From Escherichia coli (GTDB lineage: Bacteria > Pseudomonadota > Gammaproteobacteria > Enterobacterales > Enterobacteriaceae), in the NCBI RefSeq assembly GCF_003790525.1, contig NZ_CP033635.1: a stretch of 64,000 bases of DNA; one strand, written 5' to 3'. The notes under the pieces were generated by a model. It was not told where the DNA came from. It was given only the letters and a program-made list of their open reading frames with translations, and searched no databases. How positions within the stretch are numbered: the first letter of the stretch is position 1; each line of letters begins with the position of its first letter. A program made the translations under genes and the position numbers. This document shows, piece by piece, positions 1 through 64,000 of this stretch.

Positions 1-507
1 GTAGCGCAAATGGAACCCTTCTTTTGCTTCGATCACCTGTTGGTCGGCACGCCAGCCAGCGGCAGCGGAGCAGGTTATTGGTTGGCCGATAATCTCTTCC
101 AGGGTACGAAGGCCTCGTGCAATATCGTCGACCATCGTTTGCCGATCCCAGTTGCCGCTATGGGCTTGCCAGGCGTGGTGATCCCAGGCGTGCAGGCCGA
201 CTTCGTGGTATTTAGCCGCTTCACGAATGATATCGGCATTGGCATGACCAATCTCTTTACCTGGCCAGGCCGTACCTGCCAGTAAAATATCCCAGCCATA
301 AAGCGATGCCGCGTTTGAGCGCAGCATCTTCCACAAAAACTGTGGCTTCACCAGTCGCCAGAGATGGCGGCCCATATTGTCCGGGCCGACGCTGAAAAAA
401 ATGCTGGCCTGAATATTATGCTTACTCAAGATTTCCAGCAGACGCGGCACGCCTTCACGGGTGCCACGAAAGGTATCGACATCAATGCGTAAGCCGACTT
501 TGGTCAT
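1..507 (-). CDS. arnD: ArnD, 4-deoxy-4-formamido-L-arabinose-phosphoundecaprenol deformylase; N-terminal part only, C-terminus lies beyond the window edge
   Basis: Minus-strand frame opens at ATG 505-507 ([12 protein letters not shown]...) and stays open to position 1, reading ...[10 protein letters not shown] at the edge. Start overlaps the arnA stop in an ATGA arrangement. Not in the ORF track because it is open at the window edge. Confidence 0.85.
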
Positions 508-2485
508 GATGGTTTATCCGTAAGATCAACGGTGCGCAGGAAGAAATCCAGCGTTTCGTCGATGGTTTCCTGCATATCAATTTTCGGTTCCCAGTCCAGG
601 CAGCGGCGGGCATTGCGGATGCTCGGTTTACGATGCTCTACGTCCTGATATCCTTTGCCGTAGTAGCTGCTACTTTCGACAACACGAAAGCCCGCAAACG
701 GTGGGAAGTAATGGCGCAGCGGATGTTTTTCGAAGCTCGCCAGCAGCATCTCCCCCAGTTCTTCAATGCTCGCTTCGTTCTCAGGATTGCCAATGTTGAT
801 AATTTCGCCATCGCAGCGATTTCCCGCATTTTCGATAATGCGGTATAACGCCTCGATACCATCCCGAATATCAGTAAAGCAGCGTTTTTGTTTTCCGCCA
901 TCAATCAGCTTAATCGGTGAACCTTCTACCAGATTGAGAATGAGTTGCGTAATAGCGCGGGAGCTGCCAATTCGCGCTGCATTAAGGTTATCCAGTCGTG
1001 GCCCCATCCAGTTAAACGGGCGGAAGAGGGTGAACTGTAAACCTTCTTTTTCGCCATAGGCCCAGATCACTCGATCAAGTAATTGTTTAGACACCGAATA
1101 AATCCAGCGTGGTTTATTCACCGGGCCGACGATTAAATTAGAATGGTCCTCATCGAAGTATTTATCGCTACACATCCCATAAACTTCTGAAGTCGACGGG
1201 AAGATGATTCGCTTACGGTACTTCACGCAGTAGCGGATAATGCGCAGATTCTCTTCGAAATCGAGTTCAAATACGCGCAGCGGGTTGCGGGTATATTCAA
1301 TCGGCGTGGCTATCGCCACCAAAGGCAAGACGACATCACATTTTTTGACGTGATACTCAATCCATTCGGAATGAATACTGATATCGCCTTCGACAAAGTG
1401 AAAATGCGGATGATTCAGAAAACGGCTTATCGCATCGCTGCCAATATCCAGACCGTAAACTTCATAATGATCTTCGCGCAGCAGGCGTTCTGTCAGATGG
1501 TTGCCAATAAAGCCATTCACCCCGAGGATGAGTACCCGGGTACGGCGTCGGGCGGCACAGGCAGGCTGGCTATTCAAGCGTGAACCTTGCACCAGGCCCA
1601 GCGTCTGCGCTAATTGCGAGCCCTGCATAGTAATGCCGCCGCCCGCCTGTCCAGTGACGATTTCCAGCGCGCCATCGCCACAGGCAATCAGCAGTGGCGC
1701 AACAGAAATCACGCTCCCCGGTTGTGCTGCGGGCGCATGAGAATGTACGCGTGACGACCAGACGGTAAATTTTTGATTACCAACATAGCTGAAGGCACCC
1801 GGCCACGGATCGGCGACTGCACGCACCATGTTATGCAATACTGCTGCCGATTTGTGCCACTCGAGGAAGCTGTCTTCTGGCGTTCTGCGACCAAAACAGG
1901 TGGCTTCGTTTTCGCACTGGGCGATTTCCAGAATATTACCGTCTTTAATGGCGGGTAATGTCTGCTCCAGTAGCTGTCGCGCGGCATGGCATAACTTATG
2001 ATGCAGCGTAATGGCGATATCGTCTGGCGCAATGGCAATGCGCAGTTGGGCTACAATGGCCCCAGCATCGGCACGTTTCACCATTCGGTGCAATGTCACG
2101 CCAGTTTCCGTTTCACCGTTCACCAGCACCCAGTTCAGCGGCGCGCGACCACGATATTTTGGTAACAGTGAACCATGCAGATTAAATGCGCCTGCAGGAG
2201 CGAGCTGCAAAATCTTGTCGTGAATAAGATGGCGATAATAAAAAGAGAAAATCACATCTGGTGATAGTTGGGCAATGCGTTCCACCCACAGCGGATGGTT
2301 AACGTCATCCGGCGCATAAACCGGAATGCCTCTTTCCGCTGCCAGACGAGCCACCGAACCATAAAAGGCTTTTTCACCGGGATTATCAGTATGGGTAAAA
2401 ATGGCGCTAATTTCGTAACCGGCAGCCAGCAGGGCTTCAATACCGAGGCATCCCATATCGTGGTAGGCAAAAACGACGGTTTTCA

Positions 2486-2486
<1 letters not shown>
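504..2486 (-). CDS. arnA: ArnA, bifunctional UDP-glucuronate decarboxylase / UDP-Ara4N formyltransferase
   Basis: 660-aa ORF with N-terminal formyltransferase domain and C-terminal NAD-dependent dehydrogenase/decarboxylase domain; length matches ArnA. Confidence 0.95.
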
Positions 2487-3457
<971 letters not shown>

Positions 3458-4630
3458 TTATTGTCCTGCGAGTTGCTGAAGGGCTGTGATGACGCGGTCG
3501 GCATCGGCGGTAGTCATATCCGGGAACAGCGGCAACGAACAGATGCGTTCGCTATTCCATTCGGTATTCGGTAACGACAGCGTGGGAAAACGCTCGCGAT
3601 AATATTTTTGTGTGTGAGCGGCGCGGAAATGTAACCCGGTACCAATACCTCTTTCTTTTAACGCTTCCATCAACGCATCGCGACTGATACCACAACGTTG
3701 TTCATCGACACGAATAATAAACAGATGCCAGGCGTGAACGTGCGGCCAGGCGGGAAGGCTTAATGGCTGAAAGGGGAGAGCTGCCAGTGCTTGCTGATAT
3801 TGCTGGGCAATTTCGCGCCGACGGGTGTTGAGGTGCTCTAATTTTGCTAACTGTGTCAGGGCAATCGCGGCGTTAATATCGGTCAGATTGTACTTATAGC
3901 CCGGTGTTAAGACTTCAGCTTGCGGTGCACGGCCCCAGGTTTGTCTGTCATAGGCATCGACACCCAGACCGTGAAATTTCAGCATCCGTAGCTGGCGGGC
4001 AAGGTTTTCATTATCAGTTACAATCAGGCCACCTTCAGCACAGGTAATATTTTTAATGGCATGAAATGAAAAAATAGCGGTACCTTTTGCGCCAATATGT
4101 CGCCCTTTGTAATACGTACCGACGGCATGGGCAGCATCTTCGATAACTGCGATGCCGTAACGTTCGCCAATGGCGCGAATGGCGTCAATATCTGCTGGCG
4201 CACCGGCATAATGCACCGGAATGATGGCTTTAGTGCGTGGCGTAATGGCTGACTCGATCGCTTCAGGCGTGACCATCAGCGTATCGCGGTCGACATCCAC
4301 CATTACCGGCGTTGCACCCAACAAGGAGATCATATTGAGGGTTGAAACCCAGGTCAGGGAAGGCGTAATCACTTCATCGCCCTTGCCTATTTCCAACGCC
4401 ATTAGCGTGATATGCATTCCGGCGGTGGCTGAACTGACCGCGATGGCATGCTGATTTCCCGTCAACTGGCAAAAGGCTTGTTCAAGCGCCTGATTCTTCG
4501 GACCGGTTGTGATCCAACCGGATTCGAGAACCTCTTTAACTGCAGCGAGTTCCTCCACGCCCATTGCTGGTCGCGAAAAAGGCAAAAATTCTGACATTGC
4601 TTTTCCTTCCGCCATTGAATACCTGTCCAC
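3458..4630 (-). CDS. arnB: ArnB, UDP-4-amino-4-deoxy-L-arabinose--oxoglutarate aminotransferase (PLP-dependent, DegT family)
   Basis: 390-aa ORF of the DegT/ArnB aminotransferase family. The true start may be an internal Met (M6 or M12 of the ORF), giving about 385 or 379 aa. Confidence 0.9.
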
Positions 4631-4695
4631 TTATATTTGCTATAAAGAGTGTTGTGTATATTTTGCCATTTGGAGCAAAATTTTAAGGATAGAAT

Positions 4696-4712
4696 ATTAA
4701 CTTAACCTTAAG
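4696..4712 (-). promoter_or_regulatory. PmrA (BasR) box in the arnB promoter region
   Basis: Minus strand reads CTTAAG-GTTAA-GTTAAT, matching the PmrA direct-repeat consensus YTTAAK-N5-YTTAAK, about 66 bp upstream of the arnB start. Confidence 0.7.
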
Positions 4713-4904
4713 AAACTAATATTAGACGTAAATATTGAAATTTTTATATTTTTTCTTATTTAGGCTTTGCATTTGGCAAAATTTTGAGGCATTTTGCCGG
4801 CATCGCAGGATTTTTAATATTACACCAACTGCTAATTATCGCCAGAAATGTCGCTCAATTTCACGGTAATTGTCTGGTTGCGCTTGTCTATAGGTGGAGT
4901 TTAC

Positions 4905-5507
4905 GTGTTAGCTTTTTGCCGCTCTTCGTTGAAGTCAAAAAAATATTTCATCATTTTACTGGCGCTCGCTGCAATTGCCGGACTGGGTACTCATGCCGCC
5001 TGGAGTAGCAATGGTTTGCCACGTATCGACAATAAAACGCTGGCCAGACTGGCACAGCAGCACCCGGTTGTCGTTTTGTTTCGCCATGCTGAACGTTGCG
5101 ATCGTTCAACCAATCAATGCTTGTCAGATAAAACAGGTATTACGGTCAAAGGTACCCAGGATGCCCGTGAACTGGGCAACGCTTTTAGTGCTGATATCCC
5201 TGATTTCGATCTTTATTCCAGTAATACCGTCCGGACCATTCAGTCGGCGACCTGGTTTTCAGCGGGTAAAAAATTGACGGTAGATAAACGACTTCTTCAA
5301 TGCGGTAATGAGATTTATAGTGCAATTAAGGACTTACAAAGCAAAGCACCTGATAAAAATATCGTTATTTTTACCCATAATCATTGCCTGACATATATTG
5401 CTAAAGATAAGCGTGATGCGACATTTAAACCTGATTATCTGGATGGTTTAGTCATGCATGTGGAAAAAGGCAAAGTTTATCTGGATGGGGAATTCGTTAA
5501 CCACTAA
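4905..5507 (+). CDS. ais: Ais, aluminium-inducible putative LPS core heptose(II)-phosphate phosphatase
   Basis: ORF 4848-5507 contains the Ais sequence (…[19 protein letters not shown]…EFVNH). Start placed at GTG 4905 to give the 200-aa form; signal peptide and histidine-phosphatase RHAER motif present. Confidence 0.85.
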
Positions 5508-5519
5508 ATTTTCAATCTG

Positions 5520-5539
5520 ACAGCCAGTAATGGCTGTCA
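5520..5539. terminator. Hairpin between convergent ais and nudI; candidate bidirectional terminator
   Basis: gacagcca-gtaa-tggctgtc perfect 8-bp stem between the two convergent stops. Confidence 0.5.
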
Positions 5540-5545
5540 TCATTG

Positions 5546-5971
5546 TTACAGAAGACCTTTCAAACGTAACGTTTTTCGGGTGGCGACATTCAAATCATAG
5601 TGCACTAGATCTTCAGGTTTTACCCACGCGTAGTCCTGAAACTCTTCGTTTATTTTCACTTCTCGGTTGGCAGAAACGCAGTCAAAAATCAGGTAAATCA
5701 TATAAATCTCTTCCTTGCGACCATCTGCATACGTCTTGGTGCGAATATCATCGCTGAAGGTCCACGGCGTGATTTCTGTCAAAAGCAGCTGTTCTCCCAG
5801 TTCTTCGCGAATTTCGCGGCGTAGTGCCTCTTCAATTCGTTCGCCAGGCTCTACGCCGCCACCCGAAAGCGCCCATTGACCGGGGAAAACGCCGCGATCG
5901 TCGGCCATTTTACACAGCAAATAAGCACCATCATTTTGAATCAAAGGGCATACAATAGTCCGTTGTCGCAC
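5546..5971 (-). CDS. nudI: NudI, Nudix nucleoside triphosphatase
   Basis: 141-aa ORF with Nudix box ([24 protein letters not shown]). Confidence 0.9.
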
Positions 5972-6248
5972 AGGGGTATTCCTTATAAATAAAAAGAAAC
6001 CATGAGAATACGGTAACTCAGAAATATGTGAAAGTGACAGTAATCTCTTTTGCGATGATAACTGTACTTATTATTATTTTTGTGTGTATCGATAAAGTGT
6101 GTTTATTTTTGCGGCGTTTAATTATTTAAGAAGTATTTAGTTACAATAAGTGACTAGATCCCTTTTTTCGCTCATTGAATCCTCTGCGCCAGGCAGTACA
6201 ATCCCGCAGCTTTGGGAATTTTGATTAATTGCTTGTGGGAAAGGGGAT

Positions 6249-6791
6249 ATGAAAAAAATTGCGCTAGCAGGTCTGGCCGGAATGCTGTTGGTTTCTGCAT
6301 CGGTCAATGCAATGAGCATCAGCGGTCAGGCGGGTAAAGAATACACCAATATTGGTGTCGGTTTTGGGACTGAATCGACGGGCCTGGCGTTAAGCGGTAA
6401 CTGGACACATAACGACGACGACGGTGACGTCGCGGGCGTGGGGCTGGGGTTGAATCTGCCTCTCGGGCCGTTAATGGCGACCGTTGGCGGAAAAGGCGTT
6501 TACACCAACCCGAATTACGGCGATGAAGGTTATGCCGCAGCGGTAGGAGGTGGTTTGCAGTGGAAAATTGGCAACAGTTTCCGTCTGTTTGGCGAGTATT
6601 ATTACTCCCCGGATTCGCTCTCCAGCGGTATTCAAAGTTATGAGGAAGCGAATGCGGGCGCGCGTTACACCATTATGCGTCCAGTCAGTATTGAGGCGGG
6701 CTATCGCTACCTGAACCTTTCTGGTAAAGACGGTAACCGCGACAACGCCGTGGCTGACGGCCCGTATGTTGGGGTTAACGCCAGTTTCTGA
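6249..6791 (+). CDS. yfaZ: YfaZ, outer-membrane beta-barrel (porin-like) protein
   Basis: 180-aa ORF with signal peptide (…SASVNA) and C-terminal aromatic residue; length and sequence match YfaZ. Confidence 0.85.
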   Translation: MKKIALAGLAGMLLVSASVNAMSISGQAGKEYTNIGVGFGTESTGLALSGNWTHNDDDGDVAGVGLGLNLPLGPLMATVGGKGVYTNPNYGDEGYAAAVGGGLQWKIGNSFRLFGEYYYSPDSLSSGIQSYEEANAGARYTIMRPVSIEAGYRYLNLSGKDGNRDNAVADGPYVGVNASF

Positions 6792-6799
6792 TCCCTTCC

Positions 6800-6830
6800 G
6801 GCGCGGCATTCTGCCGCGCCATTCAGTTTC
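6800..6830 (+). terminator. Rho-independent terminator after yfaZ
   Basis: ggcgcggca-ttc-tgccgcgcc 9-bp GC-rich stem followed by a T-rich tract (attcagtttctt). Confidence 0.7.
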
Positions 6831-6890
6831 TTACTACGCCTTATCTCCCTTTGCGTTATAGTGATTCGATAACAAAAGCAGGAGATAACC

Positions 6891-8093
6891 ATGTTAAAAG
6901 TGGAAATGTTATCCACCGGGGATGAAGTGTTACACGGGCAAATCGTTGACACTAACGCTGCCTGGCTGGCCGATTTTTTCTTTCATCAGGGGTTGCCATT
7001 ATCTCGCCGCAATACGGTGGGGGATAACCTTGATGACTTAGTCACCATTCTTCGCGAACGGAGTCAGCACGCCGATGTGCTGATCGTTAACGGCGGGCTG
7101 GGGCCGACCAGTGATGATTTAAGCGCACTCGCCGCTGCGACAGCAAAAGGTGAAGGCCTGGTGTTGCATGAAGCCTGGCTCAAAGAGATGGAACGCTATT
7201 TCCACGAACGTGGACGAGTAATGGCACCGAGCAACCGTAAACAAGCGGAGCTACCTGCCAGTGCTGAATTTATCAATAACCCGGTAGGCACCGCCTGTGG
7301 TTTTGCCGTGCAGCTCAATCGTTGCCTGATGTTCTTTACCCCCGGCGTACCGTCAGAATTTAAGGTGATGGTCGAGCACGAAATCCTGCCGCGCCTGCGC
7401 GAGCGTTTTTCTTTACCGCAGCCGCCGGTTTGTCTGCGTTTAACTACCTTTGGTCGTTCGGAAAGCGATCTGGCGCAAAGCCTGGACTCCCTGCAACTGC
7501 CGCCGGGCGTAACAATGGGCTATCGCTCCTCAATGCCGATTATCGAACTGAAACTCACCGGACCGGCAAGCGAGGAACAGGCGATGGAAAAACTGTGGCT
7601 GGACGTTAAACGTGTTGCCGGACAGAGCGTGATTTTCGAAGGCACCGAAGGACTGCCCGCGCAGATCAGTCGCGAATTGCAGAGCCGCCAGTTCAGCCTG
7701 ACGTTGAGCGAGCAATTCACCGGTGGTTTATTGGCTTTGCAACTTTCTCGCGCAGGTGCTCCATTGCTGGCGTGTGAAGTGGTTCCTTCACAGGAAGAAA
7801 CCCTGGCGCAAACTGCGCACTGGATTACAGAACGGCGGGCCAACCATTTTGCCGGGCTGGCACTGGCTGTTTCGGGTTTCGAGAACGAGCATCTCAACTT
7901 TGCGCTAGCCACGCCAGACGGCACTTTCGCTCTGCGTGTGCGTTTCAGCACTACGCGCTACAGCCAGGCTATCCGTCAGGAAGTGTGCGCAATGATGGCA
8001 CTGAATATGCTGCGCCGTTGGTTAAACGACCAGGACATCGCCAGTGAGCATGGCTGGATTGAGGTTGTTGAGTCCATGACCTTATCTGTCTGA
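6891..8093 (+). CDS. yfaY: YfaY, CinA-like competence/damage-inducible protein (MoCF-binding domain)
   Basis: 400-aa ORF with CinA N-terminal domain (…ADVLIVNGGLGPTSDD…). Confidence 0.85.
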   Translation: MLKVEMLSTGDEVLHGQIVDTNAAWLADFFFHQGLPLSRRNTVGDNLDDLVTILRERSQHADVLIVNGGLGPTSDDLSALAAATAKGEGLVLHEAWLKEMERYFHERGRVMAPSNRKQAELPASAEFINNPVGTACGFAVQLNRCLMFFTPGVPSEFKVMVEHEILPRLRERFSLPQPPVCLRLTTFGRSESDLAQSLDSLQLPPGVTMGYRSSMPIIELKLTGPASEEQAMEKLWLDVKRVAGQSVIFEGTEGLPAQISRELQSRQFSLTLSEQFTGGLLALQLSRAGAPLLACEVVPSQEETLAQTAHWITERRANHFAGLALAVSGFENEHLNFALATPDGTFALRVRFSTTRYSQAIRQEVCAMMALNMLRRWLNDQDIASEHGWIEVVESMTLSV

Positions 8094-8312
8094 TTCCGCC
8101 ACTCTGTGCCGGTTTACTGCACCGGCACATTCCCCCTCCGGCAAAATTTGTCCAACCTGTTGTACTCAATAAGAAAAAATCCGTGCGCTAATTCACAAAT
8201 TTGTGCGTAATTTCTCCAGTCCGCTGGACGAGGAGCGGGATTTGATGCGCTTCACAATTTTACTCCCCCTGAGCAACGAGACTGATTCCAGTATCTAAGA
8301 CTGGAGTCCAGT

Positions 8313-9095
8313 ATGTTGGAATCAAGCAAAGTTCCCGCCCTGACACGGGCTATTGATATTCTCAATTTGATTGCCCGCATTGGCCCCTGTAGTGCTGCGA
8401 CGATCATTGACACATTGGGGATCCCTAAAAGCACGGCCTATTTGCTGCTTAATGAACTCAGGCGTCAGCGTTTTCTTAGCCTTGATCACCAGGAAAATTT
8501 TTGTTTGTGGACCAGGCTGGTGGAGCTTTCCGGTCATGCGTTAAGCAAGATGGATCTCCGGGAACTGGCTCGACCGCGTTTGACGCAACTGATGGATACC
8601 ACCGGGCTGTTATGTCACCTGGGGATTATTGATAACGGCAGCGCTTATTACATTTTGAAAGTGGAGTCATCAGCCACTATCAGCGTGCGTTCCCATGAAG
8701 GAAAAAGCCTTTCGCTTTATCGCTCCGGAATAGGTAAATGCCTGCTTGCCTGGCAACCTGCAGCTGTACAGCAAAGTATTATCGAAGGGCTGATCTGGGA
8801 GCAGGCGACACCCACAACGATTACTCATCCACAGCAACTTCACGAAGAACTGGCGCGTATTCGCCGTCAGGGCTGGAGCTATGACAACGGCGAAGATTAC
8901 GCCGATGTCCGTTGTGTCGCTGCGCCGGTTTTTAACGCCAATAACGAGCTTACCGCTGCGATCTCGGTGGTCGGTACCCGCTTACAAATCAATGAAGAAT
9001 ACCGTGATTATCTGGCGGGCAAGGCCATTGCCTGCGCCAGGGATATTTCACGTCTGTTGGGATGGAAAAGTCCCTTTGACTTACAGGCCTCATAA
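8313..9095 (+). CDS. rhmR: RhmR, IclR-family transcriptional regulator of the L-rhamnonate operon
   Basis: 260-aa ORF with IclR-type HTH plus effector domain, immediately upstream of rhmD-rhmT-rhmA. Confidence 0.85.
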
Positions 9096-9109
9096 CAATG
9101 GAGAACAGC

Positions 9110-10315
9110 ATGACCCTACCAAAAATCAAACAGGTTCGCGCCTGGTTTACTGGCGGTGCGACAGCAGAAAAAGGCGCTGGCGGTGGTGATTATCACGACC
9201 AGGGGGCGAATCACTGGATTGACGATCATATTGCCACCCCGATGAGTAAATACCGCGATTACGAGCAGTCACGCCAGTCATTTGGCATTAACGTTCTTGG
9301 CACGTTGATTGTTGAAGTCGAAGCAGAAAACGGCCAGACCGGATTCGCCGTTTCGACAGCCGGTGAAATGGGCTGTTTTATTGTCGAAAAACACCTTAAC
9401 CGTTTCATTGAGGGTAAATGTGTCAGTGATATCAAACTGATCCACGATCAAATGCTCAATGCCACCCTGTATTACTCCGGCTCTGGTGGCCTGGTGATGA
9501 ATACGATTTCCTGTGTCGATCTGGCTCTGTGGGATCTGTTCGGCAAAGTGGTCGGGCTTCCGGTTTATAAACTTTTAGGCGGCGCAGTTCGTGATGAGAT
9601 TCAGTTCTACGCCACAGGTGCGCGTCCGGATCTGGCAAAAGAGATGGGCTTTATCGGTGGCAAAATGCCGACGCACTGGGGGCCACATGATGGCGATGCG
9701 GGGATCCGCAAAGATGCCGCTATGGTCGCGGATATGCGTGAAAAATGCGGTGAGGATTTCTGGTTAATGCTCGACTGCTGGATGAGTCAGGACGTGAACT
9801 ATGCCACCAAACTGGCCCACGCTTGCGCGCCCTATAACCTGAAATGGATCGAAGAGTGCCTGCCGCCACAGCAGTATGAAGGTTATCGCGAACTGAAACG
9901 CAACGCACCAGCGGGGATGATGGTCACCAGCGGTGAGCACCACGGCACATTGCAATCTTTCCGTACGCTTTCAGAAACCGGTATCGACATTATGCAGCCG
10001 GATGTTGGCTGGTGCGGTGGCTTAACCACGCTGGTGGAAATTGCCGCAATCGCCAAATCCAGGGGGCAACTGGTGGTGCCGCACGGTTCGTCTGTTTACT
10101 CCCACCATGCGGTGATCACCTTCACCAATACGCCATTCAGTGAATTCCTGATGACCAGCCCGGATTGTTCAACGATGCGTCCGCAATTTGATCCGATTCT
10201 GCTTAATGAGCCGGTTCCGGTGAATGGTCGTATTCATAAATCAGTGCTTGATAAACCCGGTTTCGGCGTTGAACTCAATCGTGACTGCAATTTGAAACGC
10301 CCCTACAGCCACTAA
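9110..10315 (+). CDS. rhmD: RhmD, L-rhamnonate dehydratase (enolase superfamily)
   Basis: ORF 9098-10315. Start preferred at ATG 9110 ([13 protein letters not shown]…), which has a GGAGA Shine-Dalgarno 5 nt upstream and gives about 401 aa. Confidence 0.85.
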
Positions 10316-10371
10316 TCACTCCGGGCGTTGCTGTGACAACGGTAACGCCCACATATTCTAAGGAGCTTTTT

Positions 10372-11661
10372 ATGAGCACCGCTTTGCTTGACGCCGTGGT
10401 GAAGAAAAACCGCGCGCGTTTAATTCCGTTTATGTTGGCGCTGTATGTGCTGGCGTTTCTCGACCGTTCGAATATTGGTTTTGCCAAACAGACCTACCAG
10501 ATTGATACCGGGCTGAGTAATGAAGCTTATGCGCTGGGAGCAGGCATTTTCTTTGTGGTATACGCGTTTCTGGGGGTTCCGGCGAATCTTTTGATGCGCA
10601 AACTGGGGGCAAGAACCTGGATTGGTACGACAACACTGCTGTGGGGATTTCTTTCGGCTGCCATGGCATGGGCCGATACTGAAGCGAAATTTCTGATTGT
10701 TCGCACTCTGCTTGGTGCTGCGGAGGCTGGGTTTTTCCCTGGTATGATTTATCTCACCTCGCAATGGTTTCCGCAGCGTAATCGCGCCAGCATTATGGGG
10801 CTGTTCTATATGGGCGCACCGCTGGCGTTAACACTGGGATCACCGCTTTCTGGCGCGCTGCTGGAGATGCATGGATTTATGGGGCATCCCGGCTGGTTCT
10901 GGATGTTTGTTATTGAAGGATTGTTGGCAGTCGGCGCTGGGGTATTCACATTCTTTTGGCTTGATGACACACCGGAGCAGGCACGTTTTCTGAGTAAAGA
11001 AGAAAAAACGTTGCTTATCAACCAACTGGCAAGTGAAGAACAACAGAAAGTGACTTCCCGACTGAGCGATGCGCTGCGTAATGGGCGAGTCTGGCAACTG
11101 GCGATTATCTACCTGACCATTCAGGTAGCGGTTTACGGATTAATTTTCTTCCTGCCGACCCAGGTTGCTGCATTGCTGGGGACAAAAGTGGGCTTTACGG
11201 CGTCGGTGGTCACCGCCATTCCGTGGGTTGCGGCCTTGTTTGGAACCTGGCTTATTCCGCGCTATTCCGATAAAACCGGCGAACGGCGTAATGTCGCAGC
11301 GCTGACATTACTGGCGGCGGGCATTGGTATTGGTCTGTCCGGGCTGCTTTCTCCAGTACTGGCGATCGTAGCGCTGTGTGTTGCAGCCATCGGGTTTATT
11401 GCCGTGCAGCCGGTGTTCTGGACGATGCCGACACAACTGCTTTCCGGTACGGCGCTGGCTGCGGGGATTGGTTTTGTAAACCTGTTTGGTGCAGTGGGCG
11501 GGTTTATTGCCCCGATCCTGCGCGTGAAAGCAGAAACGTTATTTTCCAGCGATGCGGCGGGATTACTGACGCTGGCAGCGGTGGCGGTCATCGGTTCGCT
11601 GATTATTTTCACTCTGCGTGTAAATCGCACTGTTGCGCAGACCGACGTGGCACATCATTAA
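10372..11661 (+). CDS. rhmT: RhmT, MFS (ACS-family) L-rhamnonate transporter
   Basis: ORF 10333-11661. Start placed at ATG 10372 ([10 protein letters not shown]…) preceded by AAGGAG; 12-TM MFS protein. Confidence 0.85.
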
Positions 11662-11678
11662 ATAGGTTAAGGAACACG

Positions 11679-12482
11679 ATGAACGCATTATTAAGCAATC
11701 CCTTTAAAGAACGTTTACGCAAGGGCGAAGTGCAAATTGGTCTGTGGTTAAGCTCGACTACTTCTTATATGGCAGAAATTGCCGCCACCTCCGGTTATGA
11801 CTGGTTGCTGATTGACGGGGAGCACGCGCCAAACACCATTCAGGATCTTTATCACCAGCTACAGGCGGTAGCGCCCTATGCCAGCCAACCCGTGATCCGT
11901 CCGGTGGAAGCCAGTAAGTCGCTGATTAAACAAGTCCTGGATATTGGCGCGCAAACTCTACTGATCCCGATGGTCGATACTGCCGATCAGGCACGTCAGG
12001 TGGTGTCTGCCACGCGCTATCCTCCCTACGGTGAGCGTGGTGTTGGGGCCAGTGTGGCACGGGCTGCTCGCTGGGGACGCATTGAGAATTACATGGCGCA
12101 CGTCAACGATTCGCTTTGTCTGTTGGTGCAGGTGGAAAGTAAGACGGCACTGGATAACCTGGACGAAATCCTCGGCGTCGAAGGAATTGATGGCGTGTTT
12201 ATTGGACCTGCGGATCTTTCTGCCTCGTTGGGCTACCCGGATAACGCCGGGCACCCGGAAGTGCAGCGAATTATTGAAACCAGCATTCGGCGGATCCGTG
12301 CTGCGGGTAAAGCTGCTGGTTTTCTGGCTGTGGCTCCTGATATGGCGCAGCAATGCCTGGCGTGGGGAGCGAACTTTGTCGCTGTTGGCGTTGACACGAT
12401 GCTCTACAGCGATGCCCTGGATCAACGACTGGCGATGTTTAAATCAGGCAAAAATGGGCCACGCGTAAAAGGTAGTTATTGA
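11679..12482 (+). CDS. rhmA: RhmA, 2-keto-3-deoxy-L-rhamnonate aldolase (HpcH/HpaI family)
   Basis: Track ORF 11376-12482 is an over-extended frame. The real start is ATG 11679 ([24 protein letters not shown]…), giving 267 aa. Confidence 0.85.
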
Positions 12483-12488
12483 TATCAA

Positions 12489-12516
12489 AGGCCCATGGGG
12501 ATCGGCTGTGGGCCTG
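12489..12516. terminator. Hairpin between convergent rhmA and ypaA
   Basis: aggccca…tgggcct inverted repeat just after the rhmA stop. Confidence 0.45.
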
Positions 12517-12522
12517 TGTTAA

Positions 12523-12708
12523 TTAGTGGTTATTCGCTGCCAGATCGGCTTCGCTTAGCTGAGTGGCCGCGAGCACCTGGTCACGATCAATGCCCTGTTC
12601 CAGCATGCGCAAGGCAATTTTAATGGCTTGTTCATGCATGCCTTCTAATTTACCCTCCTGCCAGCCAATTTGGTGTCCTTCCTGCCGTAGCCGTTCAGCA
12701 ATAGTCAT
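12523..12708 (-). CDS. ypaA: YpaA, small Rpn C-terminal-domain protein (stand-alone copy of the rpnB 3-prime module)
   Basis: 61-aa ORF ([39 protein letters not shown]…) near-identical to the C-terminal region of the adjacent rpnB. About 190 bp of DNA is a direct repeat of the rpnB 3-prime end, including the AAGGAGAG Shine-Dalgarno. Confidence 0.8.
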   Translation of the reverse strand: MTIAERLRQEGHQIGWQEGKLEGMHEQAIKIALRMLEQGIDRDQVLAATQLSEADLAANNH

Positions 12709-12720
12709 TAATCTCTCCTT

Positions 12721-13680
12721 TTAATAACAGTTCGGAATATCAGCATCAGTGAGTTGGGTTGTCGCCAGCACAATCTCACGTTCAAAGCCCTGTTCCAGCA
12801 TGCGCAAGGCAATTTTAATGGCTTGTTCATGCATACCTTCTACTTTGCCTTTCTGCAAACCCTCCAACTTCCCCTCCTGCCAACCTTCAATCTTACCCTT
12901 CTGCCAGCCAATTTGATGCCCTTCCTGCCGCAGCCGTTCAGCAATAGTCATTAATCTCTCCTTTTGTAGTGGTGAACGTTCGGCAATCTCCTCAATAAAA
13001 CGGGTGAAACGGGAGGTATCGCCGCATTGCAGCAGATAATTAAACAGCGTTTGTAGCTGGCTGTCATTAGTGAAGCCTCTAACCAAAAGCGTGGTGATCC
13101 TGTCGACCATACCGATTAAATCGCGGTCGCGAATATGCTTTTGAATCAGTTCCAGCAGAGCTATACGCCGATGTTGCATGATCTCATCGTCAGGTACGAT
13201 GGTGATATCCACCAACGGAAAAGCTTCGGTGTACAACTGCCGGGCAAGTTGCGGATCGTCAAACTCATCCAGCCAGTTGAGTGAGTACGGGTAGGGCGAG
13301 GTTTCGCCATGATAAAACAGCAATGGTACCACCAGCGGGACTCTGTCATAGCCTTTGTCCAGGTGACGCTGCATGGCGGCAGTGGCATAGCGCATTAGCC
13401 GAAAAGCCATATTCTTTTCTGCAGAGCTTTGATGTTCAATCACGCAGTAGATATAACCGTCACCCTCGCTGGTTTCCACAGACCACAAAACATCCGAGTA
13501 GTAAGCGCGTAAACTTTTTTCAATAAAGCTGGTGGGTTCCAGGCGTAAGGTTTGCAGGTTGCAAAGCTTGCGCAGCGGCTCTGGTAGATGTATTTCCAGA
13601 AAATCTCGCGCCGTATCGGGCGAGAACATAAAGGTTTTAAATACCGCATCATGCGGGGAGGAGGTTGTTGATTCGGTCAT
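12721..13680 (-). CDS. rpnB: RpnB (YfaD), recombination-promoting nuclease, transposase_31 / PD-(D/E)XK family
   Basis: 319-aa ORF with conserved Rpn N-terminus ([18 protein letters not shown]…) and a C-terminal repeat region ([27 protein letters not shown]). Confidence 0.85.
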
Positions 13681-13872
13681 GGTTGTCCGTCACCTGATAT
13701 TTATGATGACGCGACATTACGGTTATCCCGGGCCTTTGACATCTGCCAGTTTCAGCCTTTGCGAGACGTTTTCAGAGGAATTTTCACTGCGTTGCAACGT
13801 ATACATTGGGCACGGAATCGTGTGCGCAAAAATGCCCGGTAACCACATGCTTACCGGGCATCAGAAGGGAGT

Positions 13873-17937
<4,065 letters not shown>

Positions 17938-18082
17938 TGTTATCCCTCTGAAGTTCGTTTTTACCATTTAGCCATAGTAAAAACATGAATTGTTTGATTT
18001 CGCGCATATTCGCTCATAATTCGAAAGTGAAACGTGATTTCATGCGTCATTCTGAACATTTAAACCATCGTATTTAATAATG

Positions 18083-18098
18083 TGTGCGGTAATTCACA
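18083..18098. promoter_or_regulatory. Candidate CRP site in the divergent glpACB / glpTQ control region
   Basis: TGTGC-ggtaat-TCACA matches the CRP consensus TGTGA-N6-TCACA inside the 271-bp divergent intergenic region. Confidence 0.5.
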
Positions 18099-18208
18099 TT
18101 TAATTTATGAATGTTTTCTTAACATCGCGGCAACTCAAGAAACGGCAGGTTCTCCCACTGAATCAGTCTGTTAATCATAAATAAGACCACGGGCCACGGA
18201 GGCTTTCA

Positions 18209-19567
18209 ATGTTGAGTATTTTTAAACCAGCGCCACACAAAGCGCGCTTACCTGCTGCGGAGATCGATCCGACTTATCGTCGATTGCGCTGGCAAATTTT
18301 CCTGGGGATATTCTTTGGCTATGCTGCTTACTATTTGGTTCGTAAGAACTTTGCGCTCGCTATGCCTTATCTGGTTGAGCAGGGATTCTCACGCGGTGAT
18401 TTAGGTTTTGCCCTTTCGGGGATCTCGATTGCTTATGGATTTTCGAAATTCATCATGGGTTCGGTATCGGATCGCTCGAATCCGCGCGTTTTCCTGCCCG
18501 CAGGTTTGATTCTGGCGGCGGCAGTGATGTTGTTTATGGGCTTTGTGCCGTGGGCGACGTCGAGCATTGCGGTGATGTTTGTACTGTTGTTCCTCTGCGG
18601 TTGGTTCCAGGGGATGGGATGGCCGCCGTGCGGTCGTACTATGGTGCACTGGTGGTCGCAGAAAGAACGTGGCGGCATTGTGTCAGTGTGGAACTGTGCG
18701 CACAACGTCGGTGGTGGTATTCCGCCGCTGCTGTTCCTGCTGGGGATGGCCTGGTTCAATGACTGGCACGCGGCGCTCTATATGCCCGCTTTCTGCGCCA
18801 TTCTGGTGGCACTGTTCGCCTTTGCGATGATGCGCGATACCCCGCAATCCTGTGGCCTGCCGCCGATCGAAGAGTACAAAAATGATTATCCGGACGACTA
18901 TAACGAAAAAGCGGAACAGGAGCTGACGGCGAAGCAAATCTTCATGCAGTACGTGCTGCCGAACAAACTGCTGTGGTACATCGCTATCGCCAACGTGTTC
19001 GTTTATCTGCTGCGTTACGGCATCCTCGACTGGTCACCGACTTATCTGAAAGAGGTGAAACACTTCGCGCTGGATAAATCCTCCTGGGCCTACTTCTTCT
19101 ATGAGTATGCGGGCATTCCGGGCACCCTGCTGTGCGGCTGGATGTCGGATAAAGTCTTCCGTGGCAACCGTGGGGCCACCGGTGTCTTCTTTATGACACT
19201 GGTGACCATCGCGACTATCGTTTACTGGATGAACCCGGCAGGTAACCCAACCGTCGATATGATTTGTATGATTGTTATCGGCTTCCTGATCTATGGCCCT
19301 GTGATGCTGATCGGTCTACATGCGCTGGAACTGGCACCGAAAAAAGCGGCAGGTACGGCAGCGGGTTTTACCGGGCTGTTTGGTTACCTCGGCGGTTCGG
19401 TGGCGGCGAGCGCGATTGTTGGCTACACCGTGGACTTCTTCGGCTGGGATGGCGGCTTTATGGTAATGATTGGCGGCAGCATTCTGGCGGTTATCTTATT
19501 GATTGTTGTGATGATTGGCGAAAAACGTCGCCATCAGGAATTACTGCAAAAACGCAACGGAGGCTAA
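18209..19567 (+). CDS. glpT: GlpT, glycerol-3-phosphate:phosphate antiporter (MFS)
   Basis: 452-aa ORF, full-length match to GlpT ([31 protein letters not shown]…). Confidence 0.95.
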
Positions 19568-19571
19568 TGGC

Positions 19572-20648
19572 ATGAAATTGACGCTGAAAAACCTTAGCAT
19601 GGCGATCATGATGAGTGGAATGATCATGGGAAGCAGTGCAATGGCGGCGGACAGCAACGAAAAAATAGTCATCGCCCATCGCGGTGCCAGTGGATATTTG
19701 CCGGAGCATACGCTGCCAGCAAAAGCGATGGCGTATGCGCAGGGAGCGGATTATCTGGAACAGGATTTGGTGATGACCAAAGACGACCATCTGGTTGTTC
19801 TGCATGACCATTATCTCGATCGTGTTACTGATGTTGCCGATCGTTTCCCGGATCGGGCGCGCAAAGACGGTCGTTACTACGCGATAGATTTCACGCTCGA
19901 TGAAATTAAGTCACTGAAATTTACCGAAGGTTTCGATATTGAAAACGGTAAGAAAGTACAGACTTATCCGGGGCGTTTCCCAATGGGTAAGTCCGACTTC
20001 CGGGTGCACACCTTTGAAGAAGAGATTGAATTTGTTCAGGGGTTAAATCACTCTACCGGGAAAAATATTGGTATCTACCCGGAGATTAAAGCGCCGTGGT
20101 TCCATCATCAGGAAGGGAAGGATATTGCGGCAAAAACGCTGGAAGTGCTGAAGAAATATGGTTACACCGGTAAGGACGACAAAGTTTATTTGCAATGTTT
20201 TGATGCCGATGAACTGAAGCGTATTAAGAATGAGCTGGAACCTAAAATGGGCATGGACCTCAATCTGGTACAGCTGATTGCCTATACCGACTGGAACGAA
20301 ACTCAGCAGAAACAGCCGGACGGAAGCTGGGTTAATTACAACTACGACTGGATGTTTAAGCCGGGGGCCATGAAACAGGTGGCGGAATATGCTGATGGTA
20401 TTGGTCCGGATTACCATATGTTGATTGAGGAGACATCGCAGCCAGGTAATATCAAACTCACTGGCATGGTGCAAGATGCTCAGCAGAATAAACTGGTAGT
20501 GCATCCTTACACCGTGCGGTCAGATAAGCTGCCTGAATACACTACTGATGTGAATCAGTTATATGATGCTCTGTATAACAAAGCGGGTGTAAATGGGCTG
20601 TTTACTGATTTCCCTGATAAGGCAGTAAAATTCCTTAATAAAGAGTAA
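19572..20648 (+). CDS. glpQ: GlpQ, periplasmic glycerophosphodiester phosphodiesterase
   Basis: ORF 19515-20648 with start trimmed to MKLTLKNLSMAIMMSG (signal peptide), about 358 aa; the upstream extension overlaps the glpT 3-prime end. Confidence 0.9.
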   Translation: MKLTLKNLSMAIMMSGMIMGSSAMAADSNEKIVIAHRGASGYLPEHTLPAKAMAYAQGADYLEQDLVMTKDDHLVVLHDHYLDRVTDVADRFPDRARKDGRYYAIDFTLDEIKSLKFTEGFDIENGKKVQTYPGRFPMGKSDFRVHTFEEEIEFVQGLNHSTGKNIGIYPEIKAPWFHHQEGKDIAAKTLEVLKKYGYTGKDDKVYLQCFDADELKRIKNELEPKMGMDLNLVQLIAYTDWNETQQKQPDGSWVNYNYDWMFKPGAMKQVAEYADGIGPDYHMLIEETSQPGNIKLTGMVQDAQQNKLVVHPYTVRSDKLPEYTTDVNQLYDALYNKAGVNGLFTDFPDKAVKFLNKE

Positions 20649-20656
20649 TGCTACTG

Positions 20657-20682
20657 CAGGATGGCGTTCATGCGCCATCCTG
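20657..20682. terminator. Hairpin after glpQ, overlapping the 3-prime end of the convergent LysR gene
   Basis: caggatggcgc-ttcat-gcgccatcctg, 11-bp perfect stem. Confidence 0.55.
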
Positions 20683-21567
20683 TCTCATATCAAATTTTCC
20701 ACTCTCCACTAATTGTTCTGTGCACATTTGTAGTAAAAACAGTGGACTGCCTTCTACCGGCTTTTCTTTAGCCAGCAACGAAATCTGTCGATAGAAGGTT
20801 GGTTCGAGAGGAACGGAACACAATTCATCTGCAATGGTTTTCAGCGTTAACTCTGGTAATAAGGCGATGCCTAATCCCTGTCGAATAAAACTGATCGCTG
20901 TATCCGGGTGATTAAATTCATATTTTATCTGTGGGGTAATATTCTTTTCTTTAAATAGTGCCATAATGCTTAATTCATAGCGTCCTTTACTAATAATTAA
21001 TGGTTCACCCATTAACTCTTCCACTGTAATAGTGCTGTTTTTTGCCAGAGCATGGTTGGGCGGTAACACTACGGTGAATTTATCCTGATAAATGGGCACG
21101 GAGTACATTCCGCTCACCGGAAAATGAACAAAACCGGCATCAATGGATTCATTCTGAAGGGAATCAATAATCGCTGTGCTATTTTCCTCAAAAGGAATAA
21201 TTTTTATATTCGGATGATGAATTTCAAAGTAGCGAATCACAGCCGGTAAGATACAGGCACAGACGCTGGGGAAACAACCAAGTCTCAGCGTTCTTTGAGG
21301 GTTCTGCTTTTCCTGCTCGGCTATCTCTTTTACTGCGTTCACTTCCCGATTAATGGCGCGCAGATGATGCATAATGCGGTGACCTGCAGAGGTCAGTTGT
21401 ATAGCTTTACGGCGATCGCGTAACAGTATATTCACGCCAAGTTCTTGTTCGAGGGCAGCAATTGCCTGACTTACCGCCGACTGCGTCATGAACAATCGCT
21501 TGCTGGCTTCAGTAAAGCCACCGTAATCCAGCACGGCGAGTAAAGAATTTATTTGGGTAAGAGTCAT
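20668..21567 (-). CDS. yfaH: LysR-family transcriptional regulator (full-length counterpart of yfaH)
   Basis: 299-aa ORF with N-terminal LysR HTH (…FTEASKRLFMTQSAVSQAIAALEQELG…) and substrate-binding domain. Intact here; I recall yfaH as a truncated pseudogene in K-12. Confidence 0.8.
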   Translation of the reverse strand: MTLTQINSLLAVLDYGGFTEASKRLFMTQSAVSQAIAALEQELGVNILLRDRRKAIQLTSAGHRIMHHLRAINREVNAVKEIAEQEKQNPQRTLRLGCFPSVCACILPAVIRYFEIHHPNIKIIPFEENSTAIIDSLQNESIDAGFVHFPVSGMYSVPIYQDKFTVVLPPNHALAKNSTITVEELMGEPLIISKGRYELSIMALFKEKNITPQIKYEFNHPDTAISFIRQGLGIALLPELTLKTIADELCSVPLEPTFYRQISLLAKEKPVEGSPLFLLQMCTEQLVESGKFDMRQDGA

Positions 21568-21718
21568 TAGAGTTTGCTAATCAATAATATTAAAACGATT
21601 AATTTCTCTAATAGCATGCCGCCATTTATACTTCTGTTCTGCAAAGTACATCACAATTTGACGTAACCGCAGTAACGGGAGTGTTGTCTGCGTGCGTCAT
21701 CCTGACAGGCGGTAGGGT

Positions 21719-22909
21719 ATGAAAGAGAAGTTATGGACGAAGGATTTTTGGGCAATAACCATCATCAGTTTTATTATTTTCTTCGTCTTTTATGTTTTAC
21801 TAACATTGTTGCCAATTTATATCTCAGACCGCTTGCATGCCTCTCCTGATAAAGCAGGTTTGTTGGTGACTTTATTTTTAATTGCCGCCATTGTTATTCG
21901 CCCCTTTGCCGGGCAATGGGTGGGTAAATATTCGAATAAAACTATTCTGGGGCTCTCTTCTCTGGCCTTCTTGGTGGTCACTGCGCTGTATCCTTTTTGC
22001 CACTCAATTGAATCACTGCTTTTTATTCGGGTGCTTCATGGTATTACCTTCGGGGTTATCACTACGGTAAAAGGAACGATTTCCGCGCGGCTGATCCCGG
22101 CCTCCCGACGTGGGGAGGGCATCAGTTTTTTCTCTCTGGCAATGGGGCTGGCAATGGTGGTCGGGCCGTGGATTGGCCTGAATATGGCGCGCTGGGAGGC
22201 CTTTAATATGGCTTTCTGGTTATGCACCGGCGTGGCAGCGGTGGGGATTATTCTGTCGCTGATTATGACAGTGCCGCCGGTTATCAGCCATGCTGATGGT
22301 TCAACGCCGAAAATGGGCTTCGCCGCCATGTTCGATCGCGCGGCGTTGCCATTTGCGATGGTCACCTTTTTTATGACCTTTTCGTATGCCGGGGTTTCTG
22401 CTTTTCTGGCGCTTTATGCACGCGAACTTAACCTGATGTCGGCAGCCAGTAATTTCCTGCTTTGCTACGCTATCTTCCTGATGATCTGCCGTACCTTTAC
22501 CGGCAATGTCTGCGACAAAAAAGGACCGAAATATGTGGTTTACCCTTGCCTTGTGTTCTTTACGGTTGGACTGGTGGTTCTCGGCTACACCCAGGGAAGC
22601 ATAATGATGGTTGTTTCTGGCGCGTTGATTGGTATCGGGTATGGTTCCGTGACGCCAGTTTTTCAGACGCAGATTATCAGTTCAGTGGAACCGCATAAAA
22701 TCGGTGTCGCAAACTCCCTCTTCTTCAATGCGATGGATGCAGGCCTGGCGCTGGGAGCCTGTGTGATGGGGATGATGGTTGCACATACTGGCTACCGAAT
22801 GATTTATCTGCTGGGTGCACTATTAGTGGTAGTGGCTGGTGGAGTCTATGAGCTGCAAATGAAGGGCAAAAGCGGTGTCATGCTAGTAGCGGCAAAAGAA
22901 ATTCATTAA
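21719..22909 (+). CDS. MFS transporter (12-TM, efflux-type), divergent from the LysR regulator
   Basis: 396-aa ORF, hydrophobic throughout with MFS loop motifs; not an ORF I associate with K-12 at this position. Confidence 0.75.
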   Translation: MKEKLWTKDFWAITIISFIIFFVFYVLLTLLPIYISDRLHASPDKAGLLVTLFLIAAIVIRPFAGQWVGKYSNKTILGLSSLAFLVVTALYPFCHSIESLLFIRVLHGITFGVITTVKGTISARLIPASRRGEGISFFSLAMGLAMVVGPWIGLNMARWEAFNMAFWLCTGVAAVGIILSLIMTVPPVISHADGSTPKMGFAAMFDRAALPFAMVTFFMTFSYAGVSAFLALYARELNLMSAASNFLLCYAIFLMICRTFTGNVCDKKGPKYVVYPCLVFFTVGLVVLGYTQGSIMMVVSGALIGIGYGSVTPVFQTQIISSVEPHKIGVANSLFFNAMDAGLALGACVMGMMVAHTGYRMIYLLGALLVVVAGGVYELQMKGKSGVMLVAAKEIH

Positions 22910-22989
22910 TACGACACGTTTCATTAAGATTTTTCGCAGGTAACCACCTATAGTCATTGTCGTAAATAAAAAATGACAGGCGATAGGGT

Positions 22990-23640
22990 ATGGCAGTTTC
23001 AGCAAAGCACGACGAATTTAATCACTGGTGGGCAACAGAGGGCGACTGGGTTGAAGAGCCTAACTATCGCCGTAATGGTATGAGCGGGGTGCAATGCGTC
23101 GAGCGCAACGGCAAAAAGCTATATGTAAAGCGCATGACGCATCATCTGTTTCATTCCGTACGTTATCCGTTCGGTCGACCAACGATTGTCCGTGAGGTTG
23201 CGGTAATTAAAGAACTGGAACGGGCTGGTGTCATCGTGCCGAAGATCGTTTTTGGTGAAGCGGTGAAAATTGAGGGGGAATGGCGCGCGTTGCTGGTGAC
23301 TGAAGATATGGCGGGGTTCATCAGCATTGCTGACTGGTATGCCCGGCATGCAGTATCGCCTTATTCTGACGAAGTACGGCAAGCCATGTTGAAAGCAGTG
23401 GCGCTGGCGTTTAAGAAAATGCATAGCGTTAATCGTCAGCATGGCTGTTGTTATGTTCGCCATATCTATGTGAAAACAGAAGGTAAGGCAGAAGCTGGAT
23501 TTCTTGACCTGGAGAAAAGTCGTCGCCGCTTGCGTCGTGATAAAGCGATTAATCATGACTTCCGCCAGCTGGAAAAATATCTGGAGCCGATCCCTAAAGC
23601 GGACTGGGAGCAGGTGAAAGCGTATTACTACGCCATGTAA
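22990..23640 (+). CDS. inaA: InaA, pH-inducible protein of the lipopolysaccharide-kinase (Kdo/WaaP) family
   Basis: 216-aa ORF; sequence and position between glpQ and nrdB match InaA. Confidence 0.85.
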   Translation: MAVSAKHDEFNHWWATEGDWVEEPNYRRNGMSGVQCVERNGKKLYVKRMTHHLFHSVRYPFGRPTIVREVAVIKELERAGVIVPKIVFGEAVKIEGEWRALLVTEDMAGFISIADWYARHAVSPYSDEVRQAMLKAVALAFKKMHSVNRQHGCCYVRHIYVKTEGKAEAGFLDLEKSRRRLRRDKAINHDFRQLEKYLEPIPKADWEQVKAYYYAM

Positions 23641-23693
23641 TCGTTGTAGGCCAGATAATACGCGTAAGCGTCGTATCTGGCGCTAGTACCCGA

Positions 23694-23948
23694 TCACAAC
23701 TCGATTTCAATATCGCCTTTTGCCCGGCAACAACAGGGCAAAATTTCCCCCGGCTGAATAAAGGCTAACGGTTCGGCAATCCAGTCCACCTGGCCTGCAA
23801 CAAGGCGTGTGCGACAGGAACCGCAGTAACCTTCGCGGCACTGATACTCAACCGCCACATTGTGGGATTCCAGCGCCGCCAGAAGGGAAAGGTGTTCATC
23901 CTGGCACAGCAGCTGTGTGCCAGTGATGCGCAGGGTAACGCGGGCCAT
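23694..23948 (-). CDS. yfaE: YfaE, 2Fe-2S ferredoxin involved in NrdB diferric-tyrosyl radical maintenance
   Basis: 84-aa ORF with Cys-rich ferredoxin motifs (CREGYCGSC…CCC) immediately downstream of nrdB. Confidence 0.9.
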   Translation of the reverse strand: MARVTLRITGTQLLCQDEHLSLLAALESHNVAVEYQCREGYCGSCRTRLVAGQVDWIAEPLAFIQPGEILPCCCRAKGDIEIEL

Positions 23949-25078
23949 CAGAGCTGGAAGTTACTCAAATCGTCGGTGTCCACTTCCGCGTCAATCTGCC
24001 CGACCAGATAAGAACTCACTTCCACTTCCTGCGGAGCAACCTGTACGTTATCAGACACCAACCAAGTGTTGATCCACGGGATCGGGTTGGAGCGCGTCTG
24101 GAACGGCAGATCCAAACCGACTGCCTGCATACGGATATTGGTGATGTATTCAACGTACTGGCAGAGGATGTCTTTATTCAGACCAATCATCGAACCATCA
24201 CGGAACAGATAATCCGCCCAGTCTTTCTCTTGCTGTGCCGCCTGGACAAACAGGTCATAGCACTCCTGCTTACATTCTTCGGCAATTTCCGCCATCTCCG
24301 GATCATCCGCGCCGCTGCGCAGCAGATTCAGCATATGCTGGGTGCCGGTCAGGTGCAGGGCTTCGTCGCGGGCAATCAGGCGAATAATTTTGGCGTTACC
24401 TTCCATCAGTTCGCGTTCTGCAAAGGCAAAGGAACAAGCAAAGCTGACGTAGAAGCGGATCGCTTCCAGCGCGTTAACGCTCATCAGGCAGAGATACAGT
24501 TTTTTCTTCAGCTCGCGCAGGCTAACGGTTACGGTTTTACCGTTAACGGTGTGGGTACCTTCGCCCAGCAGATGCCAGTAGCTGGTCATTTCGATCAGTT
24601 CATCGTAATAGCTGGAGATCCCTTCCGCACGTTTCTGGATCTGCTCGTTGGTGACGATATCGTCAAAGACAACTGACGGATCGTTAACGATATTACGGAT
24701 GATATGGGTATAGGAGCGGGAATGAATCGTTTCTGAGAACGCCCAGGTTTCTACCCAGGTTTCCAGTTCCGGGATCGAGATCAGCGGCAGCAGTGCCACG
24801 TTCGGGCTGCGACCCTGAATGGAGTCCAGCAGCGTCTGATATTTCAGGTTGCTGATAAAGATGTGTTTTTCGTGTTCAGGTAGTGCCTGGTAATCGATAC
24901 GGTCACGAGAAACGTCAACTTCTTCCGGACGCCAGAAGAAAGAGAGCTGCTTTTCGATCAGCTTTTCGAAGATGTCATATTTTTGCTGATCGTAGCGAGC
25001 CACGTTAACCGGCTGACCAAAGAACATCGGTTCTTTCAGCTGATCATTTTTCGTCTGTGAAAAGGTGGTATATGCCAT
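23948..25078 (-). CDS. nrdB: NrdB, class Ia ribonucleotide reductase beta subunit
   Basis: ORF 23948-25129 with start trimmed to [17 protein letters not shown], about 376 aa. Confidence 0.95.
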
Positions 25079-25089
25079 GAATGTGTCCT

Positions 25090-25222
25090 GTTGGGAGTTT
25101 AATGCCGGATAAGGCATTTTACGCCGCATCCTGTGCCTGATGCGACGCTGGCGCGTCTTATCAGGCCTACAAACCGAGCCGTATGCCGGATAAGGCGTTC
25201 ACGCCGCATCCGGCATCTCAAT
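25090..25222. repeat. REP (BIME) cluster between nrdB and nrdA
   Basis: Several copies of the REP motif (gccggataaggcg…cgccgcatccggc) in alternating orientation. Confidence 0.8.
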
Positions 25223-25223
25223 A

Positions 25224-27509
25224 TCAGATCTTACATGCGCCGCTTTCGCAGCCATCGTCCTGGATTGACGGCACCAGATCGTCTTGTGCGTCTTCTGCAC
25301 CGTCACGGGTGTTCTGATAATACAGCGTTTTAACCCCGAATTTGTAGGCGGTGAGCAGGTCTTTCAGCAGTTGCTGCATCGGCACTTTTCCTGACGGGAA
25401 GCGTGACGGATCGTAGTTGGTGTTAGCAGAGATCGACTGATCGATAAATTTCTGCATGATACCCACCAGTTGCAGATAGCCATCGTTACCCGGCATTTCC
25501 CACAGCAGTTCATAGGCGTCGTGCAGATGCTCGTAGTCCGGCACCACCTGGCGCAGAATACCGTCTTTCGACGCTTTGATGCTGACGTAACCACGCGGCG
25601 GTTCAATACCGTTAGTGGCGTTAGAGATCTGCGAAGAGGTCTCTGACGGCATCAGAGCAGAAAGCGTGGAGTTACGCAGGCCGTGCGTTTTGATTGACTC
25701 ACGCAGTGCTTCCCAGTCGTAATGCAGCGGCTCATTAGCGATGGCATCCAGATCTTTCTTATAGGTATCGATCGGCAGGATCCCTTTCGCGTAAGTGGTT
25801 TCGTTAAACCACGGGCACGCGCCTTGCTCTTTCGCCAGCTCATTAGACGCTTTCAGCAGGTAATACTGAATGGCTTCGAAGGTTTTATGCGTCAGGTTGT
25901 TGGCGCTGCCGTCGGAGTAGCGTTTACCGTGCTTCGCCAGGTAGTAAGCGAAGTTGATCACACCAATACCCAGCGTACGACGCCCCATCGCTCCACGTTT
26001 AGCGGCCGGGATCGGGTAATCCTGATAATCCAGCAGTGCGTCGAGTGCGCGAACCGCCAGAATTGCCAGCTCTTCCAGTTCATCCAGGCTGTTAATTGCG
26101 CCCAGGTTGAAAGCAGACAGCGTACACAGCGCGATTTCACCGTTCTCGTCGTTGACGTCGTTCAGTGGTTTGGTCGGTAGGGCGATTTCCAGGCACAGGT
26201 TAGACTGGCGCACTGGTGCAATAGCCGGATCAAACGGGCTGTGGGTGTTGCAGTGGTCTACGTTCTGAATATAGATACGACCGGTAGACGCACGTTCCTG
26301 CATCATCAGCGAGAACAGCTCAACGGCTTTCACACGCTGCTTGCGGATGCTGTCATCTTTCTCATATTTGGTGTACAGGCGTTCAAACTCTTCCTGATCG
26401 GCGAAGAACGCGTCGTACAGCCCCGGTACGTCGGACGGGCTGAACAGAGTGATATCTTCACCTTTCAGCAGACGGGTATACATCAGTTTGTTGATTTGTA
26501 CCCCGTAGTCCATATGACGCACGCGGTTGCCTTCCACCCCACGGTTGTTTTTCAACACCAGCAGGCTTTCAACTTCCAGATGCCACATCGGGTAGAACAG
26601 TGTTGCCGCACCGCCGCGCACACCGCCCTGAGAGCAGGATTTCACCGCTGTCTGGAAATGCTTATAGAACGGAATACAACCGGTATGGAACGCTTCGCCA
26701 CCGCGAATCGGGCTACCCAGCGCACGAATACGCCCGGCGTTGATGCCGATCCCGGCACGCTGGGAAACGTATTTAACAATCGCGCTGGAGGTGGCGTTGA
26801 TGGAATCCAGGCTGTCGCCGCACTCGATCAGTACGCAGGAGCTGAACTGACGAGTCGGGGTACGCACGCCGGACATGATTGGCGTCGGCAGCGAAATTTT
26901 AAATGTGGAAACCGCGTCGTAAAAACGCTTCACGTATTGCAGGCGCGTTTCACGCGGGTAGTTCGAGAACAGGCACGCGGCAACCAGAATATAAAGGAAC
27001 TGGGCGCTTTCGTAGATTTCGCCGGTCACACGGTTCTGCACCAGATATTTGCCTTCCAGCTGCTTAACGGCAGCATAAGAGAAGGTCATATCACGGTCGT
27101 GATCGATAAACGTGTCCATCTGCTTGAACTCTTCTTCCGTGTAGTCTTCCAGCAGATGATTATCGTATTTGCCCATCTCGACCATTTTCACCACGTGGTC
27201 GTACAGCGCAGGCGGCTCAAACTGGCCGTAGGCTTTTTTACGCAGGTGGAAGATCGCCAGGCGCGCGGCGAGATACTGATAATCCGGCGCATCACGGGAG
27301 ATCAGGTCTGCGGCAGCCTTGATAATGGTTTCGTGGATGTCAGAGGTCTTGATACCGTCATAAAACTGAATGTGGGAGCGCAGTTCGACCTGGGAAATCG
27401 AAACGTTATGCAGTCCTTCTGCCGCCCAATCCAGAACGCGATGGATTTTGTCGAGATTGATGCGCTCTGTGCTACCGTCGCGCTTTGTCACCAGCAGATT
27501 CTGATTCAT
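25224..27509 (-). CDS. nrdA: NrdA, class Ia ribonucleotide reductase alpha subunit
   Basis: 761-aa ORF, full-length match (MNQNLLVTKRDGSTERINLDKIHRVL…). Confidence 0.95.
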   Translation of the reverse strand: MNQNLLVTKRDGSTERINLDKIHRVLDWAAEGLHNVSISQVELRSHIQFYDGIKTSDIHETIIKAAADLISRDAPDYQYLAARLAIFHLRKKAYGQFEPPALYDHVVKMVEMGKYDNHLLEDYTEEEFKQMDTFIDHDRDMTFSYAAVKQLEGKYLVQNRVTGEIYESAQFLYILVAACLFSNYPRETRLQYVKRFYDAVSTFKISLPTPIMSGVRTPTRQFSSCVLIECGDSLDSINATSSAIVKYVSQRAGIGINAGRIRALGSPIRGGEAFHTGCIPFYKHFQTAVKSCSQGGVRGGAATLFYPMWHLEVESLLVLKNNRGVEGNRVRHMDYGVQINKLMYTRLLKGEDITLFSPSDVPGLYDAFFADQEEFERLYTKYEKDDSIRKQRVKAVELFSLMMQERASTGRIYIQNVDHCNTHSPFDPAIAPVRQSNLCLEIALPTKPLNDVNDENGEIALCTLSAFNLGAINSLDELEELAILAVRALDALLDYQDYPIPAAKRGAMGRRTLGIGVINFAYYLAKHGKRYSDGSANNLTHKTFEAIQYYLLKASNELAKEQGACPWFNETTYAKGILPIDTYKKDLDAIANEPLHYDWEALRESIKTHGLRNSTLSALMPSETSSQISNATNGIEPPRGYVSIKASKDGILRQVVPDYEHLHDAYELLWEMPGNDGYLQLVGIMQKFIDQSISANTNYDPSRFPSGKVPMQQLLKDLLTAYKFGVKTLYYQNTRDGAEDAQDDLVPSIQDDGCESGACKI

Positions 27510-27586
27510 GTATGTCGTACCTGTTTTTGGAATTCTTTCCGCAATAGTTTCATGCAGACTACCTGTAGTGAGGGAAGCTGCTTAGA

Positions 27587-27634
27587 ACACTATATATAGG
27601 GGGTATGTTTGGGATTCACTGCAAGATAGTGTGA
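27587..27634 (-). promoter_or_regulatory. nrdAB promoter NrdR boxes (two)
   Basis: Two NrdR-box-like palindromes on the nrdA strand (cactatatatag core at 27587-27602; tcacactatcttgcagtga at 27617-27634), about 80-125 bp upstream of the nrdA start. Confidence 0.6.
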
Positions 27635-27662
27635 AAATGGCCCTCTTGCAAGTGCATAACTT

Positions 27663-27671
27663 TGTGGATAA
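27663..27671 (-). promoter_or_regulatory. DnaA box upstream of nrdA
   Basis: Plus strand tgtggataa is the reverse complement of the DnaA-box consensus TTATCCACA. Confidence 0.6.
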
Positions 27672-28204
27672 CTCAGGAAGGAAAAAGTGGCTTTCGCGCA
27701 CCTTAGGTCAGACAAGGTGTCCGGGAAAGTCAATGGGAAGAGAAAAATTTGTTAAAAATAACTGTTCGGCGATTTCTTGAACGGAAGAATAGGTTAGATA
27801 AATTGATATAGATGGTTTATTAATCTTTTTGCTAATGATTGCAAAAATTGATCTAAGCACGAGTCATCACATAATCTGATGTATCAGTTATGGTCAATAT
27901 ATAAGCGAATGTAAGCGATTGTTGATGTCGAAATGGTTGTTTTCTCTTCGGTTGTTGTTAAATGCGAAGCCATTTTGTTAATTTACCTTATATTATAAGA
28001 AAATTATTCATTACTTTAATTCAGTTTAAACATAACTGATATCCCTTAAGGTGATTAACTTGAATTATGACGCACTGATATTATTCATGAAATAATAACA
28101 AAATAGCCATTGCACCGGGTTGAACAATTTACAAAAGAAAAATAACCCATATCGTATAATGCGATTAAATATGCCGTCTTATAGAAAATGATGGTCAGAT
28201 TAAT

Positions 28205-31200
28205 ATGCGGATTATTTTTCTACGCAAGGAGTATTTATCTTTACTCCCGTCAATGATTGCATCTCTTTTCTCTGTTAACAGTGTCGCGGAGGTTTTGGAT
28301 TCATGCCAGGGATATGATATCAAAGCGAGTTGTCAGGCCAGCAGGCAAAGCCTTTCAGGCATTACGCAGGACTGGAGCATCGCCGATGGGCAATGGGTGA
28401 TTTTTTCGGGTATGGCCAATAATGCCAGCGGTGGTGCCGTATTTTTGCAGCAAAGTGCTGAATTTACGATATCACCACAAAATGAAACAGGGATGACCCT
28501 GTTTGCTAATAACTCGATTAGTGGCGAATATAATAATGGCGGAGCTATCTTTGCTAAAGAAAACTCAACGATAAATCTTGCGAATGTTATTTTCGACAGT
28601 AACGTTGCAGGAGGCTATGGCGGAGCAATCTATTCTGCGGGAACAAACGATGCCGGTGATATGGATTTAAATATCACTAATGCAATATTTGCGAATAATA
28701 TCGCCAATGATGGTAAAGGTGGCGCTATTTATTCTATCAATAATGATATTTATTTAAGTGATGTCATTTTTGATAATAATCAGGCATATACATCAACCAG
28801 CTATAGTGATGGGGACGGCGGTGCCATTGATGTTACGGATAATAGTACGGATAACACACATCTTTCAGGAAAAACGATAATTAATAATACCTCCTTTACC
28901 AATAACTATGCAGAAGGTTATGGCGGAGCAATTTATACCAGCAGCACCACATCCCCGTATCTTATTGATATTTCTGTTGATGATAATTATGACCAAAACA
29001 ATGGTGTGATGATTGATGAAAATAACAGCGCCTCGGGATATGACCATTCGGCGACGGCAGCGGCGGGGGGCTTTATGTATATCGGTCATAGTGTGGCTGA
29101 ATTTAACATTGCCGCCGATAAAACGCTGGTAATAGGCAATACCAGCAACGATGGCGCGATTGATTCTCTTGCCGGAACGGGAGTCATCGTGAAAGAGGGA
29201 GCGGGAGAGTTAGTCCTCAATGCCGACAATAATGCGTTTACCGGCGAGATGAGTATCCAGAATGGCGAGGTGACGCTGGGGCGCAGCGATGAGTTAATGA
29301 ATGTCGGCGACACGCACTGTCAGAGCGATCCGCAGGATTGCTTTGGTCTGATGGTCGGCAGCACTGTTCATTCTGAGTATCAGGCAGAACTGAATGTTGG
29401 CAATACACAACAAACGTTTGTGCACTCATTAACCGGTTTTGCTAATGGCATTTTGAATATCGACGCAGGCGGCAATGTTACCGTAAACCAGGGCGGTTTT
29501 TCCGGCTCGATTCAGGGTGAAGGACAGTTGACGGTAGCGCAAGATGGCAGCTATCTCCTGACAGGGGAGCAGTCGATGGCATTAACCGGCGATATTGTGG
29601 TGGAAGATAACGCCGTATTGTCGCTAGCGGGGAATCAGGCCGATTTACGGGCAATGCAGAGCGATCCGCAATCGATCGTGCTAAATGGCGGAGTATTGGA
29701 TCTCTCTGATTTCACCACTTGGGATGGCGATAGCTCATACAATGACGGTCTGCAAATCAGCGGCAGTGGGGGGACAGTGATTGGCAGTAATGATGTCGTT
29801 GATATCAGCAGTGGCGATGATTTACATATTGGCGGCAGTGATGCCAGCCAGAATGGCGTTTATGTCGTCATTAATGCGGGGGATCAGCGCGTAACGCTGG
29901 CGAATAACAACGGTTATCTCGGTAATACGCAAATCGCCTCCGGTACGCTTGAAGTCAGCGATAATTCGCAATTGGGGGACACAAGTTACAACCGTTCAGT
30001 GATCTTCACAGATCCCCAACAACACAGTGAAATGGATGTGACGACTGATGTTGACACTCGCTCGGCTACAACAGGTCAGGGCAGGAATATTGAAATGCGC
30101 GCTGATGGCGAAATACACGTTGAGGATGGCGTAGATACGCAATGGGGCGGGTTGATGGCGGATAGTACCGGGCAACAACTGGATAGCGTAAGCACGTTGA
30201 CTAAAAGTGGCGGCGGGACGCTGGAGTTGACCGCCAGCGGCACTGCGACGTCTGCGGTACGTGTGGAGGACGGAACGCTAAAAGGTGAAGCGGAGAATAT
30301 TATTCCTTATGTTTCTTCACTGTGGGTGGGGGAAGACGGTGTTTTTGAAACCGGGAAAAATCAGGATATTCGTTCAATCGATGCCACCTCTGGCGGCGAT
30401 ATCGACATAACCGATGGTACTGTGTTGCGATTGACGCAGCAGGATACGAACCAGGCGCTGGATGCCTCGCTGTTTAGCGGCGACGGTACGTTGGTGAATG
30501 CCACCGATGGTGTGACGCTGACAGGCGAGCTTAATACCAACCTTGAAACTGACAGCCTGACTTATCTTTCAGACGTGACGGTCAATGGTGATCTAACTAA
30601 TACTTCCGGTGCTGTCAGTCTGCAAAATGGCGTTGCTGGCGACACGCTCACGGTAAACGGTGATTACACCGGTGGCGGTACGTTGTTTCTCGACAGCGAA
30701 TTAAACGGCGATGACTCGGCAAGCGACCAACTGGTGTTGAACGGTAATACTGCTGGCAACACGACCGTGGTAATTAATCCCATTACGGGTATTGGTGAGC
30801 CGACATCTACGGGCATTAAAGTGGTTGATTTCGCAGCCGATCCAACGCAATTTCAAAACAATGCGCAGTTCAGTCTGGCGGGCAGCGGCTACGTCAATAT
30901 GGGAGCGTATGACTACACGCTGGTGGAAGATAACAACGACTGGTATCTGCGATCGCAAGAAGTAACGCCACCATCGCCACCTGATCCAGACCCGACTCCA
31001 GATCCTGATCCTACGCCGGATCCTGATCCAACACCCGACCCGGCTCCAGCCCCTACGCCTGCCTACCAGCCGGTGCTGAATGCCAAAGTTGGTGGCTATC
31101 TCAATAACCTACGTGCGGCAAATCAGGCATTTGTGATGGAGCGACGCGATCACGCTGGTGGCGATGGTCAGACGCTGAATTTACGTGTTATCGGCGGAGA

Positions 31201-31969
31201 TTATCATTACACAGCAGCGGGGCAACTGGCTCAGCATGAAGACACTTCTACGGTGCAGCTTAGCGGCGACTTGTTTAGCGGGCGCTGGGGCATGGATGGC
31301 GAGTGGATGCTTGGGGCGGTTGGTGGCTACAGTGATAACCAGGGCGACAGCCGCTCGAATATGACCGGAACTCGCGCCGATAACCAGAACCACGGTTATG
31401 CCGTTGGTCTGACCTCAAGCTGGTTCCAGCACGGTAATCAGAAGCAGGGGGCCTGGCTGGATAGCTGGCTGCAATACTCGTGGTTTAACAATGATGTTTC
31501 CGAACATGAAGATGGCGCGGATCATTACCACTCATCGGGGATTATCGCCTCGCTGGAAGCCGGGTATCAGTGGTTACCGGGGCATGGAGTGGTGATTGAA
31601 CCACAGGCGCAGGTGATTTATCAGGGCGTGCAGCAGGATGATTTTACCGCCGCTAACCATGCGCGGGTGTCACAATCGCAGGGTGATGATATTCAAACGC
31701 GGCTGGGTTTACACAGCGAATGGCGTACCGCGGTTGGTGTCATACCAACATTAGATCTGAATTATTATCACGATCCCCATGCGACGGAAATTGAAGAAGA
31801 TGGCAGCACTATCAGTGACGATGCGGTGAAGCAACGGGGTGAAATAAAAGTGGGAATAACGGGCAATATCAGTCAGCGAGTTTCGCTGCGTGGTAGCGTG
31901 GCGTGGCAGAAAGGGAGTGATGATTTTGCCCAGACGGCAGGGTTTTTGTCGATGACAGTGAAATGGTAA
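28205..31969 (+). CDS. yfaL: YfaL (EhaC-type) AIDA-like autotransporter adhesin
   Basis: 1254-aa ORF with N-terminal signal sequence, pectate-lyase-like repeat passenger (GGAIY motifs), proline-rich linker and C-terminal beta-barrel translocator domain. Confidence 0.9.
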   Translation: MRIIFLRKEYLSLLPSMIASLFSVNSVAEVLDSCQGYDIKASCQASRQSLSGITQDWSIADGQWVIFSGMANNASGGAVFLQQSAEFTISPQNETGMTLFANNSISGEYNNGGAIFAKENSTINLANVIFDSNVAGGYGGAIYSAGTNDAGDMDLNITNAIFANNIANDGKGGAIYSINNDIYLSDVIFDNNQAYTSTSYSDGDGGAIDVTDNSTDNTHLSGKTIINNTSFTNNYAEGYGGAIYTSSTTSPYLIDISVDDNYDQNNGVMIDENNSASGYDHSATAAAGGFMYIGHSVAEFNIAADKTLVIGNTSNDGAIDSLAGTGVIVKEGAGELVLNADNNAFTGEMSIQNGEVTLGRSDELMNVGDTHCQSDPQDCFGLMVGSTVHSEYQAELNVGNTQQTFVHSLTGFANGILNIDAGGNVTVNQGGFSGSIQGEGQLTVAQDGSYLLTGEQSMALTGDIVVEDNAVLSLAGNQADLRAMQSDPQSIVLNGGVLDLSDFTTWDGDSSYNDGLQISGSGGTVIGSNDVVDISSGDDLHIGGSDASQNGVYVVINAGDQRVTLANNNGYLGNTQIASGTLEVSDNSQLGDTSYNRSVIFTDPQQHSEMDVTTDVDTRSATTGQGRNIEMRADGEIHVEDGVDTQWGGLMADSTGQQLDSVSTLTKSGGGTLELTASGTATSAVRVEDGTLKGEAENIIPYVSSLWVGEDGVFETGKNQDIRSIDATSGGDIDITDGTVLRLTQQDTNQALDASLFSGDGTLVNATDGVTLTGELNTNLETDSLTYLSDVTVNGDLTNTSGAVSLQNGVAGDTLTVNGDYTGGGTLFLDSELNGDDSASDQLVLNGNTAGNTTVVINPITGIGEPTSTGIKVVDFAADPTQFQNNAQFSLAGSGYVNMGAYDYTLVEDNNDWYLRSQEVTPPSPPDPDPTPDPDPTPDPDPTPDPAPAPTPAYQPVLNAKVGGYLNNLRAANQAFVMERRDHAGGDGQTLNLRVIGGDYHYTAAGQLAQHEDTSTVQLSGDLFSGRWGMDGEWMLGAVGGYSDNQGDSRSNMTGTRADNQNHGYAVGLTSSWFQHGNQKQGAWLDSWLQYSWFNNDVSEHEDGADHYHSSGIIASLEAGYQWLPGHGVVIEPQAQVIYQGVQQDDFTAANHARVSQSQGDDIQTRLGLHSEWRTAVGVIPTLDLNYYHDPHATEIEEDGSTISDDAVKQRGEIKVGITGNISQRVSLRGSVAWQKGSDDFAQTAGFLSMTVKW
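30961..31062 (+). repeat. Tandem degenerate 18-bp repeats encoding the Pro-rich linker of YfaL
   Basis: Encodes PSPPDPDPTPDPDPTPDPDPTPDPAPAPT; repeated ccNgaTccNgaNccNacNcc units. Confidence 0.8.
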
Positions 31970-31974
31970 TCGCT

Positions 31975-32095
31975 GTCTGACCGGCACTGTTGCCGGATGC
32001 GGCGTAAACGCCTTATCTGGCCTACGGGAGCATTTGTAGGCCTGATAAGACGCGGCAAGCGTCGCATCAGGCTTGGCTCGGTCGTCGGATGAATC
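31975..32095. repeat. REP (BIME) elements between yfaL and ubiG
   Basis: tgccggatgcggcgtaaacgccttatctggcctac and ggcctgataagacgcg…cgtcgcatcaggc REP motifs. Confidence 0.8.
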
Positions 32096-32107
32096 CAAAC
32101 AACAACC

Positions 32108-32830
32108 TCACTTATTCTGCGTATGCAGCATATAGTTCACATCAACGCCGGGGCCGAGCTTAAAGGAATTAGTTATAGGGTTGTAATGCAGCCCGGTCAT
32201 ATGCCGTTCTTTAAGACTGGTCTGATCCACCCAGCCCAGCAATTCTGCCGGTTTAATAAACTTCTTCACATCATGTGTACCTTTAGGCACCATGCGCAAA
32301 ATATATTCAGCACCAACCACCGCCATCAGCCATGACTTGCCGTTGCGGTTGAGCGTCGAGAAAAAGACATCGCCGCCCGGTTTCACCAGTTGCGCACAGG
32401 CTCTGACCACTGACTGAGGATCGGGGACGTGCTCCAGCATCTCCATGCAGGTCACCACATCATACTGCCCGGCATGTTTTGCCGCGTGCTCTTCCACGGT
32501 TTCCTGCACGTAATCCACCTGAATGCCGCTTTCCAGTGCGTGCAGTTTTGCCACCTGCAATGGCTCAAAGCCCATATCCAGACCGGTCACCGTCGCACCT
32601 TCGCGCGCCATACTCTCGGCCAGAATGCCGCCGCCACAACCGACATCGAGCACCTTTTTGCCAAATAAACCGCCAGCACGCTCGGCAATATAGCCCAGAC
32701 GCAGCGGGTTAATACGGTGCAGCGGTTTGAACTCACCTTCCAGATCCCACCAGCGGGAGGCGACGGCTTCAAATTTAGCGATCTCTTCGTGGTCTACGTT
32801 ATTGTTTTTAAGGAGATTTTCAGTGTTCAT
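32108..32830 (-). CDS. ubiG: UbiG, bifunctional ubiquinone-biosynthesis O-methyltransferase
   Basis: 240-aa ORF with SAM-binding motif ([13 protein letters not shown]). Confidence 0.95.
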
Positions 32831-32907
32831 TGTTACATAAGAGTCTATAAAGGTTGTCGGGCAGTATAGCAGGTGAAAAGTGCCAGTGTTATAAACTCAT
32901 TCACATT

Positions 32908-33606
32908 TTACTGTGTAGATAACGAGAGAATTTTTCGTGCGCGCTCGGTAAATCCACTACTTACGTGATGAGTAATAAAATTACAAACACCTTCAACGTT
33001 ATTATTTTTTAGCATATCTAAAATAGTCGCATGGCCACGATTTGAATTGGTGATATATTCCGTAGTGAAATCCAGTCGATAACGGATAGCAAGTAAACGT
33101 GCGGATATCAATTGGTGTGCCTGAGAGATGTATTTATTATCAGCGTATTTAACAAACACATAATGAAAATCATGATCCAGTTTAAGATAAGCCTGAGTAT
33201 CGCGCTCGGCATTAATTTTTGCTGATTTTGATAGTATACTATTTAGTTCAATGATGACATTGTTTGCATTCTTTTCCATTGCTTCACTAATTGCACCCTG
33301 CTCCAGAATTACTCGCATTTTTATGAGGTCATTAATATCTTTATCTGTTACGGAAAAAACGAATGTTCCGCTGCGTGGAATGATATTGATCAGATTTTCA
33401 TTGTGACTAAGTAAAATAAAAGCTTCACGAATAGGTGTTTTACTTACCGCCAGAATATTCGAAAGTTCATTTTCACTTATCGGTTGCCCAAGACTGAGAT
33501 CGCCATGAATTATCATATCCCTGATTTTTTCTTTGATGACCTGTGTTACGGATTTTGGTATCTCAATTGATATGTGACTTAAGTCACGTTTCGCTTTATC
33601 TCTCAT
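32908..33606 (-). CDS. GntR-family (FadR/FCD subfamily) transcriptional regulator; accessory-island gene
   Basis: 232-aa ORF with N-terminal GntR-type winged HTH (…LSENELSNILAVSKTPIREAF…) and C-terminal all-helical FCD-like domain; codons are AT-rich. Confidence 0.8.
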   Translation of the reverse strand: MRDKAKRDLSHISIEIPKSVTQVIKEKIRDMIIHGDLSLGQPISENELSNILAVSKTPIREAFILLSHNENLINIIPRSGTFVFSVTDKDINDLIKMRVILEQGAISEAMEKNANNVIIELNSILSKSAKINAERDTQAYLKLDHDFHYVFVKYADNKYISQAHQLISARLLAIRYRLDFTTEYITNSNRGHATILDMLKNNNVEGVCNFITHHVSSGFTERARKILSLSTQ

Positions 33607-33670
33607 TCCTTTGCCCCTTATTAAGCTGCTGGTCCATTATATGTAATCATTTTATCAATGAAGGTATCTA

Positions 33671-33753
33671 ATATATCAGATATGACAAAAATGATATATC
33701 TTATTGTTGTAGCTTAGTGTTTCAATCAATGATCAAGCTGATATATCAGATAT
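33671..33753. promoter_or_regulatory. Two copies of a 13-bp operator-like motif in the divergent regulator / transporter promoter region
   Basis: atatatcagatat occurs at 33671-33683 and again at 33741-33753; the core atatc-a-gatat is an inverted repeat. Confidence 0.45.
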
Positions 33754-33843
33754 AACACATCACCTTTTGAACTGGATTATTTTTTACGTAATATCCACTT
33801 CGGGCAGTACTCTTATTCATTGAACCACAAAAGGTGAAACAAA

Positions 33844-35172
33844 ATGAGCAGTCCTCAGAAAGATTTGTATGAAGCCATTTCTATTGTGAAAAGGAAGATT
33901 ATTCCGTTAGCATTTATTCTGTATTTTTTTAACTATATGGATCGTGTTAACATCGGATTTGCCGCTTTACGCATGAATGAATCCCTTGGTATTACACCAG
34001 AGGATTTTGCTAATATATCTTCAATATTTTTTGTGTCCTATTTGATTTTTCAAATTCCGAGCAGTATTGGATTGCAAAAGTTAGGTGCAAGAAAATGGAT
34101 TAGCGCCATTATTGTTGGTTGGGGAACAGTAACAACGTTAATTTTCTTTGCCAAAGACACCCAGCATATATTGCTCGCTCGGGTCTTTTTGGGAATATTT
34201 GAAGCGGGGTTTTTCCCTGGCATGGTTTACTACCTGGCATGTTGGTTCCCGGCGCGTGAACGTGGAAAAGTGAATAGCTTTTTTATGTTATCAATCGCAG
34301 TTGCATCTGTGCTGGCGGCACCAATGTCTGGTTGGATTATTGAACATATGAATACCGGTAACTATGAAGGATGGCGCTGGCTTTTTGCTATTGAAGGCAT
34401 TCCTACGGTGTTATTGGGGGCGCTGACCTTTTATTTACTGCCAGATCGTCCGGAAAAAGCCCGCTGGCTTACACCATCGCAAGTCACCGCATTGGTCGAT
34501 AAACTTAATTCTGATAACGAAAAAGCCGCAGCATTAAATAAAAATACAAATGCATCTTTTCTGTCAATCATTAAAAATCCAGTATTACTACAACTCTCAT
34601 TTGCTTATATGTTTATTCAGGCAGCGGCGTTGGCGGCAAATTACTGGTTACCGGGGTTGGTTAAAGGATTTTCATCGGATTTCACAGATACCGATGTCGG
34701 TTTGATTATGAGTATTCCGTTTATTTTCGCGATGTTCAGTATGCCATTATGGGGATGGCATTCCGATAAAAAGAATGAAAGGAAATGGCATGCCGCACTA
34801 CCGATGTTGGTTGCAGGTTGCGGTTTTTTAATGATCGCACTTGTACCTTCGATGACGCTGCGCATGATGGGATTAACATTATACGGTGTAGGCATTCTCA
34901 GTTATTACGGTCCGTACTGGGCTTTACCCTCAGCTTTACTTTCACCATCAGGCCTGGCAATCAGTATTGCGTTTATTAACTCTTGTTCAAGTTTGGGTGG
35001 TTTTCTGATCAATAAATCACTTGGCTATGTTTCTACACATTATGGAGCCACGGGGATATTTATTGTTGAGGCGATTCTTTGCTTTATCGCCGTAGCTATT
35101 TTGTTATCAATGAAAATTGATAATAAAAAAGATAACGCCCAGAAAGACAATGTTATTTCACATGCTAAATAA
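33844..35172 (+). CDS. MFS transporter of the anion:cation symporter (ACS) family, sugar-acid type (DgoT/RhmT/GudP-like)
   Basis: 442-aa ORF with motifs shared with the RhmT in this window (…DRVNIGFAA…, [11 protein letters not shown]…, WFPxRER). Confidence 0.8.
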   Translation: MSSPQKDLYEAISIVKRKIIPLAFILYFFNYMDRVNIGFAALRMNESLGITPEDFANISSIFFVSYLIFQIPSSIGLQKLGARKWISAIIVGWGTVTTLIFFAKDTQHILLARVFLGIFEAGFFPGMVYYLACWFPARERGKVNSFFMLSIAVASVLAAPMSGWIIEHMNTGNYEGWRWLFAIEGIPTVLLGALTFYLLPDRPEKARWLTPSQVTALVDKLNSDNEKAAALNKNTNASFLSIIKNPVLLQLSFAYMFIQAAALAANYWLPGLVKGFSSDFTDTDVGLIMSIPFIFAMFSMPLWGWHSDKKNERKWHAALPMLVAGCGFLMIALVPSMTLRMMGLTLYGVGILSYYGPYWALPSALLSPSGLAISIAFINSCSSLGGFLINKSLGYVSTHYGATGIFIVEAILCFIAVAILLSMKIDNKKDNAQKDNVISHAK

Positions 35173-35184
35173 ATGAGGTTATTT

Positions 35185-36387
35185 ATGAAGATTACATCTG
35201 TAGAAATTTTTGACTGCGAACTCAAAAAAAGAGATCAAACTATGGCCTCTTATAATCCAGTACTTATTCGGGTTAATACCGATGCTGGAATAAGTGGTGT
35301 TGGCGAAGTAGGATTAGCCTATGGTGCAGGTGCAAAATCTGGTGTTGGTATTATCAGAGATTTAGCCCCTCTCATCATTGGTGAAGATCCGTTGAACATT
35401 GAGAAGATTTGGGAATTCCTCTTCAGGAAAACATTTTGGGGAATGGGCGGTGGTAATGTTTTTTACGCAGGTATGAGCGCTATTGATATTGCCTTATGGG
35501 ATATTAAAGGTAAATATTTAAACGTGCCGGTTTATCAACTACTGGGGGGAAAGACTAACGATAAATTGAGAACTTACGCCAGTCAGTTACAATTTGGTTG
35601 GGGCGAAAAAAGGCAAATATTAGTAACGCCTGAAGAGTATGCAGAGGCAGCGCGTGCCGCTATTGCAGAAGGTTATAATGCGATAAAAGTTGATCCGCTT
35701 GAAATCGATCTGCATGGCGGCGATTGTGTCTTTCAGAACAAAAATAGAAATTACTCTGGCTTATTACTGGCCGAACAATTAAAAATGGGCGAGGCAAGAA
35801 TTGCCGCTATGCGTGAAGCAATGGGCGACGATGCTGATATTATTGTAGAGATTCATTCTCTTCTAGGAACAAATTCAGCGATCCAGTTTGCCAAAGCAAT
35901 AGAGAAATATCGTATTTTTCTCTATGAGGAGCCAATTCATCCATTAAATTCGGATAATATGCAGAAAGTTGCCCGTTCAACATCGATTCCGATAGCAACA
36001 GGTGAGCGTTCTTATACTCGCTGGGGATATCGTGATTTACTGGAAAAACAATCAATTGCGGTAGCTCAACCTGATTTGTGTCTTTGTGGTGGCATTACAG
36101 AGGGAAAGAAAATTTGTGATTATGCCAATATATATGACACAACCGTTCAGGTACATGTTTGTGGCGGGCCTGTTTCAACAGTAGCGGCGCTGCATATGGA
36201 AACTGCAATACCTAACTTTATTATTCATGAACATCATACCAATGCGATGAAAGCATGTATTCGGGAACTTTGTACTTACGATTATCAACCCGAGAATGGC
36301 TATTATGTCGCGCCAGAGTTGCCTGGGCTTGGTCAGGAATTAAACGATGAAATCGTACAACAATATCTTGCCTATGTGATCAAATAA
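35185..36387 (+). CDS. Enolase-superfamily sugar-acid dehydratase, GalD / mandelate-racemase subgroup (D-galactonate-dehydratase-like)
   Basis: ORF 35173-36387. Start preferred at ATG 35185 (MKITSVEIFD…) with a GAGG Shine-Dalgarno at 35175-35178. Has the KxK motif (WDIKGK), the metal-ligand region and the QPDLxxxGGITE motif typical of DgoD-like dehydratases. Confidence 0.8.
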   Translation: MKITSVEIFDCELKKRDQTMASYNPVLIRVNTDAGISGVGEVGLAYGAGAKSGVGIIRDLAPLIIGEDPLNIEKIWEFLFRKTFWGMGGGNVFYAGMSAIDIALWDIKGKYLNVPVYQLLGGKTNDKLRTYASQLQFGWGEKRQILVTPEEYAEAARAAIAEGYNAIKVDPLEIDLHGGDCVFQNKNRNYSGLLLAEQLKMGEARIAAMREAMGDDADIIVEIHSLLGTNSAIQFAKAIEKYRIFLYEEPIHPLNSDNMQKVARSTSIPIATGERSYTRWGYRDLLEKQSIAVAQPDLCLCGGITEGKKICDYANIYDTTVQVHVCGGPVSTVAALHMETAIPNFIIHEHHTNAMKACIRELCTYDYQPENGYYVAPELPGLGQELNDEIVQQYLAYVIK

Positions 36388-36403
36388 CGGCGATTTATAT
36401 ACT

Positions 36404-36660
36404 CTAAATAATTCGAGTTGCAGGAAGGCGACAAGCGAGTGACAAATTCGTCAGGAACGAATTTGCCCAGCCGCAGGCTGGCCTTCGGTGAGAGACATGG
36501 ATGTCTCTCATTAATCCCCAGGAGCTTACATAAGTAAGTGACTGGGGTGAGCGACAAATCCGCATGGAGCGGATTTGAACGCTGCTTGCAGCGGCCCCGT
36601 AAGGGGTGAGGTCCATGGATGGGCCGAATAACCCGCAGACGCAGCACATGCAACTTGAAG
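36404..36660. repeat. ERIC (IRU) repeat, long variant, upstream of gyrA
   Basis: Contains the ERIC core ccccaggagcttacataagtaagtgactggggtgagcg (exact ERIC2 primer sequence at 36532-36553) flanked by imperfect inverted-repeat arms. Confidence 0.75.
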
Positions 36661-36886
36661 TATGACGAGTATAGCCATTATTTCTGGTGTTTATTGAGGC
36701 ACAGGAAGCGTGTTGCGGTCTTTGTTCCTTTGTCGTTCACCGCCAGCGCGATGTGTGCTGGCGGTGGGGTAAAACGCAGTAGATCTACAGCGCCCGGAAG
36801 CCTGCATTACGTTTACCCGTCCGCAAGCGATTGTGTTATAATCTCCGACCTTTGAATCCGGGATACAGTAGAGGGATAGCGGTTAG

Positions 36887-39514
36887 ATGAGCGACCTTGC
36901 GAGAGAAATTACACCGGTCAACATTGAGGAAGAGCTGAAGAGCTCCTATCTGGATTATGCGATGTCGGTCATTGTTGGCCGTGCGCTGCCGGATGTCCGA
37001 GATGGCCTGAAGCCGGTACACCGTCGCGTACTTTACGCCATGAACGTACTAGGCAATGACTGGAACAAAGCCTATAAAAAATCTGCCCGTGTCGTTGGTG
37101 ACGTAATCGGTAAATACCATCCCCATGGTGACTTGGCGGTTTATAACACGATCGTCCGTATGGCGCAGCCATTCTCGCTGCGTTACATGCTGGTAGACGG
37201 TCAGGGTAACTTCGGTTCCATCGACGGCGACTCTGCGGCGGCAATGCGTTATACGGAAATCCGTCTGGCGAAAATTGCCCATGAACTGATGGCCGATCTC
37301 GAAAAAGAGACGGTCGATTTCGTTGATAACTATGACGGCACGGAAAAAATTCCGGACGTCATGCCAACCAAAATTCCTAACCTGCTGGTGAACGGTTCTT
37401 CCGGTATCGCCGTAGGTATGGCAACCAACATCCCGCCGCACAACCTGACGGAAGTCATCAACGGTTGTCTGGCGTATATCGATGATGAAGACATCAGCAT
37501 TGAAGGGCTGATGGAACACATCCCGGGGCCGGACTTCCCGACGGCGGCAATCATTAACGGTCGTCGCGGTATTGAAGAAGCTTACCGTACCGGTCGTGGC
37601 AAGGTGTATATCCGCGCCCGTGCGGAAGTGGAAGTTGACGCCAAAACCGGGCGTGAAACCATTATCGTCCACGAAATTCCGTATCAGGTGAACAAAGCTC
37701 GCCTGATCGAAAAAATTGCGGAACTGGTAAAAGAAAAACGCGTGGAAGGTATCAGCGCGCTGCGTGACGAGTCTGACAAAGACGGTATGCGCATCGTGAT
37801 TGAAGTGAAACGCGATGCGGTCGGTGAAGTGGTGCTCAACAACCTCTATTCCCAGACCCAGTTGCAGGTTTCTTTCGGTATTAACATGGTGGCATTGCAC
37901 CATGGTCAGCCGAAGATCATGAACCTGAAAGACATCATCGCGGCGTTTGTTCGTCACCGCCGTGAAGTGGTGACCCGTCGTACTATTTTCGAACTGCGTA
38001 AAGCGCGCGATCGTGCTCATATCCTTGAAGCATTAGCCGTCGCGCTGGCAAACATTGACCCGATCATCGAACTGATCCGTCATGCGCCGACGCCTGCAGA
38101 AGCGAAAACGGCGCTGGTTGCTAATCCGTGGCAGCTGGGCAACGTTGCCGCGATGCTGGAACGAGCCGGCGACGATGCTGCGCGTCCGGAATGGCTGGAG
38201 CCAGAGTTCGGCGTGCGTGACGGTCTGTACTACCTGACCGAACAGCAAGCTCAGGCGATTCTGGATCTGCGTTTGCAGAAACTGACCGGCCTTGAGCACG
38301 AAAAACTGCTCGACGAATACAAAGAGCTGCTGGATCAGATCGCGGAACTGTTGCGTATTCTTGGTAGCGCCGATCGTCTGATGGAAGTGATCCGCGAAGA
38401 GCTGGAGCTGGTTCGTGAACAGTTCGGTGACAAACGTCGTACTGAAATCACCGCCAACAGCGCAGACATCAACCTGGAAGATCTGATCACCCAGGAAGAT
38501 GTGGTCGTGACGCTCTCTCACCAGGGCTACGTTAAATATCAGCCGCTTTCTGAATACGAAGCGCAGCGTCGTGGCGGGAAAGGTAAATCTGCCGCACGTA
38601 TTAAAGAAGAAGACTTTATCGACCGACTGCTGGTGGCGAATACCCACGACCATATTCTGTGCTTCTCCAGCCGTGGTCGCGTCTATTCGATGAAGGTTTA
38701 CCAGTTGCCAGAAGCTACTCGTGGCGCGCGCGGTCGTCCGATCGTCAACCTGCTGCCGCTGGAGCAGGACGAACGTATCACCGCGATCCTGCCGGTGACC
38801 GAGTTTGAAGAAGGCGTGAAAGTCTTCATGGCCACCGCTAACGGGACCGTGAAGAAAACCGTCCTCACCGAATTCAACCGTCTGCGTACCGCCGGTAAAG
38901 TGGCGATCAAACTGGTTGATGGCGATGAGCTGATCGGCGTTGACCTGACCAGCGGCGAAGATGAAGTAATGCTGTTCTCCGCCGAAGGTAAAGTGGTGCG
39001 CTTTAAAGAGTCTTCTGTCCGTGCGATGGGCTGCAACACCACCGGTGTTCGCGGTATTCGTTTAGGCGAAGGCGATAAAGTCGTCTCTCTGATCGTACCT
39101 CGTGGTGATGGCGCAATCCTCACCGCAACGCAGAACGGTTATGGTAAACGTACCGCAGTGGCGGAATACCCAACCAAGTCGCGTGCGACGAAAGGGGTTA
39201 TCTCCATCAAGGTTACCGAACGTAACGGTTTAGTGGTTGGCGCGGTGCAGGTAGATGACTGCGACCAGATCATGATGATCACCGATGCCGGTACGCTGGT
39301 ACGTACTCGCGTTTCAGAAATCAGCATCGTGGGCCGTAACACCCAGGGCGTGATCCTCATCCGTACTGCGGAAGATGAAAACGTAGTGGGTCTGCAACGT
39401 GTTGCTGAACCGGTTGACGAGGAAGATCTGGATACCATCGACGGCAGTGCCGCGGAAGGGGACGATGAAATCGCTCCGGAAGTGGACGTTGACGACGAGC
39501 CAGAAGAAGAATAA
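36887..39514 (+). CDS. gyrA: GyrA, DNA gyrase subunit A; QRDR carries Leu83 and Asn87
   Basis: 875-aa ORF, full-length GyrA. Codon 83 (37133-37135) is TTG (Leu) and codon 87 (37145-37147) is AAC (Asn), within [11 protein letters not shown]. Confidence 0.97.
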
Positions 39515-39525
39515 TTTTACGTCTT

Positions 39526-39548
39526 CATGCCAAAAGGGAGATATCTCC
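39526..39548 (+). terminator. Hairpin terminator after gyrA
   Basis: aaagggagat-atctcccttgttt; 14-bp palindrome gggagatatctccc followed by a short T-rich stretch. Confidence 0.6.
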
Positions 39549-39662
39549 CTTGTTTGAATTGAAAAGTCCAGGCTGCAAAGTCTGGGCTTTTGTCGTATTA
39601 GGGCGCGGTAAAGTTTTGCTGTGCTCGTAAAAAATGGCTGGCTTTACACAAGGAATGTGGCA

Positions 39663-46509
<6,847 letters not shown>

Positions 46510-48159
46510 GTGAACTGGCGCAGAATCGTCTGGCTATTAGCGTTGGTTACTCTGCCAACGCTTGCGGAGGAGACGTCGTTACAACTGGCGCTGCGGGGCG
46601 CGCAGCATGACCAACTGTATCAGTTATCGTCGTCAGGCGTGACCAAAGTCTCGGCATTACCTGACACGCTCACCACGCCGTTAGGGAGTTTGTGGAAACT
46701 GTATGTTTACGCCTGGCTGGAGGATACCCATCAACCGGAGCAGCCCTACCAGTGTCGCGGAAACTCCCCGGAAGAGGTTTATTGTTGTCAGGCTGGGGAG
46801 AGTATAACGCGCGATACCGCGCTGGTACGTTCCTGTGGGCTCTATTTTGCGCCGCAGCGGTTGCATATTGGCGCAGATGTGTGGGGGCAATATTGGCAAC
46901 AGCGTCAGGCACCTGCGTGGTTAGCGTCTCTTACTACGCTGAAGCCAGAAACCTCGGTAACGGTTAAATCGCTGCTTGATTCATTAGCGACGTTACCTGC
47001 GCAAAACAAAGCTCAGGAAGTTTTACTGGATGTGGTGCTGGACGAGGCGAAAATCGGTGTCGCATCCATGCTCGGTAGTCGGGTACGGGTGAAAACCTGG
47101 AGCTGGTTTGCCGATGATAAACAGGAAATCCGTCAGGGTGGTTTTGCCGGCTGGTTAACCGATGGTACACCGCTGTGGGTGACTGGCAGTGGCACCAGCA
47201 AAACGGTACTGACCCGTTATGCGACGGTGCTTAATCGGGTTTTGCCAGTGCCGACGCAGGTTGCCAGTGGGCAATGTGTCCTGGTGGAGCTGTTTGCCCG
47301 CTATCCGCTGAAGAAAATCGCAGCGGAAAAGAGTACGACGGCAGTAAAACCCGGCGTACTTAATGGGCGCTATCGTGTGACGTTCGCCAATGGTAACCAC
47401 ATTACGTTTGTCAGCCACGGTGAGACGACCTTACTGAGCGAAAAGGGCAAACTGAAATTGCAGTCGCATCTCGATCGTGAAGAGTATGTTGCCAGAGTTC
47501 TGGATCGCGAGGCGAAAAGTACGCCCCCTGAGGCAGCGAAAGCCATGACCGTGGCGATACGCACTTTTTTACAGCAAAACGCCAATCGGGAAGGCGATTG
47601 CCTGACCATCTCTGACAGCAGCGCCACACAGCGTGTTTCGGCTTCGCCAGCGACCACGGGGGCGCGAACGATGACCGCCTGGACGCAGGATCTTATCTAT
47701 GCGGGCGATCCGGTTCATTATCACGGCAGTCGCGCTACCGAAGGGACGCTTTCCTGGCGGCAAGCCACGGCCCAGGCGGGGCAGGGAGAGCGTTACGACC
47801 AGATACTCGCGTTTGCTTATCCCGATAACAGCCTTAGCCGCTGGGGAGCGCCACGCTCAACCTGTCAGTTATTACCCAAAGCGAAAGCCTGGCTGGCGAA
47901 AAAAATGCCGCAGTGGCGGCGTATATTGCAAGGCGAGACGGGCTACAACGAACCAGACGTGTTTGCGGTCTGTCGTTTAGTCTCAGGTTTCCCCTATACC
48001 GATCGGCAGCAGAAACGGCTGTTTATTCGTAACTTCTTTACGCTTCAGGATCGGCTGGATTTAACCCATGAGTATCTGCACCTGGCCTTTGATGGTTATC
48101 CCACCGGGCTTGATGAGAACTATATCGAAACGCTGACCCGACAATTATTAATGGACTAA
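46510..48159 (+). CDS. yfaQ: YfaQ, DUF2300-family exported protein
   Basis: 549-aa ORF starting at GTG directly after the yfaS stop; signal peptide (…LPTLAEE). Confidence 0.8.
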   Translation: MNWRRIVWLLALVTLPTLAEETSLQLALRGAQHDQLYQLSSSGVTKVSALPDTLTTPLGSLWKLYVYAWLEDTHQPEQPYQCRGNSPEEVYCCQAGESITRDTALVRSCGLYFAPQRLHIGADVWGQYWQQRQAPAWLASLTTLKPETSVTVKSLLDSLATLPAQNKAQEVLLDVVLDEAKIGVASMLGSRVRVKTWSWFADDKQEIRQGGFAGWLTDGTPLWVTGSGTSKTVLTRYATVLNRVLPVPTQVASGQCVLVELFARYPLKKIAAEKSTTAVKPGVLNGRYRVTFANGNHITFVSHGETTLLSEKGKLKLQSHLDREEYVARVLDREAKSTPPEAAKAMTVAIRTFLQQNANREGDCLTISDSSATQRVSASPATTGARTMTAWTQDLIYAGDPVHYHGSRATEGTLSWRQATAQAGQGERYDQILAFAYPDNSLSRWGAPRSTCQLLPKAKAWLAKKMPQWRRILQGETGYNEPDVFAVCRLVSGFPYTDRQQKRLFIRNFFTLQDRLDLTHEYLHLAFDGYPTGLDENYIETLTRQLLMD

Positions 48160-48163
48160 TGCT

Positions 48164-48940
48164 ATGCGAAAGATTTTTCTTCCGTTGTTACTGGTGGCGC
48201 TTTCGCCTGTCGCTCACAGTGAAGGTGTGCAGGAAGTCGAGATTGATGCACCGCTCTCTGGCTGGCATCCGGCAGAGGGCGAAGATGCCAGTTTTTCACA
48301 ATCGATCAATTACCCGGCGTCGTCCGTCAACATGGCAGATGATCAAAATATCTCAGCGCAGATCCGCGGCAAAATAAAGAATTATGCTGCGGCGGGTAAA
48401 GTTCAGCAGGGCCGGCTGGTGGTCAACGGTGCCAGTATGCCGCAGAGAATTGAATCCGATGGTTCATTTGCACGCCCTTATATTTTCACGGAAGGCAGCA
48501 ACAGCGTGCAGGTCATCAGCCCGGATGGGCAAAGCCGGCAAAAAATGCAGTTTTACTCAACGCCGGGTGCTGGAGTGATCCGCGCGCGTTTACGACTGGT
48601 TCTCTCGTGGGATACGGACGATACCGACCTCGACCTTCACGTTGTTACGCCCGATGGCGAACACGCCTGGTACGGTAACACCGTGCTGAACAACAGTGGT
48701 GCACTGGATATGGATGTCACGACGGGGTACGGCCCCGAGATTTTCGCCATGCCAGCGCCAGTTCACGGGCGCTATCAGGTGTATATCAACTACTATGGCG
48801 GACGCAGCGAAACGGAATTAACCACCGCCCAACTGACGCTGATCACCGATGAAGGATCGGTCAATGAGAAACAGGAAACATTTATTGTACCGATGCGTAA
48901 TGCTGGCGAGCTGACGCTGGTGAAAAGTTTTGACTGGTGA
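48164..48940 (+). CDS. yfaP: YfaP, DUF2135-family exported protein
   Basis: 258-aa ORF with signal peptide (MRKIFLPLLLVALSPVAHSE), 4 nt after yfaQ. Confidence 0.8.
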   Translation: MRKIFLPLLLVALSPVAHSEGVQEVEIDAPLSGWHPAEGEDASFSQSINYPASSVNMADDQNISAQIRGKIKNYAAAGKVQQGRLVVNGASMPQRIESDGSFARPYIFTEGSNSVQVISPDGQSRQKMQFYSTPGAGVIRARLRLVLSWDTDDTDLDLHVVTPDGEHAWYGNTVLNNSGALDMDVTTGYGPEIFAMPAPVHGRYQVYINYYGGRSETELTTAQLTLITDEGSVNEKQETFIVPMRNAGELTLVKSFDW

Positions 48941-48977
48941 TTAATGGGGTTACCTTCGCCGTCGATGTTCAAGAAAA

Positions 48978-49010
48978 CGCCCGATAACTTTCGCTATCGG
49001 GTGTTTTTAT
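48978..49010. terminator. Bidirectional rho-independent terminator between convergent yfaP and atoB
   Basis: aaaacgcccgata-actttcgc-tatcgggtgttttt; stem flanked by A-run and T-run so it can act on either strand. Confidence 0.7.
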
Positions 49011-49013
49011 TGG

Positions 49014-50198
49014 TTAATTCAACCGTTCAATCACCATCGCAATTCCCTGGCCGCCACCAATGCACAGTGTTGCCAGCCCCAGCGTTTTATCGCGTGCCTG
49101 CATGGCATGTAATAGTGTGACCAGAATACGAGCACCACTGGCACCGATAGGATGCCCGAGCGCGATGGCCCCGCCGTTGACATTCACTTTCTCAGAATCA
49201 AAGCCCAGGGTTTTCCCAACGGCAAGGAACTGTGCGGCAAATGCTTCATTAGCCTCAATGAGATCAATATCCGCCAGTTGCAGCCCCGCCAGTTGTAACG
49301 CTTTTTGCGTGGCAGGTACTGGTCCCATACCCATCAATGCGGGGGGCACGCCACCGCTGGCATAACTTTTAATGCGAGCCAGGGGGGTAAGGCCTGCTGC
49401 CAGCGCCGCAGATTCTTCCATAATCACCAGAGCGGCAGCACCGTCATTAATACCAGACGCGTTCCCGGCGGTGACTGTTCCTGCTTTATCGAAGGCCGGG
49501 CGCAATGCACCTAACGCTTCAGCCGTTGAATTCGCTTTCGGGAATTCGTCTTGACTGAAGACGAAGGTTTTCTTCCGGGTGACAATATTTACCGGGACGA
49601 TTTCGGCTGTAAAAGCACCGGACTCAATTGCGGCTGCCGCTTTACGCTGTGAATGTAGCGCCAGTTCATCCTGCATTTCTCGGGTAATTCCGTACTCTTT
49701 GGCCACGTTCTCGGCGGTAATCCCCATATGATAACCATGAGTGGCGCACATCAGACCATCGCGCAGGATTACGTCATAAACCTGTCCGTCTCCAAGACGA
49801 TAACCAGAGCGTGCTTTTGCATCGAGTAAGTAGGGCGCTAAACTCATATTTTCCATACCCCCCGCCACAATGCTTTGCGCCTGACCTGCCTGAATTGCCT
49901 GGGCGGCAAGCGCCACACTTTTAAGACCCGAACCACACACTTTATTGACCGTGAATCCGCACACCGTTTCTGCCAGCCCGCTTTTTAACAGTGCCTGACG
50001 CGCCGGATTTTGCCCCAGCCCGGCTTGCAACACGTTACCCATAATCACTTCATCAATGTGTAGTGAATCGATTTTTGCACGTTCAATGGCGGCTTTAATT
50101 ACTGTCGCCCCCAGGTCGATGGCGCTGGTGGAAGCGAGTGAACCGTTAAAACTACCGATAGCAGTACGTACCGCACTGACGATGACACAATTTTTCAT
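49014..50198 (-). CDS. atoB: AtoB, acetyl-CoA acetyltransferase (thiolase II)
   Basis: 394-aa ORF, thiolase family ([21 protein letters not shown]…). Confidence 0.95.
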
Positions 50199-50228
50199 TT
50201 TATATTCCTTCTGTCTGTAGGGTTGCCG

Positions 50229-51551
50229 TCAGAACAGCGTTAAACCAATGACGAAAATGACGCCGGAGAAGAGCAGGGCAGTGATGCAATAGCCCATGAT
50301 GTCGCGGACACCGAGTCCGGCGATTGCCAGTGCTGGCAGCGCCCAGAACGGTTGTGCCATGTTCATCCATTGCTCGCCGTAGGCGATCGCCATTACCGAT
50401 TTACCGAGATCAGCGCCCAGCGCCTGGGCTGCGGGTATCACGAAAGGTCCCTGAATAACCCAGTGACCGCCGCCAGACGGAACGGCGAAGTTAATCAGTG
50501 CAGAACTAAAAAAGGTCATTACCGGGAAGGTGTCTTTGTTCGCAACATTGATGAAGAATTCGGTAATGAGTCCGCCCAGACCGGAATGCTCCATCATCAG
50601 TTGGATCCCAGCGTAGAAGGGGAATTGCACCAGAATACCGGCAGTACTCCGTGCTGCCGCGCTGATAGCACGCATATAAGCCATTGGCGTTTTATGTAGC
50701 AGCAGACCCGCAATCATAAACATCAGGTTGACGGTATTGATGGTGATGTTGAAGCCATGTTCGCTGAAGTACATCGCAAGGTAAGCGATACCGAGTGCGC
50801 CGATGATCAACGTCAGAATGCGGCTTTCTTCCAGTCGCTCGGATGGTGGGGCATCTTTCGGTAGCTGCTTTTGGAAATCAGCCTCTTCCATGAGTAGTTT
50901 CGGATCGATACTCACCACGTCAGACGGTTTTGGCATCATCATGCGGGTGATAAATGGCATCACCACAATCAACGCCACAGTGATGAAAATGTTAAAACCA
51001 CTGAACAGAGTATCGCCCACCGGGATCAGCCCGGCGATATGCTCAACCGGGTTGCCCGGTGTTGCAGCCAACAGAGGCATTGAGCCAGAGAAACCGCCAC
51101 CCCAGGTGAGAAAACTAATGTAGGCGCAGGCAATGAGCAACGGATAATCAGAACCGGGTACTCGGCGGGCGACTTCACGGGCAAACATTGCGCCGACAAC
51201 CAAACCAAATCCCCAGTTGATGACACAAGCGACTGAACCGAAGAAAGTAACCAGCATGACGCCCTGTACGGGCGTCTTTGCGGCGGAGGCGGCAGTACGC
51301 AGCAAACTTTTTACCGGAGCAGAGCTGGCAAGGGCATGACCGGTAACGATGATAAGCGCCATCTGCATACCAAACGCCAGCAAGTTCCAGAAACCGTCAC
51401 CCCACATTTTCACCATGCTGATCGGCGTTTGTGGTGTTAACCAAAGCGCGATCACGAATGTTAGCAATGTCAGCAACATGGCAAAGATCAGTGGATCGGG
51501 AAGCCACCGGCTGACAAAACGCGTCATAAAACGCGATATGCGACCAATCAT
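50229..51551 (-). CDS. atoE: AtoE, short-chain fatty acid transporter
   Basis: 440-aa polytopic membrane ORF between atoA and atoB. Confidence 0.9.
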   Translation of the reverse strand: MIGRISRFMTRFVSRWLPDPLIFAMLLTLLTFVIALWLTPQTPISMVKMWGDGFWNLLAFGMQMALIIVTGHALASSAPVKSLLRTAASAAKTPVQGVMLVTFFGSVACVINWGFGLVVGAMFAREVARRVPGSDYPLLIACAYISFLTWGGGFSGSMPLLAATPGNPVEHIAGLIPVGDTLFSGFNIFITVALIVVMPFITRMMMPKPSDVVSIDPKLLMEEADFQKQLPKDAPPSERLEESRILTLIIGALGIAYLAMYFSEHGFNITINTVNLMFMIAGLLLHKTPMAYMRAISAAARSTAGILVQFPFYAGIQLMMEHSGLGGLITEFFINVANKDTFPVMTFFSSALINFAVPSGGGHWVIQGPFVIPAAQALGADLGKSVMAIAYGEQWMNMAQPFWALPALAIAGLGVRDIMGYCITALLFSGVIFVIGLTLF

Positions 51552-52198
51552 AAATCACCCCGTTGCGTATTCAGATCGGCAGCTACTTCAAACCGAGCTT
51601 CTGTTTTGGCACGCACGGTGGCTAAATCACACCCGTCGGCAATTTCGGTGAGCCACATTTTGCCGTCAATAAAACGAAAGACAGCCAGTTCAGTAACCAG
51701 CATATGCACCGCATGTTGCGCAGTGAGAGGCATGGTGCAGCGGCGCAAAATTTTTGCTGAACCATCTTTGGCGCAATGTTCCATGGCGATGATCACTTTG
51801 CGCGACCCGGTCACCAGATCCATCGCGCCACCCATACCGGGCACCATTTTCCCAGGCACTACCCAGTTCGCGAGGTTTGCTTCTTCGTCTACTTGCAAAC
51901 CGCCGAGCACGCAGGCATCAATATGACCGCCACGGATTAGCGCAAATGACATGGCGCTATCAAACATGGCTGCACCGGGTAAAACACCGCACGGTTGTCC
52001 GCCAGCGTTCACCAGATCTGGATGCGCTGTCGTGACCGGGCCTAAACCGAGGAAGCCGTTTTCCGATTGCAGAGTGATATGAATACCCTCCGGTAAATAA
52101 TTGGCGACCATTGTGGGTAAACCGATCCCTAAGTTAACGATGTCACCATCACGAAGCTCTTGCGCCACACGGCGCGCAATACGTTGTTTCGCATCCAT
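51548..52198 (-). CDS. atoA: AtoA, acetate CoA-transferase beta subunit
   Basis: 216-aa ORF, CoA-transferase family I subunit B. Confidence 0.95.
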   Translation of the reverse strand: MDAKQRIARRVAQELRDGDIVNLGIGLPTMVANYLPEGIHITLQSENGFLGLGPVTTAHPDLVNAGGQPCGVLPGAAMFDSAMSFALIRGGHIDACVLGGLQVDEEANLANWVVPGKMVPGMGGAMDLVTGSRKVIIAMEHCAKDGSAKILRRCTMPLTAQHAVHMLVTELAVFRFIDGKMWLTEIADGCDLATVRAKTEARFEVAADLNTQRGDL

Positions 52199-52860
52199 TA
52201 TTTGCTCTCCTGTGAAACGATGATGTGGTCGATAACGGCACCAGGGGTGACAATATGGTCAGGTTGCAGCTCGCCGGTTTCGACCAGTTCATCTGGCTCT
52301 ACCAGCGTGATATCAGCCGCAAGGGCTATCAGGGGGTTAAAGTTGCGGGCGCTAAGGTGATAGGTCAGGTTGCCAAGTGTGTCGCAACGATGAGCGCGAA
52401 TTAGCGCCAGGTCGGCGCGCAGCGGGCGTTCGAGCAGCCAGGTTTTACCGTCGAGTGTCAGTGTCTGTTTGCCTTCCTCTACGACGGTACCGACACCTGT
52501 TGGGGTGAGAAAACCACCAAGTCCAGCTCCACCACAGCGAATTTGCTCGATTAGCGTACCTTGCGGCACCAGAACGACGTCCATCTCACCAGAAATCATG
52601 CGCCGACCTGTTTCCGGGTTGGTACCGATATGTGAAGCAATCACTTTGCGGACTCGACCATTGACGATGAGCGGACCGATGCCGGTATCAACAAACGCGG
52701 TATCATTGGCTATCAATGTCAGGTCGCGAACACCAGATTCCAGTAATACTTCAACCAGGCGGGATGGAGTGCCAATCCCCATAAATCCGCCCACCATGAT
52801 GGTCATGCCGTCACGAAAGAAGCCGGTGGCGTCTTGTAATGTCATCAATTTTGTTTTCAT
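52198..52860 (-). CDS. atoD: AtoD, acetate CoA-transferase alpha subunit
   Basis: 220-aa ORF, CoA-transferase family I subunit A. Confidence 0.95.
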
Positions 52861-52905
52861 TTTTTATCCCTCTTGCATACACCGTTGTGGGTACAGTCAG
52901 GGAAT

Positions 52906-52921
52906 AGCAAGGGGAGTGCCA
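52906..52921 (-). promoter_or_regulatory. Sigma-54 (-24/-12) promoter of atoDAEB
   Basis: Minus strand reads TGGCAC-tcccc-TTGCT, matching TGGCAC-N5-TTGCW, about 45-60 bp upstream of the atoD start. Confidence 0.65.
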
Positions 52922-53003
52922 GAATGAGATTATTGGGGGTTGTTATTTAACTAATTGAATAGAAAAGGATAAATTAGATGGGGGTTTATAAGGAGAATGA
53001 GCG

Positions 53004-53044
53004 GCTATGCAGAAAATTGCGCACTGTGCAAATTTCTGCATAGC
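53004..53044. promoter_or_regulatory. AtoC enhancer-binding site (imperfect 20-bp inverted repeat)
   Basis: gctatgcagaaaattgcgcac / gtgcaaatttctgcatagc palindrome about 85-125 bp upstream of the sigma-54 promoter. Confidence 0.7.
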
Positions 53045-53055
53045 AAGTTTTGGCG

Positions 53056-54441
53056 TTATACATCCGCCGGATCGATACCGTATTCCTGGAGTTTATACAT
53101 CAATGCACGGCGACTGATGCCCAGCATTAACGCAGTGCGGGTTCGGTTTCCTTCTTGTTGTTCCAGCACTTCCATAATGATGCGTTTTTCGACGCGTTTA
53201 ATTTCCTCTTTTAAATTACGCTCACCGACAGGGGCTGTTTTTGCCTCACCAGCATTACAGACTGGCTGACGAATCTGCGGCGGAAGATCCTCAGAGAAAA
53301 TGATCGGGCCTGAGTTCATCACGACGGCGCGTTCAATGACGTTGGAAAGCTCTCGAATATTACCCGGCCATGACCAGGCGGTAAGCAGCGACATTGCCAT
53401 CGGATCGATGTCGATAATATCGCGCTGATTCTCACTACTGAATTTTTGCAAAAAGTGATTAGCTAACAGGGAAATATCTTCCCGGCGATCGCGCAGAGGC
53501 GGTAGTATTAAATGAATAACGTTAAGGCGATAAAAGAGATCTTCACGGAAGGTGCCTTCTTTCACCATTGCCTGCAAGTCGCGGTTGGTGGCAGCAATGA
53601 TGCGGATATCAACTTTTATGGTCTGATGACCGCCAATCCGTTCAAATTCCCGTTCCTGCAGAATGCGTAGTAATTTGGCTTGCAGTACCAGCGGCATTTC
53701 GCCAATTTCGTCGAGGAGCAGAGTACCTTCGTTGGCACGTTCAAATAATCCCTGACGTAAGGTTTGTGCACCAGTAAATGCGCCTTTTTCATGACCAAAC
53801 AGTTCACTTTCGAGCAACGATTCCGGCAGTGCCGCGCAGTTGACTTTAATGAACGGCCCCTTTGCCCTCCGCGAATTGTAGTGAATCGCTCTGGCAATCA
53901 ACTCTTTCCCGGTGCCGCTTTCACCGCTAATCAAGACGCTGGCCTGAGAAAGGGCAATTTTGGCGGTGTCTTTGCAGATGTCCATCATCGCCGGGCTGTT
54001 GGTGAGAATGTGCCCCCATTGCCAGCTGGTGCTCAGTGCCTGGTGCAGATGACGGATCTCTTTTTTCATTGACTGGAGTTGTAAAGTGCGCTGAACGATT
54101 AAATTCAACTCATCGAGATCAAACGGTTTGATAACATAGTCGAAGGCTCCGCAGCGTAGTGCTTCGACGGCGGTTTCCACTTCAGCATAGGCCGTCATCA
54201 GAATAACGGGTGTCCGGGTCTCATGGCTGCGCATCTCCTTGAGTGCCTTGATGCCGTCCATCTCTGGCATGCGGATATCCATCAACACCACGTCAGGGTG
54301 AATATCGGCAAACAGGTGTAATGCTGTGCGCCCGTTGTTCGCACAATGTGTTTCGAATCCTTGTAGTGCAAAAGCGGTGCTCAGCATACGGCGAACATTA
54401 TCTTCATCATCCACAATAAGGATGCGATTAATAGCAGTCAT
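53056..54441 (-). CDS. atoC: AtoC, NtrC-family sigma-54-dependent response regulator
   Basis: 461-aa ORF with receiver domain, AAA+ sigma-54 activation domain (GESGTGKE, GAFTGA) and C-terminal HTH. Confidence 0.95.
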   Translation of the reverse strand: MTAINRILIVDDEDNVRRMLSTAFALQGFETHCANNGRTALHLFADIHPDVVLMDIRMPEMDGIKALKEMRSHETRTPVILMTAYAEVETAVEALRCGAFDYVIKPFDLDELNLIVQRTLQLQSMKKEIRHLHQALSTSWQWGHILTNSPAMMDICKDTAKIALSQASVLISGESGTGKELIARAIHYNSRRAKGPFIKVNCAALPESLLESELFGHEKGAFTGAQTLRQGLFERANEGTLLLDEIGEMPLVLQAKLLRILQEREFERIGGHQTIKVDIRIIAATNRDLQAMVKEGTFREDLFYRLNVIHLILPPLRDRREDISLLANHFLQKFSSENQRDIIDIDPMAMSLLTAWSWPGNIRELSNVIERAVVMNSGPIIFSEDLPPQIRQPVCNAGEAKTAPVGERNLKEEIKRVEKRIIMEVLEQQEGNRTRTALMLGISRRALMYKLQEYGIDPADV

Positions 54442-56264
54442 ACAGTCTGATTTCCCTGCGGGTTGATCGGTAAAATAAGCGTGAAGGTTGCGCCGTAGCC
54501 CGGCAAACTGGCGACGCGAATATCACCCTGATGGGCATTAATGATGCGTTGACTTAACGCCAGACCAAGCCCGGTTCCTGAGGCTTTGGTGGTGAAAAAG
54601 GGATCGAAGATCTTTTTTTGCAGCGAGAGATCAATGCCACAGCCGTTGTCCTCTATCGAAATGGCCTGTTGTGAGTCGCTGTATTGCCAGGTTCGAATGC
54701 GAATTTTCCCTCGTGCACTGATAGCCTGGACGGCATTGATCAGGATATTCAGTAGTACCTGTTTGAGCAGTTCACGATCGGCGTTAATCGGGCTTAATTC
54801 ATTATCCAGTTCGCTTATGAAGTCGACCCGCGCTTGTACGCCGGCGGTTTGTACCAGTACCAGAGTTTCTTCAACCAATGCATTGAGGCTGACTTGTTGC
54901 CATTGACTGTGGCGTGGACGTGAAAATTCGAGCAATTGCTGAATAACTTTGTTAATTGAATCAATTTCTTTGAGTACTACGGACAGATATTCCTGATGTA
55001 TTAGGTCGCTGGTTTGTTGGCGCAAGATCTGTACATAACCACGAATAGCCGTTAGCGGATTACGTACTTCATGCGCCACGCCAGCCATCAGCTCACCCAG
55101 TGTGGCGAGGCGTTCTGCTTGCGCCATGCGGCGCTGGGTTTCTTTGCGGGCAGTTAAATCAGAGAAAATCACCAAAGCACCTATCATTTCACCGTGCGTG
55201 TTATGAATACGACTGGTCGTGACACTGAGTTCAATGGTGCGGTCACGGCCTGGAAAACTGATCTCCAGCGCCACATGTTCGGTGCCATGTTCCAGCGTAT
55301 CCAGTACTGGACTGTAGAACTGAGTATTGTCGAACAACATGGAGTAAGGCTGCCCTACCAGTTCATGACGTTGATAGCCAGTGATGACTTCTGCTGCCGG
55401 GTTCATGGTGGTTACATCACCCTGGCGGTCAATGGCAATGACGCCATCGGCAGCGTTTTCAATAATCAGATCGTTAAGTGTCCGCGTTTCACGCAGTGCC
55501 TGGGCGAGGTTGTTAACACTCTGACTGATTTGCCCCATTTCACCGGGCAATTGTGGTAATCGAGTGGGAATATTTTGTGCCAGAGTCGAGAGGCCATCGG
55601 TGATGATATCTATATTGGCGCTCAGGCGACGGGAGAAAAGGACAATCAACAGCAGGCTTATCAGCAAACCGGCGGTGAGCACAATGATAATCCTCACATC
55701 CATTTTCCAGGCCTGGCGGCGAATATCTTCGGTTAATTCATTGGCCCAGATATAGCCGAGGATTTCACCATTACGCTCAATGGGAATCATTGAATTCAAA
55801 ATATCGCCGCGCACCTGCCTGCCTGAATAAACCAAAGGGGTATTTGTACGCATGACTTCGCGACCAGGGTGATCTGCGGCAATGGTAACGCCGACATTAT
55901 TCTGATATAGCGCTGAAGGCGCGTAGGTGATTATCGCATCCAGCGTTTTGTTGTAATAACCAGCGCCGATGCCAGGGAAGGCGTGAGTGATATTTTCGGT
56001 AATGGGGGCAAGTTCTGCATTTAATGCGCGGATACGCTCCTCACGTGGTAAGTCGATGTAGAGATCATAGCGATCGCCTAGTGCCTGATTAAGCAGGTTG
56101 ACCACGGCAGAAAGTTTTTTCTCTTTTTCAGATAAGACTGCTGAACGTCCTTCCGTTTCTACGATATAACCAATAGTAAGCGTTGGGACAATGACCATCA
56201 GGATTGCCATCAGGATCATTTGATTGCGTAAGCGGCGTGGATAAATCCACTTCATATAATGCAT
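54438..56264 (-). CDS. atoS: AtoS, sensor histidine kinase
   Basis: ORF 54438-56276 with start trimmed to MHYMKWIYPRRLRN, about 608 aa; PAS, HisKA (HEVRNP) and HATPase domains. Confidence 0.9.
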   Translation of the reverse strand: MHYMKWIYPRRLRNQMILMAILMVIVPTLTIGYIVETEGRSAVLSEKEKKLSAVVNLLNQALGDRYDLYIDLPREERIRALNAELAPITENITHAFPGIGAGYYNKTLDAIITYAPSALYQNNVGVTIAADHPGREVMRTNTPLVYSGRQVRGDILNSMIPIERNGEILGYIWANELTEDIRRQAWKMDVRIIIVLTAGLLISLLLIVLFSRRLSANIDIITDGLSTLAQNIPTRLPQLPGEMGQISQSVNNLAQALRETRTLNDLIIENAADGVIAIDRQGDVTTMNPAAEVITGYQRHELVGQPYSMLFDNTQFYSPVLDTLEHGTEHVALEISFPGRDRTIELSVTTSRIHNTHGEMIGALVIFSDLTARKETQRRMAQAERLATLGELMAGVAHEVRNPLTAIRGYVQILRQQTSDLIHQEYLSVVLKEIDSINKVIQQLLEFSRPRHSQWQQVSLNALVEETLVLVQTAGVQARVDFISELDNELSPINADRELLKQVLLNILINAVQAISARGKIRIRTWQYSDSQQAISIEDNGCGIDLSLQKKIFDPFFTTKASGTGLGLALSQRIINAHQGDIRVASLPGYGATFTLILPINPQGNQTV

Positions 56265-56430
56265 GCTGAAATCCACTAGTCTTGTCCGGTATATGACGAT
56301 TATCAGAGGTTAAGGTGATGATTTCTCGGCGGTGTATCATATTCCAGAGAAGAGAGAACATTGCGGTAACACGCTTTTACCGCTACCTTAACCACACTCC
56401 ATCGGTCACCTGAGGCGGAGCTTCGCCCCT

Positions 56431-59280
56431 TTGAAATACCTTGCTTCTTTTCGTACAACCCTGAAAGCCTCGCGCTACATGTTCAGAGCATTGGCGTTAG
56501 TGCTCTGGCTGTTGATTGCTTTTTCATCCGTTTTTTACATCGTTAATGCGTTACATCAGCGAGAATCGGAAATTCGTCAGGAATTTAATCTGAGTTCCGA
56601 TCAGGCTCAGCGCTTTATTCAACGCACCTCTGATGTGATGAAAGAGCTGAAGTACATCGCCGAAAATCGCTTATCGGCAGAAAACGGTGTGCTTTCCCCG
56701 CGTGGACGAGAAACGCAGACGGATGTGCCTGCGTTTGAACCGCTGTTTGCTGACTCTGATTGTTCCGCAATGAGTAACACCTGGCGAGGTTCTCTGGAGT
56801 CATTGGCGTGGTTTATGCGCTACTGGCGCGATAATTTTTCTGCGGCTTACGATCTCAACCGGGTATTTTTAATCGGCAGCGATAACCTCTGCATGGCCAA
56901 TTTCGGTCTGCGTGATATGCCAGTGGAACGCGATACCGCGCTAAAAGCTTTGCATGAACGCATTAATAAATATCGAAATGCACCACAAGATGATAGTGGC
57001 AGTAACCTCTACTGGATCAGCGAAGGTCCGCGCCCTGGCGTCGGGTATTTTTACGCGTTGACGCCAGTTTATCTGGCGAACCGGTTGCAGGCGCTTTTGG
57101 GTGTCGAGCAGACCATCCGGATGGAGAACTTTTTCTTGCCTGGTACGTTGCCGATGGGGGTTACCATTCTTGATGAAAATGGTCATACCCTGATTTCGCT
57201 TACCGGACCAGAAAGCAAAATTAAGGGCGATCCTCGCTGGATGCAGGAACGCTCCTGGTTTGGCTATACGGAAGGGTTCCGGGAGCTGGTGCTGAAGAAA
57301 AATCTGCCACCCTCATCGCTAAGCATCGTGTATTCGGTGCCGGTTGATAAGGTGCTGGAACGCATTCGCATGTTGATCCTTAACGCAATTTTGCTGAATG
57401 TGCTTGCCGGAGCTGCATTGTTTACTCTCGCGCGGATGTACGAGCGACGTATTTTCATTCCGGCGGAAAGCGACGCCCTGCGACTGGAAGAACATGAGCA
57501 GTTTAATCGCAAGATTGTCGCCTCCGCGCCAGTGGGTATCTGCATTTTGCGTACCGCTGATGGCGTCAATATTTTAAGTAACGAACTGGCGCATACCTAT
57601 CTCAATATGCTTACGCATGAGGATCGCCAACGGCTGACACAAATTATCTGTGGGCAGCAGGTCAATTTTGTTGATGTCCTGACCAGCAACAATACCAATC
57701 TGCAAATCAGCTTCGTCCATTCGCGCTATCGTAATGAAAACGTGGCCATTTGTGTGCTGGTGGATGTTTCTTCGCGCGTGAAGATGGAAGAGTCGTTGCA
57801 GGAGATGGCACAAGCAGCGGAACAGGCGAGTCAGTCAAAATCGATGTTCCTTGCCACCGTCAGTCATGAGCTGCGAACGCCGCTGTATGGCATTATCGGT
57901 AACCTGGATCTATTGCAAACCAAAGAGTTGCCGAAAGGCGTCGATCGTCTGGTGACGGCAATGAACAACTCTTCCAGCCTGTTGTTGAAAATTATCAGCG
58001 ATATTCTCGATTTCTCGAAGATTGAATCAGAACAGTTGAAGATCGAACCGCGTGAGTTTTCACCGCGTGAAGTGATGAACCACATCACCGCCAACTATTT
58101 ACCGCTGGTGGTACGCAAGCAGTTAGGCTTGTACTGCTTTATTGAACCGGATGTGCCAGTGGCCTTAAATGGCGACCCGATGCGTTTACAGCAGGTCATC
58201 TCCAACCTGTTGAGTAACGCCATAAAATTCACCGATACCGGCTGTATAGTTTTGCAAGTTCGCGCTGATGGCGATTATCTCTCTATCCGTGTTCGCGATA
58301 CCGGCGTGGGGATTCCGGCGAAAGAAGTCGTGCGCTTGTTTGATCCCTTCTTCCAGGTCGGAACGGGCGTACAGCGAAACTTCCAGGGGACCGGTCTGGG
58401 TCTGGCGATTTGTGAAAAACTGATCAGCATGATGGACGGCGACATCTCGGTAGATTCAGAACCGGGAATGGGCAGCCAGTTTACCGTGCGTATTCCGTTG
58501 TACGGCGCTCAGTACCCGCAGAAAAAAGGCGTGGAAGGGTTGAGTGGTAAACGCTGCTGGCTGGCGGTCCGCAATGCGTCGCTCTGTCAGTTCCTGGAAA
58601 CCAGTTTGCAGCGCAGCGGCATCGTCGTTACAACATACGAAGGGCAGGAACCGACTCCCGAAGATGTGTTAATTACTGACGAGGTAGTGAGTAAAAAATG
58701 GCAGGGTAGAGCGGTAGTGACCTTCTGTCGTCGCCATATTGGTATTCCGCTGGAGAAAGCGCCAGGGGAGTGGGTACACAGTGTGGCGGCCCCGCATGAG
58801 CTACCGGCATTGTTGGCGCGTATTTATTTGATCGAGATGGAGAGCGATGATCCTGCTAACGCTCTGCCGTCGACGGACAAAGCGGTCAGCGATAACGACG
58901 ATATGATGATTCTGGTCGTGGATGATCATCCGATTAACCGGCGTCTTCTGGCAGATCAGTTGGGATCGTTGGGCTATCAATGTAAAACCGCGAATGATGG
59001 CGTCGATGCGCTTAATGTACTTAGCAAGAATCATATTGATATCGTGCTTAGCGACGTCAACATGCCAAATATGGATGGTTACCGCTTGACGCAACGCATT
59101 CGTCAGTTGGGACTGACGTTGCCGGTAATCGGAGTAACTGCTAATGCGTTGGCTGAAGAGAAGCAGCGGTGTCTGGAGTCCGGTATGGACAGCTGCCTGT
59201 CGAAGCCGGTAACGCTGGATGTGATAAAACAGACGCTGACGGTATATGCCGAGAGGGTCAGGAAATCGCGGGAATCGTAG
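56431..59280 (+). CDS. rcsC: RcsC, hybrid sensor histidine kinase of the Rcs phosphorelay
   Basis: 949-aa ORF with HisKA (SHELRTP), HATPase and C-terminal receiver domain. Confidence 0.95.
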   Translation: MKYLASFRTTLKASRYMFRALALVLWLLIAFSSVFYIVNALHQRESEIRQEFNLSSDQAQRFIQRTSDVMKELKYIAENRLSAENGVLSPRGRETQTDVPAFEPLFADSDCSAMSNTWRGSLESLAWFMRYWRDNFSAAYDLNRVFLIGSDNLCMANFGLRDMPVERDTALKALHERINKYRNAPQDDSGSNLYWISEGPRPGVGYFYALTPVYLANRLQALLGVEQTIRMENFFLPGTLPMGVTILDENGHTLISLTGPESKIKGDPRWMQERSWFGYTEGFRELVLKKNLPPSSLSIVYSVPVDKVLERIRMLILNAILLNVLAGAALFTLARMYERRIFIPAESDALRLEEHEQFNRKIVASAPVGICILRTADGVNILSNELAHTYLNMLTHEDRQRLTQIICGQQVNFVDVLTSNNTNLQISFVHSRYRNENVAICVLVDVSSRVKMEESLQEMAQAAEQASQSKSMFLATVSHELRTPLYGIIGNLDLLQTKELPKGVDRLVTAMNNSSSLLLKIISDILDFSKIESEQLKIEPREFSPREVMNHITANYLPLVVRKQLGLYCFIEPDVPVALNGDPMRLQQVISNLLSNAIKFTDTGCIVLQVRADGDYLSIRVRDTGVGIPAKEVVRLFDPFFQVGTGVQRNFQGTGLGLAICEKLISMMDGDISVDSEPGMGSQFTVRIPLYGAQYPQKKGVEGLSGKRCWLAVRNASLCQFLETSLQRSGIVVTTYEGQEPTPEDVLITDEVVSKKWQGRAVVTFCRRHIGIPLEKAPGEWVHSVAAPHELPALLARIYLIEMESDDPANALPSTDKAVSDNDDMMILVVDDHPINRRLLADQLGSLGYQCKTANDGVDALNVLSKNHIDIVLSDVNMPNMDGYRLTQRIRQLGLTLPVIGVTANALAEEKQRCLESGMDSCLSKPVTLDVIKQTLTVYAERVRKSRES

Positions 59281-59365
59281 GACGGATAAGGCGTTTACGC
59301 CGCATCTGGCATTCAGTGCAAATGCCAGATAAGACACTAACGCGTCTTATCTGGCCTACAGGTGA
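59281..59365. repeat. REP elements between convergent rcsC and rcsB
   Basis: ggacggataaggcgtttacgccgcatctggca … gccagataagacac…gcgtcttatctggcctac REP motifs. Confidence 0.75.
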
Positions 59366-60016
59366 TTAGTCTTTATCTGCCGGACTTAACGTCACTGAAG
59401 AGAGATAATTCAGCAGGGCGATATCGTTCTCGACACCCAGCTTCATCATCGCAGATTTCTTCTGGCTACTGATGGTTTTAATACTGCGGTTCAGCTTTTT
59501 AGCGATCTCGGTCACCAGGAAGCCTTCCGCAAACAGGCGCAGAACTTCACTCTCTTTTGGCGAGAGACGCTTGTCACCGTAACCACCGGCACTGATTTTT
59601 TCCAACAGGCGAGAAACGCTTTCCGGGGTAAATTTCTTCCCTTTCTGCAGCGCGGCGAGAGCTTTCGGCAGATCGGTCGGTGCACCTTGTTTCAGCACGA
59701 TCCCTTCGATATCCAGATCCAATACCGCACTAAGAATCGCCGGGTTGTTGTTCATGGTCAGAACAATGATCGACAGGCTTGGGAAATGGCGCTTGATGTA
59801 CTTGATTAAGGTAATGCCATCGCCGTACTTATCGCCAGGCATGGAGAGATCGGTAATCAACACATGCGCATCCAGTTTCGGCAGGTTGTTGATCAGTGCT
59901 GTAGAGTCTTCAAATTCGCCGACAACATTCACCCACTCAATTTGCTCAAGTGATTTGCGAATACCGAACAAGACTATCGGATGGTCATCGGCAATAATTA
60001 CGTTCATATTGTTCAT
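59366..60016 (-). CDS. rcsB: RcsB, Rcs phosphorelay response regulator (LuxR/FixJ family)
   Basis: ORF 59366-60061 with start trimmed to MNNMNVIIADDHPIVLFGIR, 216 aa. Confidence 0.95.
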   Translation of the reverse strand: MNNMNVIIADDHPIVLFGIRKSLEQIEWVNVVGEFEDSTALINNLPKLDAHVLITDLSMPGDKYGDGITLIKYIKRHFPSLSIIVLTMNNNPAILSAVLDLDIEGIVLKQGAPTDLPKALAALQKGKKFTPESVSRLLEKISAGGYGDKRLSPKESEVLRLFAEGFLVTEIAKKLNRSIKTISSQKKSAMMKLGVENDIALLNYLSSVTLSPADKD

Positions 60017-60032
60017 GTAATAGGCTACCTTG

Positions 60033-62705
60033 CTACAGCAAGCTCTTGACATAACTGTCAATGTCGCTGATGTATTTTTCTATTCCTGGAACATCCTTCT
60101 CACGAATCAGATGTTCCAGCGTTTCACATAACTGCTTGCCGGGTACCAGATTTAGCATGGCAAATACGCCTTTAAGACGATGAGCCGTTTGGGCTAACGC
60201 AGCAAAGTCACTGGTTGCTGCTTCAGTATACAGCCTCTTAACATCATCCGGTACTGTGTCTACAAAGAGCGCATAATAGCCGCTGGCATGGAGTTGCGCA
60301 TTTTCATCTCCGCCCAGAGGCGATTCTGTCACCTCTTCCTGCGCCAGTTGCACTTCAATTAATTGTAAGACCGCTTCCTGCATAGCGTTGCTCATATTGA
60401 AGTTGACGCACAATTGACCAGGCCCAATTTCCCGTACGCCAGACTCATCATCGCTTAAAAGCAAGCCAGAGGCAGTAAGATTAGACGGATTATCCGTTAA
60501 AAAGATATCATAATCTTGACTAATTAATCTTTCATCGGGTGTGATACAGGTTGCACCCCAATTTTCTAACTGGCGAGTGACAATATTCCGAATTTCTGCC
60601 GAAGTAACATCCACCATTACGCAGACATCATCCAGTAATCGCTCTTCTTCCTCTTCAACTTTCGGGTCAGCTGCGAGCATTTTGATATGCACAGAGTAGC
60701 GTGTACCAAGCCCATCCCGCGTTTTGATGTTTAAATGACCGCCCAGTTTACGCGCCAGTTGATCGCTCAGCCAGAATGCCAGCGGGTCCGCCTTGCCATA
60801 GCGATCGTTTTGGGTCTGGTTGATAAACGGGAAGTGCAAATTATCCATTTCATGAATACTTACGCCTTCTCCCGTGTCCAGAATGCGGAACGTCAGGCGG
60901 TCTTCGGAGGACTCATCCTGATCAACCTCAAGGGTGATTTTTCCCAATTGCGTTGAGGTCACGGCATATTGCATCAGTAGCAGCAAAATACGTCGTAAGG
61001 CATCGCGATCGCCGCGGCGCATATCGTGTGCTTTCAGATGATTGTTAATCAGCAGTTGCAGACCTTTACGCTTGATGGCAGGCAACACTGAAGGCACAAC
61101 TTCATCAATTAAATCCTGCACGGAGAACAGCACCGTCTCACTTTTCCAGCTATCGTCCGCAAGCATGTTCGCTAACTGTATTTCATCGACCAGCCGCACC
61201 AGCACATCCGCCTGATTCGTCAGTTGTTTGCCTTCCGGGGCGTTGAGTTTAGCCGCGCTCTCCGCCAGGGACTGTGCGGGTTCTTTCAGCGCATCGCCAA
61301 TGTTTTTCATAAAGGTCATCCGCCCCTGCTGGTTTTTCTCATACAGACGCTGCGCCTGCTTGAGTTTCTTGTTTACCAGCACTTCGCGATCCTGATCGCG
61401 AATAATGAAAATTTGTGTGCGCGGCGCAACCTGGCTGCGGAACATGCGGATCTCATACAGCTCGTTATTGATCGTCGCCTGAATAATCCCCTGATGCTGT
61501 TCCGCCATGGTGGTGATGTTTTGCAGATTCAAATGCGGCAGCAAATGATCGGCAATTTTGTTACTTATGACTGTGCGGTTCGATTCCTGATCGTGAACCA
61601 GCAGGCCGAGCGGCAGCAGTGAGACTATCTCTTCATTAATTGCCCGTAAAATGCGCAATTCGTTATTGACCGCCGTGCTGGGGACGCTTTCTGTACTGCG
61701 GCTGGAGAAATGGCGGAATGTGGTATAGCCAAATAACGCCAGCGCCAGCAAACCGATGTTCAGCAGCAGTGGCAGCAGAATGTTTTGCAACGTATCCAGC
61801 AATAAGGTGCCATAAGGAACCTGCCAGACCAGTCGCATATCGGTAGAGTTGAGTGCCGAGGAGATTTCAATCTTCGTACTGTTAAAGTGGATACTGACGC
61901 TATCCGTCCCTTCTTTCTCATTATCATTGTCTCCCGTTGCCGTCGCGTCTGGCTCAAGGCGGAAACTGTCCAGCGGCATGCCCGGTGGGATCAAATCATT
62001 AATCGGCAGATCAAAAGCCACAACCGTTGCCAGATGTCCCGGCTGGTTAAAGGTGGTACGTAAGGTAAAGTAATGACCGTTCTGCCAGGCCAGGCGGCGC
62101 ATGTTAGAAAAGCTTTCGCGTTCATCGAGGGCGTTGGCCTGTTGCAACATCTCTGCACGACGTGAATCAACAATGTCGCTGACGGTCGATTCTTTAAATC
62201 CGGAGGTGAGATCTTTGAGGGGCAGGGTTGAGATCAGCACCAGACTGTTATCCTGACCATTCAGGTAATACATCGACCACGGTACATTTTCTGCGCCCCA
62301 CAATGTGTCCAGATAGGTGGACATCCGTTGAGTCATCTCAAGCGTTGAGTTGTCGTGAGAGCCAAAGATTAACGCTTCCGTTTTGCGGCGTGGTTTCTCC
62401 AGATAGTAGACATCCTGTTTCAGGCGCGTCTCTTGTAAACCTTCGCCGGAGGAGGGGGAGGTCGTCGCGGCAATGTTGTCGTAGATCTGCCAGGTCACGT
62501 AACGCCAGGTATCGACGCGCTTTTGGATAGCGTGGGTAATGTCGACAATCTGGTAACTTTTATCTTTCAGCCAGGCGTTAACAGCGCTTTGTACCATTAC
62601 TCCCATCGTCACCAGTAACACAATGATCAACAGTAAAAAGAAGCGGGTAATGCTCCCCGGTAGGAGTGAAAAGCGGGTCGTGGCCGTTGTCTCTTTCTGA
62701 CGCAT
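60033..62705 (-). CDS. rcsD: RcsD, Rcs phosphotransfer (HPt) protein
   Basis: 890-aa ORF with N-terminal membrane/periplasmic region, pseudo-kinase region and C-terminal HPt domain. Confidence 0.95.
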   Translation of the reverse strand: MRQKETTATTRFSLLPGSITRFFLLLIIVLLVTMGVMVQSAVNAWLKDKSYQIVDITHAIQKRVDTWRYVTWQIYDNIAATTSPSSGEGLQETRLKQDVYYLEKPRRKTEALIFGSHDNSTLEMTQRMSTYLDTLWGAENVPWSMYYLNGQDNSLVLISTLPLKDLTSGFKESTVSDIVDSRRAEMLQQANALDERESFSNMRRLAWQNGHYFTLRTTFNQPGHLATVVAFDLPINDLIPPGMPLDSFRLEPDATATGDNDNEKEGTDSVSIHFNSTKIEISSALNSTDMRLVWQVPYGTLLLDTLQNILLPLLLNIGLLALALFGYTTFRHFSSRSTESVPSTAVNNELRILRAINEEIVSLLPLGLLVHDQESNRTVISNKIADHLLPHLNLQNITTMAEQHQGIIQATINNELYEIRMFRSQVAPRTQIFIIRDQDREVLVNKKLKQAQRLYEKNQQGRMTFMKNIGDALKEPAQSLAESAAKLNAPEGKQLTNQADVLVRLVDEIQLANMLADDSWKSETVLFSVQDLIDEVVPSVLPAIKRKGLQLLINNHLKAHDMRRGDRDALRRILLLLMQYAVTSTQLGKITLEVDQDESSEDRLTFRILDTGEGVSIHEMDNLHFPFINQTQNDRYGKADPLAFWLSDQLARKLGGHLNIKTRDGLGTRYSVHIKMLAADPKVEEEEERLLDDVCVMVDVTSAEIRNIVTRQLENWGATCITPDERLISQDYDIFLTDNPSNLTASGLLLSDDESGVREIGPGQLCVNFNMSNAMQEAVLQLIEVQLAQEEVTESPLGGDENAQLHASGYYALFVDTVPDDVKRLYTEAATSDFAALAQTAHRLKGVFAMLNLVPGKQLCETLEHLIREKDVPGIEKYISDIDSYVKSLL

Positions 62706-63016
62706 TCGTGTTTATGACCTGTTAAAACTTCGCGAAGTGATAGGGCAGTATAAAGGGTACAGTGTGAAATTCCAGACTCTTACCTGATTGATGATTCTCT
62801 ATTCTCCCGTGATATTTATCATCCTGCATTGGGGGAAATAGATGTACAAGCGCCATTTTGCTGTACAAATAACCTACAAAAAGCCCAATGAAATTAATTG
62901 CAAATAAACGAAGATTGCTGGAAATTATGCTGATGTTAATTATTTGTGAAATAGTTAACAAGCGTTATAGTTTTTCTGTGGTAGCACAGAATAATGAAAA
63001 GTGTGTAAAGAAGGGT

Positions 63017-63109
63017 AAAAAAAACCGGATGCGAGGCATCCGGTTGAAATAGGGGTAAACAGACATTCAGAAATGAATGACGGTAATAAATAAAGTTAAT
63101 GATGATAGC
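63017..63109 (-). ncRNA. micF: MicF antisense sRNA (regulator of ompF)
   Basis: Minus strand reads gctatcatcattaactttatttattaccgtcattcatttctgaatgtctgtttacccctatttcaaccggatgcctcgcatccggtttttttt, which is the MicF sequence including its terminator hairpin and U-tract; divergent from ompC. Confidence 0.9.
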
Positions 63110-63428
63110 GGGAGATATTCTAGTTGCGAGTGAAGGTTTTGTTTTGACATTCAGTGCTGTCAAATACTTAAGAATAAGTTATTGATTTTAACCTTGAATT
63201 ATTATTGCTTGATGTTAGGTGCTTATTTCGCCATTCCGCAATAATCTTAAAAAGTTCCCTTGCATTTACATTTTGAAACATCTATAGCGATAAATGAAAC
63301 ATCTTAAAAGTTTTAGTATCATATTCGTGTTGGATTATTCTGCATTTTTGGGGAGAATGGACCTGCCGACTGATTAATGAGGGTTAATCAGTATGCAGTG
63401 GCATAAAAAAGCAAATAAAGGCATATAA

Positions 63429-64000
<572 letters not shown>

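What the first reader, a model, noticed from the sequence alone, without database searches (positions are those of the whole stretch)
30961..31062. Proline-rich tandem repeat in the YfaL autotransporter linker
Tandem 18-bp repeats encode (PDPDPT)n between the passenger and the beta-barrel domain. Such linkers often vary in length between strains by slippage, which changes how far the adhesin projects from the cell surface and can introduce assembly errors.
Basis: seen in the sequence. Interest (0 to 1): 0.35.

Follow-up and report, generated by a model that had tools for sequence, protein, structure and literature searches.

The report
Proline-rich spacer in YfaL adhesin
This is a short proline- and aspartate-rich spacer between the stalk and the membrane barrel of the E. 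coli surface adhesin YfaL; its length differs between strains, but it is an ordinary, stable feature shared by most proteins of this family.

Summary
Window 28205-31969 (+) is yfaL, an AIDA-I-type autotransporter adhesin also called YfaL/EhaC. Codons 926-943 (nt 30980-31033) encode a perfect (PDPDPT)x3, followed by a degenerate unit PDPAPAPT. Together they form a 31-residue Pro-rich coil (aa 922-952). It lies between the last strands of the autochaperone/beta-helix (DWYLRS) and the alpha-helix that plugs the 12-strand barrel.

Length does vary between strains. The segment from WYLRS to YQP is 22-38 aa across Escherichia alleles. In about 100 evenly sampled complete E. coli genomes, roughly 63% have 34 aa, 20% have 28 aa and 9% have 36 aa (the window's class). 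Rarer classes have 26, 29 and 38 aa. The indels carry slippage signatures.

It is not hypermutable:
- The three DNA units differ at 3-5 of their 6 third-codon positions, and the longest exact repeat is 11 nt.
- Every sampled length change keeps the reading frame.
- All 37 genomes sharing the window's allele have the same length.

About 75% of 150 diverse homologues carry a comparable Pro-rich tract at this position, so this is a generic family feature. Contig ends in public short-read assemblies pile up in the tract.

Any effect of linker length on function is untested.

The parts
28205..31969 (+). yfaL coding sequence: 1254 aa plus stop. An AIDA-I-type (type Va) autotransporter adhesin, YfaL/EhaC.
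   Evidence: ORF and translation. NCBIfam NF007285 equivalog scores 2743.9 bits against a cut-off of 1459. Annotated as yfaL in 5,419 of 5,426 complete E. coli genomes. Synteny is nrdA-ypaB-yfaL-ubiG.
30590..30922 (+). Autochaperone domain (Pfam AC_1, aa 796-906), the C-terminal part of the beta-helical passenger.
   Evidence: Pfam PF18883, E = 4.8e-18. Sequence matches to the IcsA autochaperone 3ML3/5KE1 and to AIDA-I 4MEE. Foldseek to 3ML3: rmsd 2.1 A.
30938..30967 (+). Last beta-strands of the passenger (DWYLR and QEVT, aa 912-921). This is the upstream anchor of the linker.
   Evidence: The AF2 model has strands at query residues 122-126 and 128-131. W913, Y914 and L915 are nearly invariant or invariant across 89 homologues.
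30968..31060 (+). Pro-rich, acidic linker: aa 922-952, PPSPP(DPDPTP)3DPAPAPTP. It has no regular secondary structure.
   Evidence: Translation. AF2 models it as coil with pLDDT 72-84, flanked by regions above 90. It is about 30 aa longer than the equivalent connection in AIDA-I 4MEE.
30980..31033 (+). Three tandem 18-nt units, each encoding PDPDPT. They are perfect at the peptide level and 72-83% identical at the DNA level.
31034..31057 (+). Degenerate fourth unit, PDPAPAPT. This is the most variable position between alleles: PDPEPT, PDPDPT, PDPGPT, PDPAPDPT or PDPIPA.
   Evidence: Codon-level comparison of 14 alleles.
31082..31126 (+). Alpha-helical segment (aa 960-974, AKVGGYLNNLRAANQ), predicted to occupy the barrel pore.
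   Evidence: AF2 helix at query residues 170-184. It aligns to the helix region of the AIDA-I transport unit 4MEE. Its position inside the pore is inferred from solved autotransporter structures.
31181..31900 (+). 12-strand outer-membrane beta-barrel (Pfam Autotransporter, aa 993-1232).
   Evidence: Pfam PF03797, E = 3.1e-33. The AF2 model has 12 long strands. Top Foldseek hit is 4MEE, TM(target) 0.91, rmsd 2.0 A.
30970..30981 (.). Left arm (ACCATCGCCACC) of a perfect 12-nt inverted repeat that brackets the tract and the helix-coding DNA. It is probably coincidental, but it is used in a fold-back assembly artefact.
   Evidence: the repeat finder pair I1. The fold-back contig start in L032 is joined exactly at these arms. 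The arm is absent from alleles with CCGACGCCGCCG at this site.
31157..31168 (.). Right arm (GGTGGCGATGGT) of the same inverted repeat.

Best explanation
The tract encodes a proline-rich, acidic, unstructured spacer. Pro at every second residue favours an extended, polyproline-II-like shape.

The spacer joins the folded C-terminal cap of the YfaL beta-helical passenger (the autochaperone) to the alpha-helix that sits in the pore of the protein's own 12-strand outer-membrane barrel. Because it can form neither helix nor strand, it keeps the stalk base clear of the barrel loops and the inner LPS layer. It stays covalently attached to the barrel.

The peptide repeat is old and is held at the amino-acid level. 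The DNA copies have drifted apart at synonymous sites, so the region is only weakly prone to slippage. Rare in-frame slippage or microhomology events between 5-12-nt direct repeats add or remove PX or PXPX units. The resulting length alleles (22-38 aa) are then inherited stably within lineages or moved by recombination together with the rest of this very polymorphic gene.

Shown here: gene identity, position, repeat anatomy, length polymorphism, stability within alleles, and generality across the family. Inferred: the extended conformation, the spacer role, the slippage mechanism, and near-neutrality of small length changes.
For: **Identity and architecture**
- Family models identify YfaL and place the tract between the autochaperone and the barrel.
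- Alignment to AIDA-I 4MEE shows YfaL has about 30 extra residues between WYL(R/T)S and the helix.
- AF2 model: mean pLDDT 94.5, pTM 0.90. Residues 922-952 are coil with pLDDT 72-84, followed by a helix at 960-974 and then the barrel.
- Top fold match is 4MEE, TM 0.91.

**Constraint on the peptide, not the DNA**
- All 13 differences among the three units are at third codon positions.
- The same unit in different alleles is more alike (16.75 of 18 nt) than different units within an allele (13.6 of 18 nt). This argues for an old duplication with no homogenisation by frequent slippage or conversion.

**Polymorphism**
- 14 sequenced alleles give 26-38 aa. The protein database adds 22 and 24 aa.
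- In about 100 evenly spaced rows of 5,419 genomes: 34 aa in 63, 28 aa in 20, 36 aa in 9, 26 aa in 3, 29 aa in 2, 38 aa in 1.

**Slippage signatures**
- An exact 12-nt tandem duplication, CCCGACCCAACC x2, in MS 16-3.
- 12- and 24-nt deletions bounded by CCCGAC or GATCC repeats in GmF052 and TUM2330.
- Loss of one CCG from a CCGCCG run.

**Stability**
- 37 of 37 genomes at least 99% identical to the window allele, from humans, poultry, dogs, marsupials, fish and water, keep the same length.
- 1,921 genomes are at least 99% identical to the K-12 tract over 251 nt.

**Family generality**
- In 150 representatives of 50%-identity clusters, 75% have at least 15 aa with at least 25% Pro between the WYL anchor and the helix.
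- Median length is 37.5 aa; the 10th-90th percentiles are 25-55 aa.
- Many carry near-identical PDPDPT or PEPTPDP motifs.

**Anchored, not released**
- A YfaL(786-1250) display fusion, which includes the tract, ran at its full calculated 80 kDa and fractionated with the outer membrane (PMC7138890).
- Group 8 autotransporters, which include YfaL, are described as outer-membrane anchored (PMC9289746).
Against: - No experiment or computation here measures conformation, reach or any phenotype of different linker lengths.
- AF2 gives the tract moderate confidence (72-84) rather than very low, so it may pack against the barrel loops instead of being a free rod. I could not inspect the coordinates.
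- The census is a systematic sample of about 100 rows plus identity bands, not a full tabulation. For rows I did not fetch, length classes are inferred from matched length.
- Frameshifted or truncated variants in or next to the tract exist in draft data (P0027, P0074, P0077). One complete genome has a 56-aa in-frame deletion that ends in the repeat (L007). So the tract is not entirely benign.
- yfaL is reported to be under positive selection (PMC9110714), so drift may not be the whole story.
Confidence: 0.72

Rival explanations
1. The tract is a contingency locus. Frequent slipped-strand mispairing rapidly changes linker length, or shifts the frame to switch YfaL on and off within a population.
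For: It is a tandem coding repeat in a surface-adhesin gene. Out-of-frame variants that truncate the protein before the barrel exist in draft assemblies: P0027 has a 1-nt deletion in the tract, and P0074 lacks the tract out of frame. Contig ends pile up here, which could in principle reflect heterogeneity between reads.
Against: There are only three units, 72-83% identical, and the longest exact repeat is 11 nt. Units are not homogenised. All length differences in about 100 sampled complete genomes are multiples of 3. 37 of 37 genomes sharing the window allele, and 1,921 sharing the K-12-type tract, show no length change. The frameshifted forms have few member sequences (1 to 6) and may be sequencing errors.
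Confidence: 0.04
2. The tract is a surface-exposed epitope that is diversified by immune or phage selection, as proposed for the proline-rich repeat regions R1 and R2 of Bordetella pertactin. Length and residue changes would then be adaptive, not neutral.
For: The fourth unit varies in residue as well as length between alleles: E, A, D, G, I or N. yfaL is among the top genes in scans for positive selection in E. coli (PMC9110714). The passenger of the window allele is only 63-83% nt identical to K-12, against 95-97% for neighbouring genes. Pertactin alleles differ in the number of GGFGP and PQP repeats (PMC3966384; PMC8931430).
Against: The first three units are identical in peptide sequence in most alleles, and their differences are purely synonymous. 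That is the opposite of diversifying selection on this stretch. The tract sits at the membrane-proximal base of a roughly 900-aa stalk, likely buried under LPS. There are no serological data. In the pertactin study read here, no protective antibody mapped to R1 or R2.
Confidence: 0.12
3. The tract is a processing or release site. The seven Asp-Pro bonds, or a protease site, allow the passenger to be cleaved from the barrel, for example at acid pH in the stomach.
For: The tract has 7 Asp-Pro dipeptides. From general protein chemistry, Asp-Pro is the most acid-labile peptide bond. Some relatives, such as AIDA-I and Ag43, are processed between the passenger and the translocation unit; this is from my own knowledge and was not tested here.
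Against: A fusion carrying YfaL 786-1250 stayed at full size and in the outer membrane (PMC7138890). Group 8 autotransporters, including YfaL, are described as anchored (PMC9289746). Homologous linkers often use Glu, Val or Thr in place of Asp, so Asp-Pro chemistry is not conserved. Acid hydrolysis of Asp-Pro is slow at 37 C.
Confidence: 0.04
4. The tract is neutral low-complexity filler. Any unstructured peptide of any length would do, and both the repeat and its polymorphism have no functional meaning.
For: The length range is wide both within Escherichia (22-38 aa) and across the family (25-55 aa at the 10th-90th percentiles, up to about 110). AIDA-I manages with about 10 residues at this position.
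Against: The PXPX pattern and high Pro content recur in 75% of diverse homologues despite complete turnover of the actual sequence. Within YfaL the peptide units are conserved while synonymous sites are near saturation. Both point to selection for composition.
Confidence: 0.08

Closest known systems
Pro-rich linkers of other AIDA-I-type (type Va) autotransporters, such as cluster representatives P0078, P0123, P0135 and P0146
   Same: They occupy the same position: directly after the WYL(R/T)S end of the autochaperone and before the pore helix. They share the PXPX periodicity, often with PDPDPT, PEPTPDP or PDPVPDP motifs, and have similar lengths (median 37.5 aa).
   Different: Sequence, unit and length turn over completely between clusters. 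Some are much longer (up to about 110 aa) and some use Val, Glu or Lys instead of Asp. None of these was checked for strain-level polymorphism.
Bordetella pertactin repeat regions R1 (GGFGP)n and R2 (PQP)n
   Same: These are proline-rich tandem peptide repeats in a beta-helical autotransporter passenger. Copy number differs between alleles on a slow, population-level timescale, and R2 is disordered in the crystal structure (PMC8931430; PMC3966384).
   Different: Pertactin's repeats are loops within or at the end of a passenger that is cleaved from its barrel. They are discussed as vaccine-driven antigenic variants. The YfaL tract is the tether to the barrel helix, and no immune role is known.
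AIDA-I transport unit (PDB 4MEE)
   Same: It has the same autochaperone, helix and 12-strand barrel architecture. The sequence match has E = 1.7e-35. The fold match has TM(target) 0.91 and rmsd 2.0 A.
   Different: AIDA-I has only about 10 residues between WYLTS and the helix region, with no Pro-rich repeat. YfaL has about 42.
Proline-rich rigid spacers of other E. coli envelope proteins: the TonB (EP)n/(KP)n region and the OmpA hinge (from my own knowledge, not tested here)
   Same: Alternating X-Pro repeats thought to act as extended spacers that span a compartment of the cell envelope.
   Different: They are periplasmic rather than on the cell surface, occur in unrelated proteins, and carry different charge patterns.
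Simple-sequence contingency loci of Neisseria and Haemophilus surface genes (from my own knowledge)
   Same: A tandem repeat inside the coding region of a surface-protein gene, where slippage changes the repeat number.
   Different: Those loci have many perfect copies of 1-7-nt units whose indels shift the reading frame at high rates. Here there are three imperfect 18-nt units, in-frame changes only, and no within-lineage variation.

Membership tests
YfaL/EhaC (AIDA-I-family type Va autotransporter adhesin) | Full-length match to the curated equivalog model above its cut-off. | tested here: met
   NF007285 scores 2743.9 bits against a cut-off of 1459, covering residues 1-1254 of the protein and positions 1-1250 of the model.
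YfaL/EhaC (AIDA-I-family type Va autotransporter adhesin) | C-terminal 12-strand autotransporter beta-barrel preceded by a pore helix. | tested here: met
   PF03797 at aa 993-1232. The AF2 model has a helix at 960-974 followed by 12 strands. Foldseek to 4MEE gives TM 0.91.
YfaL/EhaC (AIDA-I-family type Va autotransporter adhesin) | Beta-helical passenger ending in a type 1 autochaperone domain. | tested here: met
   PF18883 AC_1 at aa 796-906, plus PATR and Chlam_PMP repeats in the passenger. IcsA autochaperone matches.
YfaL/EhaC (AIDA-I-family type Va autotransporter adhesin) | Chromosomal position between nrdA/ypaB and ubiG. | tested here: met
   Annotation of the matching record and of K-12.
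YfaL/EhaC (AIDA-I-family type Va autotransporter adhesin) | N-terminal Sec signal peptide. | not tested
   No signal-peptide predictor was run. The literature uses YfaL residues 1-28 as the signal peptide.
YfaL/EhaC (AIDA-I-family type Va autotransporter adhesin) | Adhesin or biofilm activity when expressed. | not testable with these tools
   Only literature statements are available (PMC9110714 citing Roux et al. 2005).
Polymorphic proline-rich repeat region of an autotransporter (pertactin R2-like) | Tandem Pro-rich peptide repeat. | tested here: met
   (PDPDPT)x3 plus a degenerate unit, with 47% Pro.
Polymorphic proline-rich repeat region of an autotransporter (pertactin R2-like) | Repeat or unit number differs between strains of the species. 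| tested here: met
   22-38 aa between fixed anchors. At least six length classes in complete genomes.
Polymorphic proline-rich repeat region of an autotransporter (pertactin R2-like) | Variation is linked to immune escape or antibody recognition. | not testable with these tools
   No serological data are available. Peptide conservation of units 1-3 argues against it.
Phase-variable simple-sequence contingency locus | Long run of perfect short repeat units. | tested here: not met
   There are 2.6-3 copies at 82% match, and the longest exact repeat is 11 nt.
Phase-variable simple-sequence contingency locus | Repeat-number changes shift the reading frame and toggle expression. | tested here: not met
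   All sampled complete-genome length differences are multiples of 3. Only rare frameshifted forms appear in draft data.
Phase-variable simple-sequence contingency locus | Variation among very close relatives. | tested here: not met
   37 of 37 genomes with at least 99% identity to the window allele have identical length.

The most novel reading that the evidence does not exclude
Linker length is a tuned trait rather than drift. The lineage-specific 22-38-aa alleles might set how far the YfaL stalk base is lifted through the LPS core and O-antigen layer, and so co-vary with O-antigen or capsule type. Alternatively, the string of acid-labile Asp-Pro bonds might act as a pH-triggered release point for the passenger during gastric passage. 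A further possibility is that the tract is a recurrent breakpoint for inactivating yfaL: an in-frame 56-aa deletion and frameshifts end in it.
Probability: 0.07. Interest if true: 0.45.

Novelty: new member of a known kind. Interest (0 to 1): 0.15.

Why it matters
The biological weight is small. This is one more case of a generic design in AIDA-I-type autotransporters: a Pro-rich tether between stalk and barrel whose length drifts slowly between lineages.

Practical uses:
- The tract is a cheap, stable length marker of yfaL allele classes. The window carries the minority 36-aa class, seen in phylogroup-F-like strains such as SMS-3-5.
- People who use YfaL(786-1250) as a surface-display anchor should know that natural linkers of 22-38 aa exist and could be tried.
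- Short-read assemblies often break in this tract, producing 'partial' YfaL proteins. These should not be read as pseudogenes.

If linker length were shown to matter for display through O-antigen, that would be a modest but useful rule for adhesin biology and display engineering.

Tried and rejected
- **Hypermutable or phase-variable repeat.** Rejected. The units are imperfect, changes are in-frame only, and length is invariant within allele lineages.
- **IS insertion or large repeat expansion in Shigella sonnei as the cause of contig breaks.** Not supported. A scaffold spans the site with a 250-N gap, which is close to the roughly 230 nt expected for a normal allele. The contig ends are yfaL sequence, not IS sequence. 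I had no complete S. sonnei genome, so this stays unresolved.
- **A de Bruijn loop caused by perfect repeats in the allele whose contigs start at the tract.** Rejected. That allele, shared by Nissle 1917, has an ordinary 34-aa tract with no exact repeat of 30 nt or more.
- **Paralogous copies of the tract elsewhere in the genome as the cause of breaks.** Rejected. There is one matching place per genome.
- **A real inversion between the 12-nt inverted repeats (P0017, 'MGSGSGVGSGSG...').** Rejected in favour of a fold-back artefact. The contig starts with the reverse complement of its own downstream sequence.
- **RNA families.** The Rfam scan found nothing in or near the tract.
- **Literature.** I found no paper on the YfaL linker or its polymorphism. 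Ko et al. 2012 and Drobnak et al. 2015 are not held in the library.
- **Protein-database search.** The first homologue search returned mostly fragments and no full-length YfaL cluster, so it could not be used for a census.
Full report
**What is at the coordinates**

The window carries a 1254-codon ORF at 28205-31969 on the + strand. Its translation contains ...YTLVEDNNDWYLRSQEVTPPSPPDPDPTPDPDPTPDPDPTPDPAPAPTPAYQPVLNAKVGGYLNNLRAANQAF....

- The hexapeptide PDPDPT is repeated perfectly three times (codons 926-943, nt 30980-31033).
- A degenerate unit, PDPAPAPT, follows at nt 31034-31057.
- Tandem Repeats Finder reports period 18, 2.6 copies, 82% matches and score 59. The repeat finder finds the same family.
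- This is the only perfect tandem of three or more copies of a 4-10-aa peptide unit in any of the six frames of the 64-kb window. It holds 18 of the protein's 32 prolines.

**What the gene is**

The ORF matches the NCBIfam equivalog model for 'AIDA-I family autotransporter adhesin YfaL/EhaC' end to end, at 2744 bits against a cut-off of 1459.

Pfam finds passenger repeats, an autochaperone domain (AC_1, aa 796-906) and the autotransporter beta-domain (aa 993-1232). A 651-nt segment around the tract matches yfaL in 5,419 of 5,426 complete E. coli genomes, once per genome. The gene lies between nrdA/ypaB and ubiG, as in K-12.

The window's segment is 100% identical to strain 165, SMS-3-5 and 31 other genomes. 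The window is not exactly the strain 165 record, because glpT is intact in the window but frameshifted there.

**Where the tract sits in the protein**

Sequence alignment to the solved AIDA-I transport unit (4MEE) matches the autochaperone up to WYL(R/T)S. It resumes at the helix region. AIDA-I has about 10 residues in between, and YfaL has about 42.

I built an AlphaFold2 model of aa 791-1254 on an alignment of 89 diverse homologues (mean pLDDT 94.5, pTM 0.90). It shows:
- beta-strands at DWYLR and QEVT;
- a stretch with no secondary structure at aa 922-952, where pLDDT falls to 72-84;
- a short strand at AYQP and a helix at aa 960-974;
- a 12-strand barrel.

Foldseek's best PDB match is 4MEE (TM 0.91 on the target, rmsd 2.0 A). 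The IcsA autochaperone also matches. So 'between the passenger and the beta-barrel' is right. More precisely, the tract is the tether between the autochaperone cap and the pore helix.

**Anatomy of the DNA repeat**

The three 18-nt units share only 13, 13 and 15 of 18 nt. All 13 differences are at third codon positions, and the longest exact direct repeat is 11 nt (GATCCTGATCC).

Across eight alleles, the same unit in different strains is more alike (mean 16.75 of 18 nt) than different units within a strain (13.6 of 18 nt). The duplication is therefore older than the allele divergence, and the peptide is conserved while synonymous sites drift. The copies are not being homogenised, as they would be if slippage or conversion were frequent.

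**Does length vary between strains?**

Yes. In 14 alleles that I fetched and translated, the stretch between WYLRS and YQP is 26, 28, 29, 34, 36 or 38 aa. Every length difference in the 651-nt segment lies in the tract. Protein-database fragments add 22- and 24-aa forms.

I took two evenly spaced samples down the ranking of all 5,419 genomes, 40 and 60 rows:

| Linker length | Rows (of 100) | Note |
|---|---|---|
| 34 aa | 63 | K-12, O157:H7, ST131, Nissle |
| 28 aa | 20 | O111:H8 and many bovine strains |
| 36 aa | 9 | the window's class |
| 26 aa | 3 | |
| 29 aa | 2 | |
| 38 aa | 1 | |
| 56-aa in-frame deletion | 2 (one strain, the last row of both samples) | |

For rows I did not fetch, the class is inferred from the matched length. 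The identity bands agree. With a 251-nt K-12 query, 1,921 genomes are at least 99% identical, so they have the same length. A further 1,235 fall in the 80-90% band, where the short alleles lie.

**Mechanism of the length changes**

The indels look like slipped-strand or microhomology events:
- MS 16-3 has an exact tandem duplication of CCCGACCCAACC.
- GmF052 lacks 12 nt between two CCCGAC copies and one CCG from a CCGCCG run.
- TUM2330 lacks 24 nt between GATCC repeats.

Steps are 3, 6, 12, 21 or 24 nt, that is PX or PXPX units, rather than whole 18-nt units. The large deletion in VTB97022v joins an upstream ADPT to the DPT of a repeat unit and removes the end of the autochaperone.

**Rate**

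All 37 genomes at least 99% identical to the window allele have the same length. They come from people, chickens, dogs, a possum, a koala, a pangolin, fish and water. The next 23 genomes, at about 97% identity, also share that length.

All sampled changes preserve the frame. Together with the imperfect units, this rules out a contingency-locus reading. The tract is polymorphic on the timescale of lineages, not cultures.

**Is it special to YfaL?**

No. An exhaustive HMMER search of 1.84 billion cluster representatives gave 3,577 homologues of the C-terminal 464 aa. Among the top 150, 75% have at least 15 residues with at least 25% Pro between the WYL anchor and the helix. Median length is 37.5 aa (10th-90th percentiles 25-55 aa, maximum about 110).

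Many carry motifs such as PDPEPTPDPDPT, PEPTPDPEPT or PDPVPDPDPI. The composition and the PXPX rhythm are conserved while the sequence turns over. That argues for selection on an extended, non-folding, mostly acidic spacer, not on a specific motif.

**How it most likely works**

- *Shown:* the position, the lack of predicted regular structure, the conserved composition and the slow in-frame polymorphism.
- *Inferred from general knowledge of type Va secretion and of X-Pro repeats:* the tract cannot form helix or strand, so it stays extended. It spaces the folded stalk base from the barrel loops and inner LPS, and remains the covalent tether.
- *Supporting literature:* a display fusion carrying YfaL 786-1250 ran at its full calculated size and fractionated with the outer membrane (PMC7138890). 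Reviews group YfaL with outer-membrane-anchored adhesins (PMC9289746).
- *Geometry:* at about 3 A per residue in an extended form, the 6-8-residue differences between the common alleles amount to roughly 2 nm. This is arithmetic on an assumed conformation, not a measurement.

Whether such a difference matters is untested.

**Rivals**

- *Antigenic diversification, as in pertactin R1/R2* (PMC8931430, PMC3966384). This gains some colour from the variable fourth unit and from reports that yfaL is under positive selection (PMC9110714). Units 1-3 are conserved in peptide, however, and the tract lies at the membrane-proximal end of the stalk.
- *An acid-labile Asp-Pro release site.* This is chemically possible, but it conflicts with the intact anchored fusion, and Asp is not conserved in homologous linkers.
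- *Pure filler.* The family-wide composition argues against this.

**Assembly**

Many 'partial' YfaL proteins in public short-read assemblies end in the 5' part of the tract or up to about 60 codons before it (P0024, P0048, P0058, P0080, P0104, P0112). Others start at a contig edge in its 3' part.

Of 28 further listed members of the two clusters of C-terminal fragments (303 and 519 member sequences), 20 start between ...PEPDPTPDPEPTPAYQ and ...VGGY. Some of these lie on contigs of hundreds of kilobases.

An S. sonnei scaffold has 250 Ns over the tract. One contig starts with a fold-back joined at a perfect 12-nt inverted repeat that brackets the tract (30970-30981 and 31157-31168).

I excluded genomic paralogues and long exact repeats as causes. 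Some breaks occur in metagenomes, where mixed alleles would fork the assembly graph at this polymorphic site. The cause in isolates is unresolved. Finished genomes show no sign of miscounted repeats.

**Comparison and novelty**

The closest known things are:
- the equivalent Pro-rich tethers of other AIDA-I-type autotransporters;
- pertactin's polymorphic proline-rich repeats;
- by analogy only, the TonB and OmpA proline-rich spacers.

The tract fails every test for a phase-variable simple-sequence locus. I found no paper that describes the YfaL linker or its polymorphism. The census is therefore new in detail but not in kind, and I file it as a new member of a known kind.

**Verdict**

The finding is correct and ordinary. 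Interest is 0.15. The more striking feature of this gene is outside the finding. The passenger of the window's allele is only 63-83% nt identical to K-12, while nrdA and ubiG are 97.5% and 95.3% identical.

Noticed in passing
window 28370-30470 (yfaL passenger): The passenger-coding part of this yfaL allele is only 63-83% nt identical to K-12 yfaL. In contrast, nrdA is 97.5%, ubiG is 95.3% and the yfaL C-terminal third is 92-96% identical. These are deep allelic classes of the passenger, consistent with published positive-selection scans that flag yfaL (PMC9110714). This is far more divergent than the linker polymorphism.
   Followed up: partly
window 30940-31170; loci L017-L032: Contig ends of public short-read assemblies (E. 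coli, Shigella sonnei and S. flexneri isolates, and metagenomes) pile up in and just around the Pro-rich tract. This produces many 'partial' YfaL proteins. One S. sonnei scaffold has 250 Ns across the tract. The cause is not resolved: paralogues and long exact repeats are excluded, and strain mixtures explain only the metagenome cases.
   Followed up: partly
window 30970-30981 and 31157-31168; L032:1-420: A perfect 12-nt inverted repeat (ACCATCGCCACC / GGTGGCGATGGT, 175 nt apart) brackets the tract and the helix-coding DNA. An 87-kb NCBI contig starts with a fold-back joined exactly at these arms. This gives a spurious protein N-terminus, MGSGSGVGSGSG, which is the reverse-complement reading of the tract; the cluster has 53 member sequences. 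The repeat is absent from alleles with a different PPSPP coding sequence, so it is probably coincidental.
   Followed up: yes
L007 (E. coli VTB97022v, NZ_CP178670.1), equivalent to window ~30845-31015: This complete genome has an in-frame deletion of about 56 aa that joins AADPT (upstream) to the DPT of a repeat unit. It removes the last strands of the autochaperone (YTLVEDNNDWYLRS) and would probably impair secretion. Draft data also hold frameshifted or truncated forms in or next to the tract (P0027, P0074, P0077).
   Followed up: partly
window 30983, 31001, 31007, 31019, 31025: There are five GATC (Dam methylation) sites within 46 nt, against a window average of 4.7 per kb. The cluster arises because Asp-Pro is encoded GAT-CCN. 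It is probably a by-product of codon use: 5 of 7 Asp codons are GAT, close to normal usage.
   Followed up: no
window 32908-36387: Between ubiG and gyrA the window has three genes that K-12 lacks at this site: a frameshifted GntR-family regulator, an MFS transporter and a mandelate racemase/muconate-lactonizing-family enzyme. In K-12, ubiG directly abuts gyrA.
   Followed up: no
window 18209-19567 (glpT): glpT is an intact 452-aa ORF in the window, but it is annotated as frameshifted in the otherwise matching record of strain 165 (a 1-nt length difference). So the window comes from a close relative or from a corrected sequence. Loss of GlpT is a known route to fosfomycin resistance (from my own knowledge).
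   Followed up: partly
window ~12523-13681 (locus L034 12524-13681): An ISNCY-family transposase and a truncated hypothetical gene lie between yfaU and glpC.
   Followed up: no
window 63017-63110 (-) and 59280-59356 (+): Rfam matches above the gathering score: the MicF antisense RNA upstream of ompC (116.8 bits) and naRNA4/CssrE (65.5 bits). Both are expected at this locus.
   Followed up: no
window 20668-22909: A LysR-family regulator and an MFS transporter lie between glpQ and inaA. I did not compare this stretch with K-12.
   Followed up: no

Follow-up and report, generated by a model that had tools for sequence, protein, structure and literature searches.

In the window, a 64,000-nucleotide stretch of Escherichia coli DNA, ubiG ends at position 32830 and gyrA starts at 36887, a start-to-start gap of 4056 bp in the open reading frame (ORF) list. 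The corresponding spacer is 146 bp in K-12-type, CFT073 and O169:H41 genomes, in agreement with the approximately 150 bp that the first-pass annotation had given for K-12. Three ORFs occupy the interval at the coordinates which that annotation gave them, and their Pfam domains uphold the identities it proposed: a regulator of the GntR/FCD type, an MFS transporter and a dehydratase of the enolase superfamily. Also as it stated, the window ORFs include no kinase, aldolase, integrase or IS within 32831–36886. The features of the locus are listed below.

32798–32830, minus strand: variant 5′ end of ubiG in all carriers examined, where K-12 has MNAEKSPVNHN... instead
32831–32907, minus strand: ubiG-proximal spacer (promoter scan and spacer alignments)
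32908–33606, minus strand: GntR-family FCD-type regulator, 232 aa (Pfam)
33607–33843, no strand: divergent control region, 31% GC
33671–33683, no strand: candidate operator 1, ATATATCAGATAT, palindromic core TATC-A-GATA (conservation and rarity)
33741–33753, no strand: candidate operator 2, ATATATCAGATAT (conservation and rarity)
33844–35172, plus strand: MFS transporter, 442 aa, probably of the anion:cation-symporter type (RhmT/DgoT/HpaX-like; Pfam MFS_1)
35185–36387, plus strand: enolase-superfamily GalD-like acid-sugar dehydratase, 400 aa (Pfam MR_MLE_N and MR_MLE_C)
36395–36673, no strand: ERIC-type repeat with two internal insertions of ~70–80 bp (spacer alignment, dispersal and fold)
36674–36886, plus strand: gyrA upstream region (alignments with K-12 and Salmonella)

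Base composition sets the three genes apart from their neighbors. The GC content is 0.356 for the regulator, 0.401 for the MFS gene, 0.408 for the dehydratase and 0.312 for their intergenic region, compared with 0.528 for ubiG, 0.540 for gyrA and 0.503 for the entire window, and the GC3 of the trio is 0.29–0.37 versus 0.59–0.60 for the flanks. Computation thus confirms an AT-richness that had first been judged by eye. This deviant base composition is one hallmark of a genomic island; the classical hallmarks of integrase, tRNA, direct-repeat boundaries and IS flanks are absent from 32831–36886. The sole flanking repeat, 13 nt with 12/13 matching, is unlike a target duplication in that it does not collapse to one copy in K-12. 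On the ubiG side, a promoter scan placed a ubiG promoter-like site at 32892–32863 (−35 ATAACA, 18-nt spacer, TG, −10 TATACT), and the TATACT hexamer is common to the ubiG-upstream spacers of the window, Salmonella and K-12. On this side the island haplotype reaches its limit at the variant 5′ end of ubiG. On the opposite side, the final ~70 bp before gyrA (−35 GTTTACC, −10 TATAAT and leader) are shared by the window, K-12 and Salmonella.

The regulator contains complete GntR (3–64/64) and FCD (1–124/125) domains by Pfam, which places it in the FadR/FCD subfamily. RefSeq labels 32908–33650 a 'frameshifted' pseudogene, as it does every E. coli copy examined, because its reference model has an N-terminal extension. 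A Shine-Dalgarno-like stretch (GGGG/AGGA) lies upstream of the regulator ATG at 33606, and this start aligns with a Met in the Salmonella orthologue. Within the divergent control region, the promoter scan identified a minus-strand promoter-like site at 33725–33698, and a TTGAAC-16 nt-TAATAT block upstream of the MFS gene is conserved with Salmonella. The 13-bp sequence ATATATCAGATAT has two exact copies in the 64 kb, both in this divergent spacer, with 0.03 expected by chance. Salmonella retains the two copies, again 70 bp apart, within sequence that has otherwise diverged, and similar motifs adjoin the homologous cassettes of Gilliamella, Enterobacter and Caballeronia. This conserved pair of 13-bp palindromes marks a likely operator.

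The transporter scores 269.7 bits against TIGR00893, the D-galactonate-transporter subfamily (cut-off 395), and 270.7 bits against the HpaX model, which is also under the curated cut-off. The MFS protein at the rhmT position of the window, next to RhmD and taken as RhmT, is likewise under the TIGR00893 cut-off at 251.8 bits. The island protein and RhmT are 31% identical over their full length; identity of the island protein to DgoT is 23%. Only 12 nt separate the transporter from the dehydratase and a GAGG lies 7 nt ahead of the dehydratase ATG, which makes co-transcription of the two genes probable.

The dehydratase has both enolase-superfamily domains, the MR_MLE_N capping domain (E = 2.4e-22) and the MR_MLE_C TIM barrel (E = 1.5e-58), and aligns end-to-end with the Salmonella structures PDB 2GL5/4E6M at E ~1e-259 and 92% identity. 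This orthologue has been crystallized twice and is still titled 'putative dehydratase'. The catalytic residues are intact by alignment with DgoD, where E222/H224/E248/E274/D297/H324 correspond to D183/H185/E209/E235/D258/H285. E222, E248 and E274 also align with RhmD D226, E252 and E280; we take these RhmD residues, and D183/E209/E235 of DgoD, to be the three carboxylates that bind the metal, located where barrel strands 3, 4 and 5 end. The first metal ligand is Glu in the island dehydratase and Asp in GalD. The GalD-type acid/base residues, the H324/D297 dyad and H224, are conserved in Salmonella and Budvicia. In searches against the NCBIfam equivalog models, the dehydratase fell under the cut-off of every one. 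It was rejected as an equivalog of DgoD (NF010624, 249.3 bits versus a cut-off of 311), gluconate/galactonate dehydratase (239.1 versus 750), ManD (203.5 versus 550), arabinonate dehydratase (182.2 versus 650) and RhmD (125.7 versus 393). The enzyme belongs to a large orphan subgroup of the 2GL5/4E6M type, in which homologues with E ≤ 1e-60 number over 4600. A literature search returned no paper or experiment giving the substrate of the dehydratase or the cassette.

Apart from the Salmonella trio, the closest systems are the D-galactonate and L-rhamnonate loci and the D-mannonate dehydratase (ManD) subgroup of the enolase superfamily. The D-galactonate operon dgoRKADT similarly combines a GntR/FCD repressor (DgoR), an ACS-family MFS transporter (DgoT) and a dehydratase (DgoD) whose catalytic constellation is like that of the island enzyme. 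However, dgo also encodes the kinase DgoK and the aldolase DgoA, neither of which the island has, and identity between the two dehydratases is no more than 31%, the island enzyme having an extra ~25-residue loop after the second barrel strand that E. coli DgoD does not share. The ManD subgroup shares the fold, the inserted loop after barrel strand 2 and the D/E-x-H motif, although PDB ManD entries match the island dehydratase at E ~1e-45 or weaker. The L-rhamnonate locus rhmRDTA lies in the same window (8313–12482) and also pairs an enolase-superfamily dehydratase with a putatively ACS-type MFS transporter, the two transporters having a matching pattern of family matches. The first-pass annotation regarded the island as a paralogous counterpart to rhmRDTA, which holds at the superfamily level but not beyond it: the dehydratases are 26% and the transporters 31% identical, RhmR is IclR-type and the island regulator GntR-type, RhmD has W228 in place of the acid His, and the island has no equivalent of the rhm aldolase RhmA.

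Across E. coli, a presence/absence check confirmed that the trio is not universal. The island is found in 141 of 5426 complete genomes (2.6%), including SMS-3-5 and CE10, and is absent from 97.4%; each carrier has one chromosomal copy at 98.8–100% identity. Public genomes already carry annotation for the locus. Carriers are up to 2.3% apart in the island and 1.5–2.4% apart in gyrA, which is as far as K-12 gyrA is from that of the window. In strain TH9F11 the dehydratase is interrupted by IS5, and OZ546943 has a truncation associated with IS1; these disruptions show that the unit is dispensable. Related cassettes in seven other contexts again combine regulator, transporter and dehydratase without a kinase or aldolase. 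Such trios occur at a different chromosomal site in another enterobacterium; in Budvicia and Limnobaculum; in Morganella, in Caballeronia, in Gilliamella and in Enterobacter; and with a paralogue in Salmonella.

ERIC/IRU elements are imperfect palindromes of ~126 bp that are scattered through enterobacterial genomes and can carry internal insertions. The window repeat holds a segment resembling the ERIC core GTGAATCCCCAGGAGCTTACATAAGTAAGTGACTGGGGTGAGCG. Further properties identify it as an ERIC/IRU element: dispersal (E. coli genomes have matches at a median of 6 places), the presence of plain and insertion-bearing forms at this one site, and strong structure as RNA (fold z = −10). Among the downstream spacers of seven carriers, empty forms are 224–225 bp, those with a plain ERIC are 347–350 bp and the form with a single insert is 428 bp; the spacer of the window, with two inserts, is 499 bp. 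The ERIC is, as these spacer sequences indicate, a later arrival inside the downstream spacer of the island. It had been put forward as a landmark of the gyrA-side boundary, a role that does not survive the finding of empty, plain and insertion-bearing sites among carriers.

The ubiG–gyrA interval of Salmonella contains the same three genes, with order and orientation unchanged and with amino acid identities to the window of 92% for the dehydratase, 89% for the transporter and 88% for the regulator. The Salmonella trio also has the palindrome pair 70 bp apart and is AT-rich (0.36–0.43 versus 0.55–0.56). It differs in lacking yfaL beside ubiG and in having a repeat element at another offset past the dehydratase stop. 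We take the Salmonella Typhimurium trio to be STM2273–STM2275 and, by locus tag, its dehydratase to be the protein in PDB 2GL5/4E6M. STM2273 has been listed as 'Dehydratase' (PMC5183578) and STM2275 as a transcriptional regulator (PMC3293720).

The comparison with Salmonella also bears on the age of the locus. Nucleotide identity between E. coli and Salmonella is 79–82% for the trio and 79% for ubiG, and dN/dS is ~0.03 in all three genes. Because dS is saturated (1.4–2.8), an age equal to that of the species split is approximate only. The ubiG-upstream spacer of the window aligns with that of Salmonella at a score of 48 (shuffles 10.6 ± 4.3). It does not align with that of K-12 (score 13 versus 13.1 for shuffles), and the K-12 spacer has homology to neither. 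The presence of the trio in the Salmonella ubiG–gyrA interval, its ubiG-like divergence and the spacer homology together indicate that the island is old and that the K-12 state is more likely the derived one. The proposal that the locus is an insertion was thus right in that the trio is missing from K-12 and most E. coli, but wrong in its polarity or age. Vertical descent needs loss in most E. coli, which counts against this explanation, and also in other genera, because our searches for a close regulator homologue found no further named genus.

Our preferred reading, which we consider probable, is that the locus is an intact cassette under its own regulator, orthologous to the Salmonella enterica trio, which takes up and dehydrates a sugar acid or 2-hydroxy-acid, that it is ancient at this site, and that the K-12 spacer is derived. 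The cassette would be foreign in composition yet would predate or approximately coincide with the Escherichia–Salmonella split, surviving in a minority of E. coli, and the 146-bp K-12-type spacer would have arisen by deletion or replacement. We think it quite unlikely that the trio instead inserted recently into one E. coli lineage, the ancestor of phylogroup-F-like strains, with the K-12 spacer as the ancestral empty site. Such an event would fit the GC content of 36–41% against flanks of 53–54% and the restriction of carriers to 2.6% of complete genomes. The unit has also evidently moved, given that the same cassette lies at another chromosomal site in another enterobacterium and that related cassettes adjoin integrase or IS fragments. 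However, Salmonella shares the site, order and orientation with a divergence equal to that of ubiG, and the ubiG-upstream spacer of the carriers matches that of Salmonella whereas that of K-12 does not. Moreover, the islands of the carriers are up to 2.3% apart, their gyrA alleles are mutually as divergent as they are from K-12, and there is no target-site duplication, integrase, tRNA or IS.

Even less probable, in our view, is that the cassette is a decaying remnant, silent or non-functional in E. coli, with a frameshifted regulator and silenced AT-rich DNA that is being lost. The RefSeq 'frameshifted' label, the loss in 97% of genomes and the disruptions in TH9F11 and OZ546943 could be read this way. 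Yet the 232-aa regulator ORF contains both complete domains and its starting Met aligns in Salmonella, and neither the transporter nor the dehydratase is shortened compared with Salmonella, the dehydratase aligning without gaps. The low dN/dS, the retention of all catalytic residues and the conserved pair of candidate operators also count against decay.

For the intact cassette, we propose the following mechanism. The GntR/FCD protein would bind the two 13-bp palindromes and repress both its own gene and the transporter–dehydratase operon as long as neither the acid nor the product of the acid occupies the FCD domain. The putative ACS-type MFS symporter, going by its family, would import the acid. 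By analogy with GalD, the Mg2+-dependent dehydratase would use the H324–D297 dyad to abstract the C2 proton and H224 to eliminate the C3 hydroxyl, yielding a 2-keto-3-deoxy acid. Because a linked downstream gene is repeatedly absent, this product may be used by unlinked core enzymes (KdgK/Eda, DgoK/DgoA or a pyruvate aldolase) or may itself be a central 2-keto acid. With the architecture unchanged, the cassette might instead act on a short hydroxy-(di)acid of the tartrate or glycerate type; its direct dehydration to a central 2-keto acid, oxaloacetate or pyruvate, would explain why a downstream enzyme is never linked. The trio-only architecture in eight independent contexts is consistent with such a substrate, as are Firmicutes homologues (54–58% identity) that adjoin LarA-type 2-hydroxy-acid racemases and tricarboxylate-type or TRAP transporters. 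We nevertheless regard it as unlikely, as the best family matches are hexonate/pentonate dehydratases (GalD 249 bits, gluconate/galactonate 239 and ManD 203), the family-model search reported no match to a tartrate dehydratase model, and the Firmicutes homologues are too distant for specificity transfer. More speculatively, and as a possibility we hold only tentatively, the 2GL5-type dehydratase may catalyze a dehydration so far uncatalogued in the enolase superfamily, acting on an acid from the gut or from plants that yields a product able to join central metabolism with no enzymes dedicated to it.

As a genome feature the locus is ordinary, an old AT-rich accessory operon with an orphan enzyme at a site that K-12 lacks. 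The cassette matters modestly as a clean presence/absence difference between Salmonella plus a minority of E. coli and the remaining E. coli. Among that minority are multidrug-resistant lineages and lineages from birds or companion animals, for example SMS-3-5-like strains. Identification of the substrate would annotate thousands of genes and might explain a niche trait. Should the dehydration prove to be new to the superfamily, the minimal regulator–transporter–dehydratase cassette would represent a portable nutrient-niche determinant, widespread in Salmonella enterica and retained in only a few E. coli lineages.

The ubiG-gyrA interval of the window holds an intact, well-delimited accessory operon of a familiar kind, with a repressor, an acid transporter and an enolase-superfamily dehydratase. 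Public genomes already carry an annotation of this locus, and an orthologue of the dehydratase has been crystallised. The ORF table of the window agrees exactly with the coordinates proposed for the three genes by the first-pass annotation, and their Pfam domains are complete.

32108-32830, minus strand: ubiG
32908-33606, minus strand: GntR/FCD regulator, 232 aa (complete Pfam GntR and FCD)
33844-35172, plus strand: MFS transporter, 442 aa (Pfam MFS_1)
35185-36387, plus strand: dehydratase, 400 aa, alternative ATG at 35173 (Pfam MR_MLE_N and MR_MLE_C)
36887-39514, plus strand: gyrA

The interval had also been judged AT-rich by eye, and every measure of composition bears this out. Windowed GC is 0.33-0.44 over 32750-36250, compared with 0.53-0.55 before and 0.53 after. 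Per gene, GC is 0.356 for the regulator, 0.401 for the MFS transporter and 0.408 for the dehydratase, compared with 0.528 for ubiG and 0.540 for gyrA, and GC3 is 0.29-0.37 in the island genes and 0.59-0.60 in the flanks. The K-12 spacer, expected at about 150 bp, measures 146 bp and is identical in a K-12-type genome, CFT073 and an O169:H41 strain. Within the ubiG-gyrA interval, no match to an Rfam-type RNA family reached the gathering score. In the yfaL-ubiG spacer, a sub-threshold match to Rfam naRNA4 (32039-32100, minus strand; 39 bits where the gathering score is 59.5; E = 1.6e-4) could represent a REP-type repeat.

With the three genes as a megablast query, the island was found in 141 of 5426 complete E. 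coli genomes, each time as a single chromosomal copy at 98.8-100% identity, and matches in the other genomes of this set were limited to the ubiG and gyrA edges and a dispersed repeat. The carriers include SMS-3-5, whose island is 100% identical to that of the window, and CE10, both of which we take to be phylogroup F, and their sources include poultry, dogs, cattle, wildlife, wastewater and patients. In four carriers compared with the window, the island genes differ by 0-2.3% and gyrA by 1.5-2.4%, and K-12 gyrA differs from that of the window by 2.2%; the carriers are not one clone. In addition, TH9F11 (NZ_CP054191.1) has an IS5 inside the dehydratase gene and NZ_OZ546943.1 has a truncated, IS1-associated island, which are signs of ongoing loss. 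A plasmid vehicle was considered and rejected, as a tblastn search against plasmids matched the orthologue on Salmonella records only, with distant homologues elsewhere. These Salmonella records are about 500 kb, are typed non-mobilizable and may be chromosomal fragments.

The native sequence of the Salmonella dehydratase crystallised as PDB 4E6M is present, by exact look-up, on very many Salmonella assemblies. All four Salmonella loci shown have the order nrdB-nrdA-ubiG, GntR/FCD regulator (minus), MFS transporter (plus), dehydratase (plus) and gyrA-rcsC-rcsB-rcsD, with a GC of 0.36-0.43 in the trio and 0.55-0.56 in ubiG and gyrA. This context comes from the exact 4E6M look-up; a single scan of the genome collection returned Budvicia, Limnobaculum and distant taxa, with no Salmonella and no other Escherichia species among them. 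The Salmonella trio is presumably STM2273-STM2275. STM2273 is listed as 'Dehydratase' in PMC5183578, and STM2275 is listed as a regulator in PMC3293720.

Table. Divergence of the island genes and their flanking genes between the window and Salmonella (gene: nucleotide identity, amino acid identity, dN, dS).
Regulator: 80%, 88%, 0.065, 2.4
MFS transporter: 79%, 89%, 0.073, 2.1
Dehydratase: 82%, 92%, 0.046, 1.4
ubiG: 79%, 91%, 0.060, 2.8
gyrA: 86%, 91%, 0.049, 0.6

By this codon-level comparison, the E. coli and Salmonella copies split as long ago as the adjacent core genes did. The dN/dS of all three island genes is about 0.03, an approximate value because dS is saturated, and all three have been under strong purifying selection. 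Among 5.8 billion clusters, close homologues of the regulator are found only in E. coli, Salmonella and one further lineage.

The island had been read as an insertion between two genes that are neighbours in K-12. The comparison makes this reading unlikely, given that Salmonella has the same trio in the same place and that the K-12-type spacer aligns with neither the window nor Salmonella. The 77-bp spacer upstream of ubiG scores 48 between the window and Salmonella (shuffles 10.6 +/- 4.3, maximum 26), whereas the K-12 spacer aligned with the window and Salmonella spacers is not above chance (13 vs 13.1 and 8 vs 10.5). The ubiG -10 hexamer TATACT is the sole element common to the three ubiG-upstream spacers, and on the gyrA side about 70 bp are common to all three (-35 GTTTACC, -10 TATAAT and the leader). 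Polarised against Salmonella as the outgroup, the island-type flank would be shared and the K-12-type spacer derived. From the window, other carrier, K-12 and Salmonella sequences, on which this polarity rests, we conclude that the unit is most probably ancient at the ubiG-gyrA site and that most E. coli would have lost it. Alternatively, the unit may have arrived by an equally ancient import through homologous recombination.

Codons 1-11 of ubiG (32798-32830) are the carriers' own variant in all those examined, compared with MNAEKSPVNHN in K-12 and MNTEKPSVAHN in Salmonella, and this common 5' end therefore places a haplotype boundary some 33 bp into the ubiG gene. Over the roughly 350 bp that begin at codon 12, the identity between the window and K-12 is 99-100%. 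Beyond this the two diverge again toward the 3' end of ubiG and yfaL (84-93%). The stretch from nrdA through ypaB and yfaL to the ubiG 3' part (25104-32807), which includes the adhesin autotransporter gene yfaL, is 89% identical to K-12, compared with 96-97.5% elsewhere in the window. The N-terminus of the carriers' UbiG is AT-enriched, and its nucleotides resemble a compensated -1/+1 frameshift with additional G-to-T changes. The island is flanked by a 13-nt direct repeat, GTGTTATAA(A/T)CTC, which was considered as a target-site duplication; this was rejected because K-12 lacks the expected single-copy empty site and the sequences adjacent to the repeat mismatch.

A genuine ERIC-type repeat lies at about 36395-36673, a site that was compared with loci from other genomes (L002, L003 and L045-L048). 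However, the ERIC element cannot serve as the boundary landmark that it had been taken for, since three carriers have an empty site and the dehydratase-gyrA spacer occurs in four states among carriers:

224-225 bp, empty site: 13E0780, A34 and MS1718
347-350 bp, plain ERIC (about 126 bp): CE10 and A22
428 bp, ERIC with one internal insertion (about 78 bp): 2014C-3075
499 bp, ERIC with two internal insertions: the window and SMS-3-5

In Salmonella, a partial ERIC lies at another offset. The element is a secondary insertion into the downstream spacer of the island, and the four nested states, in otherwise near-identical haplotypes, form a compact natural series of ERIC and insert arrival. Separately, the region upstream of gyrA has, in its island-specific part, a perfect 10-bp stem (CACCGCCAGC ... 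GCTGGCGGTG, 36740-36768) that is in all carriers, is absent from K-12 and is followed by no T-run.

The divergent spacer between the regulator and MFS genes is 237 bp long with 31% GC, and contains a candidate operator in two exact copies:

33671-33683: ATATATCAGATAT
33741-33753: ATATATCAGATAT

No further copies occur in the 64-kb window, where 0.03 are expected by chance. The Salmonella spacer has the same two 13-mers at the same 70-bp spacing, with diverged sequence between and around them, and the homologous cassettes of Gilliamella (two copies), Enterobacter and Caballeronia have neighbouring motifs of a similar TATC-A-GATA type. Paired, conserved 13-mers are the expected signature of a GntR/FCD repressor operator, making these candidate sites. 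In all E. coli copies inspected, RefSeq/PGAP labels the regulator (32908-33650, minus strand) as 'frameshifted'. The shift falls within the 15 codons by which the reference model extends the N-terminus, and the start Met of the 232-aa ORF aligns with the Salmonella Met and follows a purine-rich ribosome-binding stretch. The label is probably an annotation artefact of a reference model with a longer N-terminus, and we regard the regulator as functional. Downstream, a gap of 12 nt separates the MFS stop codon from the start of the dehydratase gene, and a GAGG lies 7 nt ahead of that ATG; this arrangement indicates a single predicted operon for these two genes.

The dehydratase matches PDB 4E6M and 2GL5 end to end without gaps (E ~1e-259, 92% identity). 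The next structures, 2O56, 2OX4 and 2POZ, are also unnamed 'putative' enzymes, and named galactonate and mannonate dehydratase structures match only at E 1e-45 to 1e-49. It falls below the cut-off of every NCBIfam equivalog searched, including GalD (249 bits vs 311), gluconate/galactonate dehydratase (239 vs 750), ManD (203 vs 550) and RhmD (126 vs 393). Nonetheless, in an alignment that took in DgoD of E. coli and the RhmD encoded in the window, residues E222, H224, E248, E274, D297 and H324 align with D183, H185, E209, E235, D258 and H285 of DgoD, whose catalytic roles are described in the literature, and the six positions are identical in Salmonella and Budvicia. The catalytic residues are therefore kept and the GalD-type apparatus is intact, with Glu in place of Asp as the predicted first metal ligand. 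An extra loop of some 25 residues, following barrel strand 2, sets the dehydratase subgroup apart from DgoD. At E <= 1e-60, the family comprises 4654 database clusters across Proteobacteria, Firmicutes, Chloroflexi and fungi.

The rhm genes of the window, which encode L-rhamnonate utilisation, were confirmed (RhmD 823 bits, RhmA 589 bits). The island had been described as a paralogous counterpart of rhmRDTA, a description that is too strong. RhmD is 26% identical to the island dehydratase and has W228 where the latter has its acid His, RhmT is 31% identical to the island MFS transporter, and RhmR is IclR-type, in contrast to the GntR/FCD regulator. The two loci belong to the same superfamilies and are analogous, not close paralogues. 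A second presence/absence difference in the window lies between glpQ and inaA, where it is about 1.9 kb longer than the K-12-type genome. Here a divergent LysR regulator (20668-21567, minus strand) and MFS gene (21719-22909, plus strand) are intact in the window and SMS-3-5, and the K-12-type genome has two short annotated fragments.

Despite its probable age at ubiG-gyrA, the unit has been mobile. Another enterobacterial contig (L043, 5233-8696) has the same arrangement between yhjD-like and yhjC-like genes, with the dehydratase 87% and the regulator 72% identical and a GC of 39-42% compared with 54-56% in the flanks. More distant cassettes, at 62-78% identity, combine these three gene types in an order that varies, and a Salmonella paralogue is more distant still:

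Budvicia and Limnobaculum: adjoining lnt
Morganella (L039, 5853-9570): adjoining a phage-type integrase
Caballeronia: same three gene types
Gilliamella: same three gene types
Enterobacter: among IS fragments
Salmonella serovar India (L050, 5695-10365): paralogue, 55% identical, with two MFS genes, a porin, a GntR gene and an integrase

The same or paralogous cassettes of L043, L050 and L039, at unrelated chromosomal sites, are in every case AT-poorer or AT-richer, in keeping with foreign origin, and downstream catabolic genes are never present in them. The module had been noted to lack a kinase and an aldolase, and this extends to its relatives: in none of the eight contexts inspected is a kinase, aldolase or second dehydratase adjacent. 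Proteobacterial gene neighbourhoods, with none of these genes adjacent, accordingly give no substrate clue. The neighbours of Clostridia, Synergistaceae and Pleomorphomonas homologues are unrelated or generic enzymes, plus a LarA-type 2-hydroxy-acid racemase beside the homologue in two Firmicute contexts. These homologues are distant, and the racemase hints that the configuration at C2 may matter.

In the proposed mechanism, the regulator would repress the unit until the acid or its product relieves repression, the MFS transporter would mediate H+-coupled uptake, and the dehydratase would catalyse a Mg2+-dependent beta-elimination to a 2-keto-3-deoxy acid, which unlinked enzymes would then metabolise. 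Because downstream genes are invariably absent, we favour a product that is accepted by widespread core enzymes (e.g. 2-keto-3-deoxygluconate via KdgK/Eda) or is already a central 2-keto acid. The family matches of the dehydratase lead us to favour a C5 or C6 aldonate as the likely substrate. Literature searches on STM2273-75, the PDB codes, ubiG-gyrA and acid-sugar dehydratases returned no functional study of the locus or enzyme. Without being a surprise to the specialist, the substrate of this orphan subgroup is of moderate interest to enzymologists and for the comparison of Salmonella and E. coli metabolism.

Follow-up and report, generated by a model that had tools for sequence, protein, structure and literature searches.

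According to the survey by Suvorova, Korostelev and Gelfand (2015, PMC4494728), operators of the GntR family follow the consensus NyGTNxACNy, which takes the form TKGT-N2-3-ACMA in the FadR subfamily, and the preferred bases track residues of the HTH domain: arginine at position 28 (Arg35 of FadR) goes with G/C, proline at position 40 avoids G/C, and asparagine prefers A. The same survey treats the BioR operator, TTATMKATAA, as a FadR-subfamily exception that was excluded from the consensus analysis for having AT in place of GT. It also describes double sites as common in divergons that contain the regulator gene (100 FadR-subfamily cases), together with a class of such double-site divergons in which the distance between the sites is constant (PMC4494728). 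FadR-subfamily regulators of sugar-acid metabolism are typically repressors; DgoR, which represses D-galactonate catabolism in E. coli, recognises two inverted repeats at its promoter and has the substrate as its effector (PMC11705089). In S. meliloti, HypR is described as the repressor of hydroxyproline catabolism, a regulator for which taxon-specific changes of the motif are reported (PMC5343134).

Against this background we examined a divergent spacer within the window, that is, the whole 64-kb stretch of Escherichia coli DNA analysed here, in which a first-pass annotation had pointed to a duplicated 13-mer with an inverted-repeat core, ATATC-A-GATAT, as a candidate operator of a dimeric GntR/FadR-type repressor acting both on its own gene and on a transporter-dehydratase operon. 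The coordinates of the genes, boxes and candidate promoters are collected in Table 1. The regulator combines a winged-HTH domain (PF00392, residues 22-83, E=1.5e-13) with an FCD domain (PF07729, residues 93-216, E=1.5e-20), and its scores against the named NCBIfam regulators fall far under every cut-off. It aligns over its full length with orthologues from Salmonella (88% identical) and from a third enterobacterial locus, L005 (72% identical). Residues D144, H148, H192 and H214 are kept across 11 relatives; in FCD domains, residues of this type are metal ligands. The MFS gene is presumed to be the first gene of an operon under the control of the boxes, and the dehydratase gene starts at the base directly after the end of its stop codon. 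The dehydratase itself lies near the galactonate and gluconate dehydratases in NCBIfam, yet under their cut-offs, and its Salmonella orthologue has been crystallised twice (2gl5 and 4e6m, both labelled 'putative dehydratase').

Table 1. Coordinates, in window numbering, of the features in and around the spacer. A centred dot marks the symmetry axis of a box.
Feature	Coordinates	Strand	Remark
GntR-family regulator, 232 aa	32908..33606	-	presumed binder of the boxes
Box 1, regulator-proximal candidate operator, TATCTAATA·TATCAGATA(T)	33665..33683		dyad 33673/74
Regulator promoter candidate, extended -10-like TGATATATT inside box 1	33670..33678	-	predicted from sequence
Third, partial box, TGATATATC	33692..33700		probably non-functional
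Box 2, transporter-proximal candidate operator, aagCTGATA·TATCAGatat	33735..33753		dyad 33743/44
Alternative transporter promoter, ATAACA-17-GATTAT	33752-33757 and 33775-33780	+	box 2 against -35, at about -43
Transporter promoter candidate, TTGAAC-16-TAATAT	33767..33794	+	box 2 centre near -57
MFS transporter, 442 aa, D-galactonate/4-hydroxyphenylacetate (anion:cation symporter) type	33844..35172	+
Enolase-superfamily acid-sugar dehydratase, 404 aa	35173..36387	+

The three-gene cassette lies between ubiG and gyrA, with a GC content of 39% in surroundings of 52-57%, and is carried by 140 of the 5,426 complete E. coli genomes, in all cases on the chromosome. In Salmonella the cassette STM2273-2275 occupies the same ubiG-gyrA position, and its GC content is 39-41% across both species. 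Over window positions 32831-36450, nucleotide identity to the Salmonella locus L001 is 79-82%, and that of the flanking ubiG is 80%. Since the cassette has thus diverged between the two species to the same degree as ubiG, the comparison suggests an old resident that was lost from about 97% of E. coli rather than a recent transfer. In one carrier, E. coli TH9F11 (NZ_CP054191.1), an IS5 element splits the dehydratase gene, which is consequently annotated twice, on either side of the IS5 transposase. An element at about 36390-36445, 3' of the dehydratase gene, has thousands of matches in nearly every E. coli genome, at a median of four places per genome, and behaves as a REP-type repeat.

As the first-pass annotation had it, 237 bp separate the start codon of the regulator gene (ATG at 33606, - strand) from that of the MFS gene (ATG at 33844). 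One Salmonella gene model of 294 aa (WP_000944714.1; positions 3985-4869 of L001, and likewise in L002-L004) would make the spacer coding and read through both boxes. We rejected this model because its 63-codon extension contains in-frame stops, six in E. coli and four in L005. A ribosome-binding site, GGAGGAG, precedes the short start, and the gene annotated in LT2/SL1344 is 696 nt long. The 294-aa model is also probably the cause of the 'frameshifted' label that PGAP gives to several E. coli alleles of the regulator. Comparison of the spacer with the Rfam covariance models gave a single match, to a snoRNA, which at 21.5 bits (E=0.85) stays below the gathering score of 70 and is attributable to chance. 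Within codons 6-11 of the regulator gene lies a CRP-like sequence, TGTGACTTAAGTCACG (33573-33588), which agrees with TGTGA-N6-TCACA in 9 of the 10 defined bases and persists in Salmonella (TGTGACTAAAGTCACG); L005 has a perfect match (TGTGACTAAAGTCACA), and in all three loci the sequence is flagged as terminator-like. CRP-type boxes are not unusual in the window (4 against 1.95 expected), and coding constraint confounds the conservation of this site.

Both copies of the 13-mer, ATATATCAGATAT, are present on the + strand at 33671-33683 and 33741-33753, 70 bp apart, and no further exact copy occurs anywhere in the window, which speaks to the concern that the motif might be scattered through AT-rich DNA by composition. 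The similarity of the two copies extends over 20 nt (CTAATATATCAGATATGACA and CTGATATATCAGATATAACA, 18/20 identical). When the spacer (237 bp, 31% GC) was shuffled with its dinucleotide composition preserved, an exact direct repeat of at least 13 nt arose in 5 of 5,000 shuffles. A refined 12-mer, CTRATATATYAG, has two exact and three one-mismatch matches in the window, where 0.35 are expected, and none of 100 shuffles reached five matches. The repeat in the GntR-MFS spacer is therefore real and not a product of chance. One of the one-mismatch matches is a palindrome, ATCTGATGTATCAG, at 27874-27887 inside the 695-bp nrdA-yfaL spacer; the other two, at 24836 and 54993, fall within coding sequence. 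A second short repeat, ATCAATGA, occurs at 33654-33661 and 33725-33732, 13-14 nt to the left of each box, so that the direct repeat including this element and the boxes really measures about 33 nt, with a 1-nt indel. This left-hand element is found in E. coli only, being absent from Salmonella and L005, and an inverted copy of it (TTCATTGA, 33816-33823) lies within a conserved block further along the spacer.

As to the anatomy of the two sites, the sequence ATATC-A-GATAT is indeed an inverted repeat, and to this extent the first-pass annotation was correct, but it does not mark the best-supported axis of symmetry. Taken over 11 sites, positions pair in 69 of 99 cases about the axis of CTrATA·TATyAG and in 56 of 99 cases about that of ATATC-A-GATAT, which runs through the A of CAG. 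We accordingly rejected the latter as the main dyad in favour of an axis 4.5 bp further left; an axis in the middle of the block was also discarded for its poor pairing. In this left-hand register each 13-mer makes up the right two-thirds of a 16-19-bp palindrome, with the consensus (TA)TCTrATA·TATyAGA(TA). Box 1 has a 10-bp core, TAATATATCA, at 33669-33678; in each of its arms 8 of 9 positions pair, and 67 bp lie between the centre of the box and the regulator ATG. In box 2 the palindrome is perfect over 12 bp (33738-33749) around the core TGATATATCA (33739-33748), and the centre of the box is 100 bp from the MFS ATG. The left-hand axis yields perfect 16-bp palindromes in box 1 of L005 (ATCTAATATATTAGAT) and in Enterobacter, and it is the only register kept in the Aminobacter sites described below, where TGATATATCA is perfect and the arms of the ATATC-A-GATAT register are imperfect. 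That several registers look palindromic follows from the (AT)n-rich nature of the sequence. The TCT/AGA arms are conserved as strongly as the ATATAT core, and conservation is asymmetric, with three further bases (TAT) on the right side of the box in the enteric and Gilliamella sites, a feature for which a simple model of one dimer on a palindrome does not account. The partial box at 33692 was rejected as a third site because it is not conserved, reading TAATGTATC in other E. coli alleles and TTTACATAC in Salmonella. Judged by eye, the box fits neither an IHF nor an NrdR site.

Phylogenetic footprinting of orthologous spacers revealed conservation of the boxes against a diverged background. Both are unchanged in four E. 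coli alleles, a set that reaches down to the most divergent one encountered, at 96.9% identity. In Salmonella each box (TCTAATATATCAGATAT and GCTGATATATCAGATAT) is identical to that of E. coli at 17/17 positions. Across the E. coli and Salmonella spacers, the box positions are thus identical at 34/34 and the remaining positions at 137/203 (67%; Fisher p=5e-6). L005 lies in another chromosomal context, with genes for a LysR regulator, an SDR, an acetyltransferase, a HEPN protein and a trehalase as neighbours. Here the boxes read ATCTAATATATTAGATAT (box 1) and TCTGACATATTAGACAT (box 2), are again spaced by exactly 70 bp, and match E. coli at 29/34 positions, as compared with 48% elsewhere in the spacer (Fisher p=3e-5). 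The operator reading passes this footprint test, because orthologous spacers keep the boxes and the 13-mer, within the window, is confined to this one spacer. Another block, CTTATTCATTGAA (33812-33824), which contains the palindrome TTCAnTGAA and lies between the candidate -10 hexamer and the ribosome-binding site of the transporter gene, is nearly invariant across E. coli, Salmonella and L005.

Both the orthologous loci and more distant ones were reached through homologues of the dehydratase; a scan of species-representative genomes with a profile of the regulator gave 39 pattern matches, none of which was confirmed by tblastn. The distant dehydratase homologues are likewise paired with an MFS transporter and an FCD-GntR regulator, and several of these cassettes carry the same box. 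In Gilliamella apis (regulator 43% identical), two boxes, ATATCTAATATATCAGATATC and AATAATATATCAGATTT, lie 85 bp apart in the divergent spacer. Three boxes (CTGATATATGAT...CGATATATCATATATCAG) stand upstream of the transporter gene in Budvicia (regulator 40% identical), a perfect ATCTGATATATCAGAT is found in an Enterobacter sp. (39%), and the metagenomic contig L135 (43%) contributes ATCATATATCAGATATGAT. Where the regulator gene is not divergent, as in Budvicia, L135 and Enterobacter, boxes are found upstream of the transporter gene only. Spacers of 237-238 bp go with a box distance of 70 bp and a spacer of 265 bp with 85 bp, a comparison of too few independent points. The Morganella-type cassettes, whose regulators are 33% identical, have another box, sTGATATTTCAC, in three copies, and their regulators have the recognition helix STAPVHQA, as against SKTPIREA in the E. 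coli protein. The proteobacterial regulators that share the box, Aminobacter aside, keep SKTPIR[E/D]A, a helix also kept by the regulator of the L012 cassette (41% identical), in which no such box was detected.

How, then, do these sites compare with those described for the FadR subfamily? The features expected of a member are present, in that a gene for a GntR winged-HTH protein with an FCD domain is adjacent, a 12-20-bp palindrome lies upstream, and this palindrome is conserved upstream of orthologues. The A/T-rich palindrome and the 2-nt spacer geometry are shared as well. The family and subfamily consensus sequences, NyGTNxACNy and TKGT-N2-3-ACMA, are nevertheless not matched, since all enteric and Gilliamella sites have TRAT-AT-ATYA, with the hallmark G/C replaced by A/T. 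The proposal of a GntR/FadR-type operator has held up as far as it concerns conserved palindromes beside an FCD-GntR gene, one near each divergent gene; its core was mis-centred. In a BLASTP alignment with FadR, Arg35 corresponds to Asn46 (position 28), Arg45 to Lys56, Thr46 to Thr57 and Thr47 to Pro58 (position 40). Asn46 and Pro58 agree with an A/T-for-G/C core and lend it weak support, weak because position 28 varies among the regulators that share the box (N, E, S, D, G, K and R), with Arg at locus L109 and Lys at locus L080 although both are associated with the box.

BioR provides a precedent within the FadR subfamily for a palindrome in which AT takes the place of the usual GT; its site differs in the flanking bases, in the spacer and in serving biotin genes of Alphaproteobacteria, and the regulators are related at the level of the subfamily alone. 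The likeness to DgoR and the dgo genes is one of organisation: an FCD/FadR regulator of an acid-sugar transporter and an enolase-superfamily dehydratase, with two inverted repeats that are presumed to bind one dimer each. The DgoR repeats, however, are canonical GT/AC sequences (IR1, TTGTAGTACAA), closely spaced and overlapping a single promoter, and the operon begins with dgoR. The present cassette lacks a kinase and an aldolase, its boxes have the core TGATATATCA, and a distance of 70 bp separates them within a spacer between divergent genes. No site of the GATATATC type was found in those site tables of PMC4494728 that are available as text. Searches with the box strings in the literature and the supplement of Suvorova and colleagues returned a PCR primer and unrelated matches only. 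The regulator, the box and the regulon are absent from the literature and datasets searched. A palindromic operator pair in a GntR/FadR divergon is a well-known kind of arrangement, and the all-A/T core makes this one slightly unusual.

We also searched about 100,000 species genomes for the pair ATATATYAGAT-N45-75-ATATATYAGAT, which yielded at least 120 loci. The matches listed come mostly from AT-rich genomes (Firmicutes and MAGs) and longer repeat families, so that the box pair alone is not specific. Among the 120 box-pair matches listed, however, at least seven loci encode an FCD-GntR homologue, namely those of a Bacillus sp., Lacrimispora, a Lachnospiraceae MAG, an Oscillospiraceae MAG and three Aminobacter species. 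For six of these seven loci among the matches listed, no more than about 230 bp separate the pair from the FCD-GntR gene. At the Oscillospiraceae locus, L080, a co-directional ORF precedes the GntR ORF, and the pair stands upstream of that preceding ORF, at a distance of 656 bp from the GntR ORF. The left flank of the boxes, which the search pattern left unconstrained, agrees with the mirror sequence ATCTR at 4.2 of 5 positions in the four Firmicutes loci, as compared with a mean of 2.0 of 5 in the 264 other boxes among the matches listed. The neighbouring genes differ from locus to locus and encode a 2-oxoacid:ferredoxin oxidoreductase with an amino-acid dehydrogenase, a Zn-dependent oxidoreductase, a branched-chain amino-acid binding protein, or a 4-hydroxyproline cluster. 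The box seems to follow the regulator family and not one pathway.

The hydroxyproline cluster (epimerase, D-amino-acid dehydrogenase and DapA-like enzyme) is that of the three Aminobacter loci (L020, L022 and L028), where the FCD-GntR gene is divergent and the spacer holds two cATCTGATATATCA boxes 56 bp apart. TTGACA/TTGTCA occupies a central position, with the ATATAT core of a box at 17 bp on either side, so that each box overlaps the -10 hexamer of one of the two divergent promoters. Given the GC content of these genomes, 63-65%, chance is a very unlikely source of an all-A/T box. In having a hydroxyproline cluster with a divergent FCD-GntR gene and paired boxes, these loci resemble the HypR system, and their regulator is probably the Rhizobiales form of HypR. 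The comparison has its limits, in that the Aminobacter regulator is distant (about 75-79 bits against the profile) and serves another pathway, and the gammaproteobacterial HypR sites read ATTGTATACAAT. CTrATATATyAG could conceivably represent a broad, undescribed class of operator, used by distant FCD-GntRs of Gamma- and Alphaproteobacteria, Bacilli and Clostridia, in which acid-sugar dehydratase, hydroxyproline, 2-oxoacid oxidoreductase and amino-acid transport pathways would share one all-A/T core without GT/AC. In such a class the operator would also be promoter sequence, as the core itself is an extended -10 element of the TGnTATAT type. We put this forward tentatively, as less likely than not.

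In the E. coli spacer, the positions of the promoters are ambiguous, because scans for the sigma-70 consensus yield differing candidates in E. coli, Salmonella and L005. For the transporter gene, the hexamers and spacing of the candidate TTGnnn-16-TAAyAT are kept in Salmonella (TTGAAT/TAACAT) and L005 (TTGTCT/TAACAT), and the alternative is predicted in Salmonella as ATGACA-17-TATTGT. For the regulator gene, the candidate embedded in box 1 has its analogy in the overlap of box and -10 hexamer in Aminobacter; further candidates are TTGAAA-16-TAAGAT (33725 to 33698), upstream of box 1, and TATAAT (33641 to 33636), downstream of it. The Salmonella atlas of transcription start sites lists no start in the spacer and one very weak internal start in STM2275.

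Taking these observations together, we consider it probable that the boxes are operators of the adjacent FCD-GntR regulator, each bound by one dimer with one winged-helix domain per half-site. Box 1 would most likely mediate autorepression of the regulator gene, given its position 67 bp from the regulator start and the TGnTATATT extended -10-like element embedded in it. Box 2 would most likely control the transporter-dehydratase operon, being centred 100 bp from the transporter start and just upstream of, or abutting, a conserved candidate promoter. The imported organic acid, or its 2-keto-3-deoxy product, might then bind the metal-containing FCD domain and release the regulator from the DNA.

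The sign of regulation and the independence of the two sites are the points at which this proposal can be challenged most readily. The same boxes and the same binder could form one cooperative unit, in which dimers 70 bp apart jointly shut both promoters through looping or tetramerisation. We think this unlikely, although E. coli, Salmonella and L005 all keep a distance of exactly 70 bp across intervening DNA that has fallen to about 50% identity, and although the constant-distance class of double-site divergons offers a precedent (PMC4494728). A distance of 70 bp corresponds to about 6.7 helical turns, and the other loci share no helical phase, with spacings of 85 bp in Gilliamella, 77-78 bp in Bacillus and Lachnospiraceae and 56 bp in Aminobacter (the Firmicutes and Aminobacter values being biased by the search pattern). 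Furthermore, cassettes with a non-divergent regulator have boxes only by the transporter gene, the distribution predicted for boxes that each act on the promoter closest to them, and FadR-type proteins are generally dimers. Less probable again is that the regulator activates the transporter promoter, or has a dual role like that of FadR at fabA. The idea arises because box 2 does not cover a -10 element or a start but precedes a weak -35 hexamer or abuts it, a position that would suit an activator too: with TTGAAC-16-TAATAT as the promoter, the centre of the box would precede the predicted start by about 57 bp, and with ATAACA-17-GATTAT by about 43 bp, both candidate promoters match just 8 of 12 consensus positions, and box 2 contains no usable + strand -10 element. 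These promoter assignments are themselves candidates drawn from sequence, and the layout in Aminobacter, where boxes overlap -10 hexamers, is that of a repressor. Repression is likewise the described mode of S. meliloti HypR (PMC5343134) and the typical one of FadR-subfamily sugar-acid regulators (PMC11705089).

Two further readings dispense with the regulator altogether. Low-GC DNA in GC-richer surroundings is a typical target of H-NS, and the cassette, at 39% GC within 52-57%, answers to this description; the box core, moreover, resembles an extended -10 element (TGnTATATT). It nevertheless seems very improbable that the boxes are simply promoter elements, or sites at which an H-NS-like nucleoid protein silences an AT-rich cassette, since the box also stands by FCD-GntR genes in Firmicutes and in Aminobacter genomes of 63-65% GC, and the palindromic TCT/AGA arms, needless for a -10 element, are conserved like the ATATAT core. 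Compositional chance can scarcely be credited. A spacer of 31% GC that is rich in (AT)n does offer many overlapping symmetries, and box pairs turn up in many AT-rich genomes among the matches listed, but the shuffling result (5 of 5,000), the restriction to two copies in 64 kb and the conservation across genera against a diverged background all speak against it.

Although this is otherwise routine bacterial gene regulation, the boxes supply a clear example of a predicted FadR-subfamily site that breaks with the GT/AC pattern, and their presumed regulator is one in which Asn at position 28 and Pro at position 40 shift as predicted. Such an example would be useful to motif-prediction methods, as positions 28 and 40 are specificity residues that can be aligned with confidence. 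The boxes are also a concrete candidate operator for a regulator that awaits characterisation, known in Salmonella as STM2275 and present in E. coli as its orthologue. A reporter based on them, or a deletion of the regulator gene, could be used to screen acid sugars for the inducer, and in this way may lead to the function of a dehydratase for which two crystal structures are available.

Follow-up and report, generated by a model that had tools for sequence, protein, structure and literature searches.

A long-type ERIC element with two internal modules after the last gene of a three-gene island upstream of gyrA in Escherichia coli

Our comparison of alleles and genomes shows that the enlarged repeat located upstream of gyrA in the window (the whole 64,000-nucleotide stretch of E. 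coli DNA that we analysed) is a long-type ERIC (IRU) miniature inverted-repeat element, composed of a 127-bp imperfect palindrome and two internal modules of ~75 nt. It is a typical instance of an already known kind, the long ERIC with two internal modules. The two inserts are paralogous copies of one conserved four-hairpin cassette, placed in the same orientation. Taking all the evidence together, we consider the following combined reading probable: the element is a two-module long ERIC; a small sugar-acid gene island arrived first, the ERIC second and the modules last, by gene conversion; the element likely belongs to the 3' UTR of the island operon; and its position, upstream of the inferred start of gyrA transcription, does not coincide with the boundary of the island. 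What is documented here, namely an allelic series at one site, the homology of left, right and third-site modules and the covariation of their structure across nine genera, amounts to useful details rather than surprises.

The element and its two inserts

ERIC or IRU elements have been known since 1990-91. Their 32-nt core, CCCCAGGAGCTTACATAAGTAAGTGACTGGGG, occurs only once in the window, as an exact match (32/32) at positions 36516-36547; it was never found in 100 shuffles, and no match is expected by chance. The whole element, on the plus strand, runs from TATACTC (36398) to GAGTATA (36673), the terminal inverted repeats of ERIC, which gives a length of 276 bp. It is preceded by TA at 36396-97 and starts 10 nt 3' of the stop codon of a dehydratase gene. 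These limits agree with the alignments to two other alleles of the same site, a short one and an empty one, the latter lacking exactly the 36398-36673 block. The original prediction of an ERIC of ~250 bp, as compared with the usual ~126 bp, was therefore sound, with an exact core and 276 bp instead of 127 bp. The positions that it gave, 36404-36660, lie inside the element, the true limits of which are slightly wider.

Inserts aside, the three ERIC segments are 97-100% identical to ordinary ERIC copies in K-12 and other strains. ERIC matches occur in 5425 of 5426 E. coli genomes, with a median of 5 places per genome (range 1-11). The insertion site is extragenic and corresponds to a TA: the empty allele reads GATTTA followed by AGGCC, and the filled one GATTTA, then TATACTC...GAGTATA, then GCC. 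This junction is not perfectly clean, with AG absent and SNPs close by.

The internal organization of the element emerges from the alignment, from the dehydratase stop codon to the gyrA ATG, with strain WP2-W18-ESBL-08, which carries the same island and spacer and a short ERIC allele. The two sequences differ by two gaps of 71 and 78 bp and by a single base at 36633, adjoining the right insert, which is C in the window and A in the short allele; all other aligned bases are identical. The lengths add up exactly (127 + 71 + 78 = 276). Where an enlarged variant or an internal insertion had been suspected, the alignment thus reveals the latter and, in fact, two insertions. All parts lie on the plus strand. 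A 44-bp ERIC left arm (36398-36441), identical in the short allele and alignable with other ERIC copies, is followed by the 71-bp left insert at site B (36442-36512), a four-hairpin module of L type that corresponds to the first gap. Next comes the ERIC central core (36513-36554), which includes the exact 32-nt core and is defined by the core match and the short-allele alignment. The 78-bp right insert at site C (36555-36632), a four-hairpin module of R type that corresponds to the second gap, separates it from the 41-bp right arm (36633-36673), delimited by the short-allele alignment and other ERIC copies.

The left insert follows GAGTG in the left arm and the right one follows GAGCG(A) in the right arm, and both begin with ACAAAT. 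When aligned with each other they score 48 in direct orientation and 13 as reverse complements, which led us to reject the idea of mirror-symmetric copies within a palindrome. Both inserts fold as short hairpins placed one after another. The differences between the two in the first hairpin are compensatory (AAATTCGT/ACGAATTT versus AAATCCGC/GCGGATTT), and a T at 36612 in the right insert gives a G-U pair in hairpin 4.

ERIC inserts of ~70 bp, located at specific internal sites and folding well with the ERIC stem intact, were reportedly described in 1997 by Sharp and by Cromie and colleagues. The inserts of our element likewise measure ~70 bp, occupy specific sites and fold without disrupting the ERIC stem. 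We see no difference in kind from the long ERICs with internal insertions (Sharp 1997; Cromie et al. 1997), which have the same insert size of ~70 bp, specific sites and well-folded inserts. Judging by their titles, Sharp and Leach 1996, Cromie et al. 1997 and Sharp 1997 put insertions within ERIC on record in 1996-97; Wilson and Sharp 2006 is cited in PMC2229807. With the ERIC/IRU elements as first described (Sharples and Lloyd 1990; Hulton, Higgins and Sharp 1991), our element shares the core, the arms, the terminal repeats, the extragenic location and the TA ends, but it measures 276 bp instead of 127 bp and contains two internal modules. The Correia/NEMIS elements of Neisseria, ~104-157 bp long (PMC2229807, PMC3184786), are also non-autonomous inverted repeats differing by an internal block. 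By contrast, they belong to another sequence family, whereas the blocks described here are repeated, paralogous hairpin cassettes found at up to three sites.

The module in other loci and genera

Both inserts have close relatives elsewhere in E. coli. The left one is identical (71/71) in the ERIC at panC-rpnC and also 100% identical at yeiS-preT, rpiA-argP and ybhM, and the right one is near-identical in the ERICs at yeiS-preT and yehK-yehL. They occur together at rpiA-argP (E2348/69), yeiS-preT (strain A25), ybhM and mnmH. Altogether, six other E. coli loci and nine genera have inserts at these positions of the ERIC. A third insertion site exists in the ERIC left arm, after TTGCAGG; ERICs of ~350 bp with three modules are found at ybhM and mnmH in some E. 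coli as well as in Intestinirhabdus, and combinations of A (third-site) and R modules in E. albertii, E. whittamii and Klebsiella. A scan for the ERIC core followed by ACAAA, with one genome per species, retrieved 47 loci from Escherichia, Klebsiella, Citrobacter, Kosakonia, Serratia, Pectobacterium, Dickeya, Leminorella, Intestinirhabdus and a soil MAG. The site-C inserts of these loci are mostly 73-80 nt long and nearly all self-fold into the same four hairpins. In some genera, as exemplified by Kosakonia arachidis, and in the soil MAG, long forms are the common type of ERIC. With respect to neighbour genes in tandem contexts, the ERIC is in sense orientation in 13 cases and antisense in 5, numbers that are too low to carry weight and that rely on naive and noisy ORF calls.

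The homology of the three module types is supported by a covariance model (R1) built from 44 distinct right-site modules of nine genera. R modules match it with 72-107 bits, A modules with 45-62 bits and L modules with 30-42 bits, always over the full length and on the same strand within each element. In the window, cmsearch with this model gave 94 bits for the right insert (E=1.6e-22, 36554-36638) and 42.5 bits for the left one (E=8e-9, 36442-36520). Over 83 distinct modules, 95.4% of the cells are paired and 19 of the 25 pairs have changed on both sides; the alignment used for these counts had been adjusted to the model, a circumstance that works in favour of the structure. The covariation score for the same 83 modules is 0.421, to be compared with 0.146 for shuffles and 0.02-0.07 for slid partners. 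RNAalifold applied to a plain MAFFT alignment independently recovered hairpins 1, 3 and 4 with compensatory changes. This recovery, together with the covariation, argues that the module hairpins are under selection, and the covariation across nine genera provides firmer ground for the 1997 claim that the inserts fold well. G-U pairs outnumber A-C mismatches in the module stems (74 versus 24), although the numbers become 30 versus 24 (p = 0.5) when the doubtful pair 47-63 is left aside, so that this comparison does not tell RNA from DNA hairpins.

At gathering threshold, Rfam yields no match in the element. A scan by E-value returned a single hit, below threshold: the right module aligns over the full model of RF02902 (AaHKsRNA22) with 27.1 bits (E = 0.003, 36546-36666), the gathering threshold being 39.8; none of 18 other module-bearing loci reaches that threshold for RF02902. 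The consensus of this family has the same layout as the right module, with a ACAAAACGC hairpin, GAAC, a second hairpin, a GCCCC...GGGGC hairpin, GA, a fourth hairpin and GAGTA. RF02902 is an sRNA of Aggregatibacter actinomycetemcomitans, a species of a different bacterial family from E. coli, and was defined by RNA-seq (PMC5909427). In that study, specific primers could not be designed for 35 sRNAs because of near-identical sequences at other loci (PMC5909427). By the Rfam criterion, the right module is not a member of RF02902, and the resemblance is one of architecture only.

Kosakonia arachidis and the soil MAG also contain a different repeat of ~230 bp, with terminal inverted repeats TAAGAGCCTATCCCA...TGGGATAGGCTCTTA, which harbours hairpins 1-3 of the ERIC module. 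The module is therefore not confined to ERIC. In a more speculative extension, which we deem unlikely, the ~75-nt four-hairpin module might have a function of its own as a structured cassette, for instance a protein-binding or RNase-directing RNA domain, common to ERIC (at three sites), to this second MITE family of Kosakonia and possibly to an expressed Aggregatibacter sRNA, and still spreading into resident ERICs of present-day E. coli. A phenotypic difference between long and short ERIC alleles, including those found upstream of gyrA, would then be expected.

Acquisition of the ERIC and of its modules

Of 5426 complete E. coli genomes, 141 carry the island next to the element, among them those of strains SMS-3-5 and IAI39, and all 141 were matched by a query that spans the insertion point as it stands in strain M160133. 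The site is empty in M160133, holds a short ERIC in IAI39 and AR_0013, an ERIC with the right module only in 2014C-3075, and the long form in SMS-3-5 and strain 165. We scored the state of the spacer on an evenly spaced sample of 60 of these 141 records and found four states. The site is empty in 18/60 (~30%), on several haplotypes that are 95-100% identical to the empty-site query. A 127-bp ERIC occurs in 29/60 (~48%), and the haplotypes that bear it fall into two or more classes (97.5% and 97.1% identity to that query). An ERIC with the right module only was seen in 1/60 (2 genomes in all), and an ERIC with both modules in 12/60, belonging to a single haplotype class (31 genomes in all). One spacer haplotype of the short alleles is common to the long ones, and the flanks of ERIC-bearing alleles are nearly identical. 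Another mobile sequence was noticed in this set, an IS1 element in the dehydratase gene of the island-bearing NZ_OZ546943.1.

Since the haplotypes with an empty site are the most diverse and those with a long allele amount to only one, the parsimonious order would be island, then ERIC, then modules. The three-gene island would have been established between ubiG and gyrA with a spacer devoid of ERIC; a 127-bp ERIC would have inserted later at a TA just 3' of the dehydratase stop codon; and, in one haplotype, this resident ERIC would have gained the right and the left modules. That ~30% of island-bearing genomes are empty at the site implies that the ERIC arrived after the island, and an island older than the ERIC cannot have been acquired through it. 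The presence of four states at one orthologous site constitutes a natural allelic series of modest value for repeat biology, suited to testing the effects of ERIC and its inserts on neighbour mRNA as well as the spread of inserts. In practical terms, size polymorphism of this kind changes the bands obtained by ERIC-PCR and may lead gene-calling programs astray.

How the modules entered can be approached from their distribution. Module type is tied to site, with R at site C (n=58), L at site B (n=22) and A at site A (n=16), the one exception to this pairing being found in Serratia oryzae. At yeiS-preT, gain of the left module was accompanied by two flanking base changes towards the ERIC consensus, from GAGAG-AGTCC to GAGTG[L]AATCC, as co-conversion predicts. 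Finally, the L module is identical at five loci. Because of this type-site fidelity, the flank changes at yeiS-preT and the identity of the L module, gene conversion provides the best fit, and the modules were most likely gained in this way, from other long ERIC copies into the resident ERIC. The tract at yeiS-preT would end at most ~5 nt to the left of the insert, which is short for RecA-type recombination, and the homology available beside the inserts is short too. No exact donor was found for the right module of the window, which combines variants seen at rpiA and yehK. Within the same genome (strain 165), the two nearest candidate loci are devoid of module: the yeiS-preT ERIC is short, and yehK-yehL has no ERIC core and carries an IS903B (42158-43126 of the segment of strain 165) in the place taken, in other strains, by a right-module ERIC.

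An alternative to gene conversion is that the inserts are themselves mobile mini-elements which enter GAGYG^A, a target present once per ERIC arm in direct orientation, in a site-specific manner and with fixed orientation. Several observations fit this idea, including that both inserts follow GAG(T/C)G, begin with ACAAAT and are direct rather than mirrored, that strains differ in the presence of inserts at several loci of E. coli (gyrA, yeiS-preT, panC), that no flanking ERIC marker has changed at the gyrA locus and that a partial module exists inside a different MITE family. However, each site has its own module type across genera, whereas free transposition should mix types; flanking bases were co-converted at yeiS-preT; the right insert is not clean, with one adjoining base different; and target duplication is absent. 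We know of no enzyme that would carry out such insertions. We consequently regard mobile inserts as an improbable explanation, though a less improbable one than those discussed below, and favour gene conversion.

The direction of change might also be the opposite, the long form being ancestral here and the short and right-module-only alleles resulting from precise deletion of modules by hairpin or palindrome slippage. Palindrome-induced deletion in ERIC has been proposed, judging from the title of Sharp and Leach 1996, and the abundance of long forms in, for example, Kosakonia arachidis and the soil MAG is compatible with a long ancestor. The haplotypes tell otherwise: short alleles sit on at least two spacer haplotypes (97.5%, 97.1%), one of them common to the long alleles, while all long alleles of the 60-record sample (12/12) fall in one haplotype class and the empty sites occupy the most diverse ones. 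In addition, two precise deletions restoring a consensus ERIC are less parsimonious than gain. We find this scenario quite unlikely and retain the gain of modules by a resident short ERIC.

The island operon and the gyrA promoter

The plus strand of the window corresponds to the minus strand of K-12. Between ubiG and gyrA it carries a block of three genes, encoding a GntR-family regulator (32908-33650, minus strand), an MFS transporter (33844-35172, plus strand; ORF list and PGAP) and a dehydratase of the mandelate racemase/muconate lactonizing family, which is the last gene of the island (35185-36387, plus strand; ORF list and PGAP annotation of the 100%-identical strain 165). As PGAP annotates the GntR gene as a frameshifted pseudogene in both strains examined, the transporter-dehydratase operon may be unregulated. 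On the ubiG side, divergence from K-12 begins within the first ten ubiG codons (32800-32830, minus strand). On the gyrA side, the ERIC is followed by an island-specific spacer (36674-36832), without match in island-free genomes and kept in the four alleles; with a 601-bp query, the matches of island-free genomes covered the ERIC part only, and 36680-36830 had none. Similarity to K-12 resumes only at TGTGTTATAAT, around 36833, from where 2 nt differ up to the gyrA ATG. Given that divergence extends from within the ubiG codons to the extended -10 of gyrA, the so-called island has the look of a segment that was replaced, not of one that was cleanly inserted. Two minor features of the region can be mentioned. 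The N-terminus of UbiG differs between the window and K-12, the K-12 form being MNAEKSPVNHNVDHEE. Between the ERIC and the gyrA promoter lies a GC-rich hairpin (36738-36766), the stem of which measures 10 bp (CACCGCCAGC...GCTGGCGGTG); neither strand has a T-run there, and the hairpin is kept in empty, short and long alleles.

The ERIC has the same orientation as the MFS-dehydratase operon, and we detected no Rho-independent terminator (GC-rich stem followed by a T-run) on either strand in 36200-37000, the basal stem of the ERIC being AT-rich. This orientation and the lack of a terminator ahead make it most likely that the ERIC would be transcribed as the 3' UTR of the operon. In silico, the short form folds into one long stem (-53.7 kcal/mol, z = -7.3) and the long form reaches -129.3 kcal/mol (z = -10.5); the minimum-energy fold of the latter keeps the ERIC outer stem and core hairpin, the module hairpins forming side branches. 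The transcribed ERIC would thus adopt a very stable branched stem to which the modules add side hairpins, leaving the ERIC stem undisturbed, and any effect would bear on 3'-end stability or processing of the island mRNA. On these predictions, the role of the element, if any, is likely that of a very stable 3'-UTR structure for the island operon. It may equally be neutral at this locus, where the empty site and the short and long ERICs are all maintained, each with the same gyrA promoter. In Yersinia, ERICs are reported to be co-transcribed with neighbour genes and to change upstream mRNA stability depending on their orientation (De Gregorio et al. 2005, as cited in PMC2229807). Our element resembles these ERICs, which modulate mRNA decay (De Gregorio et al. 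2005, as cited in PMC2229807 and PMC3184786), in that it lies directly 3' of a gene, has the sense orientation and is probably co-transcribed; of the Yersinia model, it is position and orientation that agree.

The gyrA coding sequence (36887-39514, plus strand) starts only 214 bp after the end of the ERIC. The only TATAAT in the spacer, at 36837-36842, is conserved in K-12 and has a TG at 36834-35, forming an extended -10, TGtTATAAT (36834-36842, plus strand), identical to that of K-12. This TATAAT lies 164 bp downstream of the ERIC end, and the title of Straney et al. 1994 names TATAAT as the -10 sequence with which gyrA is transcribed. From its position we infer that gyrA transcription would start at ~36847-36849, ~170 bp downstream of the ERIC. 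An automatic promoter and terminator scan of 36200-37000 returned no sites; it missed the gyrA promoter because of a poor -35 and the reliance of this promoter on its extended -10.

It could be envisaged that the element acts on gyrA at the level of DNA or transcription, either as a barrier or insulator against read-through or as a cruciform that alters supercoiling at the gyrA promoter. The island operon does point towards gyrA, with no intrinsic terminator predicted between them, and the gyrA promoter is reported in PMC6170449 to respond to transcription-coupled supercoiling. By contrast, the direct orientation of the inserts makes the long form a poorer DNA palindrome than the short one, and viable lineages carry the empty, the short or the long allele without any difference in the promoter. 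We therefore give little credence to such an action on gyrA; a cruciform or supercoiling effect was judged unlikely for the very reason that the inserts break the DNA palindrome. If the element has a role at all, a 3'-UTR structure of the island operon remains our preferred reading.

The original prediction placed the element exactly at the junction between island and gyrA and proposed that it marks a recombination boundary or influences the structure and stability of the gyrA 5' UTR. It also named what would speak against it, namely a gyrA transcript starting downstream of the element and the same element in island-free strains. Its location near the right end of a low-GC island (0.34-0.42 at 33-36 kb, against 0.52 in gyrA) and at only 214 bp from the gyrA ATG speaks for these proposals. 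Nonetheless, the island-specific DNA continues for ~160 bp beyond the ERIC, K-12 similarity resuming only at ~36833, and hence the ERIC is not the junction. A boundary role also conflicts with the ~30% of island-bearing genomes without ERIC at this site, which make the ERIC later than the island. Likewise, membership of the gyrA leader does not suit the conserved -10 located 164 bp downstream of the element, which would set the transcription start downstream as well. As for island-free strains, K-12 has no ERIC between ubiG and gyrA, in line with what the prediction expected. Overall, we judge a boundary or 5'-UTR function to be very improbable. The element thus has little import for gyrA, being neither the boundary of the island nor, as far as sequence can indicate, part of the gyrA leader.

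The least plausible idea, that of a small protein encoded by the minus strand of the element, can be dismissed: two such ORFs exist (36404-36649, 81 aa, and 36372-36653, 93 aa) and one locus tag number is skipped here in strain 165, but PGAP annotates no gene at this place, the module lengths in homologues (73, 74, 75, 76, 78, 79 and 80 nt) do not keep a reading frame and the substitutions in stems are compensatory instead of codon-patterned, the variation in length and the compensatory pattern being our grounds for rejecting both ORFs as coding.

The skipped tag, AWB10_RS08520, falls between the dehydratase gene and gyrA (36388-36886 of the window) in the long-allele strain 165, and there is no skip in the short-allele genome; it may represent a withdrawn ORF call inside the long ERIC. 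Elsewhere in the window, Rfam matches at gathering level correspond to naRNA4 (REP-derived, plus strand, 59280-59356) and MicF (minus strand, 63017-63110), as expected for the ompC region. Low-GC patches (0.38-0.45) at 4001-6000, 20001-22000 and 27001-29000 may be other accessory segments.

Follow-up and report, generated by a model that had tools for sequence, protein, structure and literature searches.

We analysed a window of 64,000 nucleotides of Escherichia coli DNA (GCF_003790525.1, NZ_CP033635.1) and found that it contains a gyrA gene in which codons 83 and 87 specify leucine and asparagine in place of the wild-type serine and aspartate. The best explanation, and almost certainly the correct one, is that this is the gyrA of the ST354 lineage carrying two derived substitutions, S83L and D87N, which would disrupt the bridge that holds quinolones on DNA gyrase. 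The genotype, its derived state, the lineage and the frequency of the pair were computed here, the enzyme mechanism and the effects on minimum inhibitory concentration (MIC) are taken from publications, and the phenotype of the source strain is deduced.

The gene was identified from the open reading frame list and its translation, and encodes the A subunit of DNA gyrase (Table 1). The protein scored 1306.2 bits against TIGR01063, the NCBIfam equivalog model for gyrA (cutoff 877), and 576.7 bits against the parC_Gneg model TIGR01062, which is under that model's own cutoff of 628.9. Residues 1-525 align end to end with solved E. coli GyrA structures (3nuh, 6rks), and a gyrA annotation was present at this gene in the 5,425 genomes searched. 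In a base-by-base comparison with gyrA of K-12 MG1655 (b2231), both genes were colinear and 2628 nucleotides long, which rules out an error in frame or start site, and the N-terminal breakage-reunion domain and the C-terminal domain are both full length. The start, frame and codon coordinates given in the first-pass annotation were right, as judged by the translation, by TIGR01063 and by the K-12 comparison.

Relative to K-12, the window gyrA has 57 nucleotide differences distributed over 57 codons; 55 are synonymous and two are non-synonymous. S83L and D87N are the sole amino-acid changes from K-12 GyrA (NP_416734.1 / WP_001281242.1), a protein of equal length, and 873 of the 875 residues are identical. 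The leucine codon TTG and the asparagine codon AAC, as first reported, can be read directly in window bases 37127-37147 (ggt gac TTG gcg gtt tat AAC). Within the region that determines resistance to quinolones (QRDR), which in GyrA comprises codons 67-106, codons 83 and 87 are the only protein-changing ones, and the remaining differences from K-12 are silent (codon 85 GTC>GTT, codon 91 CGC>CGT). Residues A51, A67, G81, D82, A84, Q106 and Y122 are the same as in K-12, in agreement with the earlier description of A67, G81, D82 and A84 as wild type. Tyr122 is the catalytic tyrosine of E. coli GyrA and, because it is unchanged, the active site is intact. Judged from this comparison, the pattern of 55 silent changes against two at resistance sites indicates strong purifying selection on the gene combined with directional selection at two sites, as opposed to drift or error. 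That the wild-type residues given in the first-pass annotation were wrong is ruled out both by the K-12 gene, which has Ser83 and Asp87, and by the 2,653 genomes in which a wild-type 30-mer was found (see below).

Table 1. Coordinates of gyrA, its neighbours and related features. Positions are those of the window unless an accession is given.
Feature	Position	Strand	Remarks
Difference from SMS-3-5	31478		YfaL A1092S (GCG>TCG)
Accessory island between ubiG and gyrA	32831-36886		three genes, ~4 kb
GntR-family regulator pseudogene	32908-33650	-	annotated as frameshifted in SMS-3-5
MFS transporter	33844-35172	+	island gene
Mandelate racemase/muconate lactonizing family enzyme	35185-36387	+	island gene
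Dispersed repeat in island-gyrA spacer	~36390-36673
Palindromic core of the repeat	36513-36553
gyrA leader	36834-36886	+	TGtTATAAT extended -10 element (TATAAT 36837-36842); conserved with K-12
gyrA CDS	36887-39514	+	DNA gyrase subunit A, 875 aa plus stop
QRDR, codons 67-106	37085-37204	+	computed codon coordinates
Codon 83, TTG (Leu)	37133-37135	+	wild type TCG (Ser); C>T transition at 37134, from comparison with K-12
Codon 87, AAC (Asn)	37145-37147	+	wild type GAC (Asp); G>A transition at 37145, from comparison with K-12
Codon 122, TAT	37250-37252	+	catalytic tyrosine, unchanged from K-12
Terminator-like hairpin and T-rich tail	39534-39551
yfaS-equivalent alpha-2-macroglobulin family gene	41995-46509
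Difference from SMS-3-5	42595		alpha-2-macroglobulin-family protein G201C (GGC>TGC)
Difference from SMS-3-5	51116		AtoE G146S (GGT>AGT)
parC	SMS-3-5 NC_010498 3386493-3388751		outside the window; parC/parE ~1 Mb away
parE	SMS-3-5 NC_010498 3402026-3403918		outside the window

The order of genes in the window, ubiG, the three-gene island, gyrA and yfaA, matches the annotation of E. coli SMS-3-5. In K-12 the order is ubiG, gyrA, yfaA, with ubiG directly adjoining gyrA as a divergent neighbour 146 bp away, whereas in the window the accessory island is located between them, upstream of the gyrA promoter. The window gyrA therefore occupies the orthologous chromosomal position, with ubiG on one side and yfaA on the other. 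At least 80% of this island was present in only 140 of 5,426 complete E. coli genomes. Comparison of the 200 nucleotides upstream of gyrA with K-12 revealed near-perfect identity from TGTGTTATAAT to the ATG, which was lost farther upstream. Since the sequence becomes similar to K-12 again just upstream of the gyrA -10 element, the right-hand junction of the island lies close to the gyrA promoter. From this conservation and from knowledge of K-12, the leader and its extended -10 element probably function as the gyrA promoter; a simple consensus promoter scan did not call it, finding no -35 match above threshold.

Several other elements were observed around the gene. The spacer that separates the island from gyrA contains a dispersed repeat with 2-12 matches in every E. 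coli genome. Its palindromic core, AATCCCCAGGAGCTTACATAAGTAAGTGACTGGGGTGAGCG, is presumably an ERIC/IRU element in which two internal insertions seem to have increased the length, and an Rfam scan of positions 32000-40000 returned nothing at the gathering threshold, the repeat included. Downstream of gyrA a terminator-like hairpin, AAGGGAGATATCTCCCTT, with a T-rich tail starts 20 bp past the stop codon, before yfaA. The yfaS-equivalent gene beyond it is a single intact 4.5-kb CDS in the matching SMS-3-5 annotation; we take its K-12 equivalent to be split or pseudogenised.

Throughout its 64 kb the window differs from SMS-3-5 (NC_010498) by three bases. Positions 1-25000 are 100% identical to SMS-3-5, an alignment of 42,628 bases contained three mismatches, and positions 39001-64000 contained two, a score common to all of the best genomes; no genome in the collection searched was base-identical to the whole window. 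The gyrA gene has 100% nucleotide identity with that of SMS-3-5 (UniProt B1LKX7; RefSeq WP_001281225.1), in which S83L (TCG>TTG) and D87N (GAC>AAC) have already been described (PMC9081776). PMC9174282 uses SMS-3-5 as the reference genome for ST354, and ST354 has been placed under phylogroup F (PMC12817139). From its sequence, we assign the window gyrA to the chromosome of the ST354 / phylogroup F (SMS-3-5) lineage; the ST354 assignment rests on the near-identity of the backbone to SMS-3-5, the seven MLST loci being located outside the window. The identical gyrA allele was found in 28 other complete genomes among the 5,425 searched. Only 34 of the 5,425 were at least 99% identical to the window gyrA, and the other 5,391 were 95-99% identical. 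Genomes with the identical allele were recovered from humans, chickens, dogs, a pangolin, fish and river or surface water, a wide range of sources that agrees with ST354 being a clone of broad distribution.

All three differences from SMS-3-5 are outside gyrA and all are non-synonymous, and the window bases at 42595 and 51116 were absent from all best-matching genomes. Either the source strain truly has private variants at these positions or the bases were miscalled, and the strain itself may be a variant of SMS-3-5 or one of its sister isolates. We consider it highly unlikely that the window comes from an unsequenced ST354 variant in which recent selection produced the three changes, or that the double-mutant gyrase has aided the clone through altered supercoiling in addition to drug resistance, and either reading would leave the gyrA finding unchanged.

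The nearest gyrA alleles from outside the clone are those of A22 (Australian possum), GF131 (chicken meat) and AR_0077, which are 12-21 nucleotides from the window allele. Because these closest relatives have TCG and GAC at codons 83 and 87, both substitutions are derived on the lineage's own backbone; the GyrA that each encodes is identical to that of K-12. Over the first 700 nucleotides of gyrA, A22 and the window differ only at nucleotides 248 and 259, which are the two resistance mutations. The window gyrA with both changes reverted (T37134C and A37145G) was found in no genome of the collection. When the reverted gene was used as the query, all 28 genomes with the identical allele were two mismatches away and two more differed at one further base, which gives about 30 genomes on this backbone, and no single-mutant intermediate was seen on it among the 34 genomes at 99% identity or above.

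Resistant gyrA alleles are known to transfer between E. coli lineages, and the pair in the window is found on the commonest codon-85 haplotype, GTT, as it could be had the allele entered this lineage from a different resistant clone through homologous recombination rather than been created by two de novo mutations. However, the backbone and flanks of the allele are native: A22, GF131 and AR_0077 have the backbone of synonymous sites in common with the window, as well as the mandelate-racemase-family gene upstream, and an import would need either a marker-free patch of a few hundred bases or a donor with the same backbone. Import therefore has a slim chance of being correct; it is not needed to explain the gyrA pair, and it touches the origin of the pair alone, not its function.

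The distribution of the pair was determined with a 30-mer spanning codons 81-89 and a megablast exact seed of 28 bases, such that a match requires both mutated bases. The L83/N87 30-mer was found in 1,370 genomes with GTT at codon 85 and in 331 with GTC, placing the double mutant in at least 1,701 of 5,426 complete genomes (31%), a count that, like those that follow, is a lower bound for the genotype and, because complete RefSeq genomes over-represent clinical and resistant isolates, not a population prevalence. The wild-type S83/D87 30-mer was found in 2,014 genomes with GTT and 639 with GTC (together at least 2,653 of 5,426; 49%), and its carriers include K-12, the type strain ATCC 11775, Nissle 1917, E. 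coli C and O157:H7. The other 1,072 genomes (20%) have different combinations or haplotypes at these codons. The occurrence of the pair with either form of codon 85 indicates recurrent origin or transfer. Other pandemic fluoroquinolone-resistant clones of E. coli, presumably including ST131-H30, ST1193 and ST410 as carriers of the same gyrA pair, share the TTG and AAC codon changes with the window on different gyrA backbones. One plasmid-typed record in the E. coli collection had a full gyrA match together with the double-mutant 30-mer; it probably represents either a chromosomal contig that was wrongly assigned or a plasmid that has picked up chromosomal DNA.

The mechanism by which the pair would act is the loss of quinolone positioning. 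Fluoroquinolones kill by lodging in the DNA break that gyrase makes, where a water-Mg2+ bridge holds them in the productive position. The C3/C4 keto-acid of the drug chelates an Mg2+ ion, and two of the four waters of this ion hydrogen-bond to Ser83 and Asp87 (PMC9917921). In the window protein both substitutions are on GyrA helix alpha-4; Leu83 removes the hydroxyl and adds bulk, and Asn87 removes the carboxylate. With the bridge lost, cleavage complexes would no longer be stabilised by the drug, and the enzyme would remain catalytically competent at little or no fitness cost. Gyrase would then cease to be a sensitive target, and topoisomerase IV would set the MIC of the cell, so that high-level resistance also needs changes in ParC/ParE, which are present in this lineage.

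Published biochemistry of purified gyrase is available for each of these changes. Ciprofloxacin-induced cleavage is strongly reduced by S83L or D87N singly, and the S83L/D87N enzyme shows essentially none at concentrations up to 500 μM (PMC9917921). All of these mutants remain sensitive to a metal-independent quinazolinedione, with which ciprofloxacin still competes, indicating that the bridge mainly positions the drug (PMC9917921). The laboratory S83L/D87N GyrA (in MG1655 LM625 and as purified enzyme) has a protein sequence identical to that of the window GyrA. The two settings differ in that ParC S80I stands by itself in the laboratory strain, whereas the genome closest to the window has ParC S80I+E84G and ParE I355T, an ST354 background and other synonymous sites.

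In isogenic MG1655 strains the ciprofloxacin MIC was 0.016 μg/ml for the wild type, 0.25 μg/ml for GyrA D87N, 0.38 μg/ml for GyrA S83L and again 0.38 μg/ml for GyrA S83L+D87N (PMC2714960). ParC S80I alone left the MIC at 0.016 μg/ml, and the combination of GyrA S83L+D87N with ParC S80I raised it to 32 μg/ml at a relative fitness of 1.01 (PMC2714960). Because the MIC is the same for S83L alone and for the pair, the second gyrA mutation brings no measurable increase as long as topoisomerase IV remains unprotected. The gyrA pair is thus necessary, but not sufficient, for high-level resistance. The first-pass annotation had called S83L and D87N the canonical pair for high-level quinolone resistance in E. 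coli. The first part of this description stands, the pair being the commonest in gyrA of fluoroquinolone-resistant E. coli (PMC2714960, PMC9917921); the attribution of high-level resistance to the pair alone does not, given the MIC of 0.38 μg/ml.

The same annotation had pointed to parC codons 80 and 84 and to parE elsewhere in the genome, and these were read in the nearest relative. Compared with K-12, SMS-3-5 ParC has S80I (AGC>ATT), E84G (GAA>GGA) and D475E, and its ParE has V136I, V153I and I355T. ParC codon 80 of SMS-3-5 differs from that of K-12 by two bases, which implies either that AGT was the wild-type codon in the lineage or that the change took two steps. Extending the topoisomerase genotype of SMS-3-5 and of a published ST354 isolate (PMC11183298), we infer that the source strain has ParC S80I+E84G and ParE I355T. 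On the strength of the 64-kb near-identity to SMS-3-5, the source strain is very likely to be highly fluoroquinolone resistant, with parC, parE, efflux regulators and any plasmid qnr lying outside the window. SMS-3-5 itself has been described as multidrug resistant with very high MICs (PMC3688849). The original suggestion that the source is very likely a fluoroquinolone-resistant isolate is therefore upheld, on a wider basis than the gyrA pair, namely the near-identity to SMS-3-5 and the ParC and ParE of that strain.

Since parC and parE are outside the window and the pair alone gave 0.38 μg/ml in isogenic MG1655 (PMC2714960), it could be argued that the source is only low-level resistant, with an MIC of about 0.4 μg/ml and no topoisomerase IV mutations. 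We regard this as very unlikely indeed. The window is 3 of 64,000 bases from a genome that has ParC S80I+E84G and ParE I355T, and the same five-mutation genotype (gyrA S83L+D87N, parC S80I+E84G, parE I355T) has been reported in another ST354 isolate (PMC11183298). In addition, clinical isolates usually combine the second gyrA mutation with parC changes, ParC S80I being present in 15 of 18 clinical S83L+D87N isolates (PMC2714960). High-level resistance of the source strain thus remains the preferred reading.

Some divergence is expected of an allele as lineage-specific as this one (34 of 5,425 genomes at least 99% identical; 57 differences from K-12), but the idea that S83L and D87N have no effect on drug susceptibility, being neutral polymorphisms of the lineage or errors of sequencing, is exceedingly improbable, because none of the other 55 codons that differ alters the protein, wild-type codons stand at 83 and 87 in the closest alleles on the same backbone, the same two changes are found on different haplotypes in 1,701 genomes, the identical allele is present in 28 independently sequenced genomes, the purified double mutant is insensitive to ciprofloxacin, and the MIC of isogenic mutants is 24-fold up.

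In summary, S83L/D87N, the mechanism of these substitutions, their effects on MIC and their presence in the ST354 lineage are all already published, and the window gyrA does not depart from known QRDR gyrA alleles in anatomy, context or sequence. Alone, the gyrA pair predicts low-level resistance only, the level depending on parC and parE. The finding is of diagnostic use: from the two codons the source can be recognised as belonging to the globally spread fluoroquinolone-resistant ST354 lineage.

Follow-up and report, generated by a model that had tools for sequence, protein, structure and literature searches.

The atoC-atoD intergenic region of an Escherichia coli genome: control elements identical in sequence to the K-12 AtoC enhancer and sigma-54 promoter

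The short intergenic region between atoC and atoD raises the question of how transcription of the atoDAEB operon is controlled in the Escherichia coli strain considered here, and whether this control deviates in any way from the one characterised in K-12. The region was analysed as part of a window of 64,000 nucleotides, i.e. the whole stretch of DNA under study, to which all positions given below refer. The answer to which we assign a probability of roughly 95% is acetoacetate-responsive control of atoDAEB by way of a classical enhancer-dependent sigma-54 promoter. As such, the control region is an already known and ordinary one, the elements of which are identical in sequence to the characterised K-12 version; it is of little import beyond annotation and holds no discovery. 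What it does indicate is that the strain carries an apparently functional AtoSC-atoDAEB module for short-chain fatty acids, equipped with the canonical K-12 control elements.

The atoSC-atoDAEB locus in the window

The end of atoC at position 53056 and the start of atoD at 52860, both on the minus strand, delimit an intergenic spacer of 195 bp (52861-53055), which is the length given for it in the preliminary description of this DNA and also the length found in K-12 MG1655. A 501-bp query (52700-53200) returned matches of 100% identity in strain SMS-3-5 and further strains, in which the flanking genes are annotated as atoC and atoD. The order of the ato genes is that of K-12 and SMS-3-5, and the proteins AtoS, AtoC, AtoD, AtoA, AtoE and AtoB are all full length, free of internal stops and 99-100% identical to their K-12 counterparts. 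The genes and the translation signal of the operon are as follows.

54438-56264, minus strand: atoS, sensor histidine kinase of 608 aa (open reading frame; Pfam HAMP, PAS, HisKA and HATPase_c)
53056-54441, minus strand: atoC, sigma-54 enhancer-binding response regulator of 461 aa (Pfam domains; annotated as atoC in identical genomes)
52868-52872, minus strand: Shine-Dalgarno-like GAGGG, read off the sequence, 7 nt before the atoD ATG and without variation in the lineage alignment
52198-52860, minus strand: atoD (open reading frame and Pfam; 218/220 residues as in K-12)
51548-52198, minus strand: atoA (open reading frame and Pfam; 216/216 residues as in K-12)
50229-51551, minus strand: atoE (open reading frame and Pfam; 439/440 residues as in K-12)
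49014-50198, minus strand: atoB (open reading frame and Pfam; 390/394 residues as in K-12)

Across the atoDAEB operon (49014-52860, minus strand), two CoA_trans domains, SCFA_trans and Thiolase_N/C were recognised by Pfam. AtoC displays the domains Response_reg, Sigma54_activat, AAA_lid_14 and HTH_8, with the GAFTGA motif at residue 220 and aspartate D55 being present; it combines a receiver, a sigma-54 interaction module (GAFTGA) and an HTH domain, as is looked for in a cognate activator. Compared with K-12, 459 of its 461 residues are identical, the exceptions being T instead of A at residue 119 and A instead of V at residue 400, and AtoS carries four substitutions (604 of 608 residues identical).

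Enhancer palindrome, sigma-54 promoter and intervening DNA

Within the 195 bp, four features bear on transcription, listed here in the order in which they precede atoD.

53004-53044, strandless: 41-bp palindrome (inverted repeat, centre base 53024), matching the AtoC enhancer
52948-52960, minus strand: candidate IHF-like core ATTCAATTAGTTA, from a pattern scan (12/13 match to WATCAANNNNTTR)
52906-52922, minus strand: putative sigma-54 promoter CTGGCACTCCCCTTGCT, with GG at 52920-52919 and GC at 52908-52907
52895-52898, minus strand: expected transcription start, from spacing

The palindrome is composed of a distal arm at 53025-53044 (GCTATGCAGAAATTTGCACA, minus strand) and a proximal arm at 53004-53023 (GCTATGCAGAAAATTGCGCA, plus strand), each of 20 nt, which are separated by 1 nt and complementary at 18 of 20 positions (90%). 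It thus lies where an imperfect palindrome of 41 bp had been described before. When the 195-bp spacer was shuffled 1000 times, the best complementarity of 20-nt arms reached 11.2 on average and 15 at most, and no second palindrome of such kind at 17/20 or better was detected in the 64-kb window. Likewise, a search of the window for the half-site GCTATGCAGAAATTTGCACA with up to 3 mismatches returned the two palindrome arms only, at an expectation of 0.01 matches. According to Pilalis (2011; PMC3118216), the experimentally verified AtoC site upstream of atoDAEB is an inverted palindrome made up of two 20-bp sites, which governs acetoacetate inducibility as well as sigma-54-dependent expression of the operon and is bound by AtoC in vivo (ChIP); ChIP and a footprint are cited there for AtoC binding in K-12. 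In Table 5 of that paper, GCTATGCAGAAATTTGCACA (+) is placed at -184..-165 and GCTATGCAGAAAATTGCGCA (-) at -163..-144 from the atoD start. Counted from the ATG at 52860, exactly these positions are taken by the arms in the window (53044-53025 and 53023-53004), so that the comparison with published AtoC sites, proposed in the preliminary description, yields agreement in letters and positions for both arms. The expression 'two identical' sites in PMC3118216 is loose wording, because its own Table 5 carries the same two differences. These matches support the assignment of the palindrome as the published AtoC enhancer, AtoC binding being known from the identical K-12 sequence.

Further downstream, TGGCACTCCCCTTGCT at 52906-52921 on the minus strand represents a perfect match to TGGCAC-N5-TTGCT, with the GG and GC doublets 10 bp apart, at the very place where a -24/-12 element had been proposed. 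No other place in the window matches TGGCAC-N5-TTGCW exactly, the expectation per 64 kb being 0.14; matches with one mismatch occur in the window at chance frequency. For scoring, a sigma-54 position weight matrix was trained on 41 other intergenic ChIP-seq motifs (PMC4591121, Table 1), the atoD site being left out. With 14.4 bits, the atoD site ranks best of the 128,000 positions on both strands of the 64-kb window, slightly under the median of the training sites (15.9; range 9.0-21.4); the matrix scoring suggested earlier hence agrees with the consensus search. The identical 17-mer (52906-52922) is found in K-12 as ChIP-seq site OS21, listed by Bonocora (2015; PMC4591121, Table 1) as CTGGCACTCCCCTTGCT with gene atoD and distance 35; the same table marks OS21 as a promoter with experimental confirmation in EcoCyc, and the ChIP-seq signal obtained for it in K-12 was modest (FAT 5). 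Moreover, a gSELEX peak of RpoN holoenzyme between atoC and atoD was reported by Shimada (2021; PMC8743547). Taken together with the sequence identity, these reports support the view that the -24/-12 element is the site bound by sigma-54 in vivo in K-12. A scan of the atoC-atoD region for sigma-70-like promoters found none.

Palindrome and promoter follow each other in the order and orientation of an enhancer upstream of a sigma-54 promoter, as had been described: the palindrome is followed by 82 bp, the -24/-12 element, another 45-46 bp and the atoD ATG. Canonical spacing would place the predicted +1 at 52895, 35 nt before the ATG, which agrees with the 'distance 35' for atoD in Table 1 of PMC4591121. 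With this predicted start, GG falls at -25/-24, GC at -13/-12 and the palindrome at -149 to -109, centred at -129. The footprint on the AtoC palindrome by Matta et al. in 2007 is reportedly numbered -146 to -107; this numbering would presumably put the atoD start at 52897-52898, 2-3 nt off the canonical position. From the palindrome centre to the -24 GG doublet, the distance is 104.5 bp, corresponding to 9.95 helical turns, so that both would be presented on the same side of the double helix. The site hence combines dyad symmetry with a placement (edge 82 bp, centre 104.5 bp) inside the roughly 80-150 bp upstream of -24/-12 that are usual for an enhancer.

Enhancer and promoter flank the IHF-like core, which is absent from the preliminary description; the DNA around it, the middle part of the spacer, is rich in A+T (67-80%). 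At least one such match arises in 24% of shuffles, and the match alone is therefore not significant; in 11 lineages, none of its specified positions varies, the two variable columns falling on N positions. IHF is said to be required at the atoDAEB promoter, a finding ascribed to Matta et al. in 2007. Position 52948-52960 would be a candidate for the IHF site. The same spacer contains an 8-nt exact direct repeat, CTCATTCT (minus strand), with copies 73 bp apart at 52921-52928, just upstream of the -24 element, and at 52994-53001, just downstream of the palindrome. Short direct repeats of this sort (D1-D5, including CTCATTCT) were rejected as a signal, with about 0.3 such 8-mer pairs expected in 195 bp; the copy adjoining the palindrome is not conserved among lineages, and the repeat is probably a product of chance.

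If these elements work as their counterparts in K-12, sigma-54 RNA polymerase would occupy TGGCAC-N5-TTGCT (52906-52921, minus strand) as a closed complex until acetoacetate is sensed by AtoS and AtoC becomes phosphorylated. AtoC~P would then assemble on the 41-bp palindrome, the centre of which (53024) precedes the expected start by about 129 bp, while at the IHF-like core (52948-52960) IHF would probably introduce a bend into the A+T-rich spacer. Such a bend could enable the AAA+ ring of AtoC to touch sigma-54 via the GAFTGA loop, whereupon ATP hydrolysis would lead to promoter opening and transcription of atoDAEB. That the region functions in this way in the window strain is what we infer from its sequence, and none of the observations speaks against this explanation.

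In its general design, the ato system resembles the textbook NtrC/glnAp2 family. Like NtrC, AtoC is a response-regulator bEBP with receiver, AAA+ (GAFTGA) and Fis-type HTH domains, and like NtrC-family promoters, the ato promoter features a dyad site about 100-150 bp upstream of a -24/-12 promoter that is activated by DNA looping. In contrast to the several shorter NtrC sites, however, the ato enhancer is a single long palindrome of 2 x 20 bp. Looping is presumably assisted by IHF at the candidate site, as at nifH or Pu and unlike glnAp2, and the signal is acetoacetate, received via AtoS. Another short-chain fatty-acid catabolic operon with a sigma-54 promoter is prpBCDE (PrpR, IHF), the -24/-12 element of which, GTGGCACACCCCTTGCT, is very similar to atoD CTGGCACTCCCCTTGCT (PMC4591121, Table 1). 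It differs from ato in that its activator PrpR lacks a receiver domain and is divergently transcribed, and in having another enhancer sequence.

Conservation and occurrence among E. coli genomes

The closest known system is the K-12 atoDAEB promoter under control of AtoSC, with which the window shares an identical palindrome, -24/-12 17-mer and IHF-like core as well as spacer length and gene order. Between both, 11 of the 195 intergenic positions differ. Palindrome, IHF-like core and -24/-12 element are unaffected; one difference concerns the 5' leader (52902), the other ten the spacers or the bases directly behind the atoC stop codon, and no functional difference can be pointed to. Variation was further assessed in an alignment of 11 E. 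coli lineages, sampled over the identity range and including the divergent strain E69, with the following numbers of variable columns.

Palindrome: 1 of 41
IHF-like core: 2 of 13
-24/-12 element: 0 of 16
Leader: 2 of 45
Spacer from palindrome to IHF-like core: 16 of 43
Spacer from IHF-like core to -24: 10 of 26

In these 11 lineages, the three elements thus contain 3 variable columns out of 70, as opposed to 26 out of 69 in the spacers (Fisher p = 7e-7). The lone change in the palindrome stems from E69 and converts a mismatched pair into a matched one, resulting in 19/20 complementary positions. Without E69, palindrome and promoter are invariant, whereas 18 of the 82 positions between them vary. 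Compared with the coding DNA on either side, this enhancer-promoter spacer (52922-53003) is far more variable: identity over the 195 bp amounts to only 90-95% in nearly half of the genomes, and to 95-99% in most of them over the 501 bp that include coding flanks. Inspected by eye, the spacer variants form two haplotype families, a window-like and a K-12-like one, and E69 displays a 1-bp deletion within 52922-53003.

The atoC-atoD junction was found in 3924 of 5426 complete E. coli genomes, with the remaining 1502 (about 28%) giving no match; one copy resides on a plasmid, and some genomes contain the junction in two places. In strain CUVM53 (L082, 2633-2641), about 139 bp, equivalent to window positions 52775-52912, have been lost by natural deletion. 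Palindrome and -24 TGGCAC remain, but the -12 element is gone together with the leader and some 86 nt from the beginning of atoD; the annotation of CUVM53 treats this gene as a partial pseudogene. As the locus is not universal, with about 28% of genomes being without the junction and at least one strain carrying a deletion, the word 'intact' is informative for predicting phenotypes such as growth on acetoacetate or butyrate. For the window strain, the regulatory unit is apparently intact. This earlier claim stands at the sequence level, where the cis elements equal those of K-12 and six full-length proteins are 99-100% identical.

Alternative readings and further observations

One extension of the sigma-54 reading, rather improbable in our estimate, would have the palindrome act both as enhancer and as an element that defines, stabilises or insulates the 3' end of the atoSC mRNA, alongside a fast-evolving looping spacer that tunes promoter output between phylogroups. 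If true, a single sequence would serve the operon downstream as enhancer and, at the same time, stabilise or insulate the regulator transcript from upstream at its 3' end. A main or additional function of the palindrome in RNA, namely as a hairpin with which the atoSC transcript would end and which would serve as a terminator or 3'-end stabiliser, is decidedly unlikely. To be sure, the palindrome begins 11 nt past the atoC stop codon on the transcribed strand, and as RNA it is predicted to form a hairpin of 16 pairs, the minimum free energy of an 81-nt stretch being -24.7 kcal/mol (z = -4.5), as good a value as none of 200 shuffles attained. Such a fold is no independent evidence, however, because any DNA palindrome gives an RNA hairpin. 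The stem is not trailed by a U-run, the next bases being CCGCUCAUUCUCC, and a terminator scan of the minus strand found none at the palindrome; instead of the G+C-rich stem-loop plus U-run of an intrinsic terminator, there is a predicted stable hairpin without T-run. A search of the atoC-atoD region at the Rfam gathering threshold returned nothing. Covariation cannot discriminate between a role in RNA and one in DNA, because the palindrome alignment has just one variable column. The role at the DNA level, on the other hand, has been established by experiment for the identical sequence (PMC3118216).

A very small probability is given to the possibility that the cis elements are intact while the unit is non-functional in the window strain through changes elsewhere. 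Candidate lesions would be the two substitutions in AtoC (residues 119 and 400), those at four residues of AtoS and spacer variants that alter DNA bending, nearly all of the 11 intergenic differences from K-12 being situated in the looping spacer; moreover, natural loss alleles such as the CUVM53 deletion exist. This is countered by complete ato reading frames without internal stops, by catalytic motifs (D55, GAFTGA) that are in place, and by the 100% identity of the window haplotype in many independent isolates. In addition, the spacer has the same length as in K-12 (195 bp in both), so that helical phasing is kept.

That palindrome and sigma-54 motif are nothing but chance consensus matches without regulatory role is next to inconceivable: although one exact sigma-54 consensus match was obtained in 14 of 100 shuffles of the 64-kb window and one-mismatch matches are as frequent as expected by chance, this is excluded by the shuffle statistics (18/20 for the palindrome was never approached, with a maximum of 15), by the conservation pattern, in which palindrome and promoter are nearly invariant across lineages and the DNA between them is variable, and by published experimental binding to both in K-12 (PMC3118216, PMC4591121) for the identical sequence, quite apart from the fact that both motifs share a single short intergenic region, with the gene of a sigma-54 activator on its upstream side and the known target operon of this activator on its downstream side.

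Besides the atoD promoter, the window contains other sigma-54 motifs. One of them, ATGGCACTGAATATGCT at 7995-8011 (plus strand), lies inside a 400-aa open reading frame (6891-8093), about 300 nt upstream of the open reading frame 8313-9095, and is identical to the intragenic ChIP-seq site IS27, located within yfaY and upstream of rhmR (Bonocora 2015; PMC4591121). The second-best matrix score in the window, 13.8 bits, belongs to TTGGCACGTTGATTGTT at 9297-9313 (plus strand), inside the open reading frame 9098-10315; the main text of the ChIP-seq study (PMC4591121) does not contain this motif.

Several further features of the window were noted in passing. An uninterrupted open reading frame of 1539 aa (41890-46509, plus strand) has its counterpart in SMS-3-5 in a gene annotated as belonging to the alpha-2-macroglobulin family; in K-12 MG1655, this gene, yfaS, is present as a pseudogene. 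Between ubiG and gyrA (32908-36400), genes for a GntR-family regulator, an MFS transporter and a mandelate racemase-family enzyme are found, a trio which, to our knowledge, does not occupy the ubiG-gyrA position in K-12. For the GntR gene, the open reading frame of which comprises 232 aa in the window, a frameshift is annotated in SMS-3-5. Rfam matches were obtained for the MicF sRNA at 63017-63110 (minus strand, 116.8 bits) and for the REP-derived naRNA4/CssrE at 59280-59356 (plus strand), which starts at the last base of the rcsC open reading frame (56431-59280).

Finally, the 18 specified bases at the outer ends of the palindrome, ATGCAGAAA-N17-TTTCTGCAT, served as query for a scan of a genome collection. 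This resulted in 79 loci, one of which is from Escherichia (E69) and 78 of which are unrelated hairpins or terminator-like palindromes. The non-Escherichia loci were rejected as orthologous enhancers in other genera, since they are unrelated hairpins, many of them from one Lachnospiraceae repeat family. Members of this dispersed, near-perfect hairpin family, ATGCAGAAAGCCTGCC-NNN-GGCAGGCTTTCTGCAT, were encountered on Lachnospiraceae contigs (L002, L003, L011, L012, L037-L044, L077-L079 and others) because their outer bases match the AtoC palindrome; they are often flanked by ACGATGGTAT, occur in several copies per genome and are unrelated to ato. In Dictyobacter formicarum (L066, 12571-12615), a 45-nt palindrome, CAGTGATGCAGAAAATTGTGCAACGCACAATTTTCTGCATCACTG, is perfect save for the centre base, and the likeness to the AtoC site extends to its inner sequence.
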